A DNA stretch of 64,000 nt. Origin: Schmidtea polychroa (lineage: Eukaryota). Position numbers and translations under genes: made by a program. The notes beneath the pieces are model-generated. The model had not been told where the DNA came from. It ran no database searches and was given only the letters and a program-made list of their open reading frames with translations. The stretch is from assembly GCA_044892525.1 (NCBI GenBank), contig CM097886.1, positions 139,376,001 through 139,440,000 of the forward strand, written 5' to 3'. Below, piece by piece: positions 1 through 64,000 of the stretch (position 1 is the first letter of the stretch; every line of letters starts with the position of its first letter).

Positions 1-1950
1 AACGCATGCAACAGATTCAATTACAATTGCAGTGCAAATAGAATCATCAGATAGAGCTGAGGGCTCTATGAATAAGGATGCGGCAGAAGGAGGCTCACAC
101 GTGTTGGACGCCGAGAACCAAAACATATTTGGGAATAACTATTTCAGCCTGTTAGTTTTCTTGTAAAACCTGTTTCATGAAATTACAACTATATTCTTTT
201 GCAACATTGACAGAGTAAGTTCAAAATTTTAAAAAAATTGGTTATCTTAATTTAAATTTTAGTTAAAATATATATTACCATTATACAAAAATAATTTTTT
301 ATGATTAAAAACTGTTAATCAGATAACCCAATTCCATAAGATTTATCGGATTTCTTTATTATCATATTACCATACGAACGCCCATTCTGCCATATTTAAA
401 ATGGCCGAATTTATGTTAAAAATTGAACGCAATATTACAAAATTTATCAAACTCTGCAGCCCGAATTCAAAATTTCCAGTTTGAATTAATTACTGAATCT
501 AGTAATCAAATCGAAACAAATAGATGTAAGAAAATTATATAATAAACTGACTTAATTGTAAGTTAATTTCTATTAAAATGCAACGAAAACAATTAAAATT
601 AAGAAACTGTTAAGTCGTGAAAATTCTACATTGCTAATTGGGAGAACTGTTAAGCTAGGTAAAGAACTTGGTACAAAAGCATTCAAATTGAATAAATAGG
701 GAATATAGCACTGGTATTATATATTAACTGGAAAATAACAATATCGATAATTAAGAAGCAGTAGTTTGAAACCAAATAAATAAAAAATTCATTTATGTTA
801 AACATTTATTGCCTTAAAAAGTGATTAATTTCCAAATATATTTTCTAATAACCGATGTAAATTCATATCTTGAAATTGCGTAATCTGAAATATAAAAAAA
901 TGTATTAATAACGCAAGTAAATATATAATTATTTTATTGAAATATTATAATTAAATAACTATAAAATAACTTACATAATCAAAAACAACCGGATCTCAAA
1001 GTTAAATATAGATGTCAAAGTCTAAATAATACAGAAACAAATTATTTATGAACCAATTAAATAATAAATAATAATTATTTTTTAATCAGGGTACGAATAC
1101 AATTAATCAACAATCATAAGAAATAATATCATCAGTAAAAATTTTTGATTGAGTAACAAAACTAAAATATAACTTACTATATTATGAAGTAACTAACAGA
1201 TAATTAACTCAACTAAAATTAGATGTTTAGATTAAAAGTTGTCATGATCACAATTTGACACATTTTAAAATTTACGAAATTGGATAAATTTAATAATTAA
1301 AACAAATATTTTTTTTAAAATAACAGTAAATTTATTTTTAATTATATTTAATTTAAATTTCCCTATTCAAATTTATGTAATATATTAGAGAATTTCTACA
1401 ACGTCTTATCTGAACTTCTCAATAGGGTTCACTGCAATGAATTGATTAAAAACAAGATAGCCAGCGCGAATGACATTAATGTGGTTATATATAACAATAG
1501 CAAATAAAACTAATAATAAACGATAAGTAATAAATGTGTTGTATGTTATAACAATTAAATAGTGAATATATTATTGAAATAGAATGATTTTATTATTCAA
1601 TGCCTATATTTCATTTAGAAGTCAAAACAATTCAAAGTTATAGAATTATTTTCAACTTTTACTAAGTATATTAATGTTTAAATAAAAATCGCAAAATCAT
1701 GTATCTATCGAAAAGGTACATGCATTATACTGCTAATGAAATGGTTTTATCAAGGGAAAACTTATGAATCGTGTGAACTCAGAAATGAACAATGCAAATG
1801 TTAGGATCTAAGTAGGCTTGATTTTCGATACTAAAGAGAATACTAATATAGGGCCTAATTATCCAGTAAGCACTGCGTCTAGGGCATACGAAAAAAAATT
1901 AAATTTTTTTATCATTTTTTTTATTAAGTGATTAAAAATAGAGAAATAAA

Positions 1951-2051
1951 TGTTGGATGACAAGGGTCGAGCAATCAAGGAATTTGAACTCTCAAAGTAT
2001 TATAGAGTAGGCCCGAATAGATATAGGGTGAATGTTTACATAGAGTCCTCG
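1951..2051 (+). repeat. 5' end of LTR family A (copy 1, divergent)
   Basis: Starts TGTTGGATGA like copies at 3228, 15874, 43182, 43829 and encodes LDDKGRAIKEFELSKYYRVGPNRYRVNVYIESS*. The 3' limit of the LTR was not determined. Confidence 0.6.
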
Positions 2052-3227
2052 TAGCATCAGAAGTGTCCACAATCCAATCCAAAGGATAATCAACAATATT
2101 GGTGTTCTGATCATTTGATAACTTAATCTGACTTAGTGATTATTTATTATGGTTTGCTATTTAATGACTTAATTTGAACTATCTAATCTTGGCTTAATCT
2201 TTGTATCTTATTTATTTTATTTTGGGTTATGTTTTCATATTGATGTATATTTTATTTGGGTTATATTTATTCTTTGATATGTTCAGGTCAGTAAATTAAA
2301 ATAAATTTAGGTTGCAAATTTAAATAAAAAGTAGTTGAAGGAAAAAGACAAATAAAAGCGGGATCATGCACAGAATTGATAGTAAAGGAAAGTATGATGG
2401 AAGCAGTATTAGGAAATGGCAAAAGCAGTTGCGAAAGGCAAGAATCCGGAAATCCGAGAAAAATCAATAAATTGTAAAATCATCGAAATCGAATTGGGAA
2501 CACGGGACAGGTATAGATTAGCTAATGATCAACAAGATGATAATTAGGGATATACCAGAAAATGGTTAGAAAGGGTCAAAAAGCATTCGAATGAGTTAAA
2601 ACAGAAAATCGTTAATTAATTAATTAATTGGCAAATAGAAAACCCGAGCTAATAGGAAATTCGAACCAATGGAGAACCCGAGAGATGAAGTAAATCCGAG
2701 CTCGATTAACATGAAAGTAAACAAAATGAGAATCTCGGAGGGCCATTATCAACACAGCGTGATAAATAGAGACAATCAAAGTTAGGACTATTACGAAGGA
2801 ATAGCAAAGGGAGCCAATTAATCATGGTATGGTGCAAACAACGTTCAAGGAGCCGGTTGTCAAACCATTGTCAGATAGGAGCAATCAGGTCAAAAACCGA
2901 TTAATCAAAGTGATTATTCCAGTATAAAAGCAAAGTCGAAATTCAAAATAATTGTGATTTTTTTTTGTTAAATTTCTACTTTAACTTTTTTTGTTAAATA
3001 AATAACAGCTCGCCCCGAGTGAATGGAAACAGCTCGATTTGAGCAAATAATAAAATTTTTAAAGAAAATAATTTTACATAAAATAAAAATTCTTAATAAT
3101 TAAAGAAAATAATTTTACATAAAATAAAAATTCTTAATAATTAAAGAAAATAATTTTATATAAAAATATAATTTCAGAATATATAATTTTTATAAATAAA
3201 AACATAAAAAGCACATATTTTTAAAAG

Positions 3228-4186
3228 TGTTGGATGATGAAGGTAGGCACATCACCATATTCAATCTCAACAAGTATTATAGGACTGGGCCCAAAAAATA
3301 TAGAGTCAATGTGTGCGCTGAAGAGCGTAGATAAATAAAACAGCTCAGCAGTCCAATTTCCCAACAATCCAATGCCTCAAACAATAGTAACAACCAACAA
3401 TTCAATTCCTCAAATGATAACAATAACTTTTGTGTGATAAATTATATCAAACTTTATTAACATTGATCTGTGTTTTAACTCTATTCATTTTTATTTGTGT
3501 ATAAATTTTTAGTGTATTTTACTTTATTGACATTATCAACACTCTATGTGCTTTTAACTTTATTTATTTTTATTCGATTGTAAATTTTATTGGTAAACAC
3601 AAAAAATAAATATATATATAAAGGGTAATTGATATTTATAAATAATAATAATAATAATAAAAATAATAATAATAATAGTAATAGTAATAATGGTAATAAT
3701 AATTTAAGAAAGTATTAATTAATTAATATAAGTGAATAAAAATATTTGAAATTTAATATCAGTCTGACGAGACTGAAAGCATCTAAAAATGAAATTTAAT
3801 TCAATATCAGTCTGACGAGACTGAAATAAATAACATATAAAATTTAAAATAATTAATTTATGCAAAAATTTTCTACTATATAAACGACTCACAAAGTCAG
3901 TGTAGTCGCCCAAAATTTTAGCGAAAAACTTTTATTCAAAGGTTAATCCTTAGAATAGTTTAATACCTGAATCAGAACAAAAACGATTCACATCTTGACT
4001 AAACCTACTAAGATACAGCACGTACTACACAACATATAACACTACATACATATTTGTACAGGTATTTCAGAAGAAGGATCAGAGGAATAATTGTAAAAGC
4101 ACTGCAAACTTTTTCTAGAATTGAACTTGCTTATATTTGGTAATTGTTAATTATAATAAATCTTTATACACATATTTGTTTTGTAT

Positions 4187-4267
<81 letters not shown>
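3228..4267 (+). repeat. LTR family A (copy 2), 5' part up to the internal (TA)n
   Basis: TGTTGGATGATGAAGGTAGGCACATCACC start is identical to 15874. Shares the CAAAA(T)TTAGCG...TTCAAAGG block and the TTGA(TA)n site with copies 3 and 5. Confidence 0.65.
4189..4267. repeat. (TA)n microsatellite
   Basis: Uninterrupted AT dinucleotide run. Confidence 0.98.
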
Positions 4268-4269
<2 letters not shown>

Positions 4270-5138
4270 AACCAGTAAGTTGAATGTTCCCGAATATCGA
4301 GACCTCAACAAAAGTAAATAAAAACATAATTTAATCATTGAAATATTTTTATATAAAACATAGTTAAATTTTAATAATGACACATGTTTAAAATAAATAA
4401 ATAAAATATACTAGCGCGAAGAGAAAATAATATAAATCCAAAATAAGTAGTGGTCGCCCAAAAATTTTACCATTCATACTGCAAACTAAGAAGTGAAGAT
4501 CCTTATTAGTTTTTAAATTCGAACAGTACAATTACAAAAACGTTCAAAACTGTCATACGAGAGTAAAGGATACATGGGACGACCTCACTTGGACCTGGGG
4601 GTATTTAAGACGACAGAGATTGGAAGAGAAAGATGTAAGTCGTGAGGAGTCATGAGTAGTAGTCCTAACACAGGGGCTCGCCTGCTCATGAATTCCAACC
4701 CATGAATAATAGTACTGAGACCAGTAACCATAAGGCCGAAAAAATTATCTACTTGTTTTTCAAAATTTCAATGAAAGTGAACTTCAAATCGAATTATTAA
4801 AATTAGTTAGTTTTAAAGGTAAAACATCCGAAATTATTTCAACTTTTTGTATCCATACATTAAAAAATCAGAAATTTTACTTTAAAATATGGAACATATT
4901 TTGTGTGGGCCATTGGCAGATCCAGGTCATCTAGTAAGGGGGACGATTATTTGGGTTTCAGTGCCAGCAACTAACAATCATAAAACCTGTTTAAATAATT
5001 TTGTTTTTTGAATATCAATCAATGTAACTAAGAAATGACGCCACGCATTGGTATTCCAATAATCATAATTTTAAATTTGGCTTTAGTTTTTTAAGATACC
5101 CAGGTACATACTAAGTACATACTAAGTACATACTAAGA

Positions 5139-7130
5139 TACCCAGACTTTAAAAGACAGTTTATTGTCATGACAGATGCCAGCGGGAAGGCCGTAGGGGC
5201 AGTCTTAGGACAATAAGAGGAAAAGGGTAAAGATTATGTAATAGCTTATGCAAGCAAAACATTAAAAGAAGCACAGATTAGGTACTCAACAATTGAGAAA
5301 GAATGTTATGCTATAGTTTTTGCATTAAAACAATTTAAACCATACATATATGGAACTGAAGTAGTAATTAGAACAGACCATAAGCCATTAGAAGGGTTAT
5401 TGAAACATAAAGATACATCCAGCAGACTGTTAAAATGGGCAATGAAAATACAAGACATGCACATAAAGATTGTATACAAACCAGGCAGAATAAACAGGAA
5501 TGCAGATGCATTATCACAAATTTCAGAATTAGGAGCACTAGAAGTTTTTGCATTAGTAACTGAAAAACCAATAGAAATATATGAGGAACAAATGAAAGGC
5601 ACAGAACTCTTCAAGATAAGAGAAGAAATAAAAAAGGGAACTAACCAAAAGTACAAAATCTGTAAGAAGTTAATTGTTATTGAAGATTTTAGCGGTAAAC
5701 AATAAATAGTAGTACCACAAAGATTAAGACAAATTCTTCTATTACAATATCACGATGGTGCTCTAGGAGGTCATTTATCAAGCAGGAAAACAGCAAGCAG
5801 ATTGATGCAAAAATATTTTTGGGACGAATTGAAAAAAGATGTTAAGAGATGGTGTAATGCATGCACAATATGCGCAACTAGTAAAAATACAGAAACAAAA
5901 GCTAAAGCACCTTTACACCCAATCCCAGCTACAACATCACCAATGGAACTGTGCGCAATGGATTTTTTGTGTAAACTACTCACAACAATTAATGGGAATA
6001 AGCACATACTAGTTTTTAGTGATTACTTTACCAAATGGGCAGAGGCATTTCCCACTAAAGATGAAACAGCAGAAACAGTAGCCAAATTACTTGTAGAAAA
6101 AATAATCTTTAAAATCGGTACACCGAGGAAACTATTAACGGATAAAGGAAAAAATTTCATGAGTGAAACTATAAAAAGAGTAGCTAATATATTTAACATG
6201 CATAAAATCAACACAACAGCATACCACCCTCAAACTGATGGGTTAGTAGAAAGATTCAATGGGACATTGCTAAGTAGATTAGCCGTGTTTGTGGGAAAAA
6301 ACCAAAATGATTGGGATGAATACGTCAATCAATGCACATATATTCATAACATCACACCCAATGAGACAACAGGATATTCACCATATTTTCTAATGTTCTT
6401 AAGAGAGCCTTCGACACCGATTGATACAATTTTTGAGCCTCGAGTATCACAATATTTAGATGCGCCAGATTATGTAACATTAATGCAAGAGAGATTACAA
6501 GAGGTATATAAAGTTGCAAATTTAAAAGTTAAATTTAGACAAGAACAGTACAAGGCAGATTACGATAAAAATAACAAACCTCATAATTTTAAAGTGGGAG
6601 ATAAGGTTAGAATTATGTCTCCACAAGTAGGTAAAGGCAAAACAACTAAATTAGCAAGACCATTTAAAGGACCATACGAGGTAGTAAAAGTAGTACATGA
6701 AAACCTGCATCTACAAAAACATAAAAATGAGGATATTATAATAGTACATGTTAATAGATGCAAATTAGCAGAAACAGAGTTAGTAGAAAAACCACCTCAC
6801 AAATATGGATTACGATCACAAAAAGCACTGATGATGGCAGCGATATTTCTAACAATTATAGGGTTGTGTAGATCAACAGAAATAGAAAATGAAAACATAC
6901 ACTCAGTAGAACAAATGGCTGAAAATATTTTAATCAACATTTCACCGTATAAGATTAAAGTATATAACCTAAATAAATCACCAATAAGAGACTTGTATCT
7001 GGAAACTAGGGACAATATACCCAAACTTATGAAAAAAATTGAGAATAGATCAACTAATGAATTTGAAAAAGGAGATAATGTTGAATTCATAAATTTACAA
7101 CCCAACATTAATTACACACTTTGTGCATAA
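5139..7130 (+). pseudogene. pol: Ty3/Gypsy pol, RNase H + integrase (5'-truncated, two in-frame stops)
   Basis: One frame reads YPDFKRQFIVMTDASGKAVGAVLGQ*...YSTIEKECYAIV...TDHKPL...NRNADALS (RNase H), then HDGALGGH...CNACTIC (Zn finger), CAMDF, LTDKGKNF, LVERFNGTL (DDE) and FKGPYEV. TAA stops at 5214 and 5703. Confidence 0.93.
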
Positions 7131-7666
7131 TGGAATACATTAGTTGACACATCACAGATAAGGTGCAAAAGAATAAAAACTACTACAATAAACAGACTTA
7201 GAGTAAAAAAACCAATAGGGAAAAAGATATCAACAACCAGCATAACAACAACTACTATAGATTCAATATCCACACATCCTATATCACAAACGATAACGAA
7301 TATATATATAGAAAAACGACATTTAAAGTTGTTAGACAAATATATAAAAAATTAATAATGAAAAATCCAAGACAGTCTGATAGGAAACTGATAAAATTGC
7401 CTACAGGAAAACCGATAATTATAAATAACTGGAATGAATTACAAGTCTTTCAAAAGAAAGCAAGTAAACCACAATGGCCTTTTTACGTAATAGCCAAAAA
7501 TATATTATCATTCGCGATTTTAGCAATTGTCACTAGTGTACACGTTTATAAAAATTACAAGTGGAAAAGGCAGCGGTATCGGCACCGACTGGTCAAAGAA
7601 GCACCAGGGCACTTTCACTTGGACAAATATATCCCTGGACAATATACTCTGTCCACACTTGTATAA
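6825..7666 (+). pseudogene. env-position type-I membrane protein fused in frame behind integrase (one stop, one frameshift)
   Basis: Hydrophobic ALMMAAIFLTIIGLC, FN3-like INLQPNINYTLC, Thr-rich STTSITTTTIDS, TM NILSFAILAIVTSVHVY and basic KNYKWKRQRYRHR. TAA at 7128; one extra A in the run at 7346-7351 would join ORF 7358-7666. Confidence 0.55.
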
Positions 7667-7836
7667 TAACTTAAAAAAATAAAAAAATTATGTAAATTGG
7701 TCAATGATATATAATAAAAGTATATATATTAGTATTTATATAACTGCGTATAAGGTTAAACCTCAAATGCGCAACAAGCATAAATATTTATTGTTTGTTT
7801 TTAGAATAATAATAAGAAGTCAAAGTCAAATCAGTC

Positions 7837-8536
7837 TGTGATGGAGGTTGTAGTTTTATCGTTATTATTGTTAATTATTGTTAATTTATGTTATTTTGGT
7901 GAAGATTTTGTAGAGCCCGAAAGAGTCACCGTTAAAACTTGTAGCGGGACAATCGGGGTGCGTGCTATGTTCAAAATATAATAATTACGAACAATATAAA
8001 GTTACGAATATAACGCAAAACAATAATAAAATGTTACAACTTTTAAACTTTATTATAACAAAGAAATAAAACCTCGTGTTTATCTTGGATTTTCGTAAAT
8101 TGTAGTTCCAAATATTTTCTTTGATTTTCTCTGCACTATAACCTATTTAGGAAATTTATATATCGAGAAATATGCTTCAAGTACAAATATAGTTCGATTA
8201 AAAACAACTGATTGATGAAACAGTATCTGCGTTTTCCGAAAACTTTTTTCTCCTTTCTTCACAATACTCACAATCTGTTTTGCAGTAAAATTCAAATAAG
8301 ATTTGTTAATTCTCAATATTTAATTTTCTATTTCCAACTCGACATTGATTTTTTATTTGATTTTTTTAATTTTTATTTTTGTAATTTACTATAGCGATAA
8401 TTTACTATAGTAAATTATCGCTATATAGTTTTTTATTAAAAATCTGGATTTCCCAGATGGTTGTATTTTATATTTTAGTATACACAATTCCTAATTGTGA
8501 ATACTAAAATATTAACAAAAATAACTGTACATTACA
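7837..8536 (-). repeat. 3' LTR of nested Gypsy element
   Basis: Matches 13267-13966; I found one difference (T8310 vs C13740). Confidence 0.97.
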
Positions 8537-8552
8537 TAACTTCCCCCTTTAA
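8537..8552 (-). promoter_or_regulatory. Polypurine tract
   Basis: Minus strand AAAGGGGGAAG-TTA immediately before the 3' LTR. Confidence 0.85.
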
Positions 8553-8711
8553 AACCGGAGGTTTACATGAATCAATAAAAAGTAACGTAAAAAAAATTAC
8601 ATTCAATAACCTTTTTTTTTTCGTATGTTTTATATGTTTTTGTGTATTTTGTTTCTGTTTCTTTGTATCTACAACTTCAATAAAATTAAAAATTTACATT
8701 TTGTTTTGTAT

Positions 8712-11700
8712 TTACAAGAAAAATAAAAACTGTACAATTAACGCTGTTTGTGCGTGTGTTTGTTTGTGTATGTTTGTGTTTTTATTTAAAGCATTCGCTG
8801 TAACGTTTTTTGTATGGTGGAGCCAGTATTGTGTCTTTGTCGAATATTTTGATTGAATTTTTGTGGTTGAATGTGATGTTTTTGTGAATTGGTTGTTTTT
8901 TGTTTGTGTTTGGGTTTGTGTTTTGTCTTGCGGTGAGTTGTTTTGTGGGTTTTTGTTTTGGTGATAGGGTTTTATTCGTCTTATGTTTATTTTCATTTTG
9001 TTGTTGTTTTTGATTATTGTGGCGACGTTTTTGTTAATTTCTAGGAGTTTGAATGGACCCTCGTATTTGGATTCGAATCCTTTTGTGAATGGTTTTTTTA
9101 TTAGGATGAACTCTGTTGTTAATACTATTTTTCCGTCTAATTCGGAGTCCGGTCTTCTTTTTAAAATTCCTTTTGGTTTCTGTTCGGTGGTTTCGCTATT
9201 TTTGTTTGTTATTTGTTTGCTGTTTTCCGTGTTTTTGTTTGTATCTGATTTAAGTGATGGCAAGTTTGTTGCTTTTCCGAAAATTTTGTATGCTGGACTT
9301 TCATTATCTGTTGAATTTGGGCTATTTCTTAGTCTGATTAATATTGTTGGAAGTTGGTTTAACCAGTTTTGGTCATTGGCTTTTATCCTGATGCTTTCTT
9401 TTAATGTTCTGTGAAACCGTTCGATTTTCCCATTTGATTGTGGATTGTAAGCTGTTGTTCGATTTCTTTAGATATTGTATTTATTGCACAGTATTTTGAA
9501 CATTTCTGATTCGAATTGTCTGCCTTGATCAGTTATGATTGTTTTCGGTTGGCCGTAACGAGCTATCCAGTTTAGTTCGATCATTTCGCAGATATTTTTT
9601 GCTGTGATTTCTTTTATTGGGATCGCTTCGAACCAATTGGTTTTTCTGTCTATAATTGTTAGTAGATATTTGTAGTTGTCGTTTGGTGGTAGTGGTCCTA
9701 TTACGTCTGTGTGTATTGTTTCAAACGCTTCACTGCTTGGGAAGTTTACTTTTTGTGTTTTGGGTTTTTTTGTTGTTTTATTTAATTGGCAGCTGTGGCA
9801 ACTTTTGACGTAATTCTTGATGTCTTCCCGCATGTGAGGCCATACATATTTGTTATGTATTAACTCGAATGTTATTTTGTTTCCCGGATGATTGATAGTA
9901 TGTATCGTTTTAATGCAGTCTTGTCGGAGTTCTTCGGGTAGTAGGATTCGTTTGTTGCTTTCGTTGGAGACATCGTGCCATATTCCATCGAGTTCCTGTA
10001 GTTTCAGGCTGTGTTTAGTAGGCAGTTTGCTTAATGTATCGGTTTGTCTGGATTTGATTTGATCCAATTCAATTATTTCTCCGAATTCTAGGGCGTTTAT
10101 GTCACTTTCAATTCTGGATAGAGCATCTGCTGCTATGTTTGATTTTCCTGCTACGTAGTTTATTGTGCAGTTGAATTGTGAAATGAAATTGATTTGTCTG
10201 ATCTGCCTTGGTGAAGGGTTTTTCATTTCTATTGCGTTTGTTAGCGGTTTGTGGTCTGTGAATATTTTGAAGGTTCGTCCTTCGAGTAAATGTTGAAAGT
10301 GTTTGATTGCTTCGTGTATTGCTAGGAGTTCTCTGTCGAATGTTGAGTATCTTGTTTGATGTGATTTTAGTTTTTTCGAGAAAAATCCCAGTGGTTGTTT
10401 GCCGAATTTATTTTCCTGGAAAATCGTTGCGCCCATTGCAAAACCAGAACAGTCTGTAGTTAGTTGATACTCTAGTTCTGGATCTGGGTAACCGAGTAGA
10501 GTTGCCGTTGATAGGCTTTCTTTGGCTTTATTGAATGTGTCGGTTGTTTGTTGTGTCCAGTTTATTGTTACGTTTCGTTTGGTTTTGATAATGTCGTTTA
10601 GTGGTGCCAGTAGGTTGCTGCAATTTGGGATGTAAGAATGATAAAAGTTTACCATTCCTAGAAATCTCCTCAACTCTCTTGTGTTTGTCGGCAGTTTGTA
10701 GTTTTTTATATTGTTTATTTTGTTTTCTATTGGTTGTGTTCCTTTGTCGTTTAGCGTGTGACCAAGGAAATTTATTTCCGTTTTCATAAATTCGCACTTT
10801 TGAGTGTTTATTTTTAGTTTTGCATTGTCCAGCGTTTTGAACACTTTCCACGTCCTTTAGATGTGTTTCTTTGTTTGGGCTTGTTATTAGGATGTCGTCC
10901 AGATAAGCGATTGTGTTTTTGTTGTTTTTCATTGTTTGATCCATGAATCGTTGGAAAGTTGCTGCGGCGTTTCGTAGACCGAAAGGCATTCGGTTGTATT
11001 CGAACATGCCGATCGGTGTTGTTATTGCTGTCTTTTAATGTTCTCTTTTCTAATTGGGATCTGATGATATGCTTTTTGTAGGTCAATTTTTGAAAAATAT
11101 TTTGCGCCTTTTAGTCGATTTATTATGTCTTTTATTATCGGTAATGGATAGCTGTCGGGCTCTGTTATTTTGTTCAGGAGTCTGTAATCGCCACAAGCTC
11201 TCCATTCCCCGTTAGCTTTTTGTTTTAGCATCAGTGCTGAAGACCATTCTGAGTTTGAATGTTTTACTATATTATTTTCCAACAGTTCGTTAAATATATT
11301 TTTTGTGATTTCTATTTTTTTTGGATCCAGTGGTCTTACTTTTCAGTGGACTGGGTTTCCGTTTGTCAGTATTGCGTGTTCAGTAGTGTGGTTTGAATTT
11401 CCATCGAAAGTTACTGGTTCGCAGAGTTTATTGTATTTTGCCAGTAGTGTGACTATTTCTGGTACGTGTTCAATAGTTTTAATTGTTTTGATAGTTGGTG
11501 TACTTGTTTGAATCACGCCGATGTCTACTTTCGAAAAGTTTGAAGTTGTGTTCCTGGCTGTTTCTTTGTCTGTTTTGTTGTTTTCGACTATTTTCTTGTT
11601 TCGACAGTCCACTATTAGGTTGTAATTTGCTAAGAAATCGGCCCCGATTATTGACTGTTGTACTTCTGCGATTGTGAATGGCCAACTGTATTTTTTTGAA

Positions 11701-11891
11701 TTTATTGTGAGTGTTATTGTATATTGGCCAAATGTTTTAATTTTGGAGCCATTGGCAGCGGTTAGTGACTTTTCTGTAGTTTTTGCATTTGTGTATAAGT
11801 AGTGTGGTAATAGGGAGATCTGTATTGTTTGAATGCACCGTGAAAGTATTATTATTGTCACCAAATGTGGGTGCTATCAATGGTGACATTT
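8712..11891 (-). pseudogene. pol: pol (PR-RT-RNase H-IN) of nested element with five lesions
   Basis: Motifs: LTAANG...IIGADFL (PR); WRACGDYRLLN, RMPFGLRNA, YLDD (RT); TTDCSG, TDHKPL (RH); HPG...CHSC, HTDVIGP, TDQGRQF, IERFHR, EGPF (IN). Lesions: frame break at the PR active site, TGA at 11343, frameshifts near 11030 and 10845, TAA at 9468. Confidence 0.93.
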
Positions 11892-13067
11892 TTAGTTTTC
11901 CTGCTCTGTTTTGTGGAATTCGCAGGGTTTTATGCATTTATATGCTTTGTCGCCGAATTTGTTATGAAAGTAGCAGTGGTTTTTGTTTAGGAAATCTTTT
12001 CTTGAATTCCTTTCTGGGCTGCTATTTCGGTAATTGTTGTATCGATTTGGTGAGTTTGACCGGTTTCTGTAGTGACCGTTTGGGGATTGTCTGTGGCTGT
12101 AGTTCTGTCTATTGTTTTCGTTGGGTGGTCGGTCGTAGTTTTGTCTGTTATGATTGTATGATAGTTGGTCTGTGTTGAAATTGTTTCTGTTGAATAGGTC
12201 TCTGTTTTCGTTTGGATTGCAATTTTGCCTGTTGTATTTCTCTTTTATTTCGGCTAGTTCCGCTTTTATTTGTCTGTTTTCGACAATTATTTCGTCGAAT
12301 TTGCTGATCAAAGTGTTTATTAATCGGTTTGTTGTTTCATTTGGTTCTGTGTTTTTGTTGGTTGGTTGGGTGTTGTGATTAGTTTTATTTCTGTTGTAGT
12401 TTTGTGCGCTGCATATAGTAGGATAAATTTCTTCATTGATTTTATCTGCTATGTCTGCTAGCGTTTCTACGTCCGAATTGCTACTGGCTGCGAGGATACG
12501 TCTTATTTCGGGCGGCATTGCTCGCATGAAAAATTCTTTTACTAATTCGTTTGATCCCGAATTAGTGATGTTTGGTTGGAGGTACTTCAATTTTTGTTTT
12601 AGTTGGCGAAGGAAATCTGTTGGTTTATTGTCGCCAAGTTGTGTGTTGTTGAGACATGATTCCAGCATTTGCCTCCTGTTGATTTTGTTTTTGTTTGTTA
12701 GGACGTTGCAAAGCTTGTTGAACGGGTCTTCGCTCTTTGAAATTTCCTCAATTTGGTCAGCTATTTCGTTCAATTTGCTACTTGGGAGTGCAGCGATAAT
12801 GTTTGAACATAGCGTTTTCGTTGACTTTATTCCCGATAGGGTTAGGGTTAATTTAGCAAATTCAAGCCATTTTTGGGGTGTCCCATTTTCGTCACTAAAG
12901 TAGTTTGGGATGTTTGTTCTTGGGTTAATTACTGAGTTTATGGTGTGTGTATTATCTGTGCTAGTGTTTGGGTTATAGTAGTAATTCGTATTTTCCATCA
13001 TGTGTGTGTTTTCAGTATTATTGGGGGGTTGTGAAATGTTTGTTGGATTTGTTTGGTCTGATGCCAT
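11892..13067 (-). CDS. gag: Gag, 391 aa
   Basis: LGDNKPTDFLRQL, ELVKEFFMRAMPPEIRRIL, LADIADKI and C-terminal CYFHNKFGDKAYKCIKPC knuckle typical of CsRn1-type Gypsy Gag. Overlaps the pol frame at GAAAACTAA. Confidence 0.9.
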   Translation of the reverse strand: MASDQTNPTNISQPPNNTENTHMMENTNYYYNPNTSTDNTHTINSVINPRTNIPNYFSDENGTPQKWLEFAKLTLTLSGIKSTKTLCSNIIAALPSSKLNEIADQIEEISKSEDPFNKLCNVLTNKNKINRRQMLESCLNNTQLGDNKPTDFLRQLKQKLKYLQPNITNSGSNELVKEFFMRAMPPEIRRILAASSNSDVETLADIADKINEEIYPTICSAQNYNRNKTNHNTQPTNKNTEPNETTNRLINTLISKFDEIIVENRQIKAELAEIKEKYNRQNCNPNENRDLFNRNNFNTDQLSYNHNRQNYDRPPNENNRQNYSHRQSPNGHYRNRSNSPNRYNNYRNSSPERNSRKDFLNKNHCYFHNKFGDKAYKCIKPCEFHKTEQEN

Positions 13068-13250
13068 TAATTGGTTTGTTGATGTTTTTTTTTATTGCTT
13101 GTTGTGTTACAAAAAATGAGATTGTTCAAGGATATGGCTTACTGTGTTCAGCCAAGAGTCACTATCCTTTATACTTCAATAATAAGTATGCTGAAAGGCG
13201 TAGTGATTGAAAAAAATCGTCGAATGCGAGTGTCGTGTTGTGTATATTTT

Positions 13251-13264
13251 TTCTTCTTACACCA
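13251..13264 (-). promoter_or_regulatory. Primer-binding site
   Basis: TGGTGTAAGAAG 2 nt after the 5' LTR, complementary to a tRNA 3' end ...CUUCUUACACCA. tRNA-Leu-like by inference. Confidence 0.75.
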
Positions 13265-13266
13265 GT

Positions 13267-13966
13267 TGTGATGGAGGTTGTAGTTTTATCGTTATTATTG
13301 TTAATTATTGTTAATTTATGTTATTTTGGTGAAGATTTTGTAGAGCCCGAAAGAGTCACCGTTAAAACTTGTAGCGGGACAATCGGGGTGCGTGCTATGT
13401 TCAAAATATAATAATTACGAACAATATAAAGTTACGAATATAACGCAAAACAATAATAAAATGTTACAACTTTTAAACTTTATTATAACAAAGAAATAAA
13501 ACCTCGTGTTTATCTTGGATTTTCGTAAATTGTAGTTCCAAATATTTTCTTTGATTTTCTCTGCACTATAACCTATTTAGGAAATTTATATATCGAGAAA
13601 TATGCTTCAAGTACAAATATAGTTCGATTAAAAACAACTGATTGATGAAACAGTATCTGCGTTTTCCGAAAACTTTTTTCTCCTTTCTTCACAATACTCA
13701 CAATCTGTTTTGCAGTAAAATTCAAATAAGATTTGTTAACTCTCAATATTTAATTTTCTATTTCCAACTCGACATTGATTTTTTATTTGATTTTTTTAAT
13801 TTTTATTTTTGTAATTTACTATAGCGATAATTTACTATAGTAAATTATCGCTATATAGTTTTTTATTAAAAATCTGGATTTCCCAGATGGTTGTATTTTA
13901 TATTTTAGTATACACAATTCCTAATTGTGAATACTAAAATATTAACAAAAATAACTGTACATTACA
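13267..13966 (-). repeat. 5' LTR of nested Gypsy element
   Basis: Direct repeat of 7837-8536, followed by TSD CAGTC. Confidence 0.97.
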
Positions 13967-14054
13967 CAGTCAATCAAATCAACCCAATCAAAACAATCTG
14001 CAGAAAAATCAAAGTAATCATTCCTACCAAATCGATCTTCAAATAACCAAACCA

Positions 14055-15983
14055 ATGCACCCACACACGTCAGTTCATATGTATTCGCAAAGAACCAAAG
14101 CCCAGCGCAATCTTGAAACTCACAAAATAAAGAAATACGTGCCGATGATCCATAAACACTACAATAGTTTTTATAAAAATTTACAAAACAAAATCAGCAC
14201 AGACAGCACTCCCATTACTATCAGAAGCTTCCCCAGCCAAGTCTGCATTCCAAATGACATGAAAATTGAAATCGAAGATAGGGAACTTCACCTTATCAAA
14301 TTTAATGAAGCCCGAAGAGTAAAACTCAAAGACCTCATTGGAGCATTCGATCAGTTCCCAAATGCAGAAGAAGCAGTAATAGAAGGGAAGAAAGTACCTC
14401 ACAGAATATTATTTCACATTACGAAGACAGAAATATCAATCTGTCAAGACAGAACACCTTTGATTACCACAAGCAATTGTACAATAATGTTCAGGACAAT
14501 TAAAAACGATCCAAGTGTGCCGAATGAATATAATCAACTAATAGTGCAAATGAACAACCTACCATGCGTAATCGGAATCGAAATACTGTACATACCTACC
14601 ATCCCGAACCCTTTCAGAGAATTAGAAATCGTCAAATCTACAACTCAAATTCCAAGAGATGCGATTAAGAGAAGAATATCATTTACCCACCAAGACCTAT
14701 CAACAACAGAAAGACATCAGCGTCTCATGTTCGTGGAGGCAAGGCTGATAATGGATATCAACAATAATCTAAGACCCGTAATAATATGTATAAGAAATTC
14801 AAAGGGCTCCGTAGTATACGACAAGAAAATCACACCTCGGACAAAAGTATTGCACTATTACCCTGAAAAAACAGAATCTAATAAAGAAAACATCATTGGT
14901 AATGAGGATGAATATCAAGCACTCATCGAGATTCAAAAATTATTAGTAGGATATGAAATCATAGATAAATTAAAAGCCCTAACCTTGGATCTGGACAATG
15001 TGATGGGGGTAAGAGAAATGGCAAATCATGCATTCTTGACATCATTTGTAAAGAACGTAGCTCCCCACAAAATCAAGCTGTCAAATCTGGCCTACCAGGT
15101 TATCAAACACCACAAAAGGTGGTACAAAGACAAGGCAATAAACGAAATATTGAAAAGACCTGAACCCTTCTCGGCAAGACACACAACAGCGATTCTGAAA
15201 GTCATCTATGACATAGTCGAAACACAGTGGGAAGAAGTAGTAAAATGGAATGTAGCATCAGAATATCCACTGTCAGGGAATACAGCAGCAGAAAATCCAC
15301 AATCAACAGAGACAAGAGAAGATGATCTGTTTATGGAAGAGGAGGACATGTATATCGAACCCTCACAATTTGAACTAAAATGTCGCAGAGATGGAACTCG
15401 AAGAACTTTCGAAAACGAGTTAGAAGATAGCGACGGTGACCTAATATTCATCTCAGAAGAAAGAAGACAGGAACCTGTGCAAACAGTTAAACTCGAACCA
15501 CGGGAACCACAAAGTCAATCAATGATAACAGAATGCGATTTAGATTCAGACGAGGAGTACTTCTCACTAGAAGAACAAAACAGTGAAGAAAAAGAAGATA
15601 CAATGAGTGTCGATGAATCAAAAGAAGAACTGGGGCCTGAACAAGATATAAACATAGAAGAGCCTCATTTTATAATAGAAAAAGAAAAGCAACAGATCAC
15701 AGAAAAGGAATTGACTCGTCATTTCGGGAGACAAATAAACGAGGGCGATATCCTAAATATAGCATTGGGCAAAGGATTCAATCGAACAAAAATGCTCATT
15801 CAGGATTGCGAGATAGAAATAGTAAAAAGTATTAGAGATAATGTGGACATTATCTTAACGGTCCAGGGAGGAATGTTGGATGATGAAGGTAGGCACATCA
15901 CCACATTTAACCTCACAGGTATCATAGGACAGGGCCCAAGAGATACAGAATCAATGTGTACGCTGAAGAGCGTAGATAGATAA
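14055..15983 (+). CDS. 642-aa accessory ORF of the large Gypsy element, with a degenerate REX4/ISG20-like DEDDh exonuclease domain
   Basis: 14718-15233 reads IICIRNSKGSVVYDKKITPRTKVLHY...LVGYEIIDKLKALTLD...LSNLAYQVI...IYDIVETQWE, paralleling REX4 VSIVN..G..VYDKYVKP..V.DY / LVGH...NDLKVL.LD / LY..V..EWE. An acidic region follows, and the end runs into the LTR. Confidence 0.7.
   Translation: MHPHTSVHMYSQRTKAQRNLETHKIKKYVPMIHKHYNSFYKNLQNKISTDSTPITIRSFPSQVCIPNDMKIEIEDRELHLIKFNEARRVKLKDLIGAFDQFPNAEEAVIEGKKVPHRILFHITKTEISICQDRTPLITTSNCTIMFRTIKNDPSVPNEYNQLIVQMNNLPCVIGIEILYIPTIPNPFRELEIVKSTTQIPRDAIKRRISFTHQDLSTTERHQRLMFVEARLIMDINNNLRPVIICIRNSKGSVVYDKKITPRTKVLHYYPEKTESNKENIIGNEDEYQALIEIQKLLVGYEIIDKLKALTLDLDNVMGVREMANHAFLTSFVKNVAPHKIKLSNLAYQVIKHHKRWYKDKAINEILKRPEPFSARHTTAILKVIYDIVETQWEEVVKWNVASEYPLSGNTAAENPQSTETREDDLFMEEEDMYIEPSQFELKCRRDGTRRTFENELEDSDGDLIFISEERRQEPVQTVKLEPREPQSQSMITECDLDSDEEYFSLEEQNSEEKEDTMSVDESKEELGPEQDINIEEPHFIIEKEKQQITEKELTRHFGRQINEGDILNIALGKGFNRTKMLIQDCEIEIVKSIRDNVDIILTVQGGMLDDEGRHITTFNLTGIIGQGPRDTESMCTLKSVDR
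15865..15873 (+). promoter_or_regulatory. Putative PPT of the large element
   Basis: AGGGAGGAA directly before TGTTGG at 15874, the point where all five family-A copies start to match. Confidence 0.65.
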
Positions 15984-17034
15984 GAAAATAGACAGTCTAA
16001 TTTCCCAACAATCAACCCAATTCTATGCAACCCAATTCAATCCAAAAACAATCCAGAAAAATCTTTCAAAGCAATCCGAAAATTGACTATCTAATTGACA
16101 ATTTGTGTAAATATTATTGATTAAACATTATCCTCGAACTAGCTAACAGTCTGTGCATATTTTATCCTTTATTCTGATTAATTTCTGTCTGAATATTTAT
16201 GTATAATACTGTATGATTAATGATGTATATTTTATCGGGTGTATATATTTAATAGACTGAATATTTTATTTCTAGTTAATCTTTTAGATAAATGATTACA
16301 ATAGAATTTTACACAAGGGAAAATATTCTAAATGAATTAATTAATTTTTTCAGTTAAAGACAAAAATTAAACAATTTTCTTGAAATCATATAAAATAAAT
16401 TTAAGTGCTTATTTCTTGAAAAATAAACAACCGATATTTTTAAGTGCTTTTAAAATAAATACGATTATTCCTTGAAATTATATAAAATAAATAATTGATA
16501 AGTGCTTATTTCTTGAAACTTATATAGAATATATAATTGATATTTTTAAGTGCTTTTAAAATGAATATGATTTATTTAACCAATTATTTTTTGAACTTAT
16601 ATAAAATAAATAATTGATATTTTTAAGTGCTTTTTAAATAAACATGATTTATTTTTTAACCAATTAAAATGAATATAATTTATTTTGTAGTATTAAATAC
16701 TTCAAAAATTTAATATAAATACCCTAATTATTTTCAGTGTAATACGACCAAAAATTAGCGCTTTAGTAATTTCAAAGGTAAATCCCGCGAAATATTCAAT
16801 ACCCGAGACAGAACAGAAAAGTCTCACAAATTTTTAAATAAACTACAGTAAAATCTACATACGCACGCACGATATAACATATAACGAAAACACATATTGC
16901 AAGCATTTCAGAAGATTCGAAGCTATTCAATAAAAGTATAATTCCGATATTTTGCACGAAATTGATAGTGTTATTACGATTGTTTAATTTGGGTCATTTT
17001 TAGTTTCAATAAATATTTATCTATCGACTTATTT

Positions 17035-17097
<63 letters not shown>
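15874..17097 (+). repeat. 3' LTR (family A, copy 3), interrupted at its (TA)n
   Basis: PPT then TGTTGGATGA; homologous to 3228- and 43829-; ends in (TA)n 17037-17097, into which another LTR inserted. Confidence 0.7.
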
Positions 17098-17101
<4 letters not shown>

Positions 17102-18151
17102 AGGTTCGATGGGTATGTCTTCGAACTAACACAAAAACGTTCTATCTGACTCCAAGTAAATAATTTATGCGTGTAGGTAAATAAATAAATAAGATATTAT
17201 GTTTTAAATCTTTATTTAACAATAAAAAGTTAATTACACGTTCGTTTATATATATCTAGCAAGCTGCTTTCTATAAGTACAGAAAACGGTTTTACAAACC
17301 GCCCTAAAGAGTATTACTAAGGATCAAGGCTGGCCCTAAATGCGCCAACAGCCCGATATAGGTGAAAAGGAAAAGAGATAGGGAAGATCACCAAATTTTA
17401 CGCGATAGAGTCAACCCAGAAATTGGTTAACTCTTTTTCAAATAAATATTCAACAACGATACAACACAAAATACGTGCTGACGTTATGGTATCCCTTTAA
17501 TGTTAAAGTAATTAAATTAGATAAAATATGTATATAATATATTTCAAAAAAAACAATAACAATACTAACTATATAATATTCCCAAGCAAAATAAACCACA
17601 GATGGGTTGTTGAGCTTGCTAAAAATCTATCCTTCTTTTTTCTTTAATTAATACTCCAATAGATATTGGAGATAAGTGATTGTATAAATGATACGAAAAT
17701 TCCAAAATATTTGTTAATATATTCCAATCGATAATTGTCTATCAAATAAGGCTTGCAGTTATTAGTTAGAAATAAATTCCAATGTAAATTCTCTACCGCT
17801 TAATGCGAGAAAATCTGTATCTATTTATAACAATTTCTTTCAATTAATTCTCAATCTTTTCTGTCGCGTCCGATTTTTCCGTCCCGTAATCTAATTTTTA
17901 TCTACTATTTATATGAATTTTATTTATCCTAATTCTATTAATAGTAATTGTTTAATTACTATTTTTATTATATATTTTTAAATAATTTCTACAATTCTAT
18001 TTTTAGTAATTATTTATTACTAATTATATTTTAGTTTTAATTTTAGTGTTTAATTTCTATTTTAGGTAATTTTTAAATACTATTTCTATTATACTTCTAA
18101 TTAATTATTATTTAATTTCGAACCTTCAATTCCGGGTCCTACTGAACCCCA

Positions 18152-18154
<3 letters not shown>
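17098..18154 (+). mobile_element. Solo LTR (family E) in a TA microsatellite
   Basis: TGTTAGG...CCCCAACA ends, flanked by (TA)n, homologous over its length to inverted copy 47712-48774. Confidence 0.8.
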
Positions 18155-18184
<30 letters not shown>

Positions 18185-18187
<3 letters not shown>

Positions 18188-18715
18188 TGGCGTAACTAGG
18201 GGCGCAAAATTAGGAAGCCAATTTGGAACAAAAATTAAGTAATAAATTATTCTAAAGATCTAAGAGATTAATATATTTTTTATTACTTCATTAGTTTCTT
18301 AGAATAGATGTGCGTGCATTCAGTTATTTGCAATATTTACTTATACGTGTATATTTAGTTATACGTGTAGTGTATAAATAAAAACACAAAAACTTTATTA
18401 TTTTAAATTTTAGTACGTTTAGTTATAGTTAATCCATTTTTGGTCATAATACTAAAAAAAGGTAAGTGATATAATATATGTACTTTATTTATTCTCTACG
18501 TAAATAATACAAGACAAGTAGTTACTAAATTTGTAATTTTAAAAATTACATTGATTAACCGTGTTTTTTGTTTTAAAAAATTTAGAAAAAAGTATCATCA
18601 TGTCTGGAAGAAAACTTAGCGGCGCTGAAAATAGAAAAAGAAAAAGACAACGAGAACAAGAGACAAATAAATCAAAACTTTCAATGATAACATTCGTAAA
18701 CAAGATTAAAATTAA
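18185..18715 (+). mobile_element. hAT (Tip100/ZMYM1-like) 5' end with transposase N-terminus
   Basis: Starts CAGTGGCGTAACTAGGGG. ATG 18600 gives MSGRKLSGAENRKRKRQREQE, the usual N-terminus of this group; truncated. Confidence 0.65.
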
Positions 18716-20147
18716 ATTAAATTAAATATATATATAGTGAAATTTTATTGTTATAATCCGTGGCGAAACCGTTTGGAAGGATGTTTGGATGCCGTTGGTA
18801 CTTGTACCGATGGTGAACAGATTGTTTTCGTAGATGGTTGCGTCCTGAGTGTAGATGGATGAGAAGTAGAGCGAAAAGTTGATGGTGGGTATAAGGTTGT
18901 TTTATGATGAGCATTCTTCAAATCAGCAATGGATCCAACTCGAGTTATAATTTTGCCCGTCTCTTTTCCACCGCACAACTATTATCGTCACACAGGTCTG
19001 ATGAAACTACTGACTCTCCATGTTCTGTTGATCGAGGATAATACCGTATCGTCTTCATTGGCACCTTTTCGTAGATTTACTAAGACACTCCAGATTTGAC
19101 TTTACACCGATGTAACCGACCAATCCGTCAATCGTAATTTTCCAATAAAGTCATTAGACATCCGCAATTGGCGTAAACATCACGATCACCTAAGAATTGA
19201 ACGCAGTTTAGATTGGAAAGTTTGATATGAACTATCTGAGAGTAAACTTCCGTAGATCAATTGAACTTTCACCATCGGCCGGCTGTTGTAACTGGGTGTA
19301 TCATCGCATTGATGACCGTAAAATTTAATTGATTCAACGTCCGTCTTATGAATCACCATCGATGATCATCATTTGCATATCACTTAGATATAAACAGGAT
19401 TTACCTCTAACAGCAAAGTCGAGTGATTTTCAACCATTTTGGCTTCTTGAATTGATATCTTAAATAAACAAACCCCTAAATATAGGACGTAAATGTTTAC
19501 AATAAGAGTAAAAATGTATTCTCATTCATCCAATTCCTCTGCTAAAGTCATTCTCCGTTATCAACAAATGTCATTGATTTTTAAATTAAGTAGATTGATT
19601 CTCAAAATACTCATTTTTAATTACAATTAAAAATTAATGTGAAATTACTTCAATTTCTAACTTAAAAAGATGTGACTAATGTGAAGATACAGATCGTAAG
19701 ACTAATCGTACACAATTTTCGATCTACAAACAAGGTGTTTGATAGGGTCCCCGTAAATTTCTACTCTCAAAAATTGCGGTTTCTAATGGCCAGGTGTAGT
19801 ATTAAATACTTCAGGATAAAATGATGGGAGGGAAAGAATCCGAGTGTGTTGCGAAATAGATTTCCAAGCGATTTTGTTTTAGCCCATTGAACTAATGCAA
19901 CTTAGCTACATTAGGTTTCATATGTAAATAACTGCGAATTTTTATTGGATAGAGGTAAGCAGCCATGTAACTTTGATCAAGTCTCACTCCCGCTGTTGTA
20001 ATGAAAGGTTGGTAATAGGTACCCCTAAACTAACGATAAATAAAGGGACAGAAATAGGACGCGAGACCTTACAGAGATTGCGTGATCTTCAATTTATCAT
20101 AGCTATTTAGATGCGAAATTTATTACCGAAATGCCTTTGTTTAGCTG

Positions 20148-20598
20148 ATGTAGGAACCAAATCTTCCACCAACCAGCCCGAAACCGCGTTTCTCGTGTGC
20201 CGATAAAAACGCAAGTCTGCAGAAGTTGAATGAATATTTTGGGGTTCTCAAAAGGTGTATCGACATGCAGGAAGATACGTGGTTCTCCCCACCACTTAAG
20301 AAAGACGCGAATAAAAATATCCTGCGGCTTGAGCACTGTCGAGACAGCTTGCTCGAAGGAAGCCGATGCGAACGCCTCACAATCAAGGCCTAGTCAGAGG
20401 CCCTGCACCGAATTTATTCCGAGGCAGAGCTGAAACGTCGGATCAACGAATACCCTATCCTGGATAGAGGGAACGTATTCCCAATTCACCATCAAACCGA
20501 TGGCATTGTCACTCCATCCATATCACGGTATACTCAGCATGGCCTCGAGGCTAAAGCTAATGTTAATGTGAAATCAATCCAACTTTTGGGCATTTAAC
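20148..20598 (+). pseudogene. CxSC/coiled-coil orphan ORF, copy 1 (stops)
   Basis: Reads FSCADKN...EDTWFSP...LEHCRDSLLEGSR...*SEALHRIY...NVFPIHH; homologous to 52833- and 59957-. Confidence 0.7.
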
Positions 20599-21103
20599 TG
20601 GCATCGTTTTGCATCAACTAAAACATAAATGTTAGGTTTAATGTCCTGCTATGAAACCAGTCTTAGGGATGTTTGCAAATGCTCAACAGTAAGCCTTGAT
20701 CTTAATGGCGATTTGATATTCTTCGTGGAAGAGAAAATTTGTTCACAAATATACGTACTTCCAACCTTGCTATCATCCTTCTTGCAGCATTGAAACAAAC
20801 TGATAAAATTCTGGAATTCCAACATCTGAATACTTTTGTTTTAGCATGGAATCACACATAAGATTTGTCAATTCCATCTGCATTTCCTCTGCTACATTGT
20901 CAATATCAAAAGCAAATGGTGTAAAAAAACTGAAAATGTGGATCAAGTGCTTTAAAATCTTTAAAACGCAACACAAACTGCTGAAGCAAATCTGAAATTA
21001 TATGTGTATTCTTTCAAGGATTGCTTTTCGACTTTTCTCAGTGATTTCCAAGTTGGGAAATGGGCTAAATTGCCAGCAATAAGCCGCGTGTTTGAGACTC
21101 CTG
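20590..21103 (-). mobile_element. Internally deleted hAT (SPIN/Charlie, GTF2IRD2-like)
   Basis: Minus strand starts CAGGAGTCTCAAAC, then FTPFAFDID...MQMEL...FYQF and GSTYICEQIFSSTKNIKSPLRSRLT (hAT dimerisation domain), frameshifted. Confidence 0.8.
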
Positions 21104-21208
21104 TACTAAATTAACAACTGGTTTCACTCTGCGAAACACGATGGGTTACGATACATGATGCTTGATGACGTTTTTGTTAAATTTCCACAAATAATTGATG
21201 CACTAGAT

Positions 21209-21668
21209 TAGGGATTTCAAACCCTGGGTACGCGTACCAGTACTAGTACGCGAATTACTTTACTATATATAAAACAAAAATCTATTAAAAATCTGCTTTG
21301 CGAAAAAAACATTACTACAATAACTCATACATTTTAATAGTTCACTAATTTTTCTTATTCATTGTTGGTGTTGTAATACTTTATTGAGATTTACCTAATC
21401 TCAAATGATGATGCCTGTACCTAAATGCATTATCTACGACCCCATAATAGTGGGGACAACTGATCTCTGGGGAAACGGCAATTCTCAGGGTTCGCGTTCA
21501 GTCTTATAAATTTTATATGTTTAGCAGTATATACATCCCAAGTTACCTGTCTTTATTACAAATCTCCATTGTATTTTATACCCAATTAAAAAAATTATGT
21601 TTAACGGTACGCCATCAAGTTGTTTACAACGTACAGGTACGGTACTATGAAAAGGTTGGGAACCCCTA
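21209..21668 (+). mobile_element. hAT (Charlie/Buster-type) MITE, 460 bp
   Basis: TIRs TAGGGATTTCAAACC / GGTTGGGAACCCCTA; perfect 8-bp TSD CACTAGAT (21201-21208, 21669-21676). Confidence 0.9.
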
Positions 21669-22886
21669 CACTAGATAATATTTCTAAATGGAATGACAGA
21701 GTAACTTCATCAAAAGCAAAAACATTATAATCAGTGATAAGGGAAATTGATTTTATTTTGTCTTTAGGCTCTGCTGTGCATGTGTTCTTTTACAAAAGGC
21801 CTCGATGAATTGTTTTTAAAAAAATGTAGATTTACCTGACGCCAAAAATTACATTAAAGACGTGGTAAATGTCTTGCAAAAGCGAAAATTGCGATGAAAT
21901 GTTTACGGAAATATTTAGAGAAGCAGAAAAAACAATAAATAAATAATATGGTAGTTTAACCTGAAAAATAATAGTGCAACAACAGCCATGCAGGGAAAAT
22001 GTACCTTCGGACACATTGGAATGTTAACTTCGGTGGTAGACAAAGAATGGGAAAAACAATGTTTTCATAATTAAAAGAAGAATTGGATACAAACATTAAA
22101 GATATAGGTTTCCCATCCATATTTTAAATATTACTTTGCAAACTTTGCAAAATATTACTTCACGACAGATCAATTATCGTCTGATAGTGACCAAATAGCT
22201 TTCCGAGTTTTCATTTCATTTTCAATTTAAACAGTCAAAAACTGAATGTTTGAAAGAATTTTGTCAATTCGTAAATTTAGAATAAAAAACTACTTTCTTA
22301 TTCCAAAACAATATGGGTTTCTCTTTTGCCAACAATAGAAAGAATTTTAAATTTATTTGAAGTATTGAAGTTGTTTTTTTCTATCTGAGAACAAAGCACC
22401 AAAACCTTACTAATTCTCTTATTGAGACATGCTCATCATAAATTTGTATATATAATTAATCTCGTGGTTTCCGTCATCCAGTGATTGCTGGTTTCATTAT
22501 TATGAAGATCGAAATACAATCGTCATTCAAAATTGAAACCACCACCCCACTTCTAACTGTTCGTCCAAATGTACTATAGTACTTTTTATTTTAAATTTTT
22601 CCAAACTATGTTCGTAATATATGTGAAGTTTCAGTCGTGAATTTAGAATAAATTAAATTATTCGAATAATAAAAATGGGTACTATTTTTTTAATTTCTAA
22701 AAATAATCATTTGGCCACCTAATTTTATTTTTTTAAACTTAATTTAATTTATCGAAATCAGAATTAATTTTAGTTAGTATAATTTAATAATTAATACTCA
22801 AAAAATATTTTAAAAAGTCTAGTTTAATTGATAATACTCAGTAATTATTTTAATTAATATTATTTTAATTACTTTTAATTTTAATA

Positions 22887-23015
22887 CATCAGGAAAATTT
22901 ATGTGTGAAGCAGTTGAAGATGGATCATGTGATGTCAGTTGTTGTTAAAACTGTCAATTTTATCAGAGCATGTGAATTAAATCACAGGCAATTTAAAGAA
23001 TTTCTTGACGAAGAT
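22887..23015 (+). pseudogene. hAT (SPIN-like) transposase fragment
   Basis: HQENLCVKQLKMDHVMSVVVKTVNFIRACELNHRQFKEFL. Confidence 0.8.
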
Positions 23016-23129
23016 TACTTTAGTTAGACTTACTATATATTCAATAATATTATTCGTTAAAATAATATAAATAGTTTAAACTTAAAAAGAATATAGCAAT
23101 AAAAAAATATAAAATGACTAAAAATAATA

Positions 23130-23455
23130 TTGAAAATAATAGTTCATCTTTGCTGTTCAAAGGACTTTGATGATACTCTGGATGATGCATCAGATATTTT
23201 TAGTTTAGATGAAATTGTAGAAACAAAAAAGTATCGTGGGAAAAAACAACAACTAAATCTGTGTAAGATACGTCAGAATAATTCAAATATACCCATTGGT
23301 TTCAAGCGAAACCGAAACCAACCAGCTTTAACCACAGCGGCAATAGAATGAAGTAATTGCGACTCTTGCAGTTGCAACTACTATTAAACTGCAACAATCA
23401 TTCCTGTTGCAAAGAGAGGTAGAGGTAGACCAAAACGTAAAGATAACCTGAAAAA
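23130..23455 (+). pseudogene. Possible MULE/SWIM transposase C-terminal remnant with AT-hook
   Basis: IPIGFKRNRNQPAL and PVAKRGRGRPKRK, separated by stops. Confidence 0.35.
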
Positions 23456-26174
23456 TAAAATACTTACTAATTATTTTTTGTTGTTTTATTTTGTTTTAAT
23501 TTTTTTGGTGAAAATGTTTTATTTTGTAATTTTATTGAAAATGCTTAACAATTCTATTAGATTAAAAAAATTCTTTTTGGTTTAAAAAAATTAAATTAGA
23601 TGGGTAAATAAATTAATTTGGAAATAAAAAGATTTGAAAGTAAAAAAATAGTATTAGATTAGGAGGGGGAATAAATTCTGTACTCTCATCGGAACCACAC
23701 AGAGGTCTTTCCAGTTCTGCAGCCGAGGTATTCGTTCTTTCAGACATTTGTTGTAATTAAAATATCGAAATAACCCGAGGTGTAAATACTATACGGGTTG
23801 GCGTGCTGGTAAATTCTCTACCCTACCTGATCCATCGAATCAACAACAGTGGAATTTAATATTTCTAGTCACAGCATACATTGATATCTGACATCTGTAT
23901 CGAGTTTCTGATACAGAATGTGACCTTCCAAATCGATTCACTTGGTAATTTCATGCATCCGCTGAGTGGAAATCGACTAATTTCGTCGGCTAGTTGTTAT
24001 ATTATCACAATTTATGGAATCGAATAAAAAATGTCATTTACAGTGACTTGTTTCGTCGAAATCAACACTACTGTGTCACCAATGTCTGAGTTCTGAGCTG
24101 TTTTCACGCAATCGTCGAACCATTGTCACATATATCATTTGAAATTTATGACTTTGATTTGGAGAACCATGGTATTCTGGATTCGTAAGTTGTCTATTGT
24201 TTAGCTATTGTATGTTTAAGAAATTTCGAATAGGTGGTTTCTACAGTTGCGTGTCGTGTTGATTGATTCTAATTGATCTTGCTCGGAATATTGATATTTT
24301 ATTTTAGGATTTTGTTTACCGAATATAAATTCATTGACTTTTTTTTGTTACAATGGACTATCGTGAGAGCTGACATTTTGATGTGATTTAATCGAATGTA
24401 TTGCTTTACGAGAAAATGAACTTAAAAAATGATACAAATTTATTGTGCAAATTTTTTCACCTTGCGTATCGAAAATCCAAATTTTCTATATGTAAAGAAA
24501 GTTCAATACCGTCTTTCAAATTTATCTTTAAGCAGTTAAATTAACAAAATTTAGTAGTTAGTTTTCTTCTTATGATGTTGTCTCGTCTTTTGTTATTATT
24601 TGGTATTTTTACTTGTTTTGGATTTTTAGTCGACTTAGGGCTATATCTGTGTGCTGTTTTTGTGCCTTCGGATCATAAGTCACATTTATTTGGGTATAAA
24701 ATCAAATTTTACCTAACAATATGTTGACGCCTGGGAAATGGACCTTCATTTTTTCAAAACAGAAACGGAGTTTCCCGAAATAGCTTTTTAAAATAGCTGA
24801 ATATCTTTTCAATACCTGCCCACAATTCGAATGTGGAACGTATATTTTTGCATATGAATACCAAATGGTTGAATGAAAGAAACCGATTATTGCCGAAACA
24901 GTCGAGACAATATTAAAATGTATAGTTAATTTTGATTTTAATTTTGACATTTGGCTTTGTTTTGTTTGATTTTGAGTCTGGGGATATTCCCCGTTTACCA
25001 ATACCTAGTGCTGTTTAAGATAAGGTAGTTTAGGTATTATATTAGGTATGTAATTTACTAAAAGTCGAATTAATTACAATTTGCCTACTTTCCCGACTAC
25101 ACTGTAATAGGTACGATAGGCCCTATTGTTATGTGACCATCAGTTGACATTTTTAATTACCATTATTTTGCTTGTCCCCAAAGTCGTAACGACTATGCCA
25201 ACTACCACTGGGGAGATTACCCCACAACTTTATAGTTTGCACCAGGTAGTTTTTGGCGTCCTCTGGTATCCGAAATTTCATTTTATGTGCATGTCAGGTC
25301 ATGGACCTGCAGTCATTGAGGGTTGTGGACCCAACAATTGTTGGGCTGGAATTGAATTCTAAACCCAAATCTTGAAAAATGTGACGAAATGTGGCGGTAC
25401 ATAAAACACATCTAGCATTAAGTTTATTTAAATAGAAAATATGTAACATCAAATAAACAATAATAATTAAAAGCAAAAATAAAAGAAAAAAAAACATCTA
25501 AACAAAAAAATAAAACAAGACACGATGCAAGAAGTACCACATGAAAATCGATTCAAATATAACAGAAAAGCACAAAAGTACAAAAACGAACTCGAATGAA
25601 GTCGAAACTATATTCCATATATATGTCATAAAAAGGATATGTACCACACTAGTAAAAATTAAAAAGGGAAAAGTTGTTTACTTATAACACTCATAATATG
25701 TGCCAAACGAATACTAAAAAAGGAAAATTTCTTTTAATAAAATTCTCTACAAAGTTTAATCTCGAATTTTATGATTAAAGAAATATAAGTTTGATATGTA
25801 TATAAGTGCAATTTTATTTACATTGATTGAAATACAACCTTCAGTACACCAAATCATGAAGTAGTGAAATGGGTAACATACTTACCACATACAGGCGCAA
25901 ATTGATAGTTTATTTATTGATTAAATATTTTTTTGTTATCGATTTTCTATTTTTAAACAAAAGGAATTTAAAAAATAGGCAAGTAATCAATTTGTACTAT
26001 TAATAGTAACACGCCCTTCACCAAATATCAGCCCTAAGCTTAGAGACATCGAGTATACACTCTTTCCCATCTCTAATAAATTACCTAACATCCAAATTTC
26101 GATGCAATAAAACGGACCAAGGAACCCCCCAGGCCGGTACTTCATCGAGCGAGTCAATCTACAATACGGCCCAA

Positions 26175-26574
26175 GTGGAGGTCAAAAGTCAAATTAGTCT
26201 CGACGAGAATGAAGAACTCACTCGTCTGCGAACGCGATGGATGTGGTATTGTATCCATGACTGGATACCAGAACGTAGTCCCGGTGGAACCCTACATCAA
26301 CCATACGAAGCAGGCGTTGATGAGGGCCTTCCACGACGTCAAAGCGGCCCTGGATCGGCTACAAAGACTGGAAACCGAGACTCTAGCCGGTGAATTGGAA
26401 GATCCCAATGGGTACGCTAAGTCGCAATGTTATCCGGAAAGGACCACCGCCATCCGGCGTGGCGTGGATCGCCACAGAAGTTTACAGCGTGAGCGGCAGA
26501 GCGCCATGACGAATACTCCCAGGAGACGGGGACGCCCCCGGAAGACTCCCATCAACCAATCAGCCGCATTGTGA
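26175..26574 (+). CDS. Orphan coiled-coil/AT-hook protein in two overlapping frames (probably frameshifted)
   Basis: LTRLRTRWMWYCIHDW (frame A), then LMRAFHDVKAALDRLQRLETETLAG...RRRGRPRK (frame B); homologous to 46883-47240. Confidence 0.5.
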
Positions 26575-26611
26575 TCAGCTGTACATTTTAGACGGTTCTG
26601 ATACCGTTGTC

Positions 26612-27755
26612 AGTAGTAGGATGTGAGCTCCCCAGACCATGTCCCCTCCAGATCACATATACCCCCTCCCCCCCCCCCCGGGAAAAAATTTTATTTTTTT
26701 TTTAGAACGATGCCTAATATTTTTAGAACTATTACGTAATCAATGCCTAATATTTTTAGAACGATGCCTAATATTTTTAGAACTATTACGTAATTTTTTT
26801 TAAATTAAGTGATCCAGCGGGGACCTACTTTTTTTCTTCCCAAAAGTAATGTTCCCGCCAACAAATTTTATTAACCGATACCTCATCTTCAAGCTCAGTC
26901 CAAGACCTTTCGAATGAGCTATAGGTATCTTATATATCTTTAATAGTTTTAATGTTATTAACAATTGATGACCACCATCTTTTCAACGTTAAATTATTAT
27001 TATTTTTCAAAATATTATTAAGTGATCCAGCGGGGACCTACTTTTTTTCATCCCAAAAATTATTGTTCCCGCCAACATATTATATTGATCGATAGCTTAT
27101 TTTAAAGCTCTGTGCAAGAACTTTCTAATGAGATATAGATTTTTTATCATACGATGACTCATCACATTTTTAGAACAAAGACAATGACTCATCACATTTT
27201 TAGAATGATGTCTAATATTTTAGAATGATGCCAAATATTTTTAGAACGATGTCTATTATTTTTAGAATGATGTCTAATATTTTAGAATGATGCCTAATAT
27301 TTTTAGAACGATTACGTCATACTTTTAGAACGATGCCTAATATTTTTAGAACGATGCCTAATATTTTTAGAACTATTACGTAATCGATGTCTAATATTTT
27401 TAGAACGATGCCAAATATTTTTAGAACGATGCCAAATATTTTTAGAACGATGCCAAATATTTTTAGAGCGATTACGTAATACTTTTAGAACGATGCCTAA
27501 TATTTTTAGAACGATGCCTAATATTTTTAGAACGATGCCTAATATTTTTAGAACGATGCCAATTATTTTTAGAATGATTACATCATACTTTTAGAACGAT
27601 GTCTAATATTTTTAGAATTAATAATTTTGTTTTAATTATCGATGATTATATAATTTGTTTAAATCATTGATTATATAATTCTTTTGTTTTAATTATAGAA
27701 TACGTAATAATATAATTTTGTTTAAATCGTTGATTACATATTATTATTTTCTAAG

Positions 27756-27803
<48 letters not shown>

Positions 27804-27966
27804 CATATATATACAGAGTCTATCCGACAAAATATTCTGTCCCCCTAAGGGTACTGCACACAAATGTACTACTCACACTCAACAAGTCACAAGGGTACTG
27901 TTCACAAAATTACTTGTAAAAATATTCAAGACAAAACTTTCTAAATTCTAAATATTATTCTTTAAA
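26612..27966 (+). repeat. Maverick left TIR (~1355 bp)
   Basis: Reverse complement of 41381-42623. Contains a C-run, a ~210-bp internal duplication, ~21-bp TTTTAGAACGATGCCTAATAT tandem units and (ATT)n. Confidence 0.95.
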
Positions 27967-27972
27967 TATTCA

Positions 27973-28331
27973 CTAAAATTTATTAACACATTCACATTCA
28001 TCATCTCCACAGTTCATAACATTTTCAACAACATGATCTATACAATCCCTATATACACACGGTTCAGTATCCGTAAATTCCTCCATAGGTTCATCAATTT
28101 CTTGAATGCTTTCCTCATCATCTTGAGTGTTTTCTTCATCTGTTTCATCAAATTCCGAATCTTCACTCTCTGCTACCCAGCCGATATTTAATGCGTTTGT
28201 AACAGATAATATGTCCTCAATTTTCACACCAGATATTTCTGCTAACTTTTCCAATAAAAAGTTTATTATAAATTCTAAATATTAAATAATTCGATAATTA
28301 ACTAATCATATTAACCTTTTTCTGTAGTCAT
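27973..28331 (-). CDS. Small acidic Maverick protein, two exons (28331-28316, 28274-27973)
   Basis: ATGACTACAGAAAAAG|gt..41 bp..ag|AATTT gives MTTEKEFIINFLLEKLAEISG..., supplying an ATG that the ORF otherwise lacks. C-terminal DCIDH...CGDDECEC. Confidence 0.65.
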
Positions 28332-28427
28332 TATTAGTATTTTAAAACTATAGTATATATTTGTTTATAGAAAATATAGAATATAAGCGAAAACAAATAA
28401 GACTAAATACATTTATTAAATACAACA

Positions 28428-28847
28428 TTAAAATAACTGTGAAAGTCTAGCAGACATAATTTTCCAAATTGGAGAATACACATCATTATTATCAACTTTA
28501 TATCCTTGGATTGTAATTGTTATATACCAATTTTCGTTTTCTTTGAAACTGATTTCATCAAAGGAATCATAAAATTTTGCATATCGGTTGTTGAAAAATG
28601 CATTTTGATTGCATGATAGATTCGTATTCAACCTTTTGAAAACATCATCTATGGTTTTAATATCTAACATTGAAAGCGTGCCGGTTAAGAATTGAAATTG
28701 GGTAGGAATTAGCTTGATCGGTGACACCAATTTCATATTGATTTCTTCTTTTAAAAAATACATTTTGTAGTTGTGGAACATTTGAACAGGTTGTACAAGT
28801 TCTGGAACTACTTTTGGTTTTTCAGTGCTTGAAATTTTCTTGGTCAT
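28428..28847 (-). CDS. 139-aa Maverick accessory protein of unknown function
   Basis: Clean ATG-TAA ORF between two co-oriented genes. Confidence 0.7.
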   Translation of the reverse strand: MTKKISSTEKPKVVPELVQPVQMFHNYKMYFLKEEINMKLVSPIKLIPTQFQFLTGTLSMLDIKTIDDVFKRLNTNLSCNQNAFFNNRYAKFYDSFDEISFKENENWYITITIQGYKVDNNDVYSPIWKIMSARLSQLF

Positions 28848-28955
28848 TGTGAATTATGATTAAAATGAAATGGTACAGGGTTTTTATACCTATGACTATT
28901 GTTTATCATCCAATCAGATTGCAGTATGTTTTTGTTTTAATTGAATGATAAATAA

Positions 28956-29420
28956 TTAATTAAGTGATAATAAAAAATCTAAAAATTCTTTTCCTTCAAT
29001 TATTGATTTAATTTCAGATATGATATTATCAACTATACATTTGTAATCAATATTTTTTATTCCAAGAATTACTATCTTACCACTAGCGAATATATTTACA
29101 CACATAGGGTTATATTTTATATATCTCAAAGCTGGAAATAATTCTGGTTCATAAAAGCATGGTATTAATTTAGCTAATTTATTTAAATTACAAGAAAAAC
29201 CTATATCGGAAGTTACGGTTATCGATTGTATTTCTAAATCATAAACATTATATTCACTAGCTTTGATTATTTCCTTACACCCCATAATTCTACATTTACC
29301 AGTTTTGAAATATATTATTGGATATTTATTACTTCTATTGATAAGTTGTTGTGGTTTCCCTATTGGAAATACCATTTTTGATACATCAGTTTTTGCCCTG
29401 TAATTTATATTTGAAAGCAT
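28956..29420 (-). CDS. TATA-binding-protein-like protein, 154 aa
   Basis: IQSITVTSDIGFSCNLNKL...YEPELFPAL...NIFASGKIVILGIK matches TBP repeat 2 (IQN....DV.FPIRLE.L...YEPELFPGL...LIFVSGKVVLTGAK). IIYFKTGKCRIMGCK matches the end of repeat 1. Confidence 0.85.
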   Translation of the reverse strand: MLSNINYRAKTDVSKMVFPIGKPQQLINRSNKYPIIYFKTGKCRIMGCKEIIKASEYNVYDLEIQSITVTSDIGFSCNLNKLAKLIPCFYEPELFPALRYIKYNPMCVNIFASGKIVILGIKNIDYKCIVDNIISEIKSIIEGKEFLDFLLSLN

Positions 29421-29524
29421 TTTAATGAAATAATTTTAAAAACTTTGATATATATAGGTATTTAAAAACAGAGTTCATTTAAATTATCAATATAAACAAT
29501 AATTATATAGTTTAAATTTAAAAA

Positions 29525-30163
29525 ATGGAATTACGAAATGATGCAGTATACCAAATCGTTGGTCCAAGTGGTAGCGGGAAAACTTTATTTGTTTGTAAAT
29601 TACTAAAATCAAATTTGTTTAAAACAAAATTCAACAATATTTATTGGCATAGGGGCGCCGACGAAGAACACGGATTGACGCAATCAAGTTTCTGTCAGTT
29701 GAAAAACATGAAAATAGTAAAGGGCTTTGATAAAAACTGGTCAAGTCGTTTGAAGAAAGATGATGTCATCATTATCGATGATTTGTATCAAGAAGCCAAT
29801 AAAGAAAAGGACTTTAATAATTTATTCACAAAAATCAGCAGACATGTTGGTGTAACAGTTATTTTCATAACACAAAATCTATTTCATCAAGGTGGTGCAC
29901 ATCGAACACGTAATTTAAATGTACAATATTTAGTTATTTTCAAGAATCCTAGAGATGCAACTGTCATTGATTTTCTTGGACGACAAGCATACCCTAATAA
30001 CCGTAATTTTCTTATCAATGCATTTCAAGATGCTACGAAAATACCGCATGGGTATATATTTCTCGATTTCACACAACAATGCCCTGATGATATACGGGTA
30101 AAAACAGATATTTTCAACCCAAAAGGTGCCATGGTATATAAACAAAGTTCAAAACAAAGTTGA
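29525..30163 (+). CDS. Genome-packaging ATPase (A32/FtsK-like)
   Basis: Walker A GPSGSGKT, Walker B VIIIDD, FTKISRH, ITQNLF, RTRNLN, PHGYIFLD. Confidence 0.93.
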   Translation: MELRNDAVYQIVGPSGSGKTLFVCKLLKSNLFKTKFNNIYWHRGADEEHGLTQSSFCQLKNMKIVKGFDKNWSSRLKKDDVIIIDDLYQEANKEKDFNNLFTKISRHVGVTVIFITQNLFHQGGAHRTRNLNVQYLVIFKNPRDATVIDFLGRQAYPNNRNFLINAFQDATKIPHGYIFLDFTQQCPDDIRVKTDIFNPKGAMVYKQSSKQS

Positions 30164-30176
30164 AAACATATAAATC

Positions 30177-30671
30177 ATGTTTTCAAAAACAAGGATATCG
30201 GGTAAAAAACAACCAAAAGTTCCACCAACAACTAGTTATACTCCATCTAAAGAACTTATTACAGAAAATTTTCCTGCAATGAATCTTATTTCGAAAAATC
30301 CTAAACCTAAACCAAAAAGTAAAACCACTAAGAAAGTAAAAGTTGTTAAAAATCATCGGAGTTTCCCGTTTTTCAATACATTGTTAAAGGCACCAAGTAT
30401 GAAAAGAAACAGTATTTTGCAATCTTTTCCAAATTATGTTGTCGATGATTTACTCGATATTATACTTAAAGTAGTCAAAGGCAAGATTAAAATCAGTAAA
30501 TCTAAAAAGCAATTATTGAGTAAACATAGGAAACCTTTGCTATCATTAGTAAATAATAAAAATCGTCAACAAATGAGAAAAATTATATATAAACAACAAG
30601 GGGGATTTATCGGTGCATTGATACCTTTAGCAATATCATTATTAGGTGGAATAATAGGAAGTCGATCATAA
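30177..30671 (+). CDS. Basic virion/core protein with C-terminal QQGG-FIGALIP amphipathic tail
   Basis: Lys-rich; ends KQQGGFIGALIPLAISLLGGIIG, resembling the adenovirus pX GG-hydrophobic tail seen in Polinton accessory structural ORFs. Confidence 0.7.
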   Translation: MFSKTRISGKKQPKVPPTTSYTPSKELITENFPAMNLISKNPKPKPKSKTTKKVKVVKNHRSFPFFNTLLKAPSMKRNSILQSFPNYVVDDLLDIILKVVKGKIKISKSKKQLLSKHRKPLLSLVNNKNRQQMRKIIYKQQGGFIGALIPLAISLLGGIIGSRS

Positions 30672-30732
30672 ACAATGGGTGCTAATCCTTCATTACCAGA
30701 CATTAAATTTAATATTAAATCTTCTTGTTGTA

Positions 30733-31788
30733 ATGGAGAAGATTTGGACGAACCCAGAAGACGAAGCCGGTTTCGGTGGAGTGGCAAAATTAAGGAAAAG
30801 AGTTCCGAATTCGAAAAAGGAAACTCAGAAGTGGTTATCAGACCAGCTTGCGTACAGTTTGAACAAACCAATGCAGAAACGATTCCCAACAAGAGCATAT
30901 AAAACATATGGAATAAATGATTTATGGCAAATGGATTTGATGGAGATGATACCCTATTCTAAAATTAACAATGGGTATAAATATATTTTAACCTGTATTG
31001 ATGTATTCAGTCGGTTTGCCCGAGCAATACCCGTCAATGCAAAATCTGCAGATGAAATGTCCAAAGCTGTTAATCATTTATTTAAAGATGGACATCCTAA
31101 AAACTTGCAAACTGATTTAGGTATTAATATTATTATTTTTATTATTATTATTATTATTTTAGGTAAAGAATTCTACAACAGTAAAGTCAAGCAAATCCTC
31201 AATAAATTGAAAATAAACCATTACTCAGTACATTCTCAATACAAAGCTGCTCATGTTGAAAGATTTAACCGAACTTTGAGAGATAGATTAAAGAAATTAT
31301 TCGTGCATCAAGGTAATAAAAAATGGGTATTGGTTTTACCAAAAATAATAACCAGTTATAATCACTCATCACATCAAGGACTGAATGGATTAAGGCCGAT
31401 TGATATCACGTCAAAAACAATCTATTCTAAAAAACCTGAAAAAATTACAAAACTGAAATATAAAGTAGGTGACCATGTTAGAATTAGTAAAATTAGTGCA
31501 TCACCATTTATTAAAAATTTCGATACAAATTGGAGTGATGAAGTCTTTGTAATTTCAAAAATAAATACTAAACAGAATCCTGTAATGTATGTCATCAAAG
31601 ATAATGATAACAATATTGTACAAGGAAAATTTTATGAGCAGGAATTACAAGTTATTCCTCCCCCAAAAGTATTTAGAATTCAGAAGATTTTGAAAACTAA
31701 AAATAAAGGCAAGGATAAACAATACTATGTCAAATGGCATGGTTATCAAAACCCATCATGGATATCAGAAAAGGATCTAGTAAAGTGA
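30733..31788 (+). CDS. Retroviral-like integrase with C-terminal chromodomain and a predicted 42-bp intron (31121-31162)
   Basis: GFGGVAKL, WQMDL, LTCIDVFSR, LQTDLG|KEF, VERFNRTL, YYVKWHGY...SWI. Likely start is ATG 30733. Confidence 0.95.
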   Translation: MEKIWTNPEDEAGFGGVAKLRKRVPNSKKETQKWLSDQLAYSLNKPMQKRFPTRAYKTYGINDLWQMDLMEMIPYSKINNGYKYILTCIDVFSRFARAIPVNAKSADEMSKAVNHLFKDGHPKNLQTDLGINIIIFIIIIIILGKEFYNSKVKQILNKLKINHYSVHSQYKAAHVERFNRTLRDRLKKLFVHQGNKKWVLVLPKIITSYNHSSHQGLNGLRPIDITSKTIYSKKPEKITKLKYKVGDHVRISKISASPFIKNFDTNWSDEVFVISKINTKQNPVMYVIKDNDNNIVQGKFYEQELQVIPPPKVFRIQKILKTKNKGKDKQYYVKWHGYQNPSWISEKDLVK

Positions 31789-32801
31789 ATTTTTATACTA
31801 TTTTACCAAGCAATAGTTGCCCGCTTATTCATCCAGATAATCAAGCCAGTAAATTCATGGTCAATCTCCAGAATCCGATTTCTTTAAATGGTGACTGGGA
31901 AGTTGCACTGCAAGATTTTACATTCGTGTACAATACATTCCCATTTTATAGTCAATGTAAGATTGATTTCAAAAGGAATGCTATGAAAACATGTAGTGGT
32001 ATCTTTATTATCAGTAATTATGATAAAACATATCATATTCCGAATCAAATATTAGATCAGCATTGCACTATGTTTTACAAGGATGGATTAAATATCAGTT
32101 GTGATTTTAAACCATTTACAATAACATTCGAATATATTGAAGATGCCAGACGAATGGGTTGCAATAAGTTGAAAAATGAAGTTATGGAAACAGAATATTT
32201 ATTACGCTTTGATCTATTTGAAGCAAACAGTGTAATGAGAGAAGAAATCAAAATTTCAGTGTCGTATAATAATGAAGTTGAAGAATCATTCACCTTCGCT
32301 GACGAATTATATATTGATAAACTTGATGTGTTACTTAAATATTTAAAGTATAATTGTTCACACATATTTAAAAGTTTGGATATTGTGAAAGATTTGTTAT
32401 TTACCTTCAGTTTGAATGATGACATTTGCGAAGTTACATTTGATAAAAATTTGACAAATACACTTGGATTAGAGAAGCAGCAATATCGGGAAAAATCGGC
32501 TGGTATACGTAAACCAAGAATACTTGAACATCATCAACAAATGTTCATATATACTAATATTATTGAGCCTATAATAGTTGGTGATTCCAGTGTTCCTCTA
32601 TTGAAATCGGTGTGGATTGGAAAATATGAACATGATGAAGTTGTCAATATAAATATAGATAATCCCATGTATTTACCAATTTCAAGCTCATGTATAAACA
32701 ATATAGAAATAAATATTCGTGACGATAGTGGAAAACTTATAAACTTCCCAAAAGACTCAAAAACTCATTTGACACTACATTTTCGTAAAGTAGATGGCTA
32801 A
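31734..32801 (+). CDS. Minor capsid protein (penton)
   Basis: FYTILPSNS...FMVNLQNPISLNGDWEVAL and FIYTNIIEP.IVGD..VPLL...YLPI...IEINIRDDSGK...LTLHFRK. Exact start uncertain. Confidence 0.88.
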   Translation: MAWLSKPIMDIRKGSSKVNFYTILPSNSCPLIHPDNQASKFMVNLQNPISLNGDWEVALQDFTFVYNTFPFYSQCKIDFKRNAMKTCSGIFIISNYDKTYHIPNQILDQHCTMFYKDGLNISCDFKPFTITFEYIEDARRMGCNKLKNEVMETEYLLRFDLFEANSVMREEIKISVSYNNEVEESFTFADELYIDKLDVLLKYLKYNCSHIFKSLDIVKDLLFTFSLNDDICEVTFDKNLTNTLGLEKQQYREKSAGIRKPRILEHHQQMFIYTNIIEPIIVGDSSVPLLKSVWIGKYEHDEVVNINIDNPMYLPISSSCINNIEINIRDDSGKLINFPKDSKTHLTLHFRKVDG

Positions 32802-33156
32802 TTCCGATATTATTAGTATGTATAGTGATAGCCAATCTGGTGGTGAATTACCATATTTTATTGGTAAACAGTATGGATCAGGTTGGTTAAAAACAATAGG
32901 GAGATTTGCACTTCCCATTCTTAAACGTATTGGTAGTTTTGGCATGAAAACTGCAAAAGATGTGATTATGAATGAACAGAAAATATTACCATCCCTAAAA
33001 ACAAATGCTTTAGCTGAGTTAGGGAAGGTTCTACCTGGAGTTGCTGGTATGTTTCAAAAAGATACACCTCCAGTCCCAGCGCCAAAACGTAAAGGGCATG
33101 GAATATCGCGTATAAACAAACGAATGAAAGGACATGGAACTATATTTGCAAAATGA
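32794..33156 (+). CDS. Small Gly-rich amphipathic structural protein (PZ-type)
   Basis: QSGGELPYFIGKQYGSGWLKTIGRFALPILKRIG; overlaps both neighbours. Confidence 0.75.
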   Translation: MANSDIISMYSDSQSGGELPYFIGKQYGSGWLKTIGRFALPILKRIGSFGMKTAKDVIMNEQKILPSLKTNALAELGKVLPGVAGMFQKDTPPVPAPKRKGHGISRINKRMKGHGTIFAK

Positions 33157-34376
33157 TTTGTGGTAAATCCGAATTATGTATATTTGATAGACCGTCGCCC
33201 CAGGCAGTAATAGAATTTGGTGCCTTTGAGGAAGTTTTTCCTATGAATTCAATTACTGATAGTAGAAATGATATCGAGTTTTATATTAATGGTTCGGAAA
33301 CTGAATATTTAGATTTGAACGATACTTTATTGACTGTTCAGATCAAGGTTGTAGATAAAGATAGAAAGGTTTTGGATGCCAATGCGGATGTATTACCAAA
33401 CAATTTCATGTTTCATACTCTGTTTAAAGATGCAGTGTTGGGATTTAATAATATCAAGATTGAGGGTGGAAATAATACATTCATTCACAAGGCTTTGATA
33501 GAAACTATTTTAAATTACAATTCAGATACTAAAAATACCTGTCTTACACCTATGGGTTATGCAGCAGCAGATGATGAAAGAAAAAAGTGGGTTAAAGGTT
33601 CAAAAGTATTCACTATGTGCTCATCATTACAACTTGATTTTATGGATCAACCGAAATATTTACTACCGGGAGTTAATATACATATTAGACTGAAAAGATC
33701 TGATTCTGCATTGTCTCTTACTAGTGCAACTGGTGCACCAATATGTCAATTAGTTGATGCAAAATTATTGGTGAGAAGAGTTCGAGTAGACCCGTCAGTA
33801 TTAGCTGGTCATCAATTGGGGCTTAATTCAAAACATGCAATTTATCCTTTAAAAACAAAGGAAATTGTACAATTTGCTATTGCTAAAGGTGCTTCATCAT
33901 TCTATAAAGAACAAATATTTGGTGACAGAAGAATGCCTAATTTTATTCTGGTAACATTTCAAAGTGAAACGCAATATAATGGATCGTATACTGCTTCCAG
34001 CTCAATTTTCAAAAACTTTGGTGTTACTTCATTGACTTTGTCGAAAAATACTGATTATGGAGAAACATATATTCAAGATTTCGAGAATGATAATTACTGT
34101 GCGACATATATGCAGAGTATTGTTAGAAATCTGGGTTATTTAGATAAAAACTTGAATTGCGGAATAACTCTTGAAGAATTTAAAAGCAAATACCCATTTT
34201 TCACATTTGTTCTAGCTACCGATTTTGATTTAAATCAGAGTCAATTACCACAAAACGGGAATTTACGACTGGATATAAAGTTTGCAAAGGCCATTACTGA
34301 ACCAGTACATGTTATAATATATGGAGTATTTGAAAATGAAGTTCAAATTACTGCAAATAGAACCGTGCTAGTATAA
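33153..34376 (+). CDS. Major capsid protein (double jelly roll, hexon-like), 407 aa
   Basis: CGKSELCIF, IEFYINGSETEYLDLNDTLL, LQLDFMDQPKYLLPGV.I.I.L.R, QNGNLRLDIKFAK. Confidence 0.92.
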   Translation: MICGKSELCIFDRPSPQAVIEFGAFEEVFPMNSITDSRNDIEFYINGSETEYLDLNDTLLTVQIKVVDKDRKVLDANADVLPNNFMFHTLFKDAVLGFNNIKIEGGNNTFIHKALIETILNYNSDTKNTCLTPMGYAAADDERKKWVKGSKVFTMCSSLQLDFMDQPKYLLPGVNIHIRLKRSDSALSLTSATGAPICQLVDAKLLVRRVRVDPSVLAGHQLGLNSKHAIYPLKTKEIVQFAIAKGASSFYKEQIFGDRRMPNFILVTFQSETQYNGSYTASSSIFKNFGVTSLTLSKNTDYGETYIQDFENDNYCATYMQSIVRNLGYLDKNLNCGITLEEFKSKYPFFTFVLATDFDLNQSQLPQNGNLRLDIKFAKAITEPVHVIIYGVFENEVQITANRTVLV

Positions 34377-34788
34377 ATGTATACAGAAACACCAAAAAGT
34401 TGTCATGGAGTAAGTTTTTCAATACTGTTTAATTTATTAAAGTAGTTCTGTTCAGGTCAATAGAATTGGAAAACAGATATTGGGAAATGAATTTGTAGGA
34501 GTTTTTCCTCTCGATAAAATCCCATATTTGAGCAATAATCAAGCCATAATCGTCAATACTCAATCGTCTCATCTTGGTGGAGAACATTGGATTGCTATAT
34601 ATGTGAAACCTAGTAATATATTCGTGTTCGATCCTATGGGTTTCTATTACCCTGCTTTGTTGGTATCAAAACTACAAACAATGGGGAAACCTATTGTATA
34701 TAATAAAACAATGTTTCAAAATCCCTTGACACAAACATGCGGTCAACATTGTTTAGCTTGGTTGTTGTATAAAAAATTTGATGATTAA
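34377..34788 (+). CDS. Adenain-like cysteine protease, two exons (34377-34409, 34456-34788)
   Basis: FVGVFP.D, GEHW, FDP.G, Q...CGQHC catalytic set. A GTAAGT...TTCAG 46-bp intron links an in-frame ATG placed directly after the MCP stop. Confidence 0.9.
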
Positions 34789-35404
34789 TAAANNNNNNNN
34801 NNNNNNNNNNNNNNNNNNNNNNNNNNNNNNNNNNNNNNNNNNNNNNNNNNNNNNNNNNNNNNNNNNNNNNNNNNNNNNNNNNNNNNNNNNNNNNNNNNNN
34901 NNNNNNNNNNNNNNNNNNNNNNNNNNNNNNNNNNNNNNNNNNNNNNNNNNNNNNNNNNNNNNNNNNNNNNNNNNNNNNNNNNNNNNNNNNNNNNNNNNNN
35001 NNNNNNNNNNNNNNNNNNNNNNNNNNNNNNNNNNNNNNNNNNNNNNNNNNNNNNNNNNNNNNNNNNNNNNNNNNNNNNNNNNNNNNNNNNNNNNNNNNNN
35101 NNNNNNNNNNNNNNNNNNNNNNNNNNNNNNNNNNNNNNNNNNNNNNNNNNNNNNNNNNNNNNNNNNNNNNNNNNNNNNNNNNNNNNNNNNNNNNATATTA
35201 TTATCTAACTATACAAACATTGTGCATGCACAAAGATATGCAATCCCATTTGCTACCATTTGATTGGCTGATAGAGGAAAAAGTATTCAGGAATGTGTCT
35301 TAATTCTGATTGGTTGAGACATGGAAATATTCCTGTTCTATATAAACATTGACAATTCTAAAATTCGTCATAATTATTCTTAAATTTACAAATTTTAAAT
35401 TAGA

Positions 35405-35970
35405 ATGGACGCTGATTTACACAAAATTTTGAATGCCATGTTGATGGGTGAAAATGGTAAATTATTTAGTTATTATTATTATTATTTTTATTTATTATTT
35501 TAGAGAATTTATGGTACCAAGTGACTGAAGATGATTCAATTTTGAATGTTGATAGGATTTTCGGTAAATTTAAATATTTTAATTTTTATGAAATTATTAT
35601 TTTATTTAGAACCTATTATAATTAGCGACGATGATGATGTCGTGTTTATTGGGCAAAATGATGCCCCGGATAATGATGCCTTATTTGTTAGGCAAAACAA
35701 TGTTTTTAATGAACAAAGTAAATTTATTTTATTTTAGTATATTATTTTTTAAAAATCATTTTAGTGTTTAATGTTGACATGGACGCTTAAATCGATGTTC
35801 CAATTAATAATGATTCTATTGAGGAGATGAATAATGCACTGACTTCTATCGATGAGTTGAATTATGTGGATAATACAATCGAGGAGCTTGTTAATGTGGA
35901 TAATGCCCTCACTTCTATTGAGGAGGTTGTTGATAATGAATCAGATTCCGACATGGAATCACGATGTTAG
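35405..35970 (+). pseudogene. Four-exon acidic protein gene inside the Maverick, with an in-frame TAA in exon 4
   Basis: Exons 35405-35456, 35504-35563, 35610-35717, 35765-35970; introns 47/46/47 bp GT-AG, all phase 1. TAA at 35788; the frame then stays open for 59 further codons to TAG 35970. Confidence 0.65.
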
Positions 35971-36333
35971 TATTTATTTATTTTTATATATTTATTTTTT
36001 TTTTTTTTAAAAACCTTGTAAATTTCTTAAATACTTTTTAAACATTTTCTTTAAAAACTTATTTATAAAAACTTATTATGAAAATGAAGAAAATATTATG
36101 ATGAAATTGAAAATGTTATGTTGACTAAATGATGAAAATATTATGATGAAGAAAATGATGAAAATATTATGATGAAGAAAATGATGAAAATATTATGATG
36201 AAGAAAATGTTTAAAAAGTATTTAAGAAACAATAGTTTTAAAATATTCCTTGTAGTTTGCAATGAGCAACTACATTAGTTAAAATAATAATAATAATAAT
36301 AATAATATTAAAAATAGTAATAAAAATATATCT

Positions 36334-36780
36334 TGTAGTCTGCAGTGAGCATGCAGCTACATATCTCTTTTATCATGATTGCCCCAATAAATGTAGTCTG
36401 CAGTCAGCATGCAGCTACATATCTCTTTTATCATGATTGCCCCAATAAATGTAGTCTGCAGTCAGCATGCAGCTACATATCTCTTTTATCATGATTGCCC
36501 CAATAAATGTAGTCTGCAGTCAGCATGCAGCTACATATCTCTTTTATCATGATTGCCCCAATAAATGTAGTCTGTAGTCAGCATGCAGCTACATCAAACT
36601 AATTATTTATTACGTAATACATACCCTTTATTAAATGTGTCTAAATGCAGCTGCGTCAAACTAAATATTTATTACGTAATACATACCCTTTATTAAATGT
36701 GTCTAAATGCAGCTGCAACAAACTATTTATTACGTAATAATTAACCCTTATTAAATATAGTCTGCATGCAGCTGCATCAA
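36334..36780. repeat. Tandem arrays upstream of pPolB: 5 x 58-bp hairpin units, then 3 x ~62-bp units
   Basis: TGTAGTCTG units at 36334, 36392, 36450, 36508, 36566; second array carries TATTACGTAATA. Confidence 0.92.
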
Positions 36781-36964
36781 TAATGATAATAATGATAATA
36801 ATAATAATAATAATAATAAAATCACACATTTATAGTTTACAAGACTTTATTAATATAAATACAATTTCATGATTAATATTAATTGATAAATATAATTAAC
36901 AGGCAAATTATATCCACATTACTGCCAGGCTTCAACTGGTCACTCAAATTTATGTCACAAAGTG

Positions 36965-39900
36965 ATGAAAAAATATTATGGTCGTAAATTTTATGGCATC
37001 AAGTACTATATATGCCCAATATGCGAGACTTCCCATAGCATTAAATATTTAGAGTTTTACAGTATACATAAATCCCATTTAAATCAGTTCTCTTTAAATA
37101 AAAAGGATTTATTTAACAAATTGCGAAATACCGCAAAACCTATAATTAAAACTAATGTAAATAATACAAAACCTGTAAATAATAATACAAAACCTGTAAA
37201 TAATAATACAAAACCTGTAAATAATATTACAAAACCTGTAAATAATATTACAAAACCTGTAAATAATAATACAAAACCTGTAAATAATAATACAAAACCT
37301 GTAAATAATAATACAAAACCTGTAAATAATATTACAAAACCTGTAAATAATATTACAAAACCTGTAAATAATAATACAAAACATGTAAATAATATTACAA
37401 AACCTGTAAATAATAATAATACAAAACCTGTAAATAATATTACAAAACCTGTAAATAATAATATAAAACATGTAAATAATATTACAAAACCTCTAATTAA
37501 TAATGTTATTAATGTAAATAATAATTTAAAAAGACCTGCTGTTAGTATTGGGTCTGATGCTCCCTCTAAAATTAATAAATTAGAACAAATAACTGTGGTT
37601 AATAATATTCAAGTAGGCGGTTCAGTCGATATTGACGATGAACCTGAAATCGAAATTGATTTTAAGGGGGTTCGAAAGAATCTAAGATTTAATGTAGAAA
37701 AGGATAACATCATTCAAATATCCATAACCGATAAAATCGTTAATAAGTTAAAACATGAAATAATCAGAATGGGGTCGGTGAAAATACAATTCTCTGTATT
37801 GATTCAATTTGAAAAAGATGGTGAAATTAAAGATAATTTCTTCTCGAATAGGGCAGAGGCTTTTTCAGATAGTTTTCTAAGTGAGGGGGTTCACAAATTA
37901 AATAATAAAATAGAAAAATTCACATATTTGGGTAGTGGATGGCGGGTTGTTAAAATCAAAGAAATAGATTTTATATTAACAAAATTTACACATATGAATA
38001 GGCTAGCTGGACATAGTTACATCCCCACCCCATCATCTTTAAAATCTAAAAATGCAATAGTAAATGTTAAAAACACCGATGATATGTGCTTTATATATAG
38101 TATTTTAGCACTTTTAAAACGCAATGTCGTACATAGTCATAGGAACCGTGTTAGTTCCTATGAAAATTATCTTGACGAGTTAAATTTTGACCCCATTTCC
38201 GACTGTCCAATGAAACTATGTGATATTCCTAAATTCGAGATGAAAAATAAGGATTTAAATTTATCAATAAATGTTTTAACTTATAGAACAACCCCTGCTA
38301 AGCCTTTTGAAAATATAGTTGACGATAATTATATTCCACATCATCCCAAATTGGATATAATTCACCGATCTACGGTTATAGGTGGTGAACCCATATATTT
38401 ACTTTTATTGGAAGACGGTGATAATTTCCATTATACTGCAGTTTTTAACTTACAAAGACTAATGAATTGTCGCTCTAGTAGTGAATGTGACGTTAGACTT
38501 CAAGTAAACTGGTGCCCCCATTGTCTCAATGGTTTTCGACTTAAAAATGCATTTGATATTCACGTTGCCTTATGCATTAAAAACCAGATAGGTACTACTT
38601 TATACACGCTACCCAATGATAAAAATTTAATTTTTCAAAATTATGCGAAAACCATAACCCCGCCATTCGTGATATATGCAGACTTTGAATCAATTTTACC
38701 GGGGGATATAATACACCATCAAAAGCATTTGCCAATAACAGCAGGTTTATTATTAATAAATAATTATAATAACTCTAAATTTTATTATGAGTTTGTTGGG
38801 GATGATTGTATCTTATCTTTCTTGCGTAAGGTGGAGGAAATTGCTATGACAATTGTCCTGCCATATTACGAAATTAATGGGAAAAAGCCCATGCAGACCT
38901 TGTCTTTCGCTGAAGAGCGGGCCTTTCGTGATTCCAGAACCTGCTACCTTTGTAAAAAATTCATTAAGAATAGAGTTAGGGATCATTGTCACTTTTCAGG
39001 TAAGTATCTTGGTGCTGCCTGTATGAAATGTAATGTTTCTCGACGAATTCAGAAACAGTTACCTGTGGTTTTTCACAATTTGAGGGGGTATGATCTTCAT
39101 CATATTTTGAAGTATGGTTTGAATAATTTTCCTTCTTGGGAATTAAATATTATTCCGACCACTACTGAGAAATTCATCTCTCTTATCGCGTACATTAACA
39201 AATTGTCTGTTCGTTTTATTGACAGCATGCAGTTTGTTAATTCATCTTTAGCAAAAGCGGTTAAGACTCTTTCCGATCTGCCTTTAACTTCTTCTGTTTT
39301 CGATGGCGCAATTGTTCGAGCCAAAGGTATCTTTCCTTATGACTTTGCAACTTCGCTTGAGGTTCTGGAATCGACTCTTGAATTGCCTCCTATTTGGGAT
39401 TCTGTGTCTAATGATGAATATGCATTAGCCCAAGTAATTTGGACTCAGCAAAACTGCAATAACATGTTAGATTACATGTTAACTTACCTTAAATTAGACG
39501 TGTTTCTCCTCGCAGACTATTTCCAACAATTCCGTGCAAAGGCCATTGCTTACAATGGTCTTGAGCCTCTTAATTTCTATGGCATTCCCGGTATGTCATG
39601 GGCCTCTGCGCTTATGACATTAACGGAACCCATTGAACTTTTGCAGGACATGGAAATGTTTAATTTCTATGAAGGAGGGATACGTGGTGGGTTAACATTT
39701 GTTAACAAACATTATGTTGCAAGTTCTGAAGACACAGAACTCTTGTATATTGATATTAATAACTTGTATGGTTGGGCCTTAAGCCAAAATCTGCCTTATG
39801 CTGACTTTGTTTGGGTGTATGATGATCTTGATTCTGTCTTGAATGAATGTATAAATGCTGATATCGATAACCTTCCATATGGTTATACTATGGAGGTAGA

Positions 39901-41143
39901 TATGGATATACCTGTTTGTTTGCATGACTTTCTGAATGATTTTCCTCTTGCTCCGGAAAAGATGTGCCCGCCAAATTCTAAAGTTGAGAAGCTGATGCTC
40001 ACGCATTGGCCGAAGAAGAACCATGTTCTTCATTGGCGACTTCTCAAGTTGTATATAGAATTGGGGGCTATTATTAAAAATGTACATAGAGCAATCAAAT
40101 TTAAGCATGCACCCATTTTCAAATCTTACATAGACAAAAACACTAATTTGAGAGCCAATTCTACATGCGAATTATATAGGGATCTATACAAATTATTTAA
40201 TAATAGTCTGTATGGGAAATCCGTAGAAAACCTTAAAAAACGGATGAATTTGAGGCTATGCAATTCAGCTGAAAAGATGATTGTATATGCTTCAAAGCCG
40301 ACTTTCAAGAAATCTATCAAAATTGATGATGACTTGATTGCTGCACATCTATATAAGGATTCTATATGTTTAGACAGGCCTAGTTACATTGGCCAAACGG
40401 TGCTAGACCTGTCTAAACTGAGGATGTACCAGTTACAGTATAAAGAATTGGCTAAATATAGAAATGAATTTAAATGTGAGATAAATATCGTTGCCGGCGA
40501 TACTGACTCCTTTTTTCTTGAGGTTAAGAACTGTAAGCTTGACACTCTTTTGCCGGCAATGATTCGTGACAATCTTTTAGACACTTCCAACTATGACCCT
40601 GCACATCCCTTATACTCTAGAAACCTTGATTCGGTGATAGGTAAATTTAAAGATGAAAGTAAAGGTCTAGGGTATAAGGAATGGGTTTTCTTAAGACCCA
40701 AGTGCTATAGTTTGTTAGGGGCTAAAGATCATTTAAAAGCAAAAGGAGTCAGGTTAATAGGTACAGAAATTAGGCACGATTCATATTTAGAATGCTACAA
40801 TAACAACGTAGTATTTTCTGTGCCACAAAGTAGGATAGGGACGCGGAACCATCAATTGTACACATTTAAAAACAATAAAATCGCGTTGACAAACAACGAC
40901 GACAAGCGGTTTTGGGTGGGGAAAAATTCCAGTCTCGCATTTGGTCATTATTTAGCACTAGATGATATAAATGATGATCAAATATTTGAAGAAGTTGGGC
41001 CACTATTCGGAGGATTAAGTCCAGATTTTGTTTCTGGTGATGAGGAAGTGGGTCCACTTTTCAATGGTTTAAGTCCAGATTTCGATTCTGGTGATGATCC
41101 TAATGATAAAAGAGATATAGATGATATTTTATTGTCAGACTAA
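36965..41143 (+). CDS. polB: Protein-primed family B DNA polymerase (~1392 aa)
   Basis: YADFES, DHCH.SG, FHNL.GYD, FIDSMQF, KGIFPY, Y..LDV, YIDINNLYG, KLFNNSLYGK, GDTDS, RPKCYS. N-terminal Zn-finger-like motif and ~16 PVNN(N/I)TK repeats. Confidence 0.97.
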   Translation: MKKYYGRKFYGIKYYICPICETSHSIKYLEFYSIHKSHLNQFSLNKKDLFNKLRNTAKPIIKTNVNNTKPVNNNTKPVNNNTKPVNNITKPVNNITKPVNNNTKPVNNNTKPVNNNTKPVNNITKPVNNITKPVNNNTKHVNNITKPVNNNNTKPVNNITKPVNNNIKHVNNITKPLINNVINVNNNLKRPAVSIGSDAPSKINKLEQITVVNNIQVGGSVDIDDEPEIEIDFKGVRKNLRFNVEKDNIIQISITDKIVNKLKHEIIRMGSVKIQFSVLIQFEKDGEIKDNFFSNRAEAFSDSFLSEGVHKLNNKIEKFTYLGSGWRVVKIKEIDFILTKFTHMNRLAGHSYIPTPSSLKSKNAIVNVKNTDDMCFIYSILALLKRNVVHSHRNRVSSYENYLDELNFDPISDCPMKLCDIPKFEMKNKDLNLSINVLTYRTTPAKPFENIVDDNYIPHHPKLDIIHRSTVIGGEPIYLLLLEDGDNFHYTAVFNLQRLMNCRSSSECDVRLQVNWCPHCLNGFRLKNAFDIHVALCIKNQIGTTLYTLPNDKNLIFQNYAKTITPPFVIYADFESILPGDIIHHQKHLPITAGLLLINNYNNSKFYYEFVGDDCILSFLRKVEEIAMTIVLPYYEINGKKPMQTLSFAEERAFRDSRTCYLCKKFIKNRVRDHCHFSGKYLGAACMKCNVSRRIQKQLPVVFHNLRGYDLHHILKYGLNNFPSWELNIIPTTTEKFISLIAYINKLSVRFIDSMQFVNSSLAKAVKTLSDLPLTSSVFDGAIVRAKGIFPYDFATSLEVLESTLELPPIWDSVSNDEYALAQVIWTQQNCNNMLDYMLTYLKLDVFLLADYFQQFRAKAIAYNGLEPLNFYGIPGMSWASALMTLTEPIELLQDMEMFNFYEGGIRGGLTFVNKHYVASSEDTELLYIDINNLYGWALSQNLPYADFVWVYDDLDSVLNECINADIDNLPYGYTMEVDMDIPVCLHDFLNDFPLAPEKMCPPNSKVEKLMLTHWPKKNHVLHWRLLKLYIELGAIIKNVHRAIKFKHAPIFKSYIDKNTNLRANSTCELYRDLYKLFNNSLYGKSVENLKKRMNLRLCNSAEKMIVYASKPTFKKSIKIDDDLIAAHLYKDSICLDRPSYIGQTVLDLSKLRMYQLQYKELAKYRNEFKCEINIVAGDTDSFFLEVKNCKLDTLLPAMIRDNLLDTSNYDPAHPLYSRNLDSVIGKFKDESKGLGYKEWVFLRPKCYSLLGAKDHLKAKGVRLIGTEIRHDSYLECYNNNVVFSVPQSRIGTRNHQLYTFKNNKIALTNNDDKRFWVGKNSSLAFGHYLALDDINDDQIFEEVGPLFGGLSPDFVSGDEEVGPLFNGLSPDFDSGDDPNDKRDIDDILLSD

Positions 41144-41380
41144 ACTGTGATAAATGTTAATATATCTTTAATAAAACGTTTCTTCTACATTGTTGTATTA
41201 TCTAAAATTTTTATTGAAAACTTGTTATAGTTTTCACATTTCTTACAAATGTTAAACACTTGTATAAATATATTTATTAATATTGATAAAGTTTTTATAA
41301 ATCATGTTTAACTATTGAAAGAAATTTTTATTTGAAATGTATGTATGAGCTCACCACTACATATATGAGTTGAGTGTACA

Positions 41381-41528
41381 TTTAAAGTATAATATTTAGA
41401 ATTTAGAAAGTTTTACCTTGAATATTTTTACCAGTACCAATTGTGAACAATAACCATGTGACTTGTTGAGTGTGAGTAGTACCCTTGCTAGCAATACCCA
41501 TAGGGAGACAGAATATCTTGTCGGATAG

Positions 41529-41591
<63 letters not shown>

Positions 41592-42623
41592 CTTAGAAAA
41601 TAATAATATGTAATCAACGATTTAAACAAAATTATATTATTACGTATTCTATAATTAAAACAGAAGAATTATATAATCAATGATTTAAACAAATTATATA
41701 ATCATCGATAATTAAAACAAAATTATTAATTCTAAAAATATTAGGCATCGTTCTAAAAGTATGATGTAATCATTCTAAAAATATTAGGCATCGTTCTAAA
41801 AGTATGACGTAATCGCTCTAAAAATATTAGGCATCGTTCTAAAAATATTTGGCATCGTTCTAAAAATATTAGACATCGATTACGTAATAGTTCTAAAAAT
41901 ATTAGGCATCATTCTAAAAATAATAGACATCGTTCTAAAATTATGACGTAATCATTCTAAAAATATTAGGCATCATTCTAAAATATTAGACATCATTCTA
42001 AAAATAATAGACATCGTTCTAAAAATATTTGGCATCATTCTAAAATATTAGACATCATTCTAAAAATGTGATGAGTCATTGTCTTTGTTCTAAAAATGTG
42101 ATGAGTCATCGTATGATAAAAATCTATAGCTCATTCGAAAGTTCTTGGACTGAGCTTTAAAATAAGCTATCGATCAATATAATATGTTGGTGGGAACAAT
42201 AATTTTTGGGATGAAAAAAAGTAGGTCCCCGCTGGATCACTTAATAATATTTTGAAAAATAATAATAATTTAACGTTGAAAAGATGGTGGTCATCAATTG
42301 TTAATAACATTAAAACTATTAAAGTTATATAAGATACCTATAGCTCATTCGAAAGGTCTTGGACTGAGCTTGAAGATGAGGTATCGGTTAATAAAATTTG
42401 TTGGCGGGAACATTACTTTTGGGAAGAAAAAAAGTAGGTCCCCGCTGGATCACTTAATTTAAAAAAAATTACGTAATAGTTCTAAAAATATTAGGCATCG
42501 TTCTAAAAATATTAGGCATCGTTCTAAAAAAAAAAATAAAATTTTTTCCCGGGGGGGGGGGGGGGGGAGGGGGTATATGTGATCTGGAGGGGACATGGTC
42601 TGGGGAGCTCACATCCTACTACT
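41381..42623 (-). repeat. Maverick right TIR (~1243 bp)
   Basis: Inverted copy of the left TIR with fewer 21-bp units and scattered substitutions. Confidence 0.95.
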
Positions 42624-43181
42624 GTTGTCATCTCAGTTGACTGATCTGTTTTGACAATTTACTTTATTTCATTGGTCTACAATTTACTTTGTTTAACTAG
42701 TTTGTAATTTATTTTGTTTAATTTATTTATAATTTAGTCTACAATTTACTTTGTTTATTTTATTTATAATTTCGTACAATCTGTCTATGTTTCTAAATTT
42801 TGATATGCCTGTATTTGACTGAATTTGGGGATTAACGGCGCTCTGGTGCAATACTTCTTGCATTGTTTTAAATTATTATTAGTTGGATGTTTTTTTTAGT
42901 TTTCTGTGTTATTTTCTCTATTATTACTGTTTATTTGGTGTTCTATTATGTTTTAATTTAAATATACCTAATGCTGGGTATGTTGTTGTGTGCCACCACA
43001 TTCTGTCACAATCTCAAGATGTGGGTCTAGAATTCAGTTCTAGTCCAACAATAATAACGTACTAAAAGAGAAAGTCAAGCCCCAAATATGAATTGTTATA
43101 ATTTATTAATTTTTGAGGTATATTATTTTTAAATTTTTTAATGTTATTAAATTTATTTATGTTTCTATGTAATCATCTCTA

Positions 43182-43290
43182 TGTTGGATGATGAGAGTCG
43201 GCCCATCGACACATTCACTTAATAAATATTATAAAACAAGGCCAAACAAATACAGGGTAAACGTATTTGCAGAATATCAAAGATGAGGAC
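43182..43290 (+). repeat. LTR family A 5' end (copy 4, degraded)
   Basis: TGTTGGATGATGAGAGTCGGCCCATC...TACAGGGTAAACGTATTTGCAGAA. Confidence 0.6.
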
Positions 43291-43459
43291 CAATACCAAT
43301 CCCAGAGAACAACAGTCAAGATGATTACTCCAAGCAACTTGATTCGGTGAACAATAAATTCATTCGAAAACATTTTTATAAGCAGTGTAATTCATAGTTG
43401 ATATTTTAGTGATATTCTTATTTTATTATTGATGCATATTATTAATTGGGTATTGTAGT

Positions 43460-43828
43460 CAGGGGCGTAGCCAGGGGTGTTGGGGGTTTAAATCCCCATC
43501 CAATATGAGTACGTAAGAAACATATTGTTTTCGCTTTTTACTAATTAATTTTATACCTTTCATTAAAATTTAAAATGTTATAAATTAGCATACATCAAGA
43601 AAAAACATGAAAATTACGAAAATAGCAAATACAATTGCAAAAGTCAAGGTATCGATAATGTTCAATCTGTTCCTGAAGCATCTCAACTTGAGTCTCAAGT
43701 TTACCGAGTAGTCTTGACATTGCTTTACTTACTCTGCCTAATGAAATCAAATTTTTTAATACAGATCGAATGACCGAAGACGAAAAACTTTGTGCAATTT
43801 CAAACATCACAAATCCAGAAGCTGCATA
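43460..43828 (+). mobile_element. hAT (Tip100-like) 5' end interrupted by LTR copy 5
   Basis: Starts CAGGGGCGTAGCCAGGGG. Peptide DRMTEDEKLCAISNITNPEAAY resembles Tip100/ZMYM1 N-terminal regions and is cut at TGTTGG 43829. Confidence 0.5.
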
Positions 43829-44790
43829 TGTTGGATGATGAGGGTAGGCCCATTACCACATTTAACCTCAACAAATATTATAAGACAGGGCCCAGGAGAT
43901 ATAGGGTCAATATATGTGCCGAGGAGAGACAGTAGACCCAGATAACCCAATCCAATTCAAAAATAACACAATAAACTCGAATCAATCCAATAAAACAGTA
44001 TTCGTGAACAATCAAACATTCTGTATATGTCTGAACTATTCAAAACATTATTTGTGATCAAACATTAGTGCACATTTTACCTTTTAGTATTATCTCTTAT
44101 TTTGTGTACAGTCTGGATTTTATCTTTTAACATTAGTGTATGATTTTTATGATCAGGTGTATATATTTAATAGAATATGTATCTTATCAATCTCTTAAAT
44201 ACAATATAATTTTATGTAAAGGGAAAAATATCTGGAATAAATTAATCTATAACAATTTTTAATTAAAGAAAAATCTAATATCTTAATTTTCGGTTAAAAA
44301 GAATTTTTTTTAAACCAACATAAAATAGTTATTTCTACAGCAAATTATTTTATTAACTAACATAAATCATTTTATTAGCTGTTTATTTTATTAGTAGGAA
44401 AAAACATTTTTTAACCAATTGAAATAAAAATAATTTATATTGTATATTCATAAGTACAAAAAATTTTAATATAAATACCCAACCATTTTCAGTACAAATT
44501 GCCAAAAATTAGCGCGTTAGCCGTTTCAAAGGGAATTCCTGCGAAACACTTAAAACCCGAGACAGCACAGAAACGTCTCACACGTTCTTTCAAGCAGTAA
44601 CTATAAATATAAGCACGAGTACACAACAGATAACACTACACACAATCTAAACCAGTTTCTGAATAAAGCTAATTTAGATATTTTGTATTGATTGAAAGAA
44701 ATAATTGTCATTTTGAAATTTTATTCTTGAGGTAAATTTTTGTTTAATATATATATATTCATATCCAGTTTTTGTTTTGATATATATATA
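43829..44790 (+). repeat. LTR family A (copy 5), 5' part
   Basis: Encodes LDDEGRPITTFNLNKYYKTGPRRYRVNICAEERQ*; shares downstream blocks and the TTTTGA(TA)n site with copies 2 and 3. Confidence 0.7.
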
Positions 44791-46309
44791 ATCAATATAA
44801 TTGAGAAAATTTGTAATTTATATTTTTATGATTTATAGCCTTCATTTTTTAATTTTATTATTTATTTCTGTTAGTGAACATTCTTTAATTCGGAGAATAT
44901 ATTTTGTTATTGAAATTTTAGTTCTTACAATAAATATAAAACATGGGGAGAAATGTAGTGCCTTCGTCTTTTATTTTAATTAATCTATTAAAATAGAGAT
45001 ATTTAAATAAAACTTTTATTAAATATTTGGAAAAAGCAGTTTAAGAAGATTCTTTTAAAAATGATCTTTTAAAAATGCAGGAAGATGAAGATTCCAATAT
45101 TTTAGGGACTTCATGCTTCGTCATTAAACCAGAGTTTCTTCAAATTCGAATAAATTTAGGATTGATTGTTATGTGTTTTCAATTCACTACAGGAAATCTT
45201 ATTAAAATAAAGTAAAATTAAATAATTTATTTATAATACATTCTTAAGGAAATTTCAATTAACCCTACACTGCATATTGTATCACTGGTGATACACAATT
45301 ATCTTATTAGAATAAAAACTGTCTCGTTCTTGTTCTCGGTAAATGTTCTCTCATATTACATTGTATTGGCTATATTTGCAATATAATACAAAAAAACCGT
45401 AATATAATTCTCAATAGTTTTGTATTACCAAATCAATTTTTAAAACGTCTTACAGTTTAAGTGAAAGTGTAAATATAAAAAGTCATGCAGTGTAGGGTTA
45501 AATCAATGTAATTGATAAATTCACATTATAAACTGGTTGTACAAAATAATTAACATAGATTTTCATTGAAGTATATAATATAAAATAAATTAATTAGCAA
45601 GCATAAAACTCATTTAAACCAACAAAAATCACACCTAAAATTTTTGCTTTTAAAAGTCAATCTTGTAAAAGCTATAAAACTCGAAACAGACAGAAACGTT
45701 CCACAAGATAAAAGAACGGAAATATAACATTTATAATATAACATATTAACAATACATAACTTATACTATATCACGTTTTTGAGTGTCATAAAATCTAGCA
45801 GCCTAGGCAAATTTTATAAAAGTGGTGGTTTACTGATGATTAAGTATTTTGCTTTATCGTGCTGTTACCAGCCTAACCCAGGATACAACATTATTTTACC
45901 GCTTGATACCCGTTGAGCAATCAACGTTGGTACTGTATCAAGTGGGTGAGTGCTCGCAAAAATTGAGCGCACTACTTGCACTATAATTGTCGGGCACTCT
46001 GGGTCCACGGACTATCGTTAGAAGATGTATGTCAGATTTACTCAGGTCCGTCACTATAATTACTTTCCCAAATAGACTTATACGAGCTTTCCGTCACCAA
46101 TCAAACCTAAATCATATTAGAACACACACCAATTTATAAAAAGGCCTGATTATACACTGTATAATATACAGTACGCTTATCACATCTTTGATGATTGAGT
46201 CGGTTTTAACGTCCCTTGCTGCTCTTGCTCTGCCAATCTGAGTTTCTTCAGCTTCTTACGGATGTTTCGCCCCAACCGCTTACCCTTTGTTTTAGTTGAC
46301 GGGGCCGGT

Positions 46310-46311
<2 letters not shown>

Positions 46312-46363
<52 letters not shown>
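46312..46363. repeat. (TA)n microsatellite
   Basis: Uninterrupted run. Confidence 0.97.
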
Positions 46364-46365
<2 letters not shown>

Positions 46366-46882
46366 GCCAGCTCTAGGGGCAGTGGCCGGATTTGTGCTGT
46401 CGTTGCCTCATTTATAATTTGTTGATTGTTTGATTTCCAACGTGCGTATCTGCAACTTTAACACACGGATTTCCGTTTGGTCCTGTTCGGCTTGGGTCTG
46501 AAGTTGTAGAATTTGAGACGTCTTTTTCTTCATTTCCGCCTGGCTAAACCAAGTGCCCTCAAATTCTCGGTACCGACCTTTGAGTTTTTCGACCCGGGTT
46601 CGGAGACTTTCCGCCTGTTCGCGGTCTTTTCGTAAATTTTCGAATAAACTTGATCACTAAAAATAGAAAGAAGGGTACATGATGAGGAATATTCATTCAT
46701 TCATTTATTCGTTTTCGTTAAAAAATATTCATATACATTTATAAGTACATTCATAAAGAAGATGATAAAACAAATCATTAGGCATTATACTGCTTTATTC
46801 TAGTAAAGTAATCAAAAACTATAATCAAATAAAAATTAATTAATAGTCTAAAAGCGTGTTAATGTTTGATTCATTCCCTGAG

Positions 46883-47240
46883 TCAGAACTTGTCCTTTCG
46901 CTGCCTCCTTCTCTTCCTTGAGGGCGCTTCTGGGGTTTCGATTTCCTCCAAAGGAATTCCCAGGGTCTCTGCCCGTAGTCTATTTTCAGTTTCCCGCAAC
47001 TTGATTTGCGCTGCTTCTACCTCGGCCAGCGCTTGATCGCGAGCTTTCATTAGTAAATTGTTGAGAAGTTCCGCTTTGACCCATGCCGGGGCATTGGGCT
47101 CGGGTCCACTACGTATGACTGGACAGTAGTTGTCCAGGTCTCGACCCGGTTCCATTCATGTATTCGGTACCAGATATATCTGGACCGGAGTCGAGTAATT
47201 AACTGTCTGTTTGCTTCCTCGTCATCGCAGTTGTTGGATT
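46883..47240 (-). CDS. Orphan coiled-coil/basic-tail protein homologous to 26175-26574 (two frames)
   Basis: LITRLRSRYIWYRIHEW, then LMKARDQALAEVEAAQIKLRETENRLRAETLG...RKRRRQRK. Confidence 0.5.
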
Positions 47241-47711
47241 GGGACATTTCTATAATTAGATATGTATAATTAAAGGTAAGGGCAATTTCAAGTTTGTCTC
47301 TAAATCCAAAATTTCGTCTTTCATAGTTCATCCGTCCAACTACGTCCAAAATAATTGGTAGGTCGAATGGTAAGATCATAATCAAATTACAAATAAATCT
47401 TGTAGTGTAAATTAAATTGTAAATTAGCTGGTAAATTAAAGGGTGAATTAGATGGTGAATTAGATGGTAAATTCAATGGTAAGTTAAATCACAAAGAAAT
47501 TGTAAACTGAATTATTTCTTAAAAATTTGTTTTACTATTCTAATTTGTTGATTATTATTTGTGAATATTATAATTTACCGGATTATATTATTCATGTGAA
47601 TTGATTTAAATTTGAAGCCATAAACTTCTTGGCGAATGTGATTGTCGGCCACAGGGAAAGGCTTTGTCCACGAAGAGTTTTATTGACCTGAACTATGAGT
47701 TCCAATATCTC

Positions 47712-48774
47712 TGTTGGGGTTCAGGAGGAACCGAAATTAAAGGCTTCGAAATTAAATAATAACCAAGTACTAAAATTAGGATTAAAATATAAATGGTATT
47801 TAAAAAAATTACTAAAATTGGAATTAAATTATAAATATTAATAAATAATTACTAAAAATAAATTCGTTACAAAAATAGTAATTTTTAATTACTATTAAGA
47901 CTTATAATAAATAAAGTTATATATATATAGCGGCTAAATTATATTGAAGGGGGAGAAAAATCGAGAAGAAAAAGTACATTGAGAAAAGAGAAAGATCACA
48001 GATCAGCAGAAACTAAATCAGGAAACGATTTCTAATTGGACGAGTCTTATTGATCGATAGAAACGAAATTTTTAACAAATTTTTTGGAAAATTATTATTT
48101 CACCAAAATTGTAAATTAGCTCCAATCTTTGGAGTGATTTAGAACAAATTCGAAAGAGGAAAATTAGGAATTTTTTCGACAACCCATCTGAGGTTTTTGG
48201 GAGGATTTAAATTAGGAAAAGTTTAAATTAGTTAGTATTCTTTTATCTTATAATTATAAATATTTTTATAAAAAGTTTATTTAATTAAATTACATTTAAA
48301 GAAAGGGAAACATAACGTCAGCACGTATTTTTGTGTTGTTTCGTTATTATATTTGATAAAGACAGGGTTAACCAATTTCTGGGTTAACTCCATAGCGTAA
48401 AATTCGGTAAACCTCCCTATTTCTTTTCCTTGCACCTATATCGGGCTGTTGGCGCATTTAGGGCCAGCCTTGATCCTTAGTAACACTCTTTAGGGCGGTT
48501 TGAATAACCGTTTTCTGTACTNNNNNNNNNNNNNNNNNNNNNNNNNNNNNNNNNNNNNNNNNNNNNNNNNNNNNNNNNNNNNNNNNNNNNNNNNNNNNNN
48601 NNNNNNNNNNNNNNNNNNNNNNNNNNNNNNNNNNNNNNNNNNNNNNNNNNTTGATAAATAAATATTTAAAACATATTTCTTATTTATTTATTTACCTACA
48701 CGCCTAAATTATTTACTTGGAGTCAGATAGAACATTTTTGTGTTAGTTCGAAGACATACCCATCGACCCTAACA
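47712..48774 (-). mobile_element. Solo LTR (family E), contains an N gap
   Basis: Reverse complement of 17098-18154; 4-bp TSD TCTC (47708-47711, 48775-48778). Confidence 0.85.
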
Positions 48775-49324
48775 TCTCGTCGTCGGCAAAGTCATTCTTG
48801 AGGGCTCATTCAAATATTATAATTTTTATTTTTGTTTTCCGCTTTTCAGGTAGCAAATTGGGTTAAATAGAATTCCTTTATTTTTGGATGTTCCCTCTTA
48901 GTGGTATCTTGATTAATTTTTATCCGAAGATCAATGGGTATTAACTTAATTGTTAAGATTCAAGTTAATCATTCCAGTCTGATTTGATTTTGTGGAATCG
49001 ATTTCCTTAATTTTGAACACGCCAATAACGCTAGTTCGGTAGGGACAAAGTACCAGTATGATAAAGGTGATAATAATATTAAGGTTACTAATGATAATAT
49101 TAAAATCACTGGGCATATTGATGCTCCTAACAATTGTAATACGAATACTTATAATGACAACATTAATAACGATAATAATGATGAATGTACTTTTGTGTCA
49201 TCTAAAATTGCCATATAGCTAGGGCTAACTACGAAAATTTCGAAAACTCATATTGATAAACTTGGGTGACTATACAAATATGATTTATTCGGTCAGGCTT
49301 AGGCTAATTACTGGCTACCCGAGT

Positions 49325-49830
49325 TTGGGGGGGGGGCGCTTCATAAGAATTTAAAATTTAGGTTTCCATATATAATGCAAGTTTAAGGTATATTGCAATA
49401 GGTTATTTAAAGTATGTAGATGACGATAGGGGACTATTTGATTTTGAAGAGGGTCATTTATAAAATTATAATTTACGTTTTCATATATAATGTAAACCTG
49501 ATAAATATTGTAATAAACCAATTTAGGGTATTTGGATGATGATTAGTGGTTGCAAAATTTTTAGGGGGCTATTTACAAATTCCACAATTTAGGTTTTATA
49601 TATAATATGAGCTTAATATATTAGAAGATAGGTTAATTTAAGGTATTTAGCTGATGGTCGGTGACTACATAATTTTAAGGGGTCATTAAAAAATTTAAAT
49701 TATATTTTTATATGAAATGTGAGCTTAAAATATTTTATGATAAGTTAATTTAGGATATTTAGATGATGACTATATAATTTTAAGGGGGTCATTTACAAAA
49801 ATTCTATAATTTGTGGATAATGTAAACCAG
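49325..49830. repeat. Degenerate ~115-bp tandem repeat (about 4 units)
   Basis: TTTA(A/G)GGTATTT(A/G)GATGATGA-like anchors at ~49419, 49535, 49650, 49762. Confidence 0.6.
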
Positions 49831-49955
49831 CAAATTATACTTCTTTAGATGATTATAAGTTACAATTTACAATTTATGAATAAAATAACTTATAATTCTA
49901 AGGTATGATTTATGGTACATGAATGAAATAGACTTATAATGTATATATTATATAT

Positions 49956-50833
49956 CAGGGCTGTCCAACCTCGGGAAACCAGAGGGCCGAAATGCAAAAA
50001 AAACTATTCGGGGGCCGCACACAATGCAAAGAATTTTTATCTAAAATAAATGGCTAAGGATAGCAAAACGCCTGCCTGTACGGAAAATTTTGGACTCAAC
50101 ACCTTCAGTTGTTACTAATGTATACTCTGGCGCTTGTTTTGGATTTATTGGATATTTCTGTCTTAGGACCGCACACCAAAATTAAAAAATGATATTATGT
50201 TAATAATTAATTGTACTAATGTTTAAGAAATATTATATGGTAAATATTTGATATTAGATATAGATATTGTCAAGAAATGAAAAATGTTATATTTCAATGA
50301 GAAATTTTCGGTAGCTTTGCATCGTTTACCAGTGTATCGATATCAATTTCAATGTTTGTGGTTGCCAAACGTAGTAAATTTGATAGCGATTTATCAGTCA
50401 TGGAACTTCTATACTTTGATTTAATAAACTTCATAGTGGAAAAAGTACTCTCACAAAGATAAGTACTGCCGAGGATTCATCCGATTTTAAGACCAAAGTC
50501 ACGCAATTTGGGATATCTTACTTCGGATAATAGTTTGAAAGAGTCTTCCCCTGTTTTACATTTATTGGTAAACTGGGGATCAGTTTGCAACTCACATAAT
50601 TCTAACTGCAAATCGGACGGCACATTTGCAATACTAATAGTTAAAGGCTGACTAAAAAGTAAAATTTCTCGTTCAAATTTTCCAAAATCGATAAATCGGC
50701 TTTCGAATTCCGCGATTATCCCAAAGTTTTTCGTAGCAATAAAAGTATTTACGTAAATAAGATGGTATCAAATTATTGAGAAGTTCGCGGGCCACACAAA
50801 AGTACTTCGCGGGCCGCGGTTTGGACAGGTCTG
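49956..50833 (-). mobile_element. Non-autonomous hAT (Charlie/SPIN-like), 878 bp
   Basis: TIRs CAGGGCTGTCCAACC / GGTTTGGACAGGTCTG and 8-bp TSD TTATATAT. Minus strand encodes LQLELCELQ...GSTYLCESTFSTMKFIKSKYRSSMTD. Confidence 0.92.
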
Positions 50834-51869
50834 TTATATATAATTCCAAGTTATAATTTATGATTTATGAATAAAATAGATTTATAATTTATATTTTTAT
50901 ATATAATTCTAAGTTGTAATTTATACTTTATGAGTAGTATAAACTTATAATTTATACTTTTATAGATACTTTTAAGATATAATTATCATGAGTTAGTAGT
51001 TCAAATTTATCGTTTGTATCTGTATAGTTAAATATATTGTAATTTATTCACGAGAATAATAAAAAATTTATATTTTAGAGTCCTATGATTTAATTTTAGA
51101 TATTTTCCTAATTGACAAGCAAGCCCTACCGATACGTATGTCGAACCATTTTATCGCAATTAAGTTAATCAAAAATTTTCTTTGGTTTACTCCGTTGTTA
51201 GAAAGGTTATTCATGAATCTAATTTCGACAACCGTATAGGTAGGTTTGCTTCTATGAAATTTAACTGTCTACATTGAGTGTGTCTTGTAAAATTGTGGTT
51301 ATTTTAGGTCTGAGATCTACTCTGATTATCGTCCTAATGTATTGTATTGTAGTGATTTTTAATGTAGATTTTGATTGTGTCATGAATTTGGCATAGAGTT
51401 TCTTGTTACTAAAATGTGGCGTGTGTAAATACGTGTGCGCGCGTTGATGCATTAAAACAAACTCGAATTACTTTTAATTCTAGAATATTCTATTTTACAC
51501 TTTTGATCATTTTAATGGCAATTTTAGTGCCATAATTTTTATTTTTCATTATTTTTTGTTAAATTTGCCTCCGTGATGAATTTGGGTATTTTCCAGACCA
51601 TTTCATATTAAATTAAAGTTAAATTTTATTTTAAAATTGTTTTCGCTCAATTCTTTTCTTAAATTTTTAAACTAGTTTATTTATTTTTATTAAATTTTAT
51701 TGATTTGAATGGCTTCCATGATGGATTTCGCCATTTTTATGGATTGTTCTGGTTTTTTATTTAGAATTTGGTATTTTATTATCTTTCGATATCGTTCGAG
51801 TTTGTTTTTTTTATTTTTATGTTTCTCTGTTATGTTTGAGTCGATTTTCTTGCAATATTTCTTGCGCTT

Positions 51870-52045
51870 TTTTTATTTTATTTTATTGTTTTCATTTTTC
51901 GTTATTATCTCTTAGTATTATTGTTTATTTGATGTTTTATCTTTTAAGTTTGGCTAAACTTATTGCAATGTGTGCATGTTATGTACCACCACATTTTGTC
52001 ACCTTTACGAGCTTTTGGGGTATAGAAATAAGTTCTAGTCCAACA
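51870..52045 (+). repeat. T-rich segment ending ...AGTTCTAGTCCAACA (same end family as 43050, 25339, 56905, 61374-61440)
   Basis: Shares the CCACATTTTGTCAC...TAGAA.T.AGTTCTAGTCCAACA motif. Confidence 0.65.
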
Positions 52046-52832
52046 AAAGTTTGAAATAGTCCTTTTATTTTTTTATTTACATAAGAATCTCCAGTGCAAG
52101 TCGGGTTTTCAAGGAAATTTGAGATCTTAAATTTTATGTTATTAATTTTTAGTTATTTTAGAATTTACTAAAATTGGTTAATATTAATTTTTTTATCTAA
52201 TTGAGAGTCATAAGCAATTGACAATCAGACTAATCTACCACTCATAGTCAATAATATTCTTGGCTTACCTAATTGAGTCATAAGGCATTTGCACTCAAAC
52301 TAATCTATCCCTCCAGCCATGGACAAATATAATAGTCCGTTTTTATACTTATTCTACCAATCTTTCTGGTCTAGTGTCATTAAGAATCAATTTGCGGGGG
52401 GGTAGTAATGGGTGAATCGACCTGATAAGTTTCTATGGTACAGCACTGGGTAAGGAATGGCCTAGAATCCACGATAGGAATAAATATCACTCAGTCTACC
52501 AAACCCCACCGCTAATTTCAACTCCTGAACTTTAGTAGAGCATTGGTATTATCAAATTTGCATCACCTATTCGGGTAGCGACATCAATTCATTAGCGAAG
52601 AACATCCATTTGGGTCAATAATAAATTTTTATTAACATCGAGATAATCCTTGAATATAATAATTTAACGAAGTCGTCAACGGTGCGAGTCTTTATCCGCT
52701 TACGCATTGGATTATGTTTAGTTCGCGGAGATTTCTGTGGACACCTGAGGGTGGGAAACATGTCGTTTTGTCATTCAATCTAAAGTTGTTGGTAGTCAGT
52801 GGGTTAATGTTATTTCATTTCCTTTACAGAAA

Positions 52833-53216
52833 ATGTCCAACAACCCTTCTATGTCAGCGGCACTCAAGCAATGTTACTCCTGTGCCGATAAGAACTCAAT
52901 AATCTAAACACTTCAAACCCAAATCGGTCTGTTAAAGAAGAAAATAGATCATTTCGAGGGAACATGGTTATCTCTCCCACAAATTAAAGAGATGAGGACA
53001 AAACTCTCCAGGGTCGAGCACTACCGCGACAGCCTCATCGAGGAGAGCCGAACTCAGAGGCTACTCATCAAGGAACAATCTGAGGCGCTGCACCAAGTCT
53101 ATGTCCAGGCTACCCTCACAAAGAAAATAGAAAATCTGCATATCACAGAGGAGGACGTTTTTTCCGCTGCACCACTATCCTCAAACAGTTCGTCCAACTC
53201 CGAACATATCTTGTAA
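52833..53216 (+). pseudogene. CxSC/coiled-coil orphan ORF, copy 2 (one TAA)
   Basis: QCYSCADKNSII*...EGTWLSL...EHYRDSLIEESR...EQSEALHQVY; preceded by acceptor-like TTTCCTTTACAG. Confidence 0.75.
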
Positions 53217-56200
53217 AAGTTGTGTAAACCTTCCAATACTGAAGTTCTCGTTTCTGAGGTCAACCAGGTGGCCCCTAAGTCGACAATACCACCAACGAGT
53301 CTCACTAAATCGTTATGAAGTTGGTAATAAGAAGCAAAAATATGAAATAATACCACTTTATACATAGATTATAATAAAATCAAGACAATCAAATTAATAT
53401 TGTATCAAGTATCATTTATATTAATCATATCAAGAAGGTGCATCCAAATAAAGTCTAATCACAGGGTGCTGTTATTCAGCCCAACAGTCACAAGGACGCT
53501 TGGGCACGTTGTTACATTTCGAACTCCAGAATCATACCCATTCCATCAAATTGCTAATGATTTTTATGATTTAAAGTGGACCCCCCAACCACTATTTGGT
53601 TCCCGCATTAAATTGTTTGATTTAACTTACGTGAGAAAGAAATCTTTCTAACTTGAGAATTTACAATTTACAAATTACCAACTTTACCAAATTAATGATC
53701 TACTAGTTACGAATTGCCAAGTTTATTAAATTAACGATTTATATGCTATAAATTACCAGATTAAAGCTGAAATATTTAAATTCGGAACTCATAAATTCGG
53801 ACTTCACAAAATATGGGTGGATAAGGTTAGAATAAAAATAAAAAATAAAAATTTCGAACTCTTGTTTATCTGCTTCAAAATTTAATTCACTACTATATTA
53901 AATAATCATTATATTCAAAATAATTTTGTATTTCTCCCTTTTTGTTGTCGTAATATTCTTCGTGAAAATTATGCCACTCAGACCCATTATGGGAGGGGTA
54001 TCGCTATGCGTCTTAGATTTGTATCTGGTCCCTAGCAATCCCTAACCGTAGTGGTAGTGAGTGGCTTCAACTTCAGCGTGGTTCGCGTAAGTAATTTCTT
54101 TTATCTCTTTGATAGTGTTTGATTTCAGGAGTTGAAAACTTGTTGGATATCATTTTTCGTTGAATAATTTTTATCGTGATACTTTATGAACTAGTTAGTA
54201 GGTAATTTTATTAATACTTTTATCAAAATAATATATGATTCGTAATATGCAATAGTTATTGGGTGATTATGTTAATACTTTTACTTGCATTAAACTAATT
54301 TATGAATTTGTATGGTAACGTATCATAGAACATTGGCTATTTATTATTTTTGGGCTATGGTTTTATATCTTAGCTTAGGTGGTTGATCCTGTAAAAATAA
54401 AAGAAAGGAGAAGGATCCCTTGTCCTTCCTGTCGTGCAGGGGTTGACTGCTGGGGTAACCTGGGTTAAATTCGCGCGGGTGTGATAGGTTTTACACGAAA
54501 ATCAGAGTTCCTATTGATATGGTCGATAGTGATTGTCACATTTAGAAGAGAGTGTGCATCGCCCATTTGGTCAGCCAGAATGAGTTCGACGAGGGTATCC
54601 TTTGGTTTGCAGGGGTGTTGCTATTAATAGAAGTAATTCCATTGGCTGATTCTTATCATGAGGAAAAGTAAATCAATAAGGTTAATTTTGAATTTTTCTA
54701 TTTATAGTATTATTTTAATAAATCAATAAATTGGTTTAAATAAAGTATATAATTAATAGGTAGGCTAGGGTGGGGTTTTAGGTCAAGGGTCTCGTTAAGG
54801 GTGAATATAGAGAATTTAATTGATTTAATTGTAATATCCTTTGACTCCATTGTCATTAAATAAGCAAATCAGATTTGTTATTTGAGATGATACCCAAATA
54901 ATGTTGAATGAGAATAACACAGTAAAATGGTTTTATAATTTTATAATATCTAAATAATATTAAATAAGAATAACACAGTAAAATGGATTTATAATTTTAA
55001 GACTAAAACCTGGGGTCAATAAAAATGGTAAAAATTAAACTAGACTTTAGTACATATACAAGTGAACAAAAAAAATTTATAAAGTAATTTCGAGGTTCTT
55101 TTCATAATTAATCAAATTCATATAGGGGTTTCCGATAACATGATTCAAGATAGCGTGGTGTAATAATTGATATCTATATATTTTGAAACGTCCTTCTAGA
55201 TGGGGAGCCTTATATGTCTATAAGAAAAATCAAATGAGGTAGACCCTCATATACAAAGGTAGAAGACAATAATCAATAACATATAATTTCATAAGATACC
55301 TTTTAGCTAATGTTGATTTATAATATAGTTGTTAATGAATAATTAGAAGAGGCATAATTTTAGTTCATACCGATTTAAACCCAATATTAAATAGTATAGA
55401 TATCGATATCGGACTTTATTGAATACATTTTCGTAATTTTGATTTAAGATTTAATGTTTATCATTCCAATAATCTGGATATTAATATTCAAAATCGTGGC
55501 ATAGGTTTATCCCAAATCCGTCCTACCCATTATAGTAAGATGGAGGGCTCCTTCAAGTTACCTTTAAGGGCATCAAATCTGTCTTGATTAGATCATTATA
55601 AACTAGATGATTATAAAATTGAATTTTTCTTAGATTCAGATTATTGAGTACTAAATTTCCGATCAAATACAATTATAAATAATATCAATAGAGTCTATTA
55701 ATAATATTCAATATTAAGCATACTAAATAATAGAATAGTTTGTGCAATTAACCGACTACCAGAGTGCCTTTGTAGCATATTGAGTCTGGGATATTTCCCG
55801 TTTAGATTTTCCTAATGTTGTGTCTCCTATAGTATAGTTGGATGTTCATTTTATGTATGTGATTTACTGAAAAGTCGAATTAATTAAAATTTACCTACTT
55901 TCCCGATTCCACTGAATACGGTACGATAGGTCCTATTGTGTTATTTACCCACGATTAATATCCCAGAAATTGCTTCGTCCGCATAGTCCCTATGACTATA
56001 CCAACTACCAAGATGGATTTACCTGCCCTACTCATGGTTGAACACCATTAGTTCGTGGCGACTTCTGGTTATGAAAACTATAATTTTAGTGCATGTAGGG
56101 TCGTAGACCCGTTCTTTTGTGCATGAGAATGATTTTAGGTTGGAAACAAGGCTGGTCAACGTTGCGAGCTATATGCGTCACTCTTGTTCAGCATAAATAA

Positions 56201-57091
56201 TAATGAAATAAAAAAAATAAATGAATAAAAGGTTGAACTCAATCATAATACATTTAATAAAACATGAAGCGATCATATAAATTCATAAAAATATAATTAT
56301 AATAATAAAACAATCAAAGGGTCCTTACTATTTGTCGTTGTCCCAAGATCGTCGAGGAAAATTTTTGGCATAAAGATTGAAATTGTGACTAAAATGTGTC
56401 AGCATATATACCTATTTTTGTGTGTACAAGTACACGTGTATGTATTGATGCATTAAAACTAACTCGAATTCTTTTTAATCTAGAATTTTCTATTTTCGAT
56501 ATTTTTAATGGCAATTTTTGTGCCATAATTTTTGTTTTTATTTTTAAATTTTTATTCTCTAATTATTTTTTGCTAAATTTACCTCCATGATGGATTTGGA
56601 ACGATTCCAGAACATTACATATTAATTTTAATTTAATTTTTATTTTAATGTTTTTCCTAATTTCTTTTTAAGAATTTTTATTTTTATAGCTAATTTATTT
56701 TATTTTGATTACTTTTATTGTTTTATGTGGCTTTCATGATGGTTATCACCATTCTTATGAAATGTTCTGGGTTTTTTATTTGTCTTCTAATATAATTTGG
56801 TCTTCCTATAATACTTTTATAGAAATTTCTCTAATTTCCGTTCTTATTTTGCTTTATCGCCTTAATTCAAATTCGTTTATCGTTGTAATGTGTTTTTAGG
56901 TTATGTTGGGCTGAATTGAAATAAAAAATAAGAAAGTACCATTAAGAAATAAGACAAACATGATAAACAAATGAGTAAAAATAAACAAAAAATTAAAAAT
57001 AAAATAAGACATAATAAAGAAGAAATAATTAATTAGGCAATGAAAATTAAAACAAAAAATTAAAATTAAAAATTAAGATAAGAAAAACTGC

Positions 57092-57840
57092 AATAATGAG
57101 GAAAATAACACAAAAATCAAGTAGTTAATAGGAAAATTAAGAAAATAAAGAAAAATAGGAAAATTAGCAAAGAAACATAAAAATTAAATTAAAATAAATA
57201 ATTAAGCGGCACTCAATTTTGATTGGTCCGCACATACGCAAAAATTAGTATATAAGGTAAGCACTGAAACAAAATTTTCAGTGTTAACAAATTTACTATT
57301 TAGCGTTCAACAGTCACCTAGATCAGTATCAAGACAACTTAGGAACAATAGAAAAAACCATCGATTCAGCCCGCAAATCAGTCGAGTTATTATTTCAACA
57401 AAATTTCAGAATTAAATCTTACCTATCTCGAAGGGATATTTTGGTAAATTTTAGTTTTGCATTATTATGAGGAAAATAACACAAAAATCAAGTAGTTAAT
57501 AGGAAAATTAAGAAAATAAATAAAAAATATAATAAAAATAAAGAAAAATAGGAAAATTAGCAAAGAAACATAAAAATTAAAGTATCAAGACAACTTAGGA
57601 ACAATAGAAAAAACCATCGATTCAGCCCGCAAATCAGTCGAGTTATTATTTCAACAAAATTTCAGAATTAAATCTTACCTATCTCGAAGGGATATTTTGG
57701 TAAATTTTAGTTTTGCATTATTATGAGGAAAATAACACAAAAATCAAGTAGTTAATAGGAAAATTTCAACAAAATTTCAGAATTAAATCTTACCTATCTC
57801 GAAGGGATATTTTGGTAAATTTTAGTTTTGCATTATTATG
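57092..57840. repeat. Mosaic local duplication (blocks X and Y interleaved)
   Basis: X (TGAGGAAAATAACAC...) at 57096, 57468, 57724; Y (GTATCAAGACAAC...GCATTATTATG) at 57326, 57582, partial at 57765. Confidence 0.85.
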
Positions 57841-59956
57841 TAGTCTGATTAAGTAATTTATTATTTGTAATATTTGAAGGTAAAATTAAAAGATTTTTAA
57901 AGAATACTTCTCTTTTCACTCGATATAATTAAATAATTAATTTTATGGTATAAATAGTAACGGCTATTATTTTTTTTTGATGCGAGTTTTAGATGTTTTA
58001 TGTTTTTATGCTTTAATAACAATTCATTGAGTAACGTGGAGCTGAAATGTTTCTTACCATGGTGTGAGGGGCCTTCGGGTGCTCAGCCGGTGGGTATGGA
58101 GCATTTCAGTCACGCAGCTGATTCGGGCCGAAATGTGGGGGCTTCCTCACGAGTCCGTCGCTGAAGATGCGCCTAAACTAGTGGGAAATACTAGAGTGAA
58201 GATAAAATCGATGCAGAGTATTGGAAGAGGAGTCGTACTACAACAATGTAGAAGGCAGGAAGTGTCAGGAGTGGGTCTACACAGTGATTGAGGGTGTCGC
58301 ACATTTGGCATAGTTAGCAATTTCTTAACCGATCTTAAACTATCTCTACATTTGGAAAATTCACACAAAATTCGTCACTTCACCCTAATCATTTCTTCAC
58401 ACAAGTAAAAGTATAAGAGCTCAGCTATGATAAATTATATTTTAGACCCACTCATTACTCCGAAAATAGATCTCGTCGAGGCGATATCTGAATTAAGACG
58501 TTCTTAGAAGTAACAGCACCATGTGAATTCTTATCTACTCCCCATCACTCACACTAGTACCACTACACGAAATCAAAGTCATTTCCATTTTTTATTATTC
58601 ATCAAAAACCCATAAAATTTTTCGTGCCATTTCTATTCTCCTCGTATAATCTAAAGTAGCGTATGTCCATTTTCATCCTCTCCTCACGTTATAAGCATTC
58701 CAAAAATAAATGCGAAAAACCATTATGTGCACTTTATTTTGAACAACAAAACGAAAAAATCTAAGTTTATTTTGGAAAATAATCCATCGTAGTGTCTGTT
58801 TGCAATACTTAGCATACCATAAGCTAGAGCTGATCTGTGAGTAGCCAGCATGGGAATCCATGAGGAATGAGTTTCTTACTGAATAGTTCCAATCAAACTC
58901 GATACACGCACGGAGAACAGTAGACTGCCAAATTACATCGAACCGTCTTCTCACAACATTAGAACAGTTGCATAATCACGATAGGCACCGTTAATTCCAC
59001 AATTGTATGATAATGGATCATCCCGCTGTGAAATTTGCAGAATAACAAGATGCGAAAATAATCCACAAGCAATGTATGTATAATGAGTAAAAGCACCTGT
59101 GACATGACAAATGTTTGATAGAAAATACACAACTTAGCCCACCGGATGAGATAATACCACTCATGCCGTCTGATGAACATTGAACAACCTAAGCAATTCG
59201 TGAGAATTCACACATGAAATTAACGAGATAATTGCATTCACAGATTTCGGCGTCTACATAAATCTAAACATCGAGATAATAGCATCCAGTAGCATCATGA
59301 AAATCACGACACCGTTATCCACAGGCTAGTCAATTATCAGTTTTTGATACTACCTGCACGTTACCACATGACATAATCACCACTAAGAGCATGTATAACC
59401 AACAGCTGTTCATCATTGCGTGCTCACGAACCGTTATCGGTATTAACATATCGACTAAAATCAGTCCGAGGCATAGATAATTTAAGTATTTCGCTAAGTA
59501 TAACTAATTTAATAATTTTTCAAATATATGTGTATTATCCAATGACCCGAGGTAAAAATAAATAAGGACTAACGTAATTTTGTTTTGCTACGCATCTTAT
59601 TCGGTTATTAATTAATTTTAATGTATCCCTTCCCACTCGGACACCCATGAAATTAATTCCCTTAAACATTCGGGCGTATTTGTCAATTTTCTGGTAAAGA
59701 ATTTCGATGACTAGGGGTGTGATGCCATGGGGTTTTGCCTTTTAAATTTCTTTTATAGAGCTATGCTAGTGCAGTAATAATCGATCGTCTGGGGTGAGTT
59801 TCTCTTGTCGGCATGGTGTTATTGTTTCATAATTGCGCAAACTGTATAGGTGAATCAAAGGAATCATAAGACCACTAATGTTTGTTTTTTATTTGTCTAC
59901 AGATGAAGGGAATTATTGCTAATAACACTCTCAATTTTCTTTTATAACCAACGATT

Positions 59957-60367
59957 ATGAACCCAGTCGCCAAAAATGTTCTCAAGCCTTGCTATTCGTG
60001 CGCAGATAAGAACGTAATCATCAAGGAACTGCAGGTACAAATCGGGCGCAAGATTGACGAATTAGAAGGCACTTGGCTTAGTCCAGTGCAGATGAAGGAA
60101 GTGAAAAAGAAATTGTATAGAAGCGAACACTGCCGAGATAGCCTGATCGCAGAAAGTAGATCTCAACGTAGTATTATTAAGGAGCAATCTGAGGCCCTTC
60201 ATAAGGTTTACTTACAAGCGGCAACAACGCGAAAGATCGTAAGCATTCCGATCAACGAGGAGGTTAATGTATTCCCCACGCATCACGATCAGCCTCTCGC
60301 CAGATCGCACACATCGAAGAAATCCTGCCAAGGGTGGTGTAGAGACGGAGCTCTCGCCCAAATCTAA
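59957..60367 (+). CDS. CxSC/coiled-coil orphan ORF, copy 3 (open, 136 aa)
   Basis: PCYSCADKN...EGTWLSP...EHCRDSLIAESR...EQSEALHKVY...NVFPTHH. Confidence 0.75.
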   Translation: MNPVAKNVLKPCYSCADKNVIIKELQVQIGRKIDELEGTWLSPVQMKEVKKKLYRSEHCRDSLIAESRSQRSIIKEQSEALHKVYLQAATTRKIVSIPINEEVNVFPTHHDQPLARSHTSKKSCQGWCRDGALAQI

Positions 60368-61515
60368 TGACGTAATCATCACGGGCACTAGTAAAGTAAA
60401 CCCAAAAATTGCTTCCACATCTAAAGCACTCCTACTATCAGTTATTCTTCCAAGCCCAAACGGCGACAACTATCTCGGGCCGAACGAAAAAGAAAGCAGA
60501 AGGAGTTGCAGAAAGGGAAAAGAAGCGAGTCTCGGTTGTTGCTGAATCAACGGAAGGTAGTGTTGCTCCTACAAATAGTGTGAACGCCGGAATCTCAGGG
60601 CGCATAATTTCCGCAGCTGGCGTCACATGGGAGGAGAACGCGTCCGAATTTTTCAACCTGGAAGAGTTATTAGCAGAAACGGAATGGGAAAAATGACCAA
60701 GTTCCTTGAGCAAACCGAAGTTTCCAGTCGTAACTCTTGTGATTTCGATGTGATGTTCTGTGTTTTCTTGTAATGTCTGTGTTTTCTCTTGTATATCGAT
60801 AATTTAATAAATCAGTTTTGTTTAAGTCATTGCGTTTTGCTTTATGTATCGGTAAACTTTAGTTTTCTTTTTCGCTACGAGATAATTTGGTTGGCTGACA
60901 CCTTTGAATAGTGCATGATTAGTAACGAACTCAGAAAACGATGAAATGTCGAATGTAGGGGTAGAGTAGGAAGACGTAAGACCTTCTATCGGCAGTCGGG
61001 GAAAGGGAAGTCGAGGCCTCAGAAAGGAGTAGTCCTAAGGCAGGGGTTCACCTGCTTTCTGGTGTCCCGCCGGCATAATACAGGACCAACATGAAGCAAT
61101 TCATGGGTATTATGTTGGAATGCAGATCGTGTGGAGTTCTACTCAAGGTTGACAGAATTATGACCTATGGTAATGTAAGGGGTTATCATCATCTAGGCGG
61201 GACTTAGAAGTCGTTTGAGTCAACCGAGTGGCACCCCAGCAGTTATAGCTAAATAGGTTTCGTGCAATACTCTTGCTCGTGTTTTTATTTTATTTTTAAT
61301 TTATATGTTTTTGTTTGTAGTTTTTTCTCTATTATGTCTGTTTATTTGATGTTTACTATATTTCATTTACTGCTGGATATGCATGTTGTGTACCGAGACA
61401 TTTTGTCACAATCTTAATGTTTGGGTCTAAAATTCAGTTATTTATTTAAGGTACCACAGCGCGACAGATATTTAGAGCCTATATTCAACAATCGGGAAAC
61501 AAATTCATTAACTAT

Positions 61516-62981
61516 CTATTTAATTGCATACACTGCAGTAGGTGTATCTGTAGGTGGGGTAGATTGAGTTATTTGTTCGAGTGTGTCAATGGTCTGTAAT
61601 ATGGTCAAATAGTGGTCTGGGTTTTTCTTAAATCTACTCCAGTGAGCATCGATTAATCTATTTAATTGCTTTTTGAACATTTTATTATTATATTTTGGGC
61701 TATTTGAAGTGGGGGGTTTAGCTATGCGTGGCTCACTGTTATGGTCATGGTTAATAGGGACAGTGTCAATGCATGCGAATCGGCCGCAGGCCGATGAGCT
61801 GCGTCTTCTATCAATAGCTTTGCCCTCCGGAGGGCAAAAAAATTTTTCAGGCATTTTAAATTCTGTGATATTCTGAAATTTACTTAATTTAAACAAATAT
61901 TTATTTATGCTATTTTCGATATTTAAAATTAATTTATTATTGTTGGAATTAATTAAGTTTTCGAAGTAGTTTAAAGTAATTTTATTATTAGGGATTTCAT
62001 AATTATTTTTTATTTTATTGAATTTGGAGTTAAAATTATTATTATTTAAATTATAATTTGGGTTATCTTTATTTGAATTATTGGATTGTGAGTAATTAAA
62101 ATTATTTAAATTATTATATCTAGAATTTGAATTATAATAATTTGTATTATCATTATTTAGATTAAAGGTTTTAAAGTTATTATTGTTAGAGATAGTATTT
62201 GAGTTTGGATTATCTTTATTTAAATTATTGGATTGTGAGTAATTAAATTTATTAGCATTTAAATTATTATATCTAGAATTTGAATTATAATAATTTGTAT
62301 TATCATTATTTAGATTAAAGGTTTTAAAGTTATTATTGTTAGAGATAGTATTTGAGTTTGGATTATCTTTATTTAAATTATTGGATTGTGAGTAATTAAA
62401 TTTATTAGCATTTAAATTATTATATCTAGAATTTGAATTATAATAATTTGTATTATCATTATTTAGATTAAAGGTTTTAAAGTTATTATTATTAGAGATA
62501 GTATTTGAATTATAATTCGGATTATTCTTATTTAATTTATTTGATTGTCAGTAATTAGAATTATTAGGGTTTAAATTATTATATCTAGAATTCTGATTAT
62601 TATTAATATGGTTAGTATTTGAAAAATAATTATATGGATAATTTGTTTTAGAGTTCAAGGTATTCATATCATTGGGGATATTATAAAAGGTATTATTGGT
62701 TTTTATATTTTTGGGAGAAAGAGATTTAAGATAAGAATAGTTGTTATTGAAGGTAGCTTTAGCATCTTTATGAATTAGATTTTTTGAATTATTATAGGAT
62801 TCAAAGCCTTTGAGGGTATTTCTTTGATGGTTTGCTATCGGTTTATTATTTTTTGATGGTATAAAGGCAGATTTTCCCAAGGGGAGCTTATTATACGATG
62901 AATTGGTTTCAAGGAGAGCATCCCTATAGTTGGGCTTATCTGAATTAGAAGATTCACCTCCCCTGTCAATAGGCATATATT
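61516..62981 (-). pseudogene. Asn-rich ORF (~490 codons visible, one internal TGA) with 51-aa tandem repeats
   Basis: Track ORFs 62548-62976 and 61516-61896 are one frame linked by an unreported open stretch. TGA at 62548 sits where the repeats have TCA (Ser). Confidence 0.7.
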
Positions 62982-63616
62982 NNNNNNNNNNNNNNNNNNN
63001 NNNNNNNNNNNNNNNNNNNNNNNNNNNNNNNNNNNNNNNNNNNNNNNNNNNNNNNNNNNNNNNNNNNNNNNNNNNNNNNNNNNNNNNNNNNNNNNNNNNN
63101 NNNNNNNNNNNNNNNNTGGGCTAAATGTCGAGAGTGTTGGAAATCAGGTTACGGATAAATAAACAGGATAAAATAAATTTCACAAAAATCGCGGAGAAAT
63201 ATAAGAATAACTAAATGGGGAAAACAATAAAAGAAATAACAATAGAAAGGAAATAAAAATAACTAATAAAATAATAAAATTTATAAGACGAAAATAAGAT
63301 AGAAAAGGAAAACTACCCAACATACATAACAATAAAAATAAAATAAAATAACAGAATTTAAGGAAAATAAACAAGAAATCAGGAAATAAATAGAAATAAA
63401 ACCATTTTTCAAATAAACGATTAGAATAATTAAAACAAAAAATTATACTATTACCAAATAGCCATAAACTCGCAGGGAAAAACAGGAGAAAAATAAGAAA
63501 AAATAGGAAAATAAATAAAACGATAATAAAAATAAAAGAAGTCATAAAATTCTAGTATATTACATCAAAAAACATGAAAATAAAAATAAATAATAATATT
63601 ACACACAAGGCGCGTC

Positions 63617-63643
63617 CTGATTGGACGAAAAATAATATATAAG
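63617..63643 (+). promoter_or_regulatory. CCAAT (ATTGG) + TATATAAG promoter-like module
   Basis: CTGATTGG then TATATAAG; a similar pair occurs at ~57221-57258. Confidence 0.3.
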
Positions 63644-64000
63644 CAACGTGGAAAAGTAGAAGATCACCACTTTTTAATCCACGATTGCAGGTAAAATTTT
63701 TAAGCTATAATCACCACTTTTTAATCCACGATTGCAGTTTAACTACTACTCTACAGCAAGTCACTTAATTCGAACTCTACAGAGCACCGAATACTACAAG
63801 AATCAATTTTCACCGAGCCTATATCCATTGGCCAACTATTTTCAGAGTTTCATCAGAAAAGGATATACTCTAACAGGAAAACTTAAAACCGATTTTCAAC
63901 ACTCACGAGAACGAAAATTATAGTAAGATGGATGCATTTTATGTTTGTTATATATGAATGTAAATGAGTAAAATATTCTATTTCAATAAACATTTTCGAA

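Follow-up and report, generated by a model that had tools for sequence, protein, structure and literature searches.

The window analysed in the present study is a stretch of 64,000 nucleotides from Schmidtea polychroa, in which a sequence-only reading had claimed a 642-aa open reading frame. This frame is present at 14055-15983 of the forward strand and is referred to here as ORF2 (protein P0001). The features of the locus are as follows.

5130-7127, forward strand: pol remnant of the outer element (RNase H and integrase; Pfam rve/Integrase_H2C2), with a stop at 5703-5705
7202-7666, forward strand: hydrophobic C-terminal tail of the polyprotein, split here from the integrase by a stop and frameshifts, continuous with the integrase frame in copies L032 and L056
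7790-7804, forward strand: T-rich tract with AG at its end, a candidate splice acceptor for the ORF2 mRNA; motif shared with L032, L038, L041 and other families
7837-13966, reverse strand: nested, unrelated Gypsy element, defined by its LTR pair (7837-8536 and 13267-13966) and the TSD CAGTC
14055-15983, forward strand: ORF2 accessory gene, an open reading frame of 642 aa
14139-14600, forward strand: predicted jelly roll (double-stranded beta-helix), 2OG-Fe(II) dioxygenase-like, HxD..H..R ligands not evident (aa ~29-182)
14679-15251, forward strand: ISG20/REX4-type DEDDh exonuclease fold with a degenerate catalytic site (E,R,K,F,T), from profile and model (aa ~209-399)
15252-15674, forward strand: acidic linker, 44 D+E among 141 residues (aa 400-540)
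15675-15983, forward strand: C-terminal region, conserved in the family, without a Pfam match (aa 541-642)
15864-15873, forward strand: polypurine tract (PPT), coding in frame as Q604-G605-G606 of ORF2 and adjoining the LTR start in the window, L032 and L044
15874-17097, forward strand: 3' LTR, starting within ORF2 and interrupted at a (TA)n run; boundary from the LTR pairs L031/L032 and L043/L044

Everything 5' of RNase H, from Gag to RT, is absent from the outer element, the remainder of which (5130-7836) is 94% identical to the uninterrupted copy L032. With stops where RH meets IN and downstream of IN, and with a 3' LTR that ends near 17098, the window copy is a broken relic and is probably non-functional; loose contig ends accumulate where this LTR stops, and homology to sibling LTRs reaches approximately 17045. 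The nested element, which had been proposed together with its TSD, was confirmed: its 700-bp LTRs are 99.7% alike, the TSD is found at 7832-7836 and 13967-13971, and its flanks are adjacent in the sibling copies L062 and L044, inside a tandem-repeat stretch, while the left flank alone was matched in the more distant L032. Since it is placed between the candidate acceptor, which ends at 7804, and the start codon of ORF2, the insertion is likely to cut ORF2 off from this acceptor. The "membrane ORF" of the earlier reading is part of the same element, but it is the C-terminal tail of the polyprotein in uninterrupted copies and not a separate ORF; the PPT and the LTR start, which had been placed after the 642-aa ORF, are located inside it. 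The exonuclease domain of the window copy is five codons shorter than in siblings (a gap in the ExoII strand near 14940), and a frameshift near 15915 alters its last ~16 residues relative to them.

An LTR at 3228-4310 was considered as the 5' LTR of the outer element and was ruled out because it has its own 4-bp TSD, lacks a PBS and is 85% alike over just 142 nt; it is a solo LTR of a related element of the same family (family A). LTR remnants also occur near 43182 and 43829, and a further one, near 1951, is more distant. A repeat at 17098-17373 starts at the (TA)n run that ends the 3' LTR and has an inverted copy at 48424-48775. A Polinton/Maverick-like element occupies 26611-42624. Its long inverted repeats lie at 26.6-27.9 kb and at 41.4-42.6 kb, and it carries an A32-like ATPase (29525-30163) and a chromodomain-bearing integrase (30733-31788); another ORF, of 1392 aa, contains a 21-nt tandem repeat and weakly matches Endonuclease_7.

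The uninterrupted reference copy of family A, read in pieces (L031-L033), is 13.6 kb in length, with 1.1-kb LTRs, a 4-bp TSD and a PBS-like TGG stretch. It apparently has one ORF of ~3050 codons, read as two stretches, for which Pfam gave the order gag(CCHC)-Bcl-2-like-glycoprotein-PR-RT-RH-IN-hydrophobic tail, and ORF2 is next downstream. The glycoprotein match (Monjiviricetes_fusion) had an E-value of 1.2e-87, and that to Bcl-2 one of 9.6e-5, short of its cut-off; BIR, ankyrin, MATH and dUTPase had no Pfam match within the polyprotein. LTRs bounded by TG..CA, the PBS, PPT and TSD, and the PR-RT-RH-IN order place this copy in Ty3/Gypsy (Metaviridae). In a genome search with the exonuclease region, 150 of 1019 candidates were scored and all 150 matched, at 54-100% identity; many of these at least 150 loci have open frames of 722-794 codons, and the base composition is ~70% A+T, which, along with the Burro-like gene order described below, suggests a dugesiid planarian as the host.

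The proposal that ORF2 and pol-IN belong to one element holds in other copies: among 13 family loci with inspected surroundings, IN is upstream of ORF2 in the same orientation at nine, and some part of the element is nearby at 12. The other four comprise two internally deleted copies (gag-BCL2-tail-ORF2), one with the tail alone and one (a copy of 54% identity) with no element part. ORF2 has been kept in the internally deleted copies L041, L059 and L078, which lack env-pol. The LTR pairs of family copies are 98-100% alike, and, therefore, the family was active recently. Between the subfamilies represented by L032 and L056, 97-100% of the polyprotein is shared as far as IN, but only 53-70% of ORF2; near-identical pol with divergent ORF2 suggests that the ORF2-LTR module has apparently been exchanged between subfamilies. 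Two copies have ORF2 in frame with upstream genes, either of which may be a chance frameshift: L047:1-5388 (reverse strand), with pol in an open frame of 1876 codons, and the internally deleted L041:4799-9817 (forward strand), with gag-BCL2-tail in 1673 codons.

Planarian Burro/GYPSM1 elements have been described as carrying gag-BCL2-env-PR-RT-RH-IN in a single polyprotein along with accessory ORFs (Burro section of PMC6431247), and GAG-ENV-POL "Smed errantiviruses 1-6" have been reported from flatworms (PMC13524379). As far as these accounts go, family A shares with both a mononegavirus/gB-type glycoprotein between gag-BCL2 and PR in one ORF, a likeness drawn from domain order and description, whereas Burro proper exceeds 30 kb and carries BIR/ankyrin/MATH cargo, in contrast to the 13.6 kb of family A without such Pfam matches. 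The word "exonuclease" is absent from the main text and the searched supplements of PMC13524379 and from the Burro section of PMC6431247.

Regarding expression, 146-561 nt separate the polyprotein stop from the ORF2 start in eight copies. At 11 of 17 loci the ORF2 ATG has a T-rich YAG within 10 nt, compared with 80 among 2668 other ATGs; with a limit of 35 nt, the figures are 12 of 17 and 248 of 2668. The motif for this comparison was chosen once the sequences had been inspected, and the 17 loci are related to each other. The five loci without a YAG within 35 nt include both family-B copies and the family-A copy L032, in which a motif of this type is found ~140 nt upstream, past a repeat stretch. 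GT(A/G)AG donor-like motifs, as candidates only, are present in U5 or the PBS. Contigs from four runs, none recorded as RNA, showed no joint at the candidate acceptor, which is uninformative as to splicing. Judging from the acceptor motif, translation of ORF2 probably uses a subgenomic mRNA produced by splicing. In family A, ORF2 extends ~35 codons into the 3' LTR with the PPT coded in frame as Q-G-G, an overlap resembling that of HIV nef.

The REX4/ISG20 fold proposed for the central domain was confirmed by a profile search and a structure model, which agree on a DnaQ-like DEDDh fold with the ExoI-III motifs in order. Pfam RNase_T was matched at E<=0.01 by 39 of 78 relatives and not by P0001, which alone gave nothing significant against Pfam and PDB, and eight domain copies scanned singly had no RNase_T match. 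Even a first, poor model built from eight close copies (pLDDT 52) had ISG20L2 as its best Foldseek match (E 4.2e-4). ISG20 and ISG20L2 outscore SDN1, similarity to which is family membership and no more.

The substitutions that had been read at the catalytic positions (DCE to EAR, NDL to DKL, H...D absent) were also borne out. In the window copy, D-x-E of ExoI is E-A-R (aa 228-230), the ExoII Asp is Lys, the His is F and the last Asp is T, leaving none of the five catalytic residues D, E, D, H and D. At most one of the five is kept at all 30 family loci compared (five of which lack the first two positions), and all 30 have Lys in place of the ExoII Asp and Thr in place of the final Asp. An alternative register provides a second Asp for subfamilies L038 and L041; Glu, the ExoII Asp and His are still absent. 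Pairwise dN/dS of the domain was 0.04-0.08 in the three of 15 pairs with measurable dS, and 0.025-0.105 in the pol and env controls; in the remaining 12 pairs, synonymous sites are saturated at 65-78% protein identity. Family A has lost the catalytic residues while the fold is under strong purifying selection.

The N-terminal part, which the earlier reading had called novel, was modelled as a jelly roll with the double-stranded beta-helix core of 2OG-Fe(II) dioxygenases (AlkB/P4H). This assignment comes from one model of the two domains, with sequence-level support absent, and the domain may be any cupin-type jelly roll. The conserved residues are N39, K42, R48, H93 and E148 (model numbering). 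H93 is the only conserved His among 53 rows, without an HxD (position read from secondary structure), and is found in 44 of 51 rows of the wider family, with E148 in 42 of 53; an HxD/E...H metal triad with a 2OG-binding Arg was not found. A profile search with this domain returned nine proteins, apparently all members of the ORF2 family, and its best score in the Atlas was only 0.82; closterovirus replicases are among the BFVD matches. AlkB domains have been described in plant viruses and orchid Ty3/Gypsy (PMC9289625). These have in common with ORF2 a 2OG-dioxygenase-like fold on a mobile RNA element, whereas the ORF2 jelly roll is without evident metal/2OG ligands. Sequence comparison gave no support for AlkB ancestry, and host ALKBH3/8-like proteins showed no similarity. 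An excess of SUMO-interaction motifs in the acidic tails was rejected: they occur in 11 of 35 proteins against 8.4 expected, and 189 of 1000 shuffles were as high (seven of 42 proteins were left out for want of a usable tail).

ORF2, with both of its domains, is also found behind pol in other families of the same genome (B, C, D and E), which were found via the ORF itself, so that its presence in every such element is not implied. All five catalytic residues are present in families B (L080, L120) and C (L073, L116, L118, L153) and are missing in families D (L139, L143) and E (L145). In a metagenome scan, 17 of 279 candidate stretches were confirmed, most of them short; L105, with an intact ORF2, is the only one with env-PR-RT-RH-IN upstream. 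None of 51 pattern matches in IMG/VR was confirmed. An intron-split REX4-like gene belonging to the host itself (L148) has intact motifs. Judged from these sequences, ORF2 is a clade-wide accessory gene with mostly catalytically intact relatives.

Eighty domains, in most cases considered as protein sequences, were long enough for a tree: eight host REX4-like, and 72 others, of which 42 are intact, 28 degenerate and two truncated. The exonuclease-only tree placed all 28 degenerate rows together, weakly (88/93). The two-domain tree (35 rows) needed five changes, with three to five in bootstraps and at least two forced by strong branches; a single origin of the dead state was recovered in 0% of 200 bootstrap two-domain trees, with a long-branch warning for P0025/P0069. 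The substituted residues vary among dead lineages (D-K-K-F-T, A-S-F-L-E, S-K-K-T-E and others). Repeated catalytic loss appears more likely than a single loss and is not settled; an RT tree gave no branching order among families A, B+C, D+E and L105.

Several relatives have unusual architectures. In L105:1-9657, env is separated from RT by aspartyl protease domains, three in tandem, and L102 has gag downstream of ORF2. A TRAF-like ORF (RING, zinc fingers and MATH, judged by eye) lies immediately upstream of ORF2 in L101:2779-3999 and L103:640-1845 and recalls the MATH_TRAF cargo of Burro. A ubiquitin-like domain is located between gag and BCL2 of families B (L081:6988-9795) and C (L119:6065-10000). 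Two to four tandem REX4-like domains, intact and degenerate mixed, occur in P0012, P0073, P0061 and P0080, and a degenerate domain is joined to a C-terminal RING in P0037. P0063 and the clusters of P0006, P0047 and P0056 (one with 24 members) are intact relatives whose contigs reach 15-30 kb and may be complete elements or giant Burro-like ones.

Captured DEDD exonucleases in rotifer retroelements, which the earlier reading had mentioned, are on record as the DEDDy ORF3 of the bdelloid Juno/Vesta LTR elements and Terminons (PMC5408684). Like ORF2, this is an additional ORF on the 3' side through which an LTR retrotransposon carries an exonuclease captured from the DnaQ family. ORF3 is, however, RNase D-like with intact residues and replaces env, whereas ORF2 belongs to the DEDDh ISG20/REX4 type, has a jelly roll joined to its exonuclease domain, occurs alongside env and in many lineages has a dead site. 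ISG20, ISG20L2, REX4 and SDN1 have the catalytic residues that ORF2 of family A lacks, and are without its extra N-terminal domain. Exuperantia, PML PXL, Maelstrom and EXD1 are DEDD pseudonucleases encoded by host genes, and Exuperantia and PXL have a SAM-like domain that is not found in ORF2. Nuclease capture by retroelements is thus a known theme, to which ORF2 adds a conserved accessory gene as a variant. We found no description of the ORF2 gene in the literature searched; a Repbase or figure annotation could exist.

Taken together, ORF2 may be regarded as an accessory gene in the style of retroviruses, carried by a clade of Gypsy elements that have env. Its product combines a predicted ligand-less jelly roll with a 3'-5' exoribonuclease fold of the ISG20/REX4 type and ends in an acidic tail and a conserved C-terminal region. 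Intact relatives suggest that the ancestral protein was probably an active exonuclease, and dead-type ORF2 has most likely retained binding to RNA 3' ends. A role open to active and dead nucleases alike suggests antagonism by destroying or holding RNA ends; the protein would then antagonise host RNA defence by breaking down small RNAs or dsRNA by-products or sequestering them, or by shielding the element's own RNA. Precedents are viral ExoN counter-defence (PMC7968707) and host pseudonucleases (PMC13659232), as outlined in parts of these reports. Counter-defence against small-RNA or dsRNA pathways is the reading that we favour over its rivals, tentatively and at somewhat below an even chance. 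Its narrower form, in which ORF2, as a jelly-roll plus ISG20/SDN1-like protein, is a clade-wide dedicated antagonist of animal small-RNA silencing that degrades piRNA/siRNA 3' ends and repeatedly became a dead sponge, is rather unlikely.

A Rev/Rex/Tas-like regulator, which binds element RNA or the LTR and promotes the export, stability or transcription of the unspliced genome, is unlikely, but ORF2 resembles complex retrovirus regulators in its 3' position, candidate spliced mRNA and LTR overlap. The acidic tail, the retention of ORF2 in env-pol-deleted copies and the difference of the ORF2-LTR module across subfamilies with a 98-100% common pol, as if protein and LTR travel together, are consistent with such a regulator; however, retention and co-transfer are also expected from mere proximity at the 3' end, and the complete nuclease site in most relatives is not explained by such a regulator. 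A role in the replication cycle, namely, trimming of RNA or primer 3' ends or a particle scaffold, with dead forms as a scaffold alone, has been proposed for the rotifer DEDDy ORF3s in the cited portions of PMC5408684, and ORF2 was present in every GAG-ENV-POL family inspected, albeit families found via the ORF itself. This role is distinctly unlikely because most Gypsy elements replicate without such a gene, and repeated catalytic loss in families with LTR pairs 99.5-100% alike argues against an essential enzymatic step. It is more doubtful still that the "dead" domain is active via other residues or that the jelly roll has a new catalytic site: several acidic residues are invariant in family A and H93 and E148 are widespread, but substitutions differ among dead lineages and the conserved positions do not appear to fit HxD..H..R by secondary structure. 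A decaying passenger, open only because the ORF holds the PPT and U3, is scarcely credible and largely refuted in spite of the broken window copy and of a family-A PPT and LTR start in the last 40 codons, since dN/dS is low in the N-terminal and exonuclease domains, both far from the LTR, and the ORF of families B, D and E stops about 0.25-2.4 kb before the LTR, yet is open in many copies.

To our knowledge, few suppressors of small-RNA silencing that are encoded by transposons are known from animals. The counter-defence reading makes ORF2 a concrete candidate for assays and knock-down. The jelly roll plus DEDDh architecture and the nef-like overlap of ORF, PPT and LTR are additions for which no Gypsy description was found in the literature searched. 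Planarian stem cells depend on PIWI control of such elements, as stated in part of PMC8532177, and an effect of a Burro accessory domain on regeneration has been reported (cited in PMC13465017). The presence of intact and dead versions of ORF2 in one genome makes the switch from enzyme to pseudo-enzyme directly comparable, and, if ORF2 does antagonise silencing, these versions would be natural enzyme/pseudo-enzyme pairs that coexist in one genome.

Follow-up and report, generated by a model that had tools for sequence, protein, structure and literature searches.

The window analysed here is a stretch of 64,000 nucleotides of Schmidtea polychroa DNA. It contains an element of 16,012 bp (26612..42623) with AGTAGTAG ends, inverted repeats and a 6-bp target-site duplication. 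The left terminal inverted repeat (26612..27907, plus strand) is about 1.3 kb long and repetitive inside, and the right one (41441..42623) lies on the minus strand. The minus strand also carries gene A (27973..28331), which has two exons and encodes an acidic accessory protein of 105 codons with no match in Pfam or Atlas, and a TBP-like gene (28956..29420; Pfam PF00352, E = 3e-15). On the plus strand are a packaging ATPase (29525..30163; Pfam Pox_A32), a two-exon integrase with a chromodomain (30733..31788; Pfam rve, at the cut-off, and Chromo), a probable minor capsid gene (31785..32801), a major capsid protein candidate (33153..34376), an adenain-type cysteine protease (34405..34788; Pfam Peptidase_C5) and a DNA polymerase with a predicted spliced leader (35405..41143).

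A retroviral-type integrase, an A32-like ATPase and an adenain-type protease are hallmarks of Mavericks. Together with the repeats, the target duplication and the polymerase, they bear out the identification of this element as a Maverick/Polinton in the sequence-only reading of the locus. The integrase had 2,229 matches in a protein search. The polymerase matched phrog_1907 (DNA polymerase, E = 5e-21), with no polymerase match in Pfam and none in PDB, and we take it to be of the protein-primed type from motifs and context. Mavericks are also expected to encode double jelly-roll major and single jelly-roll minor capsid proteins. The major capsid candidate had Atlas look-alikes (0.98), with the DJR-like PF21738 on 15–24% of members and recognition below the tool threshold. 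The gene at 31785..32801, for which no database match was found, is presumably a minor capsid gene, judging by its position and an N-terminal motif. No relative was found in a scan of viral contigs. A metagenome scan yielded two loci, one of which (L145, 64% identity) has no intron at the integrase position and stops short of the protease.

The sequence-only reading had proposed six uniform mini-introns in four genes of the element. All six GT..AG stretches were present at the proposed positions and lengths, and five of them stand as drawn, each as a predicted phase 1 intron: intron 1 in gene A (28275..28315, minus strand, 41 nt), intron 2 in the integrase (31121..31162, 42 nt), and introns 4, 5 and 6 (35457..35503, 47 nt; 35564..35609, 46 nt; 35718..35764, 47 nt), which we place in the polymerase leader. 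The exception is the protease intron, drawn at 34410..34455 (46 nt, phase 0), which is better placed at 34410..34445 (intron 3, 36 nt, phase 2). The series of phases 1,1,0,1,1,1 thus holds for its five phase 1 members. The set is no longer one of six uniform mini-introns, as a seventh, phase 1 intron of 937 nt (35966..36902) had been missed.

Five of the six short stretches were strongly AT-rich, with a GC content of 0.05–0.15 against 0.28–0.35 in the flanks (0.17–0.20 for gene A). Stretches of 36–50 nt with GT..YAG ends and GC ≤ 0.17 did not occur in 8,864 nt of eight other reading frames, at a cut-off that was chosen after the values were known and that the protease intron (0.19) would fail. 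A loose scan of 13 kb on both strands gave 17 GT..AG candidates; the 11 further ones overlap the real introns or sit in intact frames, fail the composition filter and were rejected. Compared by eye, the seven introns and their family variants had nothing in common beyond their ends and AT-richness. As for the host, 42 of 77 homology-inferred dynein introns were 39–58 nt long with the same ends, a short class that the sizes in the element match. The introns of the element accordingly have the GT..AG ends and the host-like length and composition of the U2 type, the re-drawn protease intron being 3 nt below the sampled host minimum of 39 nt. Intron position and phase were kept across families while the inner sequence diverged. 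In gene A, both were retained in a copy of only 36% likeness, and at 12 of 12 loci no frame longer than 6 codons exists unless the intron is removed.

The integrase intron lies two codons past the second catalytic Asp motif. Among the outside homologues, the motif was uninterrupted in 120 of 120 of the matches listed (of 2,229), which are called reading frames and so form a set biased towards intronless genes. Within the same genome, 841 matches to the motif were interrupted at one site by a GT..AG insert, 107 were uninterrupted, and the controls gave 0. The integrase intron is thus found in some sister Maverick families and is cleanly absent from others. The inserts are unrelated sequences of 30–54 nt. 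When the insert was retained, a stop or frameshift resulted in 12 of the first 30 insert-bearing loci. In the window copy, its removal restores the motif as had been claimed, but the frame is already open at 351 codons unspliced, the 42-nt insert being in frame and stop-free. The same held throughout this copy's family (18 of the first 30 loci and 30 of 30 close copies), in which the insert is always a stop-free multiple of three. Splicing of the integrase insert is not forced by the frame in this family. In the sister lineage L125 the intron is 40 nt long and non-repetitive, and a purely microsatellite origin of the integrase intron was not established.

The first drawing of the protease intron, with an acceptor at 34455, requires an upstream in-frame ATG, which just 5 of the 19 examined copies possess. 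Moving the acceptor 10 nt upstream (34445) and using the ATG at 34405 fits a junction common to 19 of 19 copies and gives a gene of 115 codons with a first exon of 5 nt. The arrangement ATG-RA|GT...AG was kept in 1,904 protease matches of the same genome; contiguous, intronless starts gave 4 matches, none of them proteases. The intron is 36–41 nt long in most copies. Among 126 motif-bearing homologues (150 examined), the first conserved Gly lay at residues 18–23 in 82; the re-drawn start places it at residue 20. The first drawing requires it at residue 26, where it was found in 0 of 126. Two intronless outside homologues begin M-N-S-[VI]-Q. We rejected the 34410..34455 model as the general form; it is a possible minor form in the window copy's family. 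The downstream CAG is also well kept, so a second acceptor may be used.

Introns 4 to 6 had been assigned to a fourth gene with a frame to 35970. In the window copy, exon 4 instead stops after 7 codons, so that there is a stop codon within the leader. The TAG taken as the gene's end sits inside the donor site of intron 7, and what was drawn as a fourth gene most likely represents the polymerase's 5′ leader, which the 937-nt intron would join to the main exon from 36903. This main exon is preceded by a phase 1 acceptor in the window and in 8 of 8 diverged copies reaching that far, and no in-frame Met lies upstream of it. At the acceptor, 2,606 matches had AG and 23 lacked the G (reversed control, 26). 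The intron 7 donor was found in 21 of 21 sister copies with a located exon end (30 examined). An unconstrained chain finder returned 33 mini-introns, 32 of them phase 1, in 18 regions, compared with 3 on the opposite strand.

The reading that we favour, and hold to be very likely on the evidence of sequence comparison, is that of a recently multiplying Maverick lineage that would be transcribed in the nucleus and would have acquired ordinary U2-type, host-sized introns in one accessory gene as well as in the genes for integrase, protease and polymerase. Intron ends, phases, conserved positions and the frames broken without splicing are read directly; splicing itself we infer, and it would most likely be constitutive, as for any short host intron. 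Among contigs of four of 14 listed sequencing runs (X1, X2 and X6, guessed to be RNA, and X8, of unclear type), 0 of the 15 joints listed (of 234) fell at intron sites; the records were cut at the repeats of three introns and at one more place, and the acceptor of intron 7 lay beyond the compared stretch. X1 and X2 contain the protease-intron sequence and may be DNA or unspliced RNA.

The leader exons might instead form a separate short gene, with the polymerase acceptor fed by another exon or a trans-spliced leader. Exon 4 read onward does stop at 35970, and 12 of 15 sister copies have a frame of 67 codons (of 30 sister loci, 13 had no located start of the leader, drawn as gene D, and exon 4 was unlocated in 2 more). 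Leader sequence is also poorly conserved between families, and its exons were traced in the window and in the L117/L118, L123 and L130 types but not in L115, L121, L122 and L129. We regard this arrangement as rather unlikely, because that stop belongs to a phase 1 donor matching the phase 1 acceptor, a GTAAG donor occupies the equivalent place in L123 and L117 with the same kind of split codon, and protein-level conservation of the main exon begins with its first codons, which requires an upstream start. A more radical alternative is that nothing is spliced: the stretches would be microsatellite insertions rich in A and T and spacers between genes, translation would run through the integrase insert, and the protease and polymerase would start at other Met codons. 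It draws on the low complexity of the stretches, the open frame through the integrase insert and an internal Met 19–21 codons inside the main polymerase exon, which is conserved in nearly all copies and could act as a start. Against it, the GT and AG ends keep one fixed codon position across families whose unrelated inserts bear stops or frameshifts, protease exon 2 lacks a Met ahead of residue 65 of the frame, beyond the His-containing Pfam match, and the codons before the internal polymerase Met vary at third positions while the residues they encode are conserved. We consider it highly improbable.

Retention of an intron in some tissues can yield a repressor, as in the switch of the P element, and the sequence-only reading had suggested such tissue-specific control. 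If splicing were withheld in the window copy's family, where the integrase intron is in frame, the product would be full-length and carry a hydrophobic stretch next to the active site, a possible repressor. The distribution of introns would suit this, as they lie in the integrase, protease and polymerase genes while none was found in the ATPase, TBP-like and capsid-like genes (31785..32801 and 33153..34376) by a composition-filtered scan of the reading frames. So would the insert, in frame and stop-free across 39–54 nt in the window copy's clade, and the in-frame TAG in the last leader donor, where retention would yield a short acidic product. However, the in-frame length steps are explained simply by an (ATT)n microsatellite, the L125 insert is 40 nt long and other families have stops or frameshifts in theirs. 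With splice ends and sizes matching ordinary host introns and intronless integrase families coexisting, the switch is unsupported, with evidence neither way, and we judge it unlikely.

Under the favoured reading of constitutively spliced host-type introns, two of them, the one in the protease and the last one in the polymerase, are probably old, being present in all families examined. They predate families whose integrases are only about 72–75% alike in DNA, which fits long residence under host splicing and agrees with the long nuclear adaptation that had been claimed. The short phase 1 leader introns may multiply by tandem duplication of exon-plus-intron units, and the integrase intron was probably gained or lost more than once. 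Intron-bearing integrases do not form one clade (AU p = 0.0002), pointing either to gains in parallel or to repeated precise loss; the protein tree excluded 24 of 46 loci, which had stops or frameshifts, and the DNA tree included broken copies, four of them on long branches. The element is copied as DNA, and a gained intron passes to all progeny. Tentatively, the families may record intron birth, with the integrase intron gained independently at least twice at one and the same G|GT site of an element that lacks an RNA stage and the leader introns still multiplying. The other possibility, that the intron was gained once and then precisely lost at least two or three times, would call for a virus-like DNA element to be repaired from cDNA and is almost as unusual. 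The hundreds of copies with and without the integrase intron make gain and loss directly testable.

Core genes of Mavericks are called intronless in PMC8097293 and bioRxiv 10.1101/2022.07.12.499685, in line with the statement that Mavericks are mostly so. The vertebrate elements (Barreat & Katzourakis 2021, PMC8097293) share inverted repeats, the 6-bp target duplication and integrase, polymerase, ATPase, protease and capsid genes with the present one, but the 134 intact elements of that study were reported to have intron-free genes, and Kapitonov & Jurka 2006 is cited there as agreeing; here three core genes are predicted to be split. Introns do occur in Caenorhabditis Mavericks (Widen et al., bioRxiv 10.1101/2022.07.12.499685), in captured host cargo rather than in core genes as here. 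Dinoflagellate eupolintoviral elements (PMC12166617) likewise have spliceosomal introns, some inside coding regions, but those are mobile introner copies mostly inserted after integration, whereas the introns described here are 36–47 nt long (the short ones), AT-rich, fixed in position across whole families and show no evident mobile sequence in common. Ginger1 DNA transposons (PMC2836005) have Gypsy-type integrase/transposase genes split by 1–4 GT-AG introns; unlike Mavericks, they are small, move by cut and paste and lack genes for a polymerase or capsid. The parallel intron gains of Daphnia pulex (PMC4202315) are similar in that differing short introns occupy homologous sites, present or absent among close lineages, with short direct repeats at intron ends listed as a shared likeness. 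They concern host genes in populations, in contrast to coexisting families of a virus-like element in which gain is not separated from loss.

Within the available portions of the literature we found no report of fixed spliceosomal introns in animal Maverick core genes; Kapitonov & Jurka 2006, Koonin et al. 2024, Repbase and supplements may hold earlier notes. Nothing comparable was found in passages of PMC10748475, PMC8502044, PMC12220804, PMC6431247, PMC11244446, PMC8547959 and bioRxiv 2022.07.28.501842. Contrary to the usual intron-free description, the integrase, protease and polymerase genes of this multicopy element are very probably split by host-type introns. Spliced core genes would couple expression to the nucleus of the host and to the size class of its short introns, and may bear on whether the lifestyle is that of a transposon, a nuclear virus or a parasite of cytoplasmic giant viruses. 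As intact elements have been defined by intronless frames (PMC8097293), spliced lineages would count as defective or be annotated with wrong protein starts. The read-through N-termini of P0121–P0123 suggest such wrong starts.

The 16,012-bp element at 26612–42623 of the window is a Maverick/Polinton with long inverted repeats, AGTAGTAG at its ends and a target duplication of 6 bp. It encodes an A32-like ATPase, an rve integrase with a chromodomain, an adenain-type protease, a DNA polymerase and a capsid-like protein, the capsid assignments being candidate folds. At least 40 copies of the integrase region in the genome were 99–100% alike, and 40 copies of the protease region were identical; therefore, this element family multiplied recently. 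A TBP-like gene (28956–29420, minus strand; Pfam PF00352, E = 3e-15) was also found in most diverged families and in a metagenome locus (L145). In 30 of 30 close copies, and also in two diverged copies, the first codon of the probable minor capsid frame is a GTG (31785–31787) that overlaps the stop codon of the integrase; some other families have ATG there. This GTG would imply a non-AUG start or an in-frame ATG farther upstream within the integrase gene. Left of the Maverick, 5217–15983 contains Gypsy-type retroelement frames for integrase and RT/RNase H.

The sequence-only reading had placed six mini-introns in four genes of this element. All six stretches start with GT, end with AG and have the lengths then assigned: 41 nt in gene A, a 105-codon accessory gene (28275–28315, minus strand), 42 nt in the integrase gene (31121–31162), 46 nt in the protease gene (34410–34455), and 47, 46 and 47 nt in a fourth gene (35457–35503, 35564–35609 and 35718–35764). 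Their phases as drawn were 1, 1, 0, 1, 1 and 1; the five phase-1 assignments stood, but the acceptor and phase of the protease intron did not. Five of the six have a GC content of 0.05–0.15, and stretches of this kind were absent from 8,864 nt of eight other frames at a composition threshold set after the values were known. The feature is real, with corrections at two places.

Removal of each intron had been said to restore an ATG-initiated or motif-correct frame; the integrase frame is already open for 351 codons when unspliced. The motif at the second catalytic Asp carried no insert in 120 of 120 listed homologues, the best of 2,229 (a script scored 111, and the remaining 9 were read directly); this set favors intronless genes because it is made of called reading frames. 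A degenerate-pattern search of the genome detected 107 contiguous copies and 841 with a GT..AG insert exactly at this site, with 0 matches in the reversed-pattern controls for both searches. Insert-bearing integrases comprise several families with exon DNA 72–92% alike, whose inserts have mutually unrelated interiors: some are of (ATT)n type, one type is 42 nt long and contains a stop, and others measure 40, 41 or 43 nt. Retention would produce a stop or frameshift in 12 of the first 30 insert-bearing loci and an open frame in 18. Constant ends at one codon position, combined with a free, frame-breaking interior in multi-copy families, indicate that the inserts are intron-like. TTAGGTA occurs at both ends of the window intron (31115–31168), resembling a short direct repeat, and TTGG|GT is found at the 5' side in other families.

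We constructed an integrase protein tree from 22 genome copies and 26 outside proteins; 24 of 46 genome copies were excluded because they carried stops or frameshifts. It contained two groups of intron-bearing integrases, with intronless ones between them on starred branches. The backbone of a DNA tree of 36 copies and L145 was less resolved, and a single group of the 16 intron-bearing rows was rejected (AU p = 0.0002). Parallel gain at one site takes two events, and a single gain implies two or three precise losses at minimum; inter-family recombination could blur either history. Homologous-site parallel intron gains are reported as common in Daphnia (PMC4202315). Parallel gain of the integrase intron is a plausible reading, at somewhat less than even odds.

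According to published sources, intact vertebrate Mavericks have no introns (PMC8097293), Maverick core genes are intronless with introns in cargo (Widen preprint, 10.1101/2022.07.12.499685), none of the Cafeteria virophage elements have introns, dinoflagellate elements have introns through introner insertions (PMC12166617), cryptophyte elements have group I introns, and introns are known in Ginger1 transposases (PMC2836005). The papers covered by a literature search gave no account of spliceosomal introns fixed across a lineage within the core genes of animal Mavericks.

The protease acceptor as first drawn fails to generalise across copies. Nine diverged copies with a whole junction share ATG-RA abutting a GTAAG donor and, on the acceptor side, an AG with TTC-x-[GA]T-x-CAG after it. 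The window gene was re-drawn with a 5-nt first exon, a 36-nt phase-2 intron (34410–34445) and a single stop at the gene end. This junction pattern matched 1,904 times in the genome and its contiguous form 4 times, none of the 4 next to a protease. The first conserved protease motif, present in 126 of 150 homologues, has its Gly at residue 18–23 in 82 and at residue 26 in 0; by hand count, this Gly is residue 20 in the re-drawn protein and 26 in the first drawing. Two intronless outside homologues start with M-N-S-[VI]-Q. The phase-0 model required an upstream in-frame ATG, found in only 5 of 19 copies. Both acceptors may be in use, as the 36-nt intron is short by host standards and the later CAG is well conserved. 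The protease intron is older than the integrase intron, because it also occurs in families lacking the latter. Four protease homologues from other data sets (P0122, P0123, P0159 and P0173; 51–64% alike) have odd low-complexity N-termini that stop right at the acceptor position, as if the gene caller had read through the same intron.

The gene A layout (ATG, 13–16-nt first exon, phase-1 intron) is kept in two diverged copies, L123 and L124, the latter only 36% alike; the donor is lost in another, L130. The sister pattern matched 604 times. Unspliced, gene A spans 6 codons in 12 of 12 loci, and exon 2 spans 93–110. Gene A gave no Pfam or Atlas hit, and its product can be described only as an acidic accessory protein.

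We compared these introns with 77 host introns inferred by homology from 20 dynein loci. Forty-two were 39–58 nt long (median about 49); their donors read GTAA, GTAT or GTTA and their acceptors TAG or CAG. The short element introns (36–47 nt) fall in the lower part of this class; thus, their uniformity is that of the host minimal intron and needs no special device. As the most likely mechanism, judged from sequence, element transcripts would be made in the nucleus and very probably spliced constitutively by the host major spliceosome. A tissue-specific splicing switch governing integrase and protease production, as proposed earlier, appears improbable: in-frame length steps of the integrase intron in the window copy's family follow from its triplet repeat, the intron of a sister lineage is 40 nt long, and coexisting integrase families lack the intron.

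The fourth gene, previously taken as separate, is most likely a polymerase leader, and its apparent terminal TAG is part of a phase-1 donor at 35966, found in 21 of 21 sister copies where located. In the window, a phase-1 acceptor (36902) opens the main polymerase frame, as it does in 8 of 8 diverged copies reaching that point. Upstream of it lie 2–11 open codons without Met, and conserved residues come before the first Met, which stands at codon 19–21. The acceptor motif matched 2,606 times with AG versus 23 times without the G, a background level (reversed control, 26), although the first letters of the two patterns are not quite the same. Introns 4–6 most likely belong to the polymerase gene, which would have a seventh intron of 937 nt (35966–36902). 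The three leader exons of the diverged copy L117 come with introns of 51, 46 and 571 nt. In L123 the leader introns measure 42, 49 and 45 nt and the final one 1,315 nt; every one of these introns, in both copies, is phase 1. Across 18 regions, a phase-free chain finder returned 33 mini-introns, of which 32 were in phase 1, versus 3 on the opposite strand. Leader exons were traced for the window, L117/L118, L123 and L130 types and for none of the diverged copies L115, L121, L122 and L129. If introns 4–6 are polymerase introns, repeated phase 1 is largely one fact: it reflects the symmetrical exons of a single leader, and such exons can be duplicated whole, an event seen in L123.

The frame claimed for the last gene is interrupted in the window copy by an in-frame stop (35788–35790) 7 codons into exon 4. 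Exon 4 is a 67-codon run without a stop before the donor in 12 of the 15 sister copies where it was located (30 examined).

Several minor features were observed around the leader. At L123:7260–7580, a 186-nt exon-plus-intron unit occurs as a tandem pair whose members are 83% alike over 130 nt, and the second has lost the acceptor AG. The L130 leader has four mini-introns. An acceptor-like TTAG (35398–35404) lies one base ahead of the leader ATG and may mark a 5'-UTR intron or a trans-splice site. Tandem repeats occupy 36340–36760 within the long polymerase intron. The main polymerase exon has a coding repeat of NNTKPV type close to its start (37165–37500). Approximately 40 matches to one acceptor-motif variant cluster within 1 Mb (G000:C1 319890–1366602), many as close inverted pairs, and are perhaps a non-autonomous derivative.

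Follow-up and report, generated by a model that had tools for sequence, protein, structure and literature searches.

The Maverick (Polinton) element lying in the analysed stretch of Schmidtea polychroa DNA (64,000 nucleotides, the window) encodes a reduced TATA-binding protein (TBP), and the packaging, integrase and putative capsid genes of Mavericks with this type of TBP are mostly preceded by a strand-fixed promoter-like box, YATAAACR, which is not found before their TBP genes. We propose, with a probability of roughly 0.65, that the reduced TBP binds YATAAACR and recruits host TFIIB and RNA polymerase II (Pol II) to these genes, which would then be expressed as a late wave.

A Maverick with a reduced TBP

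The element shows the hallmarks of Mavericks: terminal inverted repeats (TIRs) of about 1.2-1.3 kb, AGT termini, a 6-bp target-site duplication (GTTGTC, 26606-26611 and 42624-42629), an integrase (Pfam rve), a packaging ATPase (Pfam Pox_A32) and a protein-primed DNA polymerase (pPolB). The latter was called from motifs in its translation, which we take to be those of B-family polymerases, and gave no Pfam polymerase match. The AGT termini match the end motif of Mavericks described in parts of PMC8097293. For the double jelly-roll major and single jelly-roll minor capsid proteins of Mavericks, the candidates here were assigned from gene position and conservation. Table 1 lists the features; the gene list is incomplete, as one ORF-sized stretch reads N. 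The frame that we assume to encode a protease has no full ATG-opened reading frame in this copy and is either spliced or broken. ORF139, a frequent neighbour of the TBP gene, lies downstream of a canonical TATA box and a CCAAT box. Comparison of its model with the ssDNA-binding proteins T7 gp2.5, Enc34 and ASFV CP312R gave middling Z scores of 6.5-7.3, and the fold also resembles many NCLDV proteins.

Two further regions of the element may contain spliced genes. An acidic, Cys-rich frame at 27973-28281(-), with no ATG and no Pfam match, is probably the last exon of one. At 35250-35600(+), an ATG and GT...AG introns follow two CCAAT-type boxes and TATATAAACA; the latter (35341) is at once a canonical TATA box and a YATAAACR-type box. 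From this arrangement the region likely holds another spliced gene. Outside the Maverick, positions 5805-13067 contain frames of a Gypsy-type retrotransposon (integrase, RNase H and gag-like DUF7041).

Table 1. Features of the Maverick element in the window, and TBP genes of contrast Mavericks (L numbers denote other loci).
Feature	Position	Strand	Basis or remark
Maverick/Polinton element, 16,012 bp	26612..42623		ends AGTAGT...ACTACT
Left TIR	26612..27907	+	inverted-repeat arms
ORF139, predicted T7 gp2.5/Enc34-type ssDNA-binding fold	28428..28847	-	model pLDDT 89
Reduced TBP, 154 aa	28956..29420	-	Pfam, model, superposition
Canonical-type TATATATA box, 36 nt before TBP start	29449..29456	-	sequence; family TATAWAW enrichment
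TATAAACA box, 34 nt before ATPase start	29491..29498	+	26/27 relatives
A32-like packaging ATPase, head-to-head with TBP gene	29525..30163	+	Pfam Pox_A32 2e-07
TATAAACA box inside ATPase 3' end, 40 nt before ORF164	30137..30144	+	motif scan
ORF164, basic, putative virion core protein	30177..30671	+	kept in relatives; role inferred from position
TATAAACA box, 87 nt before 75-aa ORF	30588..30595	+	motif scan
CATAAACA box, 66 nt before integrase start	30667..30674	+	motif scan
75-aa ORF	30675-30902	+	ORF list
Retroviral-type integrase, chromo-like C-terminus	30733..31788	+	Pfam rve 6.6e-08
GATAAACA variant inside integrase end, for putative minor capsid gene	31714	+	upstream reading
Putative minor capsid protein	31734..32801	+	position and conservation; no Pfam match
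TATAAACA box, 101 nt before ORF120	32693..32700	+	8/8 relatives, 7 at 98-107 nt
ORF120, putative virion protein	32794..33156	+	ORF list; relatives
TATAAACA box inside ORF120, 42 nt before putative major capsid gene	33111..33118	+	11/11 relatives
Putative major capsid protein, 407 aa	33153..34376	+	position and conservation
Protease-like frame	34441..34788	+	49% to L176 ORF in protease position
pPolB, 1392 aa	36965..41143	+	pol B motifs; tblastn to relatives
Right TIR	41441..42623	-	inverted-repeat arms
Full two-lobe Maverick TBP, 183-189 aa	L178:11565-12122	-
Full two-lobe Maverick TBP, 183-189 aa	L206:2229	+
Full two-lobe Maverick TBP, 183-189 aa	L208:13041	-
Conventional-type Maverick TBP cut by contig end	L207 right end

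A preliminary description of this locus had recognised a TBP-like protein with a shortened first repeat and no N-terminal extension. The three motifs that it named (YFKTGKCRIMG, YEPELFPAL and IFASGKIVILG) are all found in the translation of the 154-aa ORF, which has indeed no N-terminal extension. The TBP assignment was borne out at each level: the ORF matches Pfam PF00352 in one stretch (residues 62-125, E 2.8e-15, 56.4 bits with a cut-off of 22.9), 35 of its 36 PDB sequence matches are TBP-containing chains, and AlphaFold2, run on a 70-row alignment, predicts its structure with a pLDDT of 96.1 and a pTM of 0.85. Both lobes of the model superpose on TBP (Z 12.6, rmsd 2.5 Å over 141 residues; Foldseek E 2.5e-9) and form the two-lobe beta-saddle. 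The first repeat is shorter, as described, and the model refines this point: the four N-lobe strands are kept, the N-lobe helices H1 and H2 are missing (no helix of at least 4 residues before residue 79), and the C-lobe is complete. The median length of the N-lobe is 67 residues in reduced TBPs versus 91 in 29 conventional TBPs, which makes it 24 residues shorter. The basic patch that helix H2 offers to regulators is absent from the reduced TBP, judging from the model and the lobe length.

We compared functionally important residues over 70 homologues of reduced type. Counts over loci, here and below, are not independent, as a number of the metagenome loci (many of them) stem from shared datasets and this genome contributes six of the rows. 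Residues were mapped through the structural register of the superposition and by hand alignment, largely with the yeast numbering of PMC12529657 (Table 1). The equivalents of yeast F116, F190 and F207 are invariant (70/70), as is the TFIIB-binding Glu pair E186/E188 (E91/E93 here). Three of the four DNA-intercalating Phe are thus kept, the fourth being replaced in all homologues (F99->P, 70/70, at a position that was aligned by hand within a remodelled loop). V71->N, V122->R, V203->C and L205->N are also found in 70/70 homologues each, N159->S and I194->R in 69/70 and V161->T in 67/70; the Asn pair N69/N159 is accordingly not kept whole, although N69 itself is retained in 67/70. At the altered positions, the 29 conventional TBPs carry F in 26, V in 26, V or I in 25, L in 24 and N in 29 cases. 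Compared with cellular TBP/TRF (PF00352), the reduced TBP therefore shares the two-lobe saddle, three intercalating Phe, N69, P191 and the TFIIB-binding Glu pair, and differs by its N-lobe, by F99->P and by its DNA face, where six positions have become fixed for other residues, most of them polar. On sequence grounds, the missing Phe could mean that DNA binding is reduced.

In Ravarani et al. (parts of PMC7221094), TFIIB is the partner ascribed to the C-lobe Glu pair, and the basic patch of N-lobe helix 2 is ascribed to regulators, BTAF1/Mot1 and Brf1 among them; viral TBPs are reported there to have usually lost both. The reduced TBP has likewise lost the helix 2 patch but, unlike the usual viral TBPs, keeps the Glu pair. 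Contigs of one run, guessed to be RNA, span the TBP ORF, and those of a second run of the same guessed type lack its 5' two-thirds.

Distribution of the YATAAACR box

ATAAAC was the top hexamer in de-duplicated windows upstream of ATPase, ORF164 and major capsid genes, where it occurred in 44 of 50 windows (mean 3.3 and maximum 12 in 2000 shuffles). In 20 of 26 cases the ATPase ATG follows it at 31-37 nt, and none of 27 ATPase windows has it in reverse; it is a one-strand box. The context over 65 sites defines it as Y-ATAAAC-R (T43/C19/G2/A1 before, A54/G8/T3 after). We found YATAAACR within -150..-15 of 77 of the 87 genes for ATPase (26/27), ORF164 (9/12), integrase (12/14), minor capsid protein (7/10), ORF120 (8/8), major capsid protein (11/11) and protease (4/5) in Mavericks with a reduced TBP; it is missing from the other 10, and its distance to the ATG varies from 17 to 129 nt. 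By contrast with these 77/87, it precedes none of 51 TBP genes, which agrees, as a correlation, with the herpesvirus-like pattern of a non-canonical cognate box before structural genes and absent from early ones. The TBP genes have TATAWAW upstream in 27/51 cases (shuffle mean 5.9, max 14). YATAAACR precedes 3 of 18 ORF139 (SSB-like) genes, and ATAAAC is found within -75..-15 of 1 of 8 pPolB genes, whose starts are uncertain.

Where the box lies inside upstream coding DNA it persists in two frames, mostly as ATA-AAC; AAC is the minority Asn codon (338/1256) and the box still uses it. YATAAACR is not enriched in the window as a whole (17 occurrences, 22.0±4.5 expected), and the signal is therefore positional and not compositional.

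The ATPase start places the two divergent genes 104 bp apart, exactly as first described, and the spacer contains a core-promoter candidate for each of them, back to back: TATATATA before the TBP gene and TATAAACA before the ATPase gene. From its sequence, the TATATATA box is likely the promoter through which host TBP acts on the viral TBP gene. A CATAAACA box at 29240-29247(+), which overlaps the TBP gene in antisense orientation, has no assigned target and might drive an antisense RNA or be due to chance. We rejected a reading of the box as poly(A) signal: A precedes ATAAAC in only 1 of 65 sites, and the gene upstream of the ATPase box is divergent. An enrichment of CCAAT before TBP genes (13/51 versus 5.5 shuffled, max 15) was also unconvincing.

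Mavericks with a conventional-type TBP provided a contrast. Their contigs came from an ATPase scan of prokaryote assemblies, in which Mavericks are binned as apparent contaminants; those with a full TBP sit in bacterial MAGs, and one such TBP is deposited as a Limnohabitans hypothetical protein. The translations of the L178 and L206 proteins keep the conventional saddle residues. YATAAACR precedes 0 of 19 genes on the four contigs with a conventional-type TBP and 0 of 10 genes on five partial sister contigs on which no TBP is visible (0.9 expected by shuffle in the contrast group). The ATPases of this group are 30-39% identical to that of the window, against 36-41% for the box-bearing loci L077-L095 and L103; as these distances are similar, distance alone does not account for the loss of the box. 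The contrast is essentially one of one clade against two or three, so that shared descent could suffice to explain it, and no Maverick among those compared was shown to lack any TBP. TATAARR occurs before 14 of 29 genes of the control Mavericks versus 6.9 expected (2 of 1000 shuffles), a motif picked after looking, while TATAWAW is not enriched there (11 versus 8.9 shuffled).

Linkage, selection and descent of the TBP gene

The TBP gene is linked to Mavericks, as the preliminary description implied. In the genome itself, all 150 scored matches to the gene (from 4136 first-look candidates) are 100% identical and open; the 30 TBP loci fetched all have Maverick neighbours, and the 30 loci found through the ATPase all carry the TBP gene next door. 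At least three TBP families coexist in this genome, with 58-63% identity to the window protein. Outside it, 97 of 118 candidates are homologues, none of them with an NCBI or UniRef source; among the metagenome relatives, of which the best 80 of 92 were kept, 74 are of reduced type. Maverick core genes were present on 19 of 22 contigs of at least 4 kb, on 15 of 24 with a length of 2-4 kb and on 2 of the 28 that are shorter. Locus L176, found through its ATPase alone, also carries a TBP gene, and so do the three other near-complete Mavericks found without a TBP query (L178, L206 and L208). TBP may therefore be common among Polintons. The full-length Maverick TBP, used in turn as a query for homologues, returned only itself at E<=1e-15.

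The gene family is under purifying selection, as estimated from its sequences: the median Nei-Gojobori dN/dS was 0.31 over 353 pairs of 87 genes (pS 0.05-0.65), with about 0.1-0.3 in intact pairs. The top values near 1 involve one frameshifted copy, and AT-rich saturation makes dS rough. In a quick IQ-TREE analysis of 94 rows, 56 reduced TBPs, including two first labelled conventional by their length, lie on one side of a long branch with 99% SH-aLRT support, whereas the host's own TBP falls on a short branch among eukaryotic TBPs. The reduced TBPs thus form a clade separate from host TBP, which argues for an old element-borne lineage and not a fresh capture. A reading of the gene as a recently captured, decaying host TBP fragment without a role could point to its short length and two lost helices, but the low dN/dS of intact pairs, this long branch, the confident compact fold and the 150 identical open copies make it extremely improbable.

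TBP forms of about 165 aa with an H1-like segment in their sequence fall outside the 150-aa core group (supports 83-93%), which suggests a stepwise reduction of the N-lobe. In one family of this genome (family C, L125-L133, compared with 28428-30671), dS reaches 1.17-1.23 at the TBP gene but 0.38-0.54 at ORF139, ATPase and ORF164; from these values, an exchange of the TBP gene between lineages of Mavericks is likely. Foldseek matches of the reduced TBP in BFVD have 8-22% identity, an Atlas search gave generic TBP clusters only, and scans of IMG/VR gave one conventional viral TBP, one marginal match and no relatives of the ATPase or major capsid protein. A scan of a phage collection yielded no match, and a distant capsid protein searched against this genome gave only 25-27% matches and no closer lineage.

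A proposed late-gene TBP, its alternatives and known systems

It had been suggested that the protein could redirect host Pol II to the AT-rich promoters of the element or act as a dominant-negative TBP mimic. The first suggestion gained support from the position- and strand-fixed YATAAACR box, which tracks with the remodelled TBP, with the amendment that the target is one defined box and not AT-rich promoters in general; the second gained no positive support. In the model that we favour, host TBP would first transcribe the viral TBP gene through its ordinary TATA box. The reduced TBP would then bind YATAAACR, its remodelled saddle (V71N, V122R, N159S, V161T, L205N, F99P) shifting the specificity away from TATAWAW, and would dock host TFIIB through E91/E93, so that host Pol II is launched on the morphogenesis and integrase genes as a second wave. 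With helix H2 lost, Mot1/BTAF1 and other factors that act on the N-lobe would no longer find their basic patch, and the protein might thereby escape host control and serve few host promoters. We infer the binding, recruitment and timing steps alike; the term late is assumed from the class of the genes, and the integrase gene shares the box.

The N-lobe Phe pair of TBP takes the 3' end of the TATA box. The box departs from the norm at this 3' end (C at position 7), as does the protein in its N-lobe (F99P, V122R, V71N). According to parts of PMC10005294, each of the two Phe pairs of TBP makes one kink in the box, at bp 1-2 and at bp 7-8, and host TBP is weak on a TATAAACG box, with 27% of the activity of TATAAATA in a plant assay. 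TATAAAC is by this measure still a weak host TATA box; PDB titles also record wild-type TBP in complex with a C(-25) variant.

This residual activity is what an unlikely but foremost alternative would exploit. In this reading, YATAAACR would serve host TBP or one of its divergent paralogues as a weak TATA box; the viral TBP would be a decoy or repressor, sequestering TFIIB or dampening the transcription of host or early genes. In its favour, the host genome contains five or more TBP-family loci and clustered TFIIB-like genes, and a protein that keeps the TFIIB Glu pair and lacks one Phe would suit a decoy. However, its DNA face is fixed at new polar residues (70/70) and not degenerate, for which a pure decoy has no need, and the box is absent where the TBP of the element is conventional. 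Moreover, 19 of 65 sites start with C (CATAAAC), which is poor for host TBP, C at position 1 lowering TATA-box activity in the table of PMC10005294.

Somewhat less probable still is that the viral TBP binds the box within a larger viral or Pol III/BRF-type complex and not through host TFIIB. Herpesvirus and NCLDV TBPs use viral partners (parts of PMC12529657 and PMC7221094), and the element has small, possibly spliced ORFs with no assigned role besides the ORF-sized stretch that reads N. Yet both TFIIB-contact Glu are invariant, unlike in other viral TBPs, the N-lobe helix also used by BRF1 is missing, and no TFIIB-like or RNA polymerase Pfam match was found in 12 element frames (10 + 2), a scan in which that stretch reads N and small exons were partly covered.

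The box could also be a site for a host forkhead (FOX) factor, with another or a general role for the viral TBP. The forkhead consensus is RYAAAYA, which ATAAACA fits, and A follows the hexamer in 54 of 65 sites. We consider this very unlikely. GTAAAC, which would suit a forkhead factor equally well, is present in 1 of 27 ATPase windows, and none of the 27 has the box inverted. In 8 of 65 sites the final A gives way to G, and the distance from the box to the ATPase gene resembles that of a core promoter.

Among known systems, the late-gene model resembles the vTBP of beta- and gamma-herpesviruses (KSHV ORF24, EBV BcRF1), a virus-encoded TBP fold that acts with a non-canonical TATA-like box before structural genes, for late expression that depends on DNA replication. 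According to parts of PMC12529657, ORF24 reads TATTWAA and has polar residues at the V122, V161 and L205 equivalents; these are polar in the reduced TBP as well. The same source describes the ORF24 TBP fold as one part of a much larger polypeptide that works in a complex of six members, with four Phe, no TFIIB Glu and a TFIIB-independent, direct binding to Pol II through an extra domain. In contrast, the reduced TBP is a stand-alone protein of 154 aa that keeps the TFIIB Glu, has no Pol II-binding domain and goes with a different box, and no sequence relationship between the two was shown. By analogy, we regard the Maverick system as comparable to herpesvirus vTBP/TATT without being a member of it, and as likely using host TFIIB. 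NCLDV and mirusvirus TBPs also represent a TBP gene in a dsDNA virus lineage that lost the N-lobe regulatory signature; following parts of PMC7221094, the TFIIB signature is mostly gone from these TBPs, and a TFIIB of viral origin often accompanies them.

The element shares with Mavericks/Polintons (adintoviruses) the TIRs, (AGT)2//(ACT)2 ends, 6-bp duplication, pPolB, integrase, ATPase, putative capsid genes and protease. The vertebrate Maverick gene list in parts of PMC8097293 contains no TBP. A TBP-like gene is labelled, without analysis, on one MELD-virus map of Starrett et al. 2021 (Fig. 5, PMC8502044), also a Polinton-related element; compared by legend only, this entry has no description of family, residues or promoter. 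The proposal that the system was undescribed thus stands for the protein family and its box, on which we found no paper outside subscription journals and Repbase, and yields to this legend as regards the label. TBP and TATA were absent by term search from the text available of PMC11161782, PMC10748475, PMC8097293, 10.1101/2025.02.07.637071 and 10.64898/2026.06.19.733378, and the supplement files of PMC7221094 that were searched have no Polinton entry.

These observations matter for how Mavericks express their genes and for whether they are self-sufficient viruses. A dedicated TBP with its promoter box is a concrete candidate for an early-to-late switch and a marker for locating Maverick promoters. 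The chances are about even that they form a private two-stage programme, in which the minimal, regulator-proof TBP of one clade, with an orthogonal YATAAACR specificity, hijacks host TFIIB and Pol II, sister lineages keeping a full TBP and ordinary TATA boxes. If true, TBP would be widespread among Polintons and would have been overlooked, its saddle and promoter would have co-evolved, convergently with herpesvirus vTBP, and there would be direct evidence that Mavericks govern the expression of their virion genes themselves, with no helper virus. The reduced TBP is also a natural dissection of TBP, with the TFIIB contact kept, the regulatory helix discarded and DNA-face residues newly fixed; it could show which changes rewire TATA specificity, and could find use as an orthogonal basal factor.

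Several observations concern the host and other Mavericks. The host has a conventional TBP and at least four divergent TBP-family loci (L112-L117). Thirteen TFIIB-matching frames of 301-310 aa lie at 38.2-39.1 Mb of contig C3 and 23.8-24.2 Mb of contig C1 of this genome (G000); the two that were fetched (L142, L143) are intronless, divergent and outside Mavericks, with a Zn ribbon and a cyclin fold. The best host match to PF00382 is presumably BRF1-like and not TFIIB, judging from a sequence motif. Other Mavericks carry an ORF resembling what we take to be a ubiquitin-conjugating enzyme (L037:719(-)) and two ORFs with a motif that we assume to be that of parvovirus-like phospholipase A2 (L079:7276(+) and L082:5246(+)), both of which lie behind ATAAAC.
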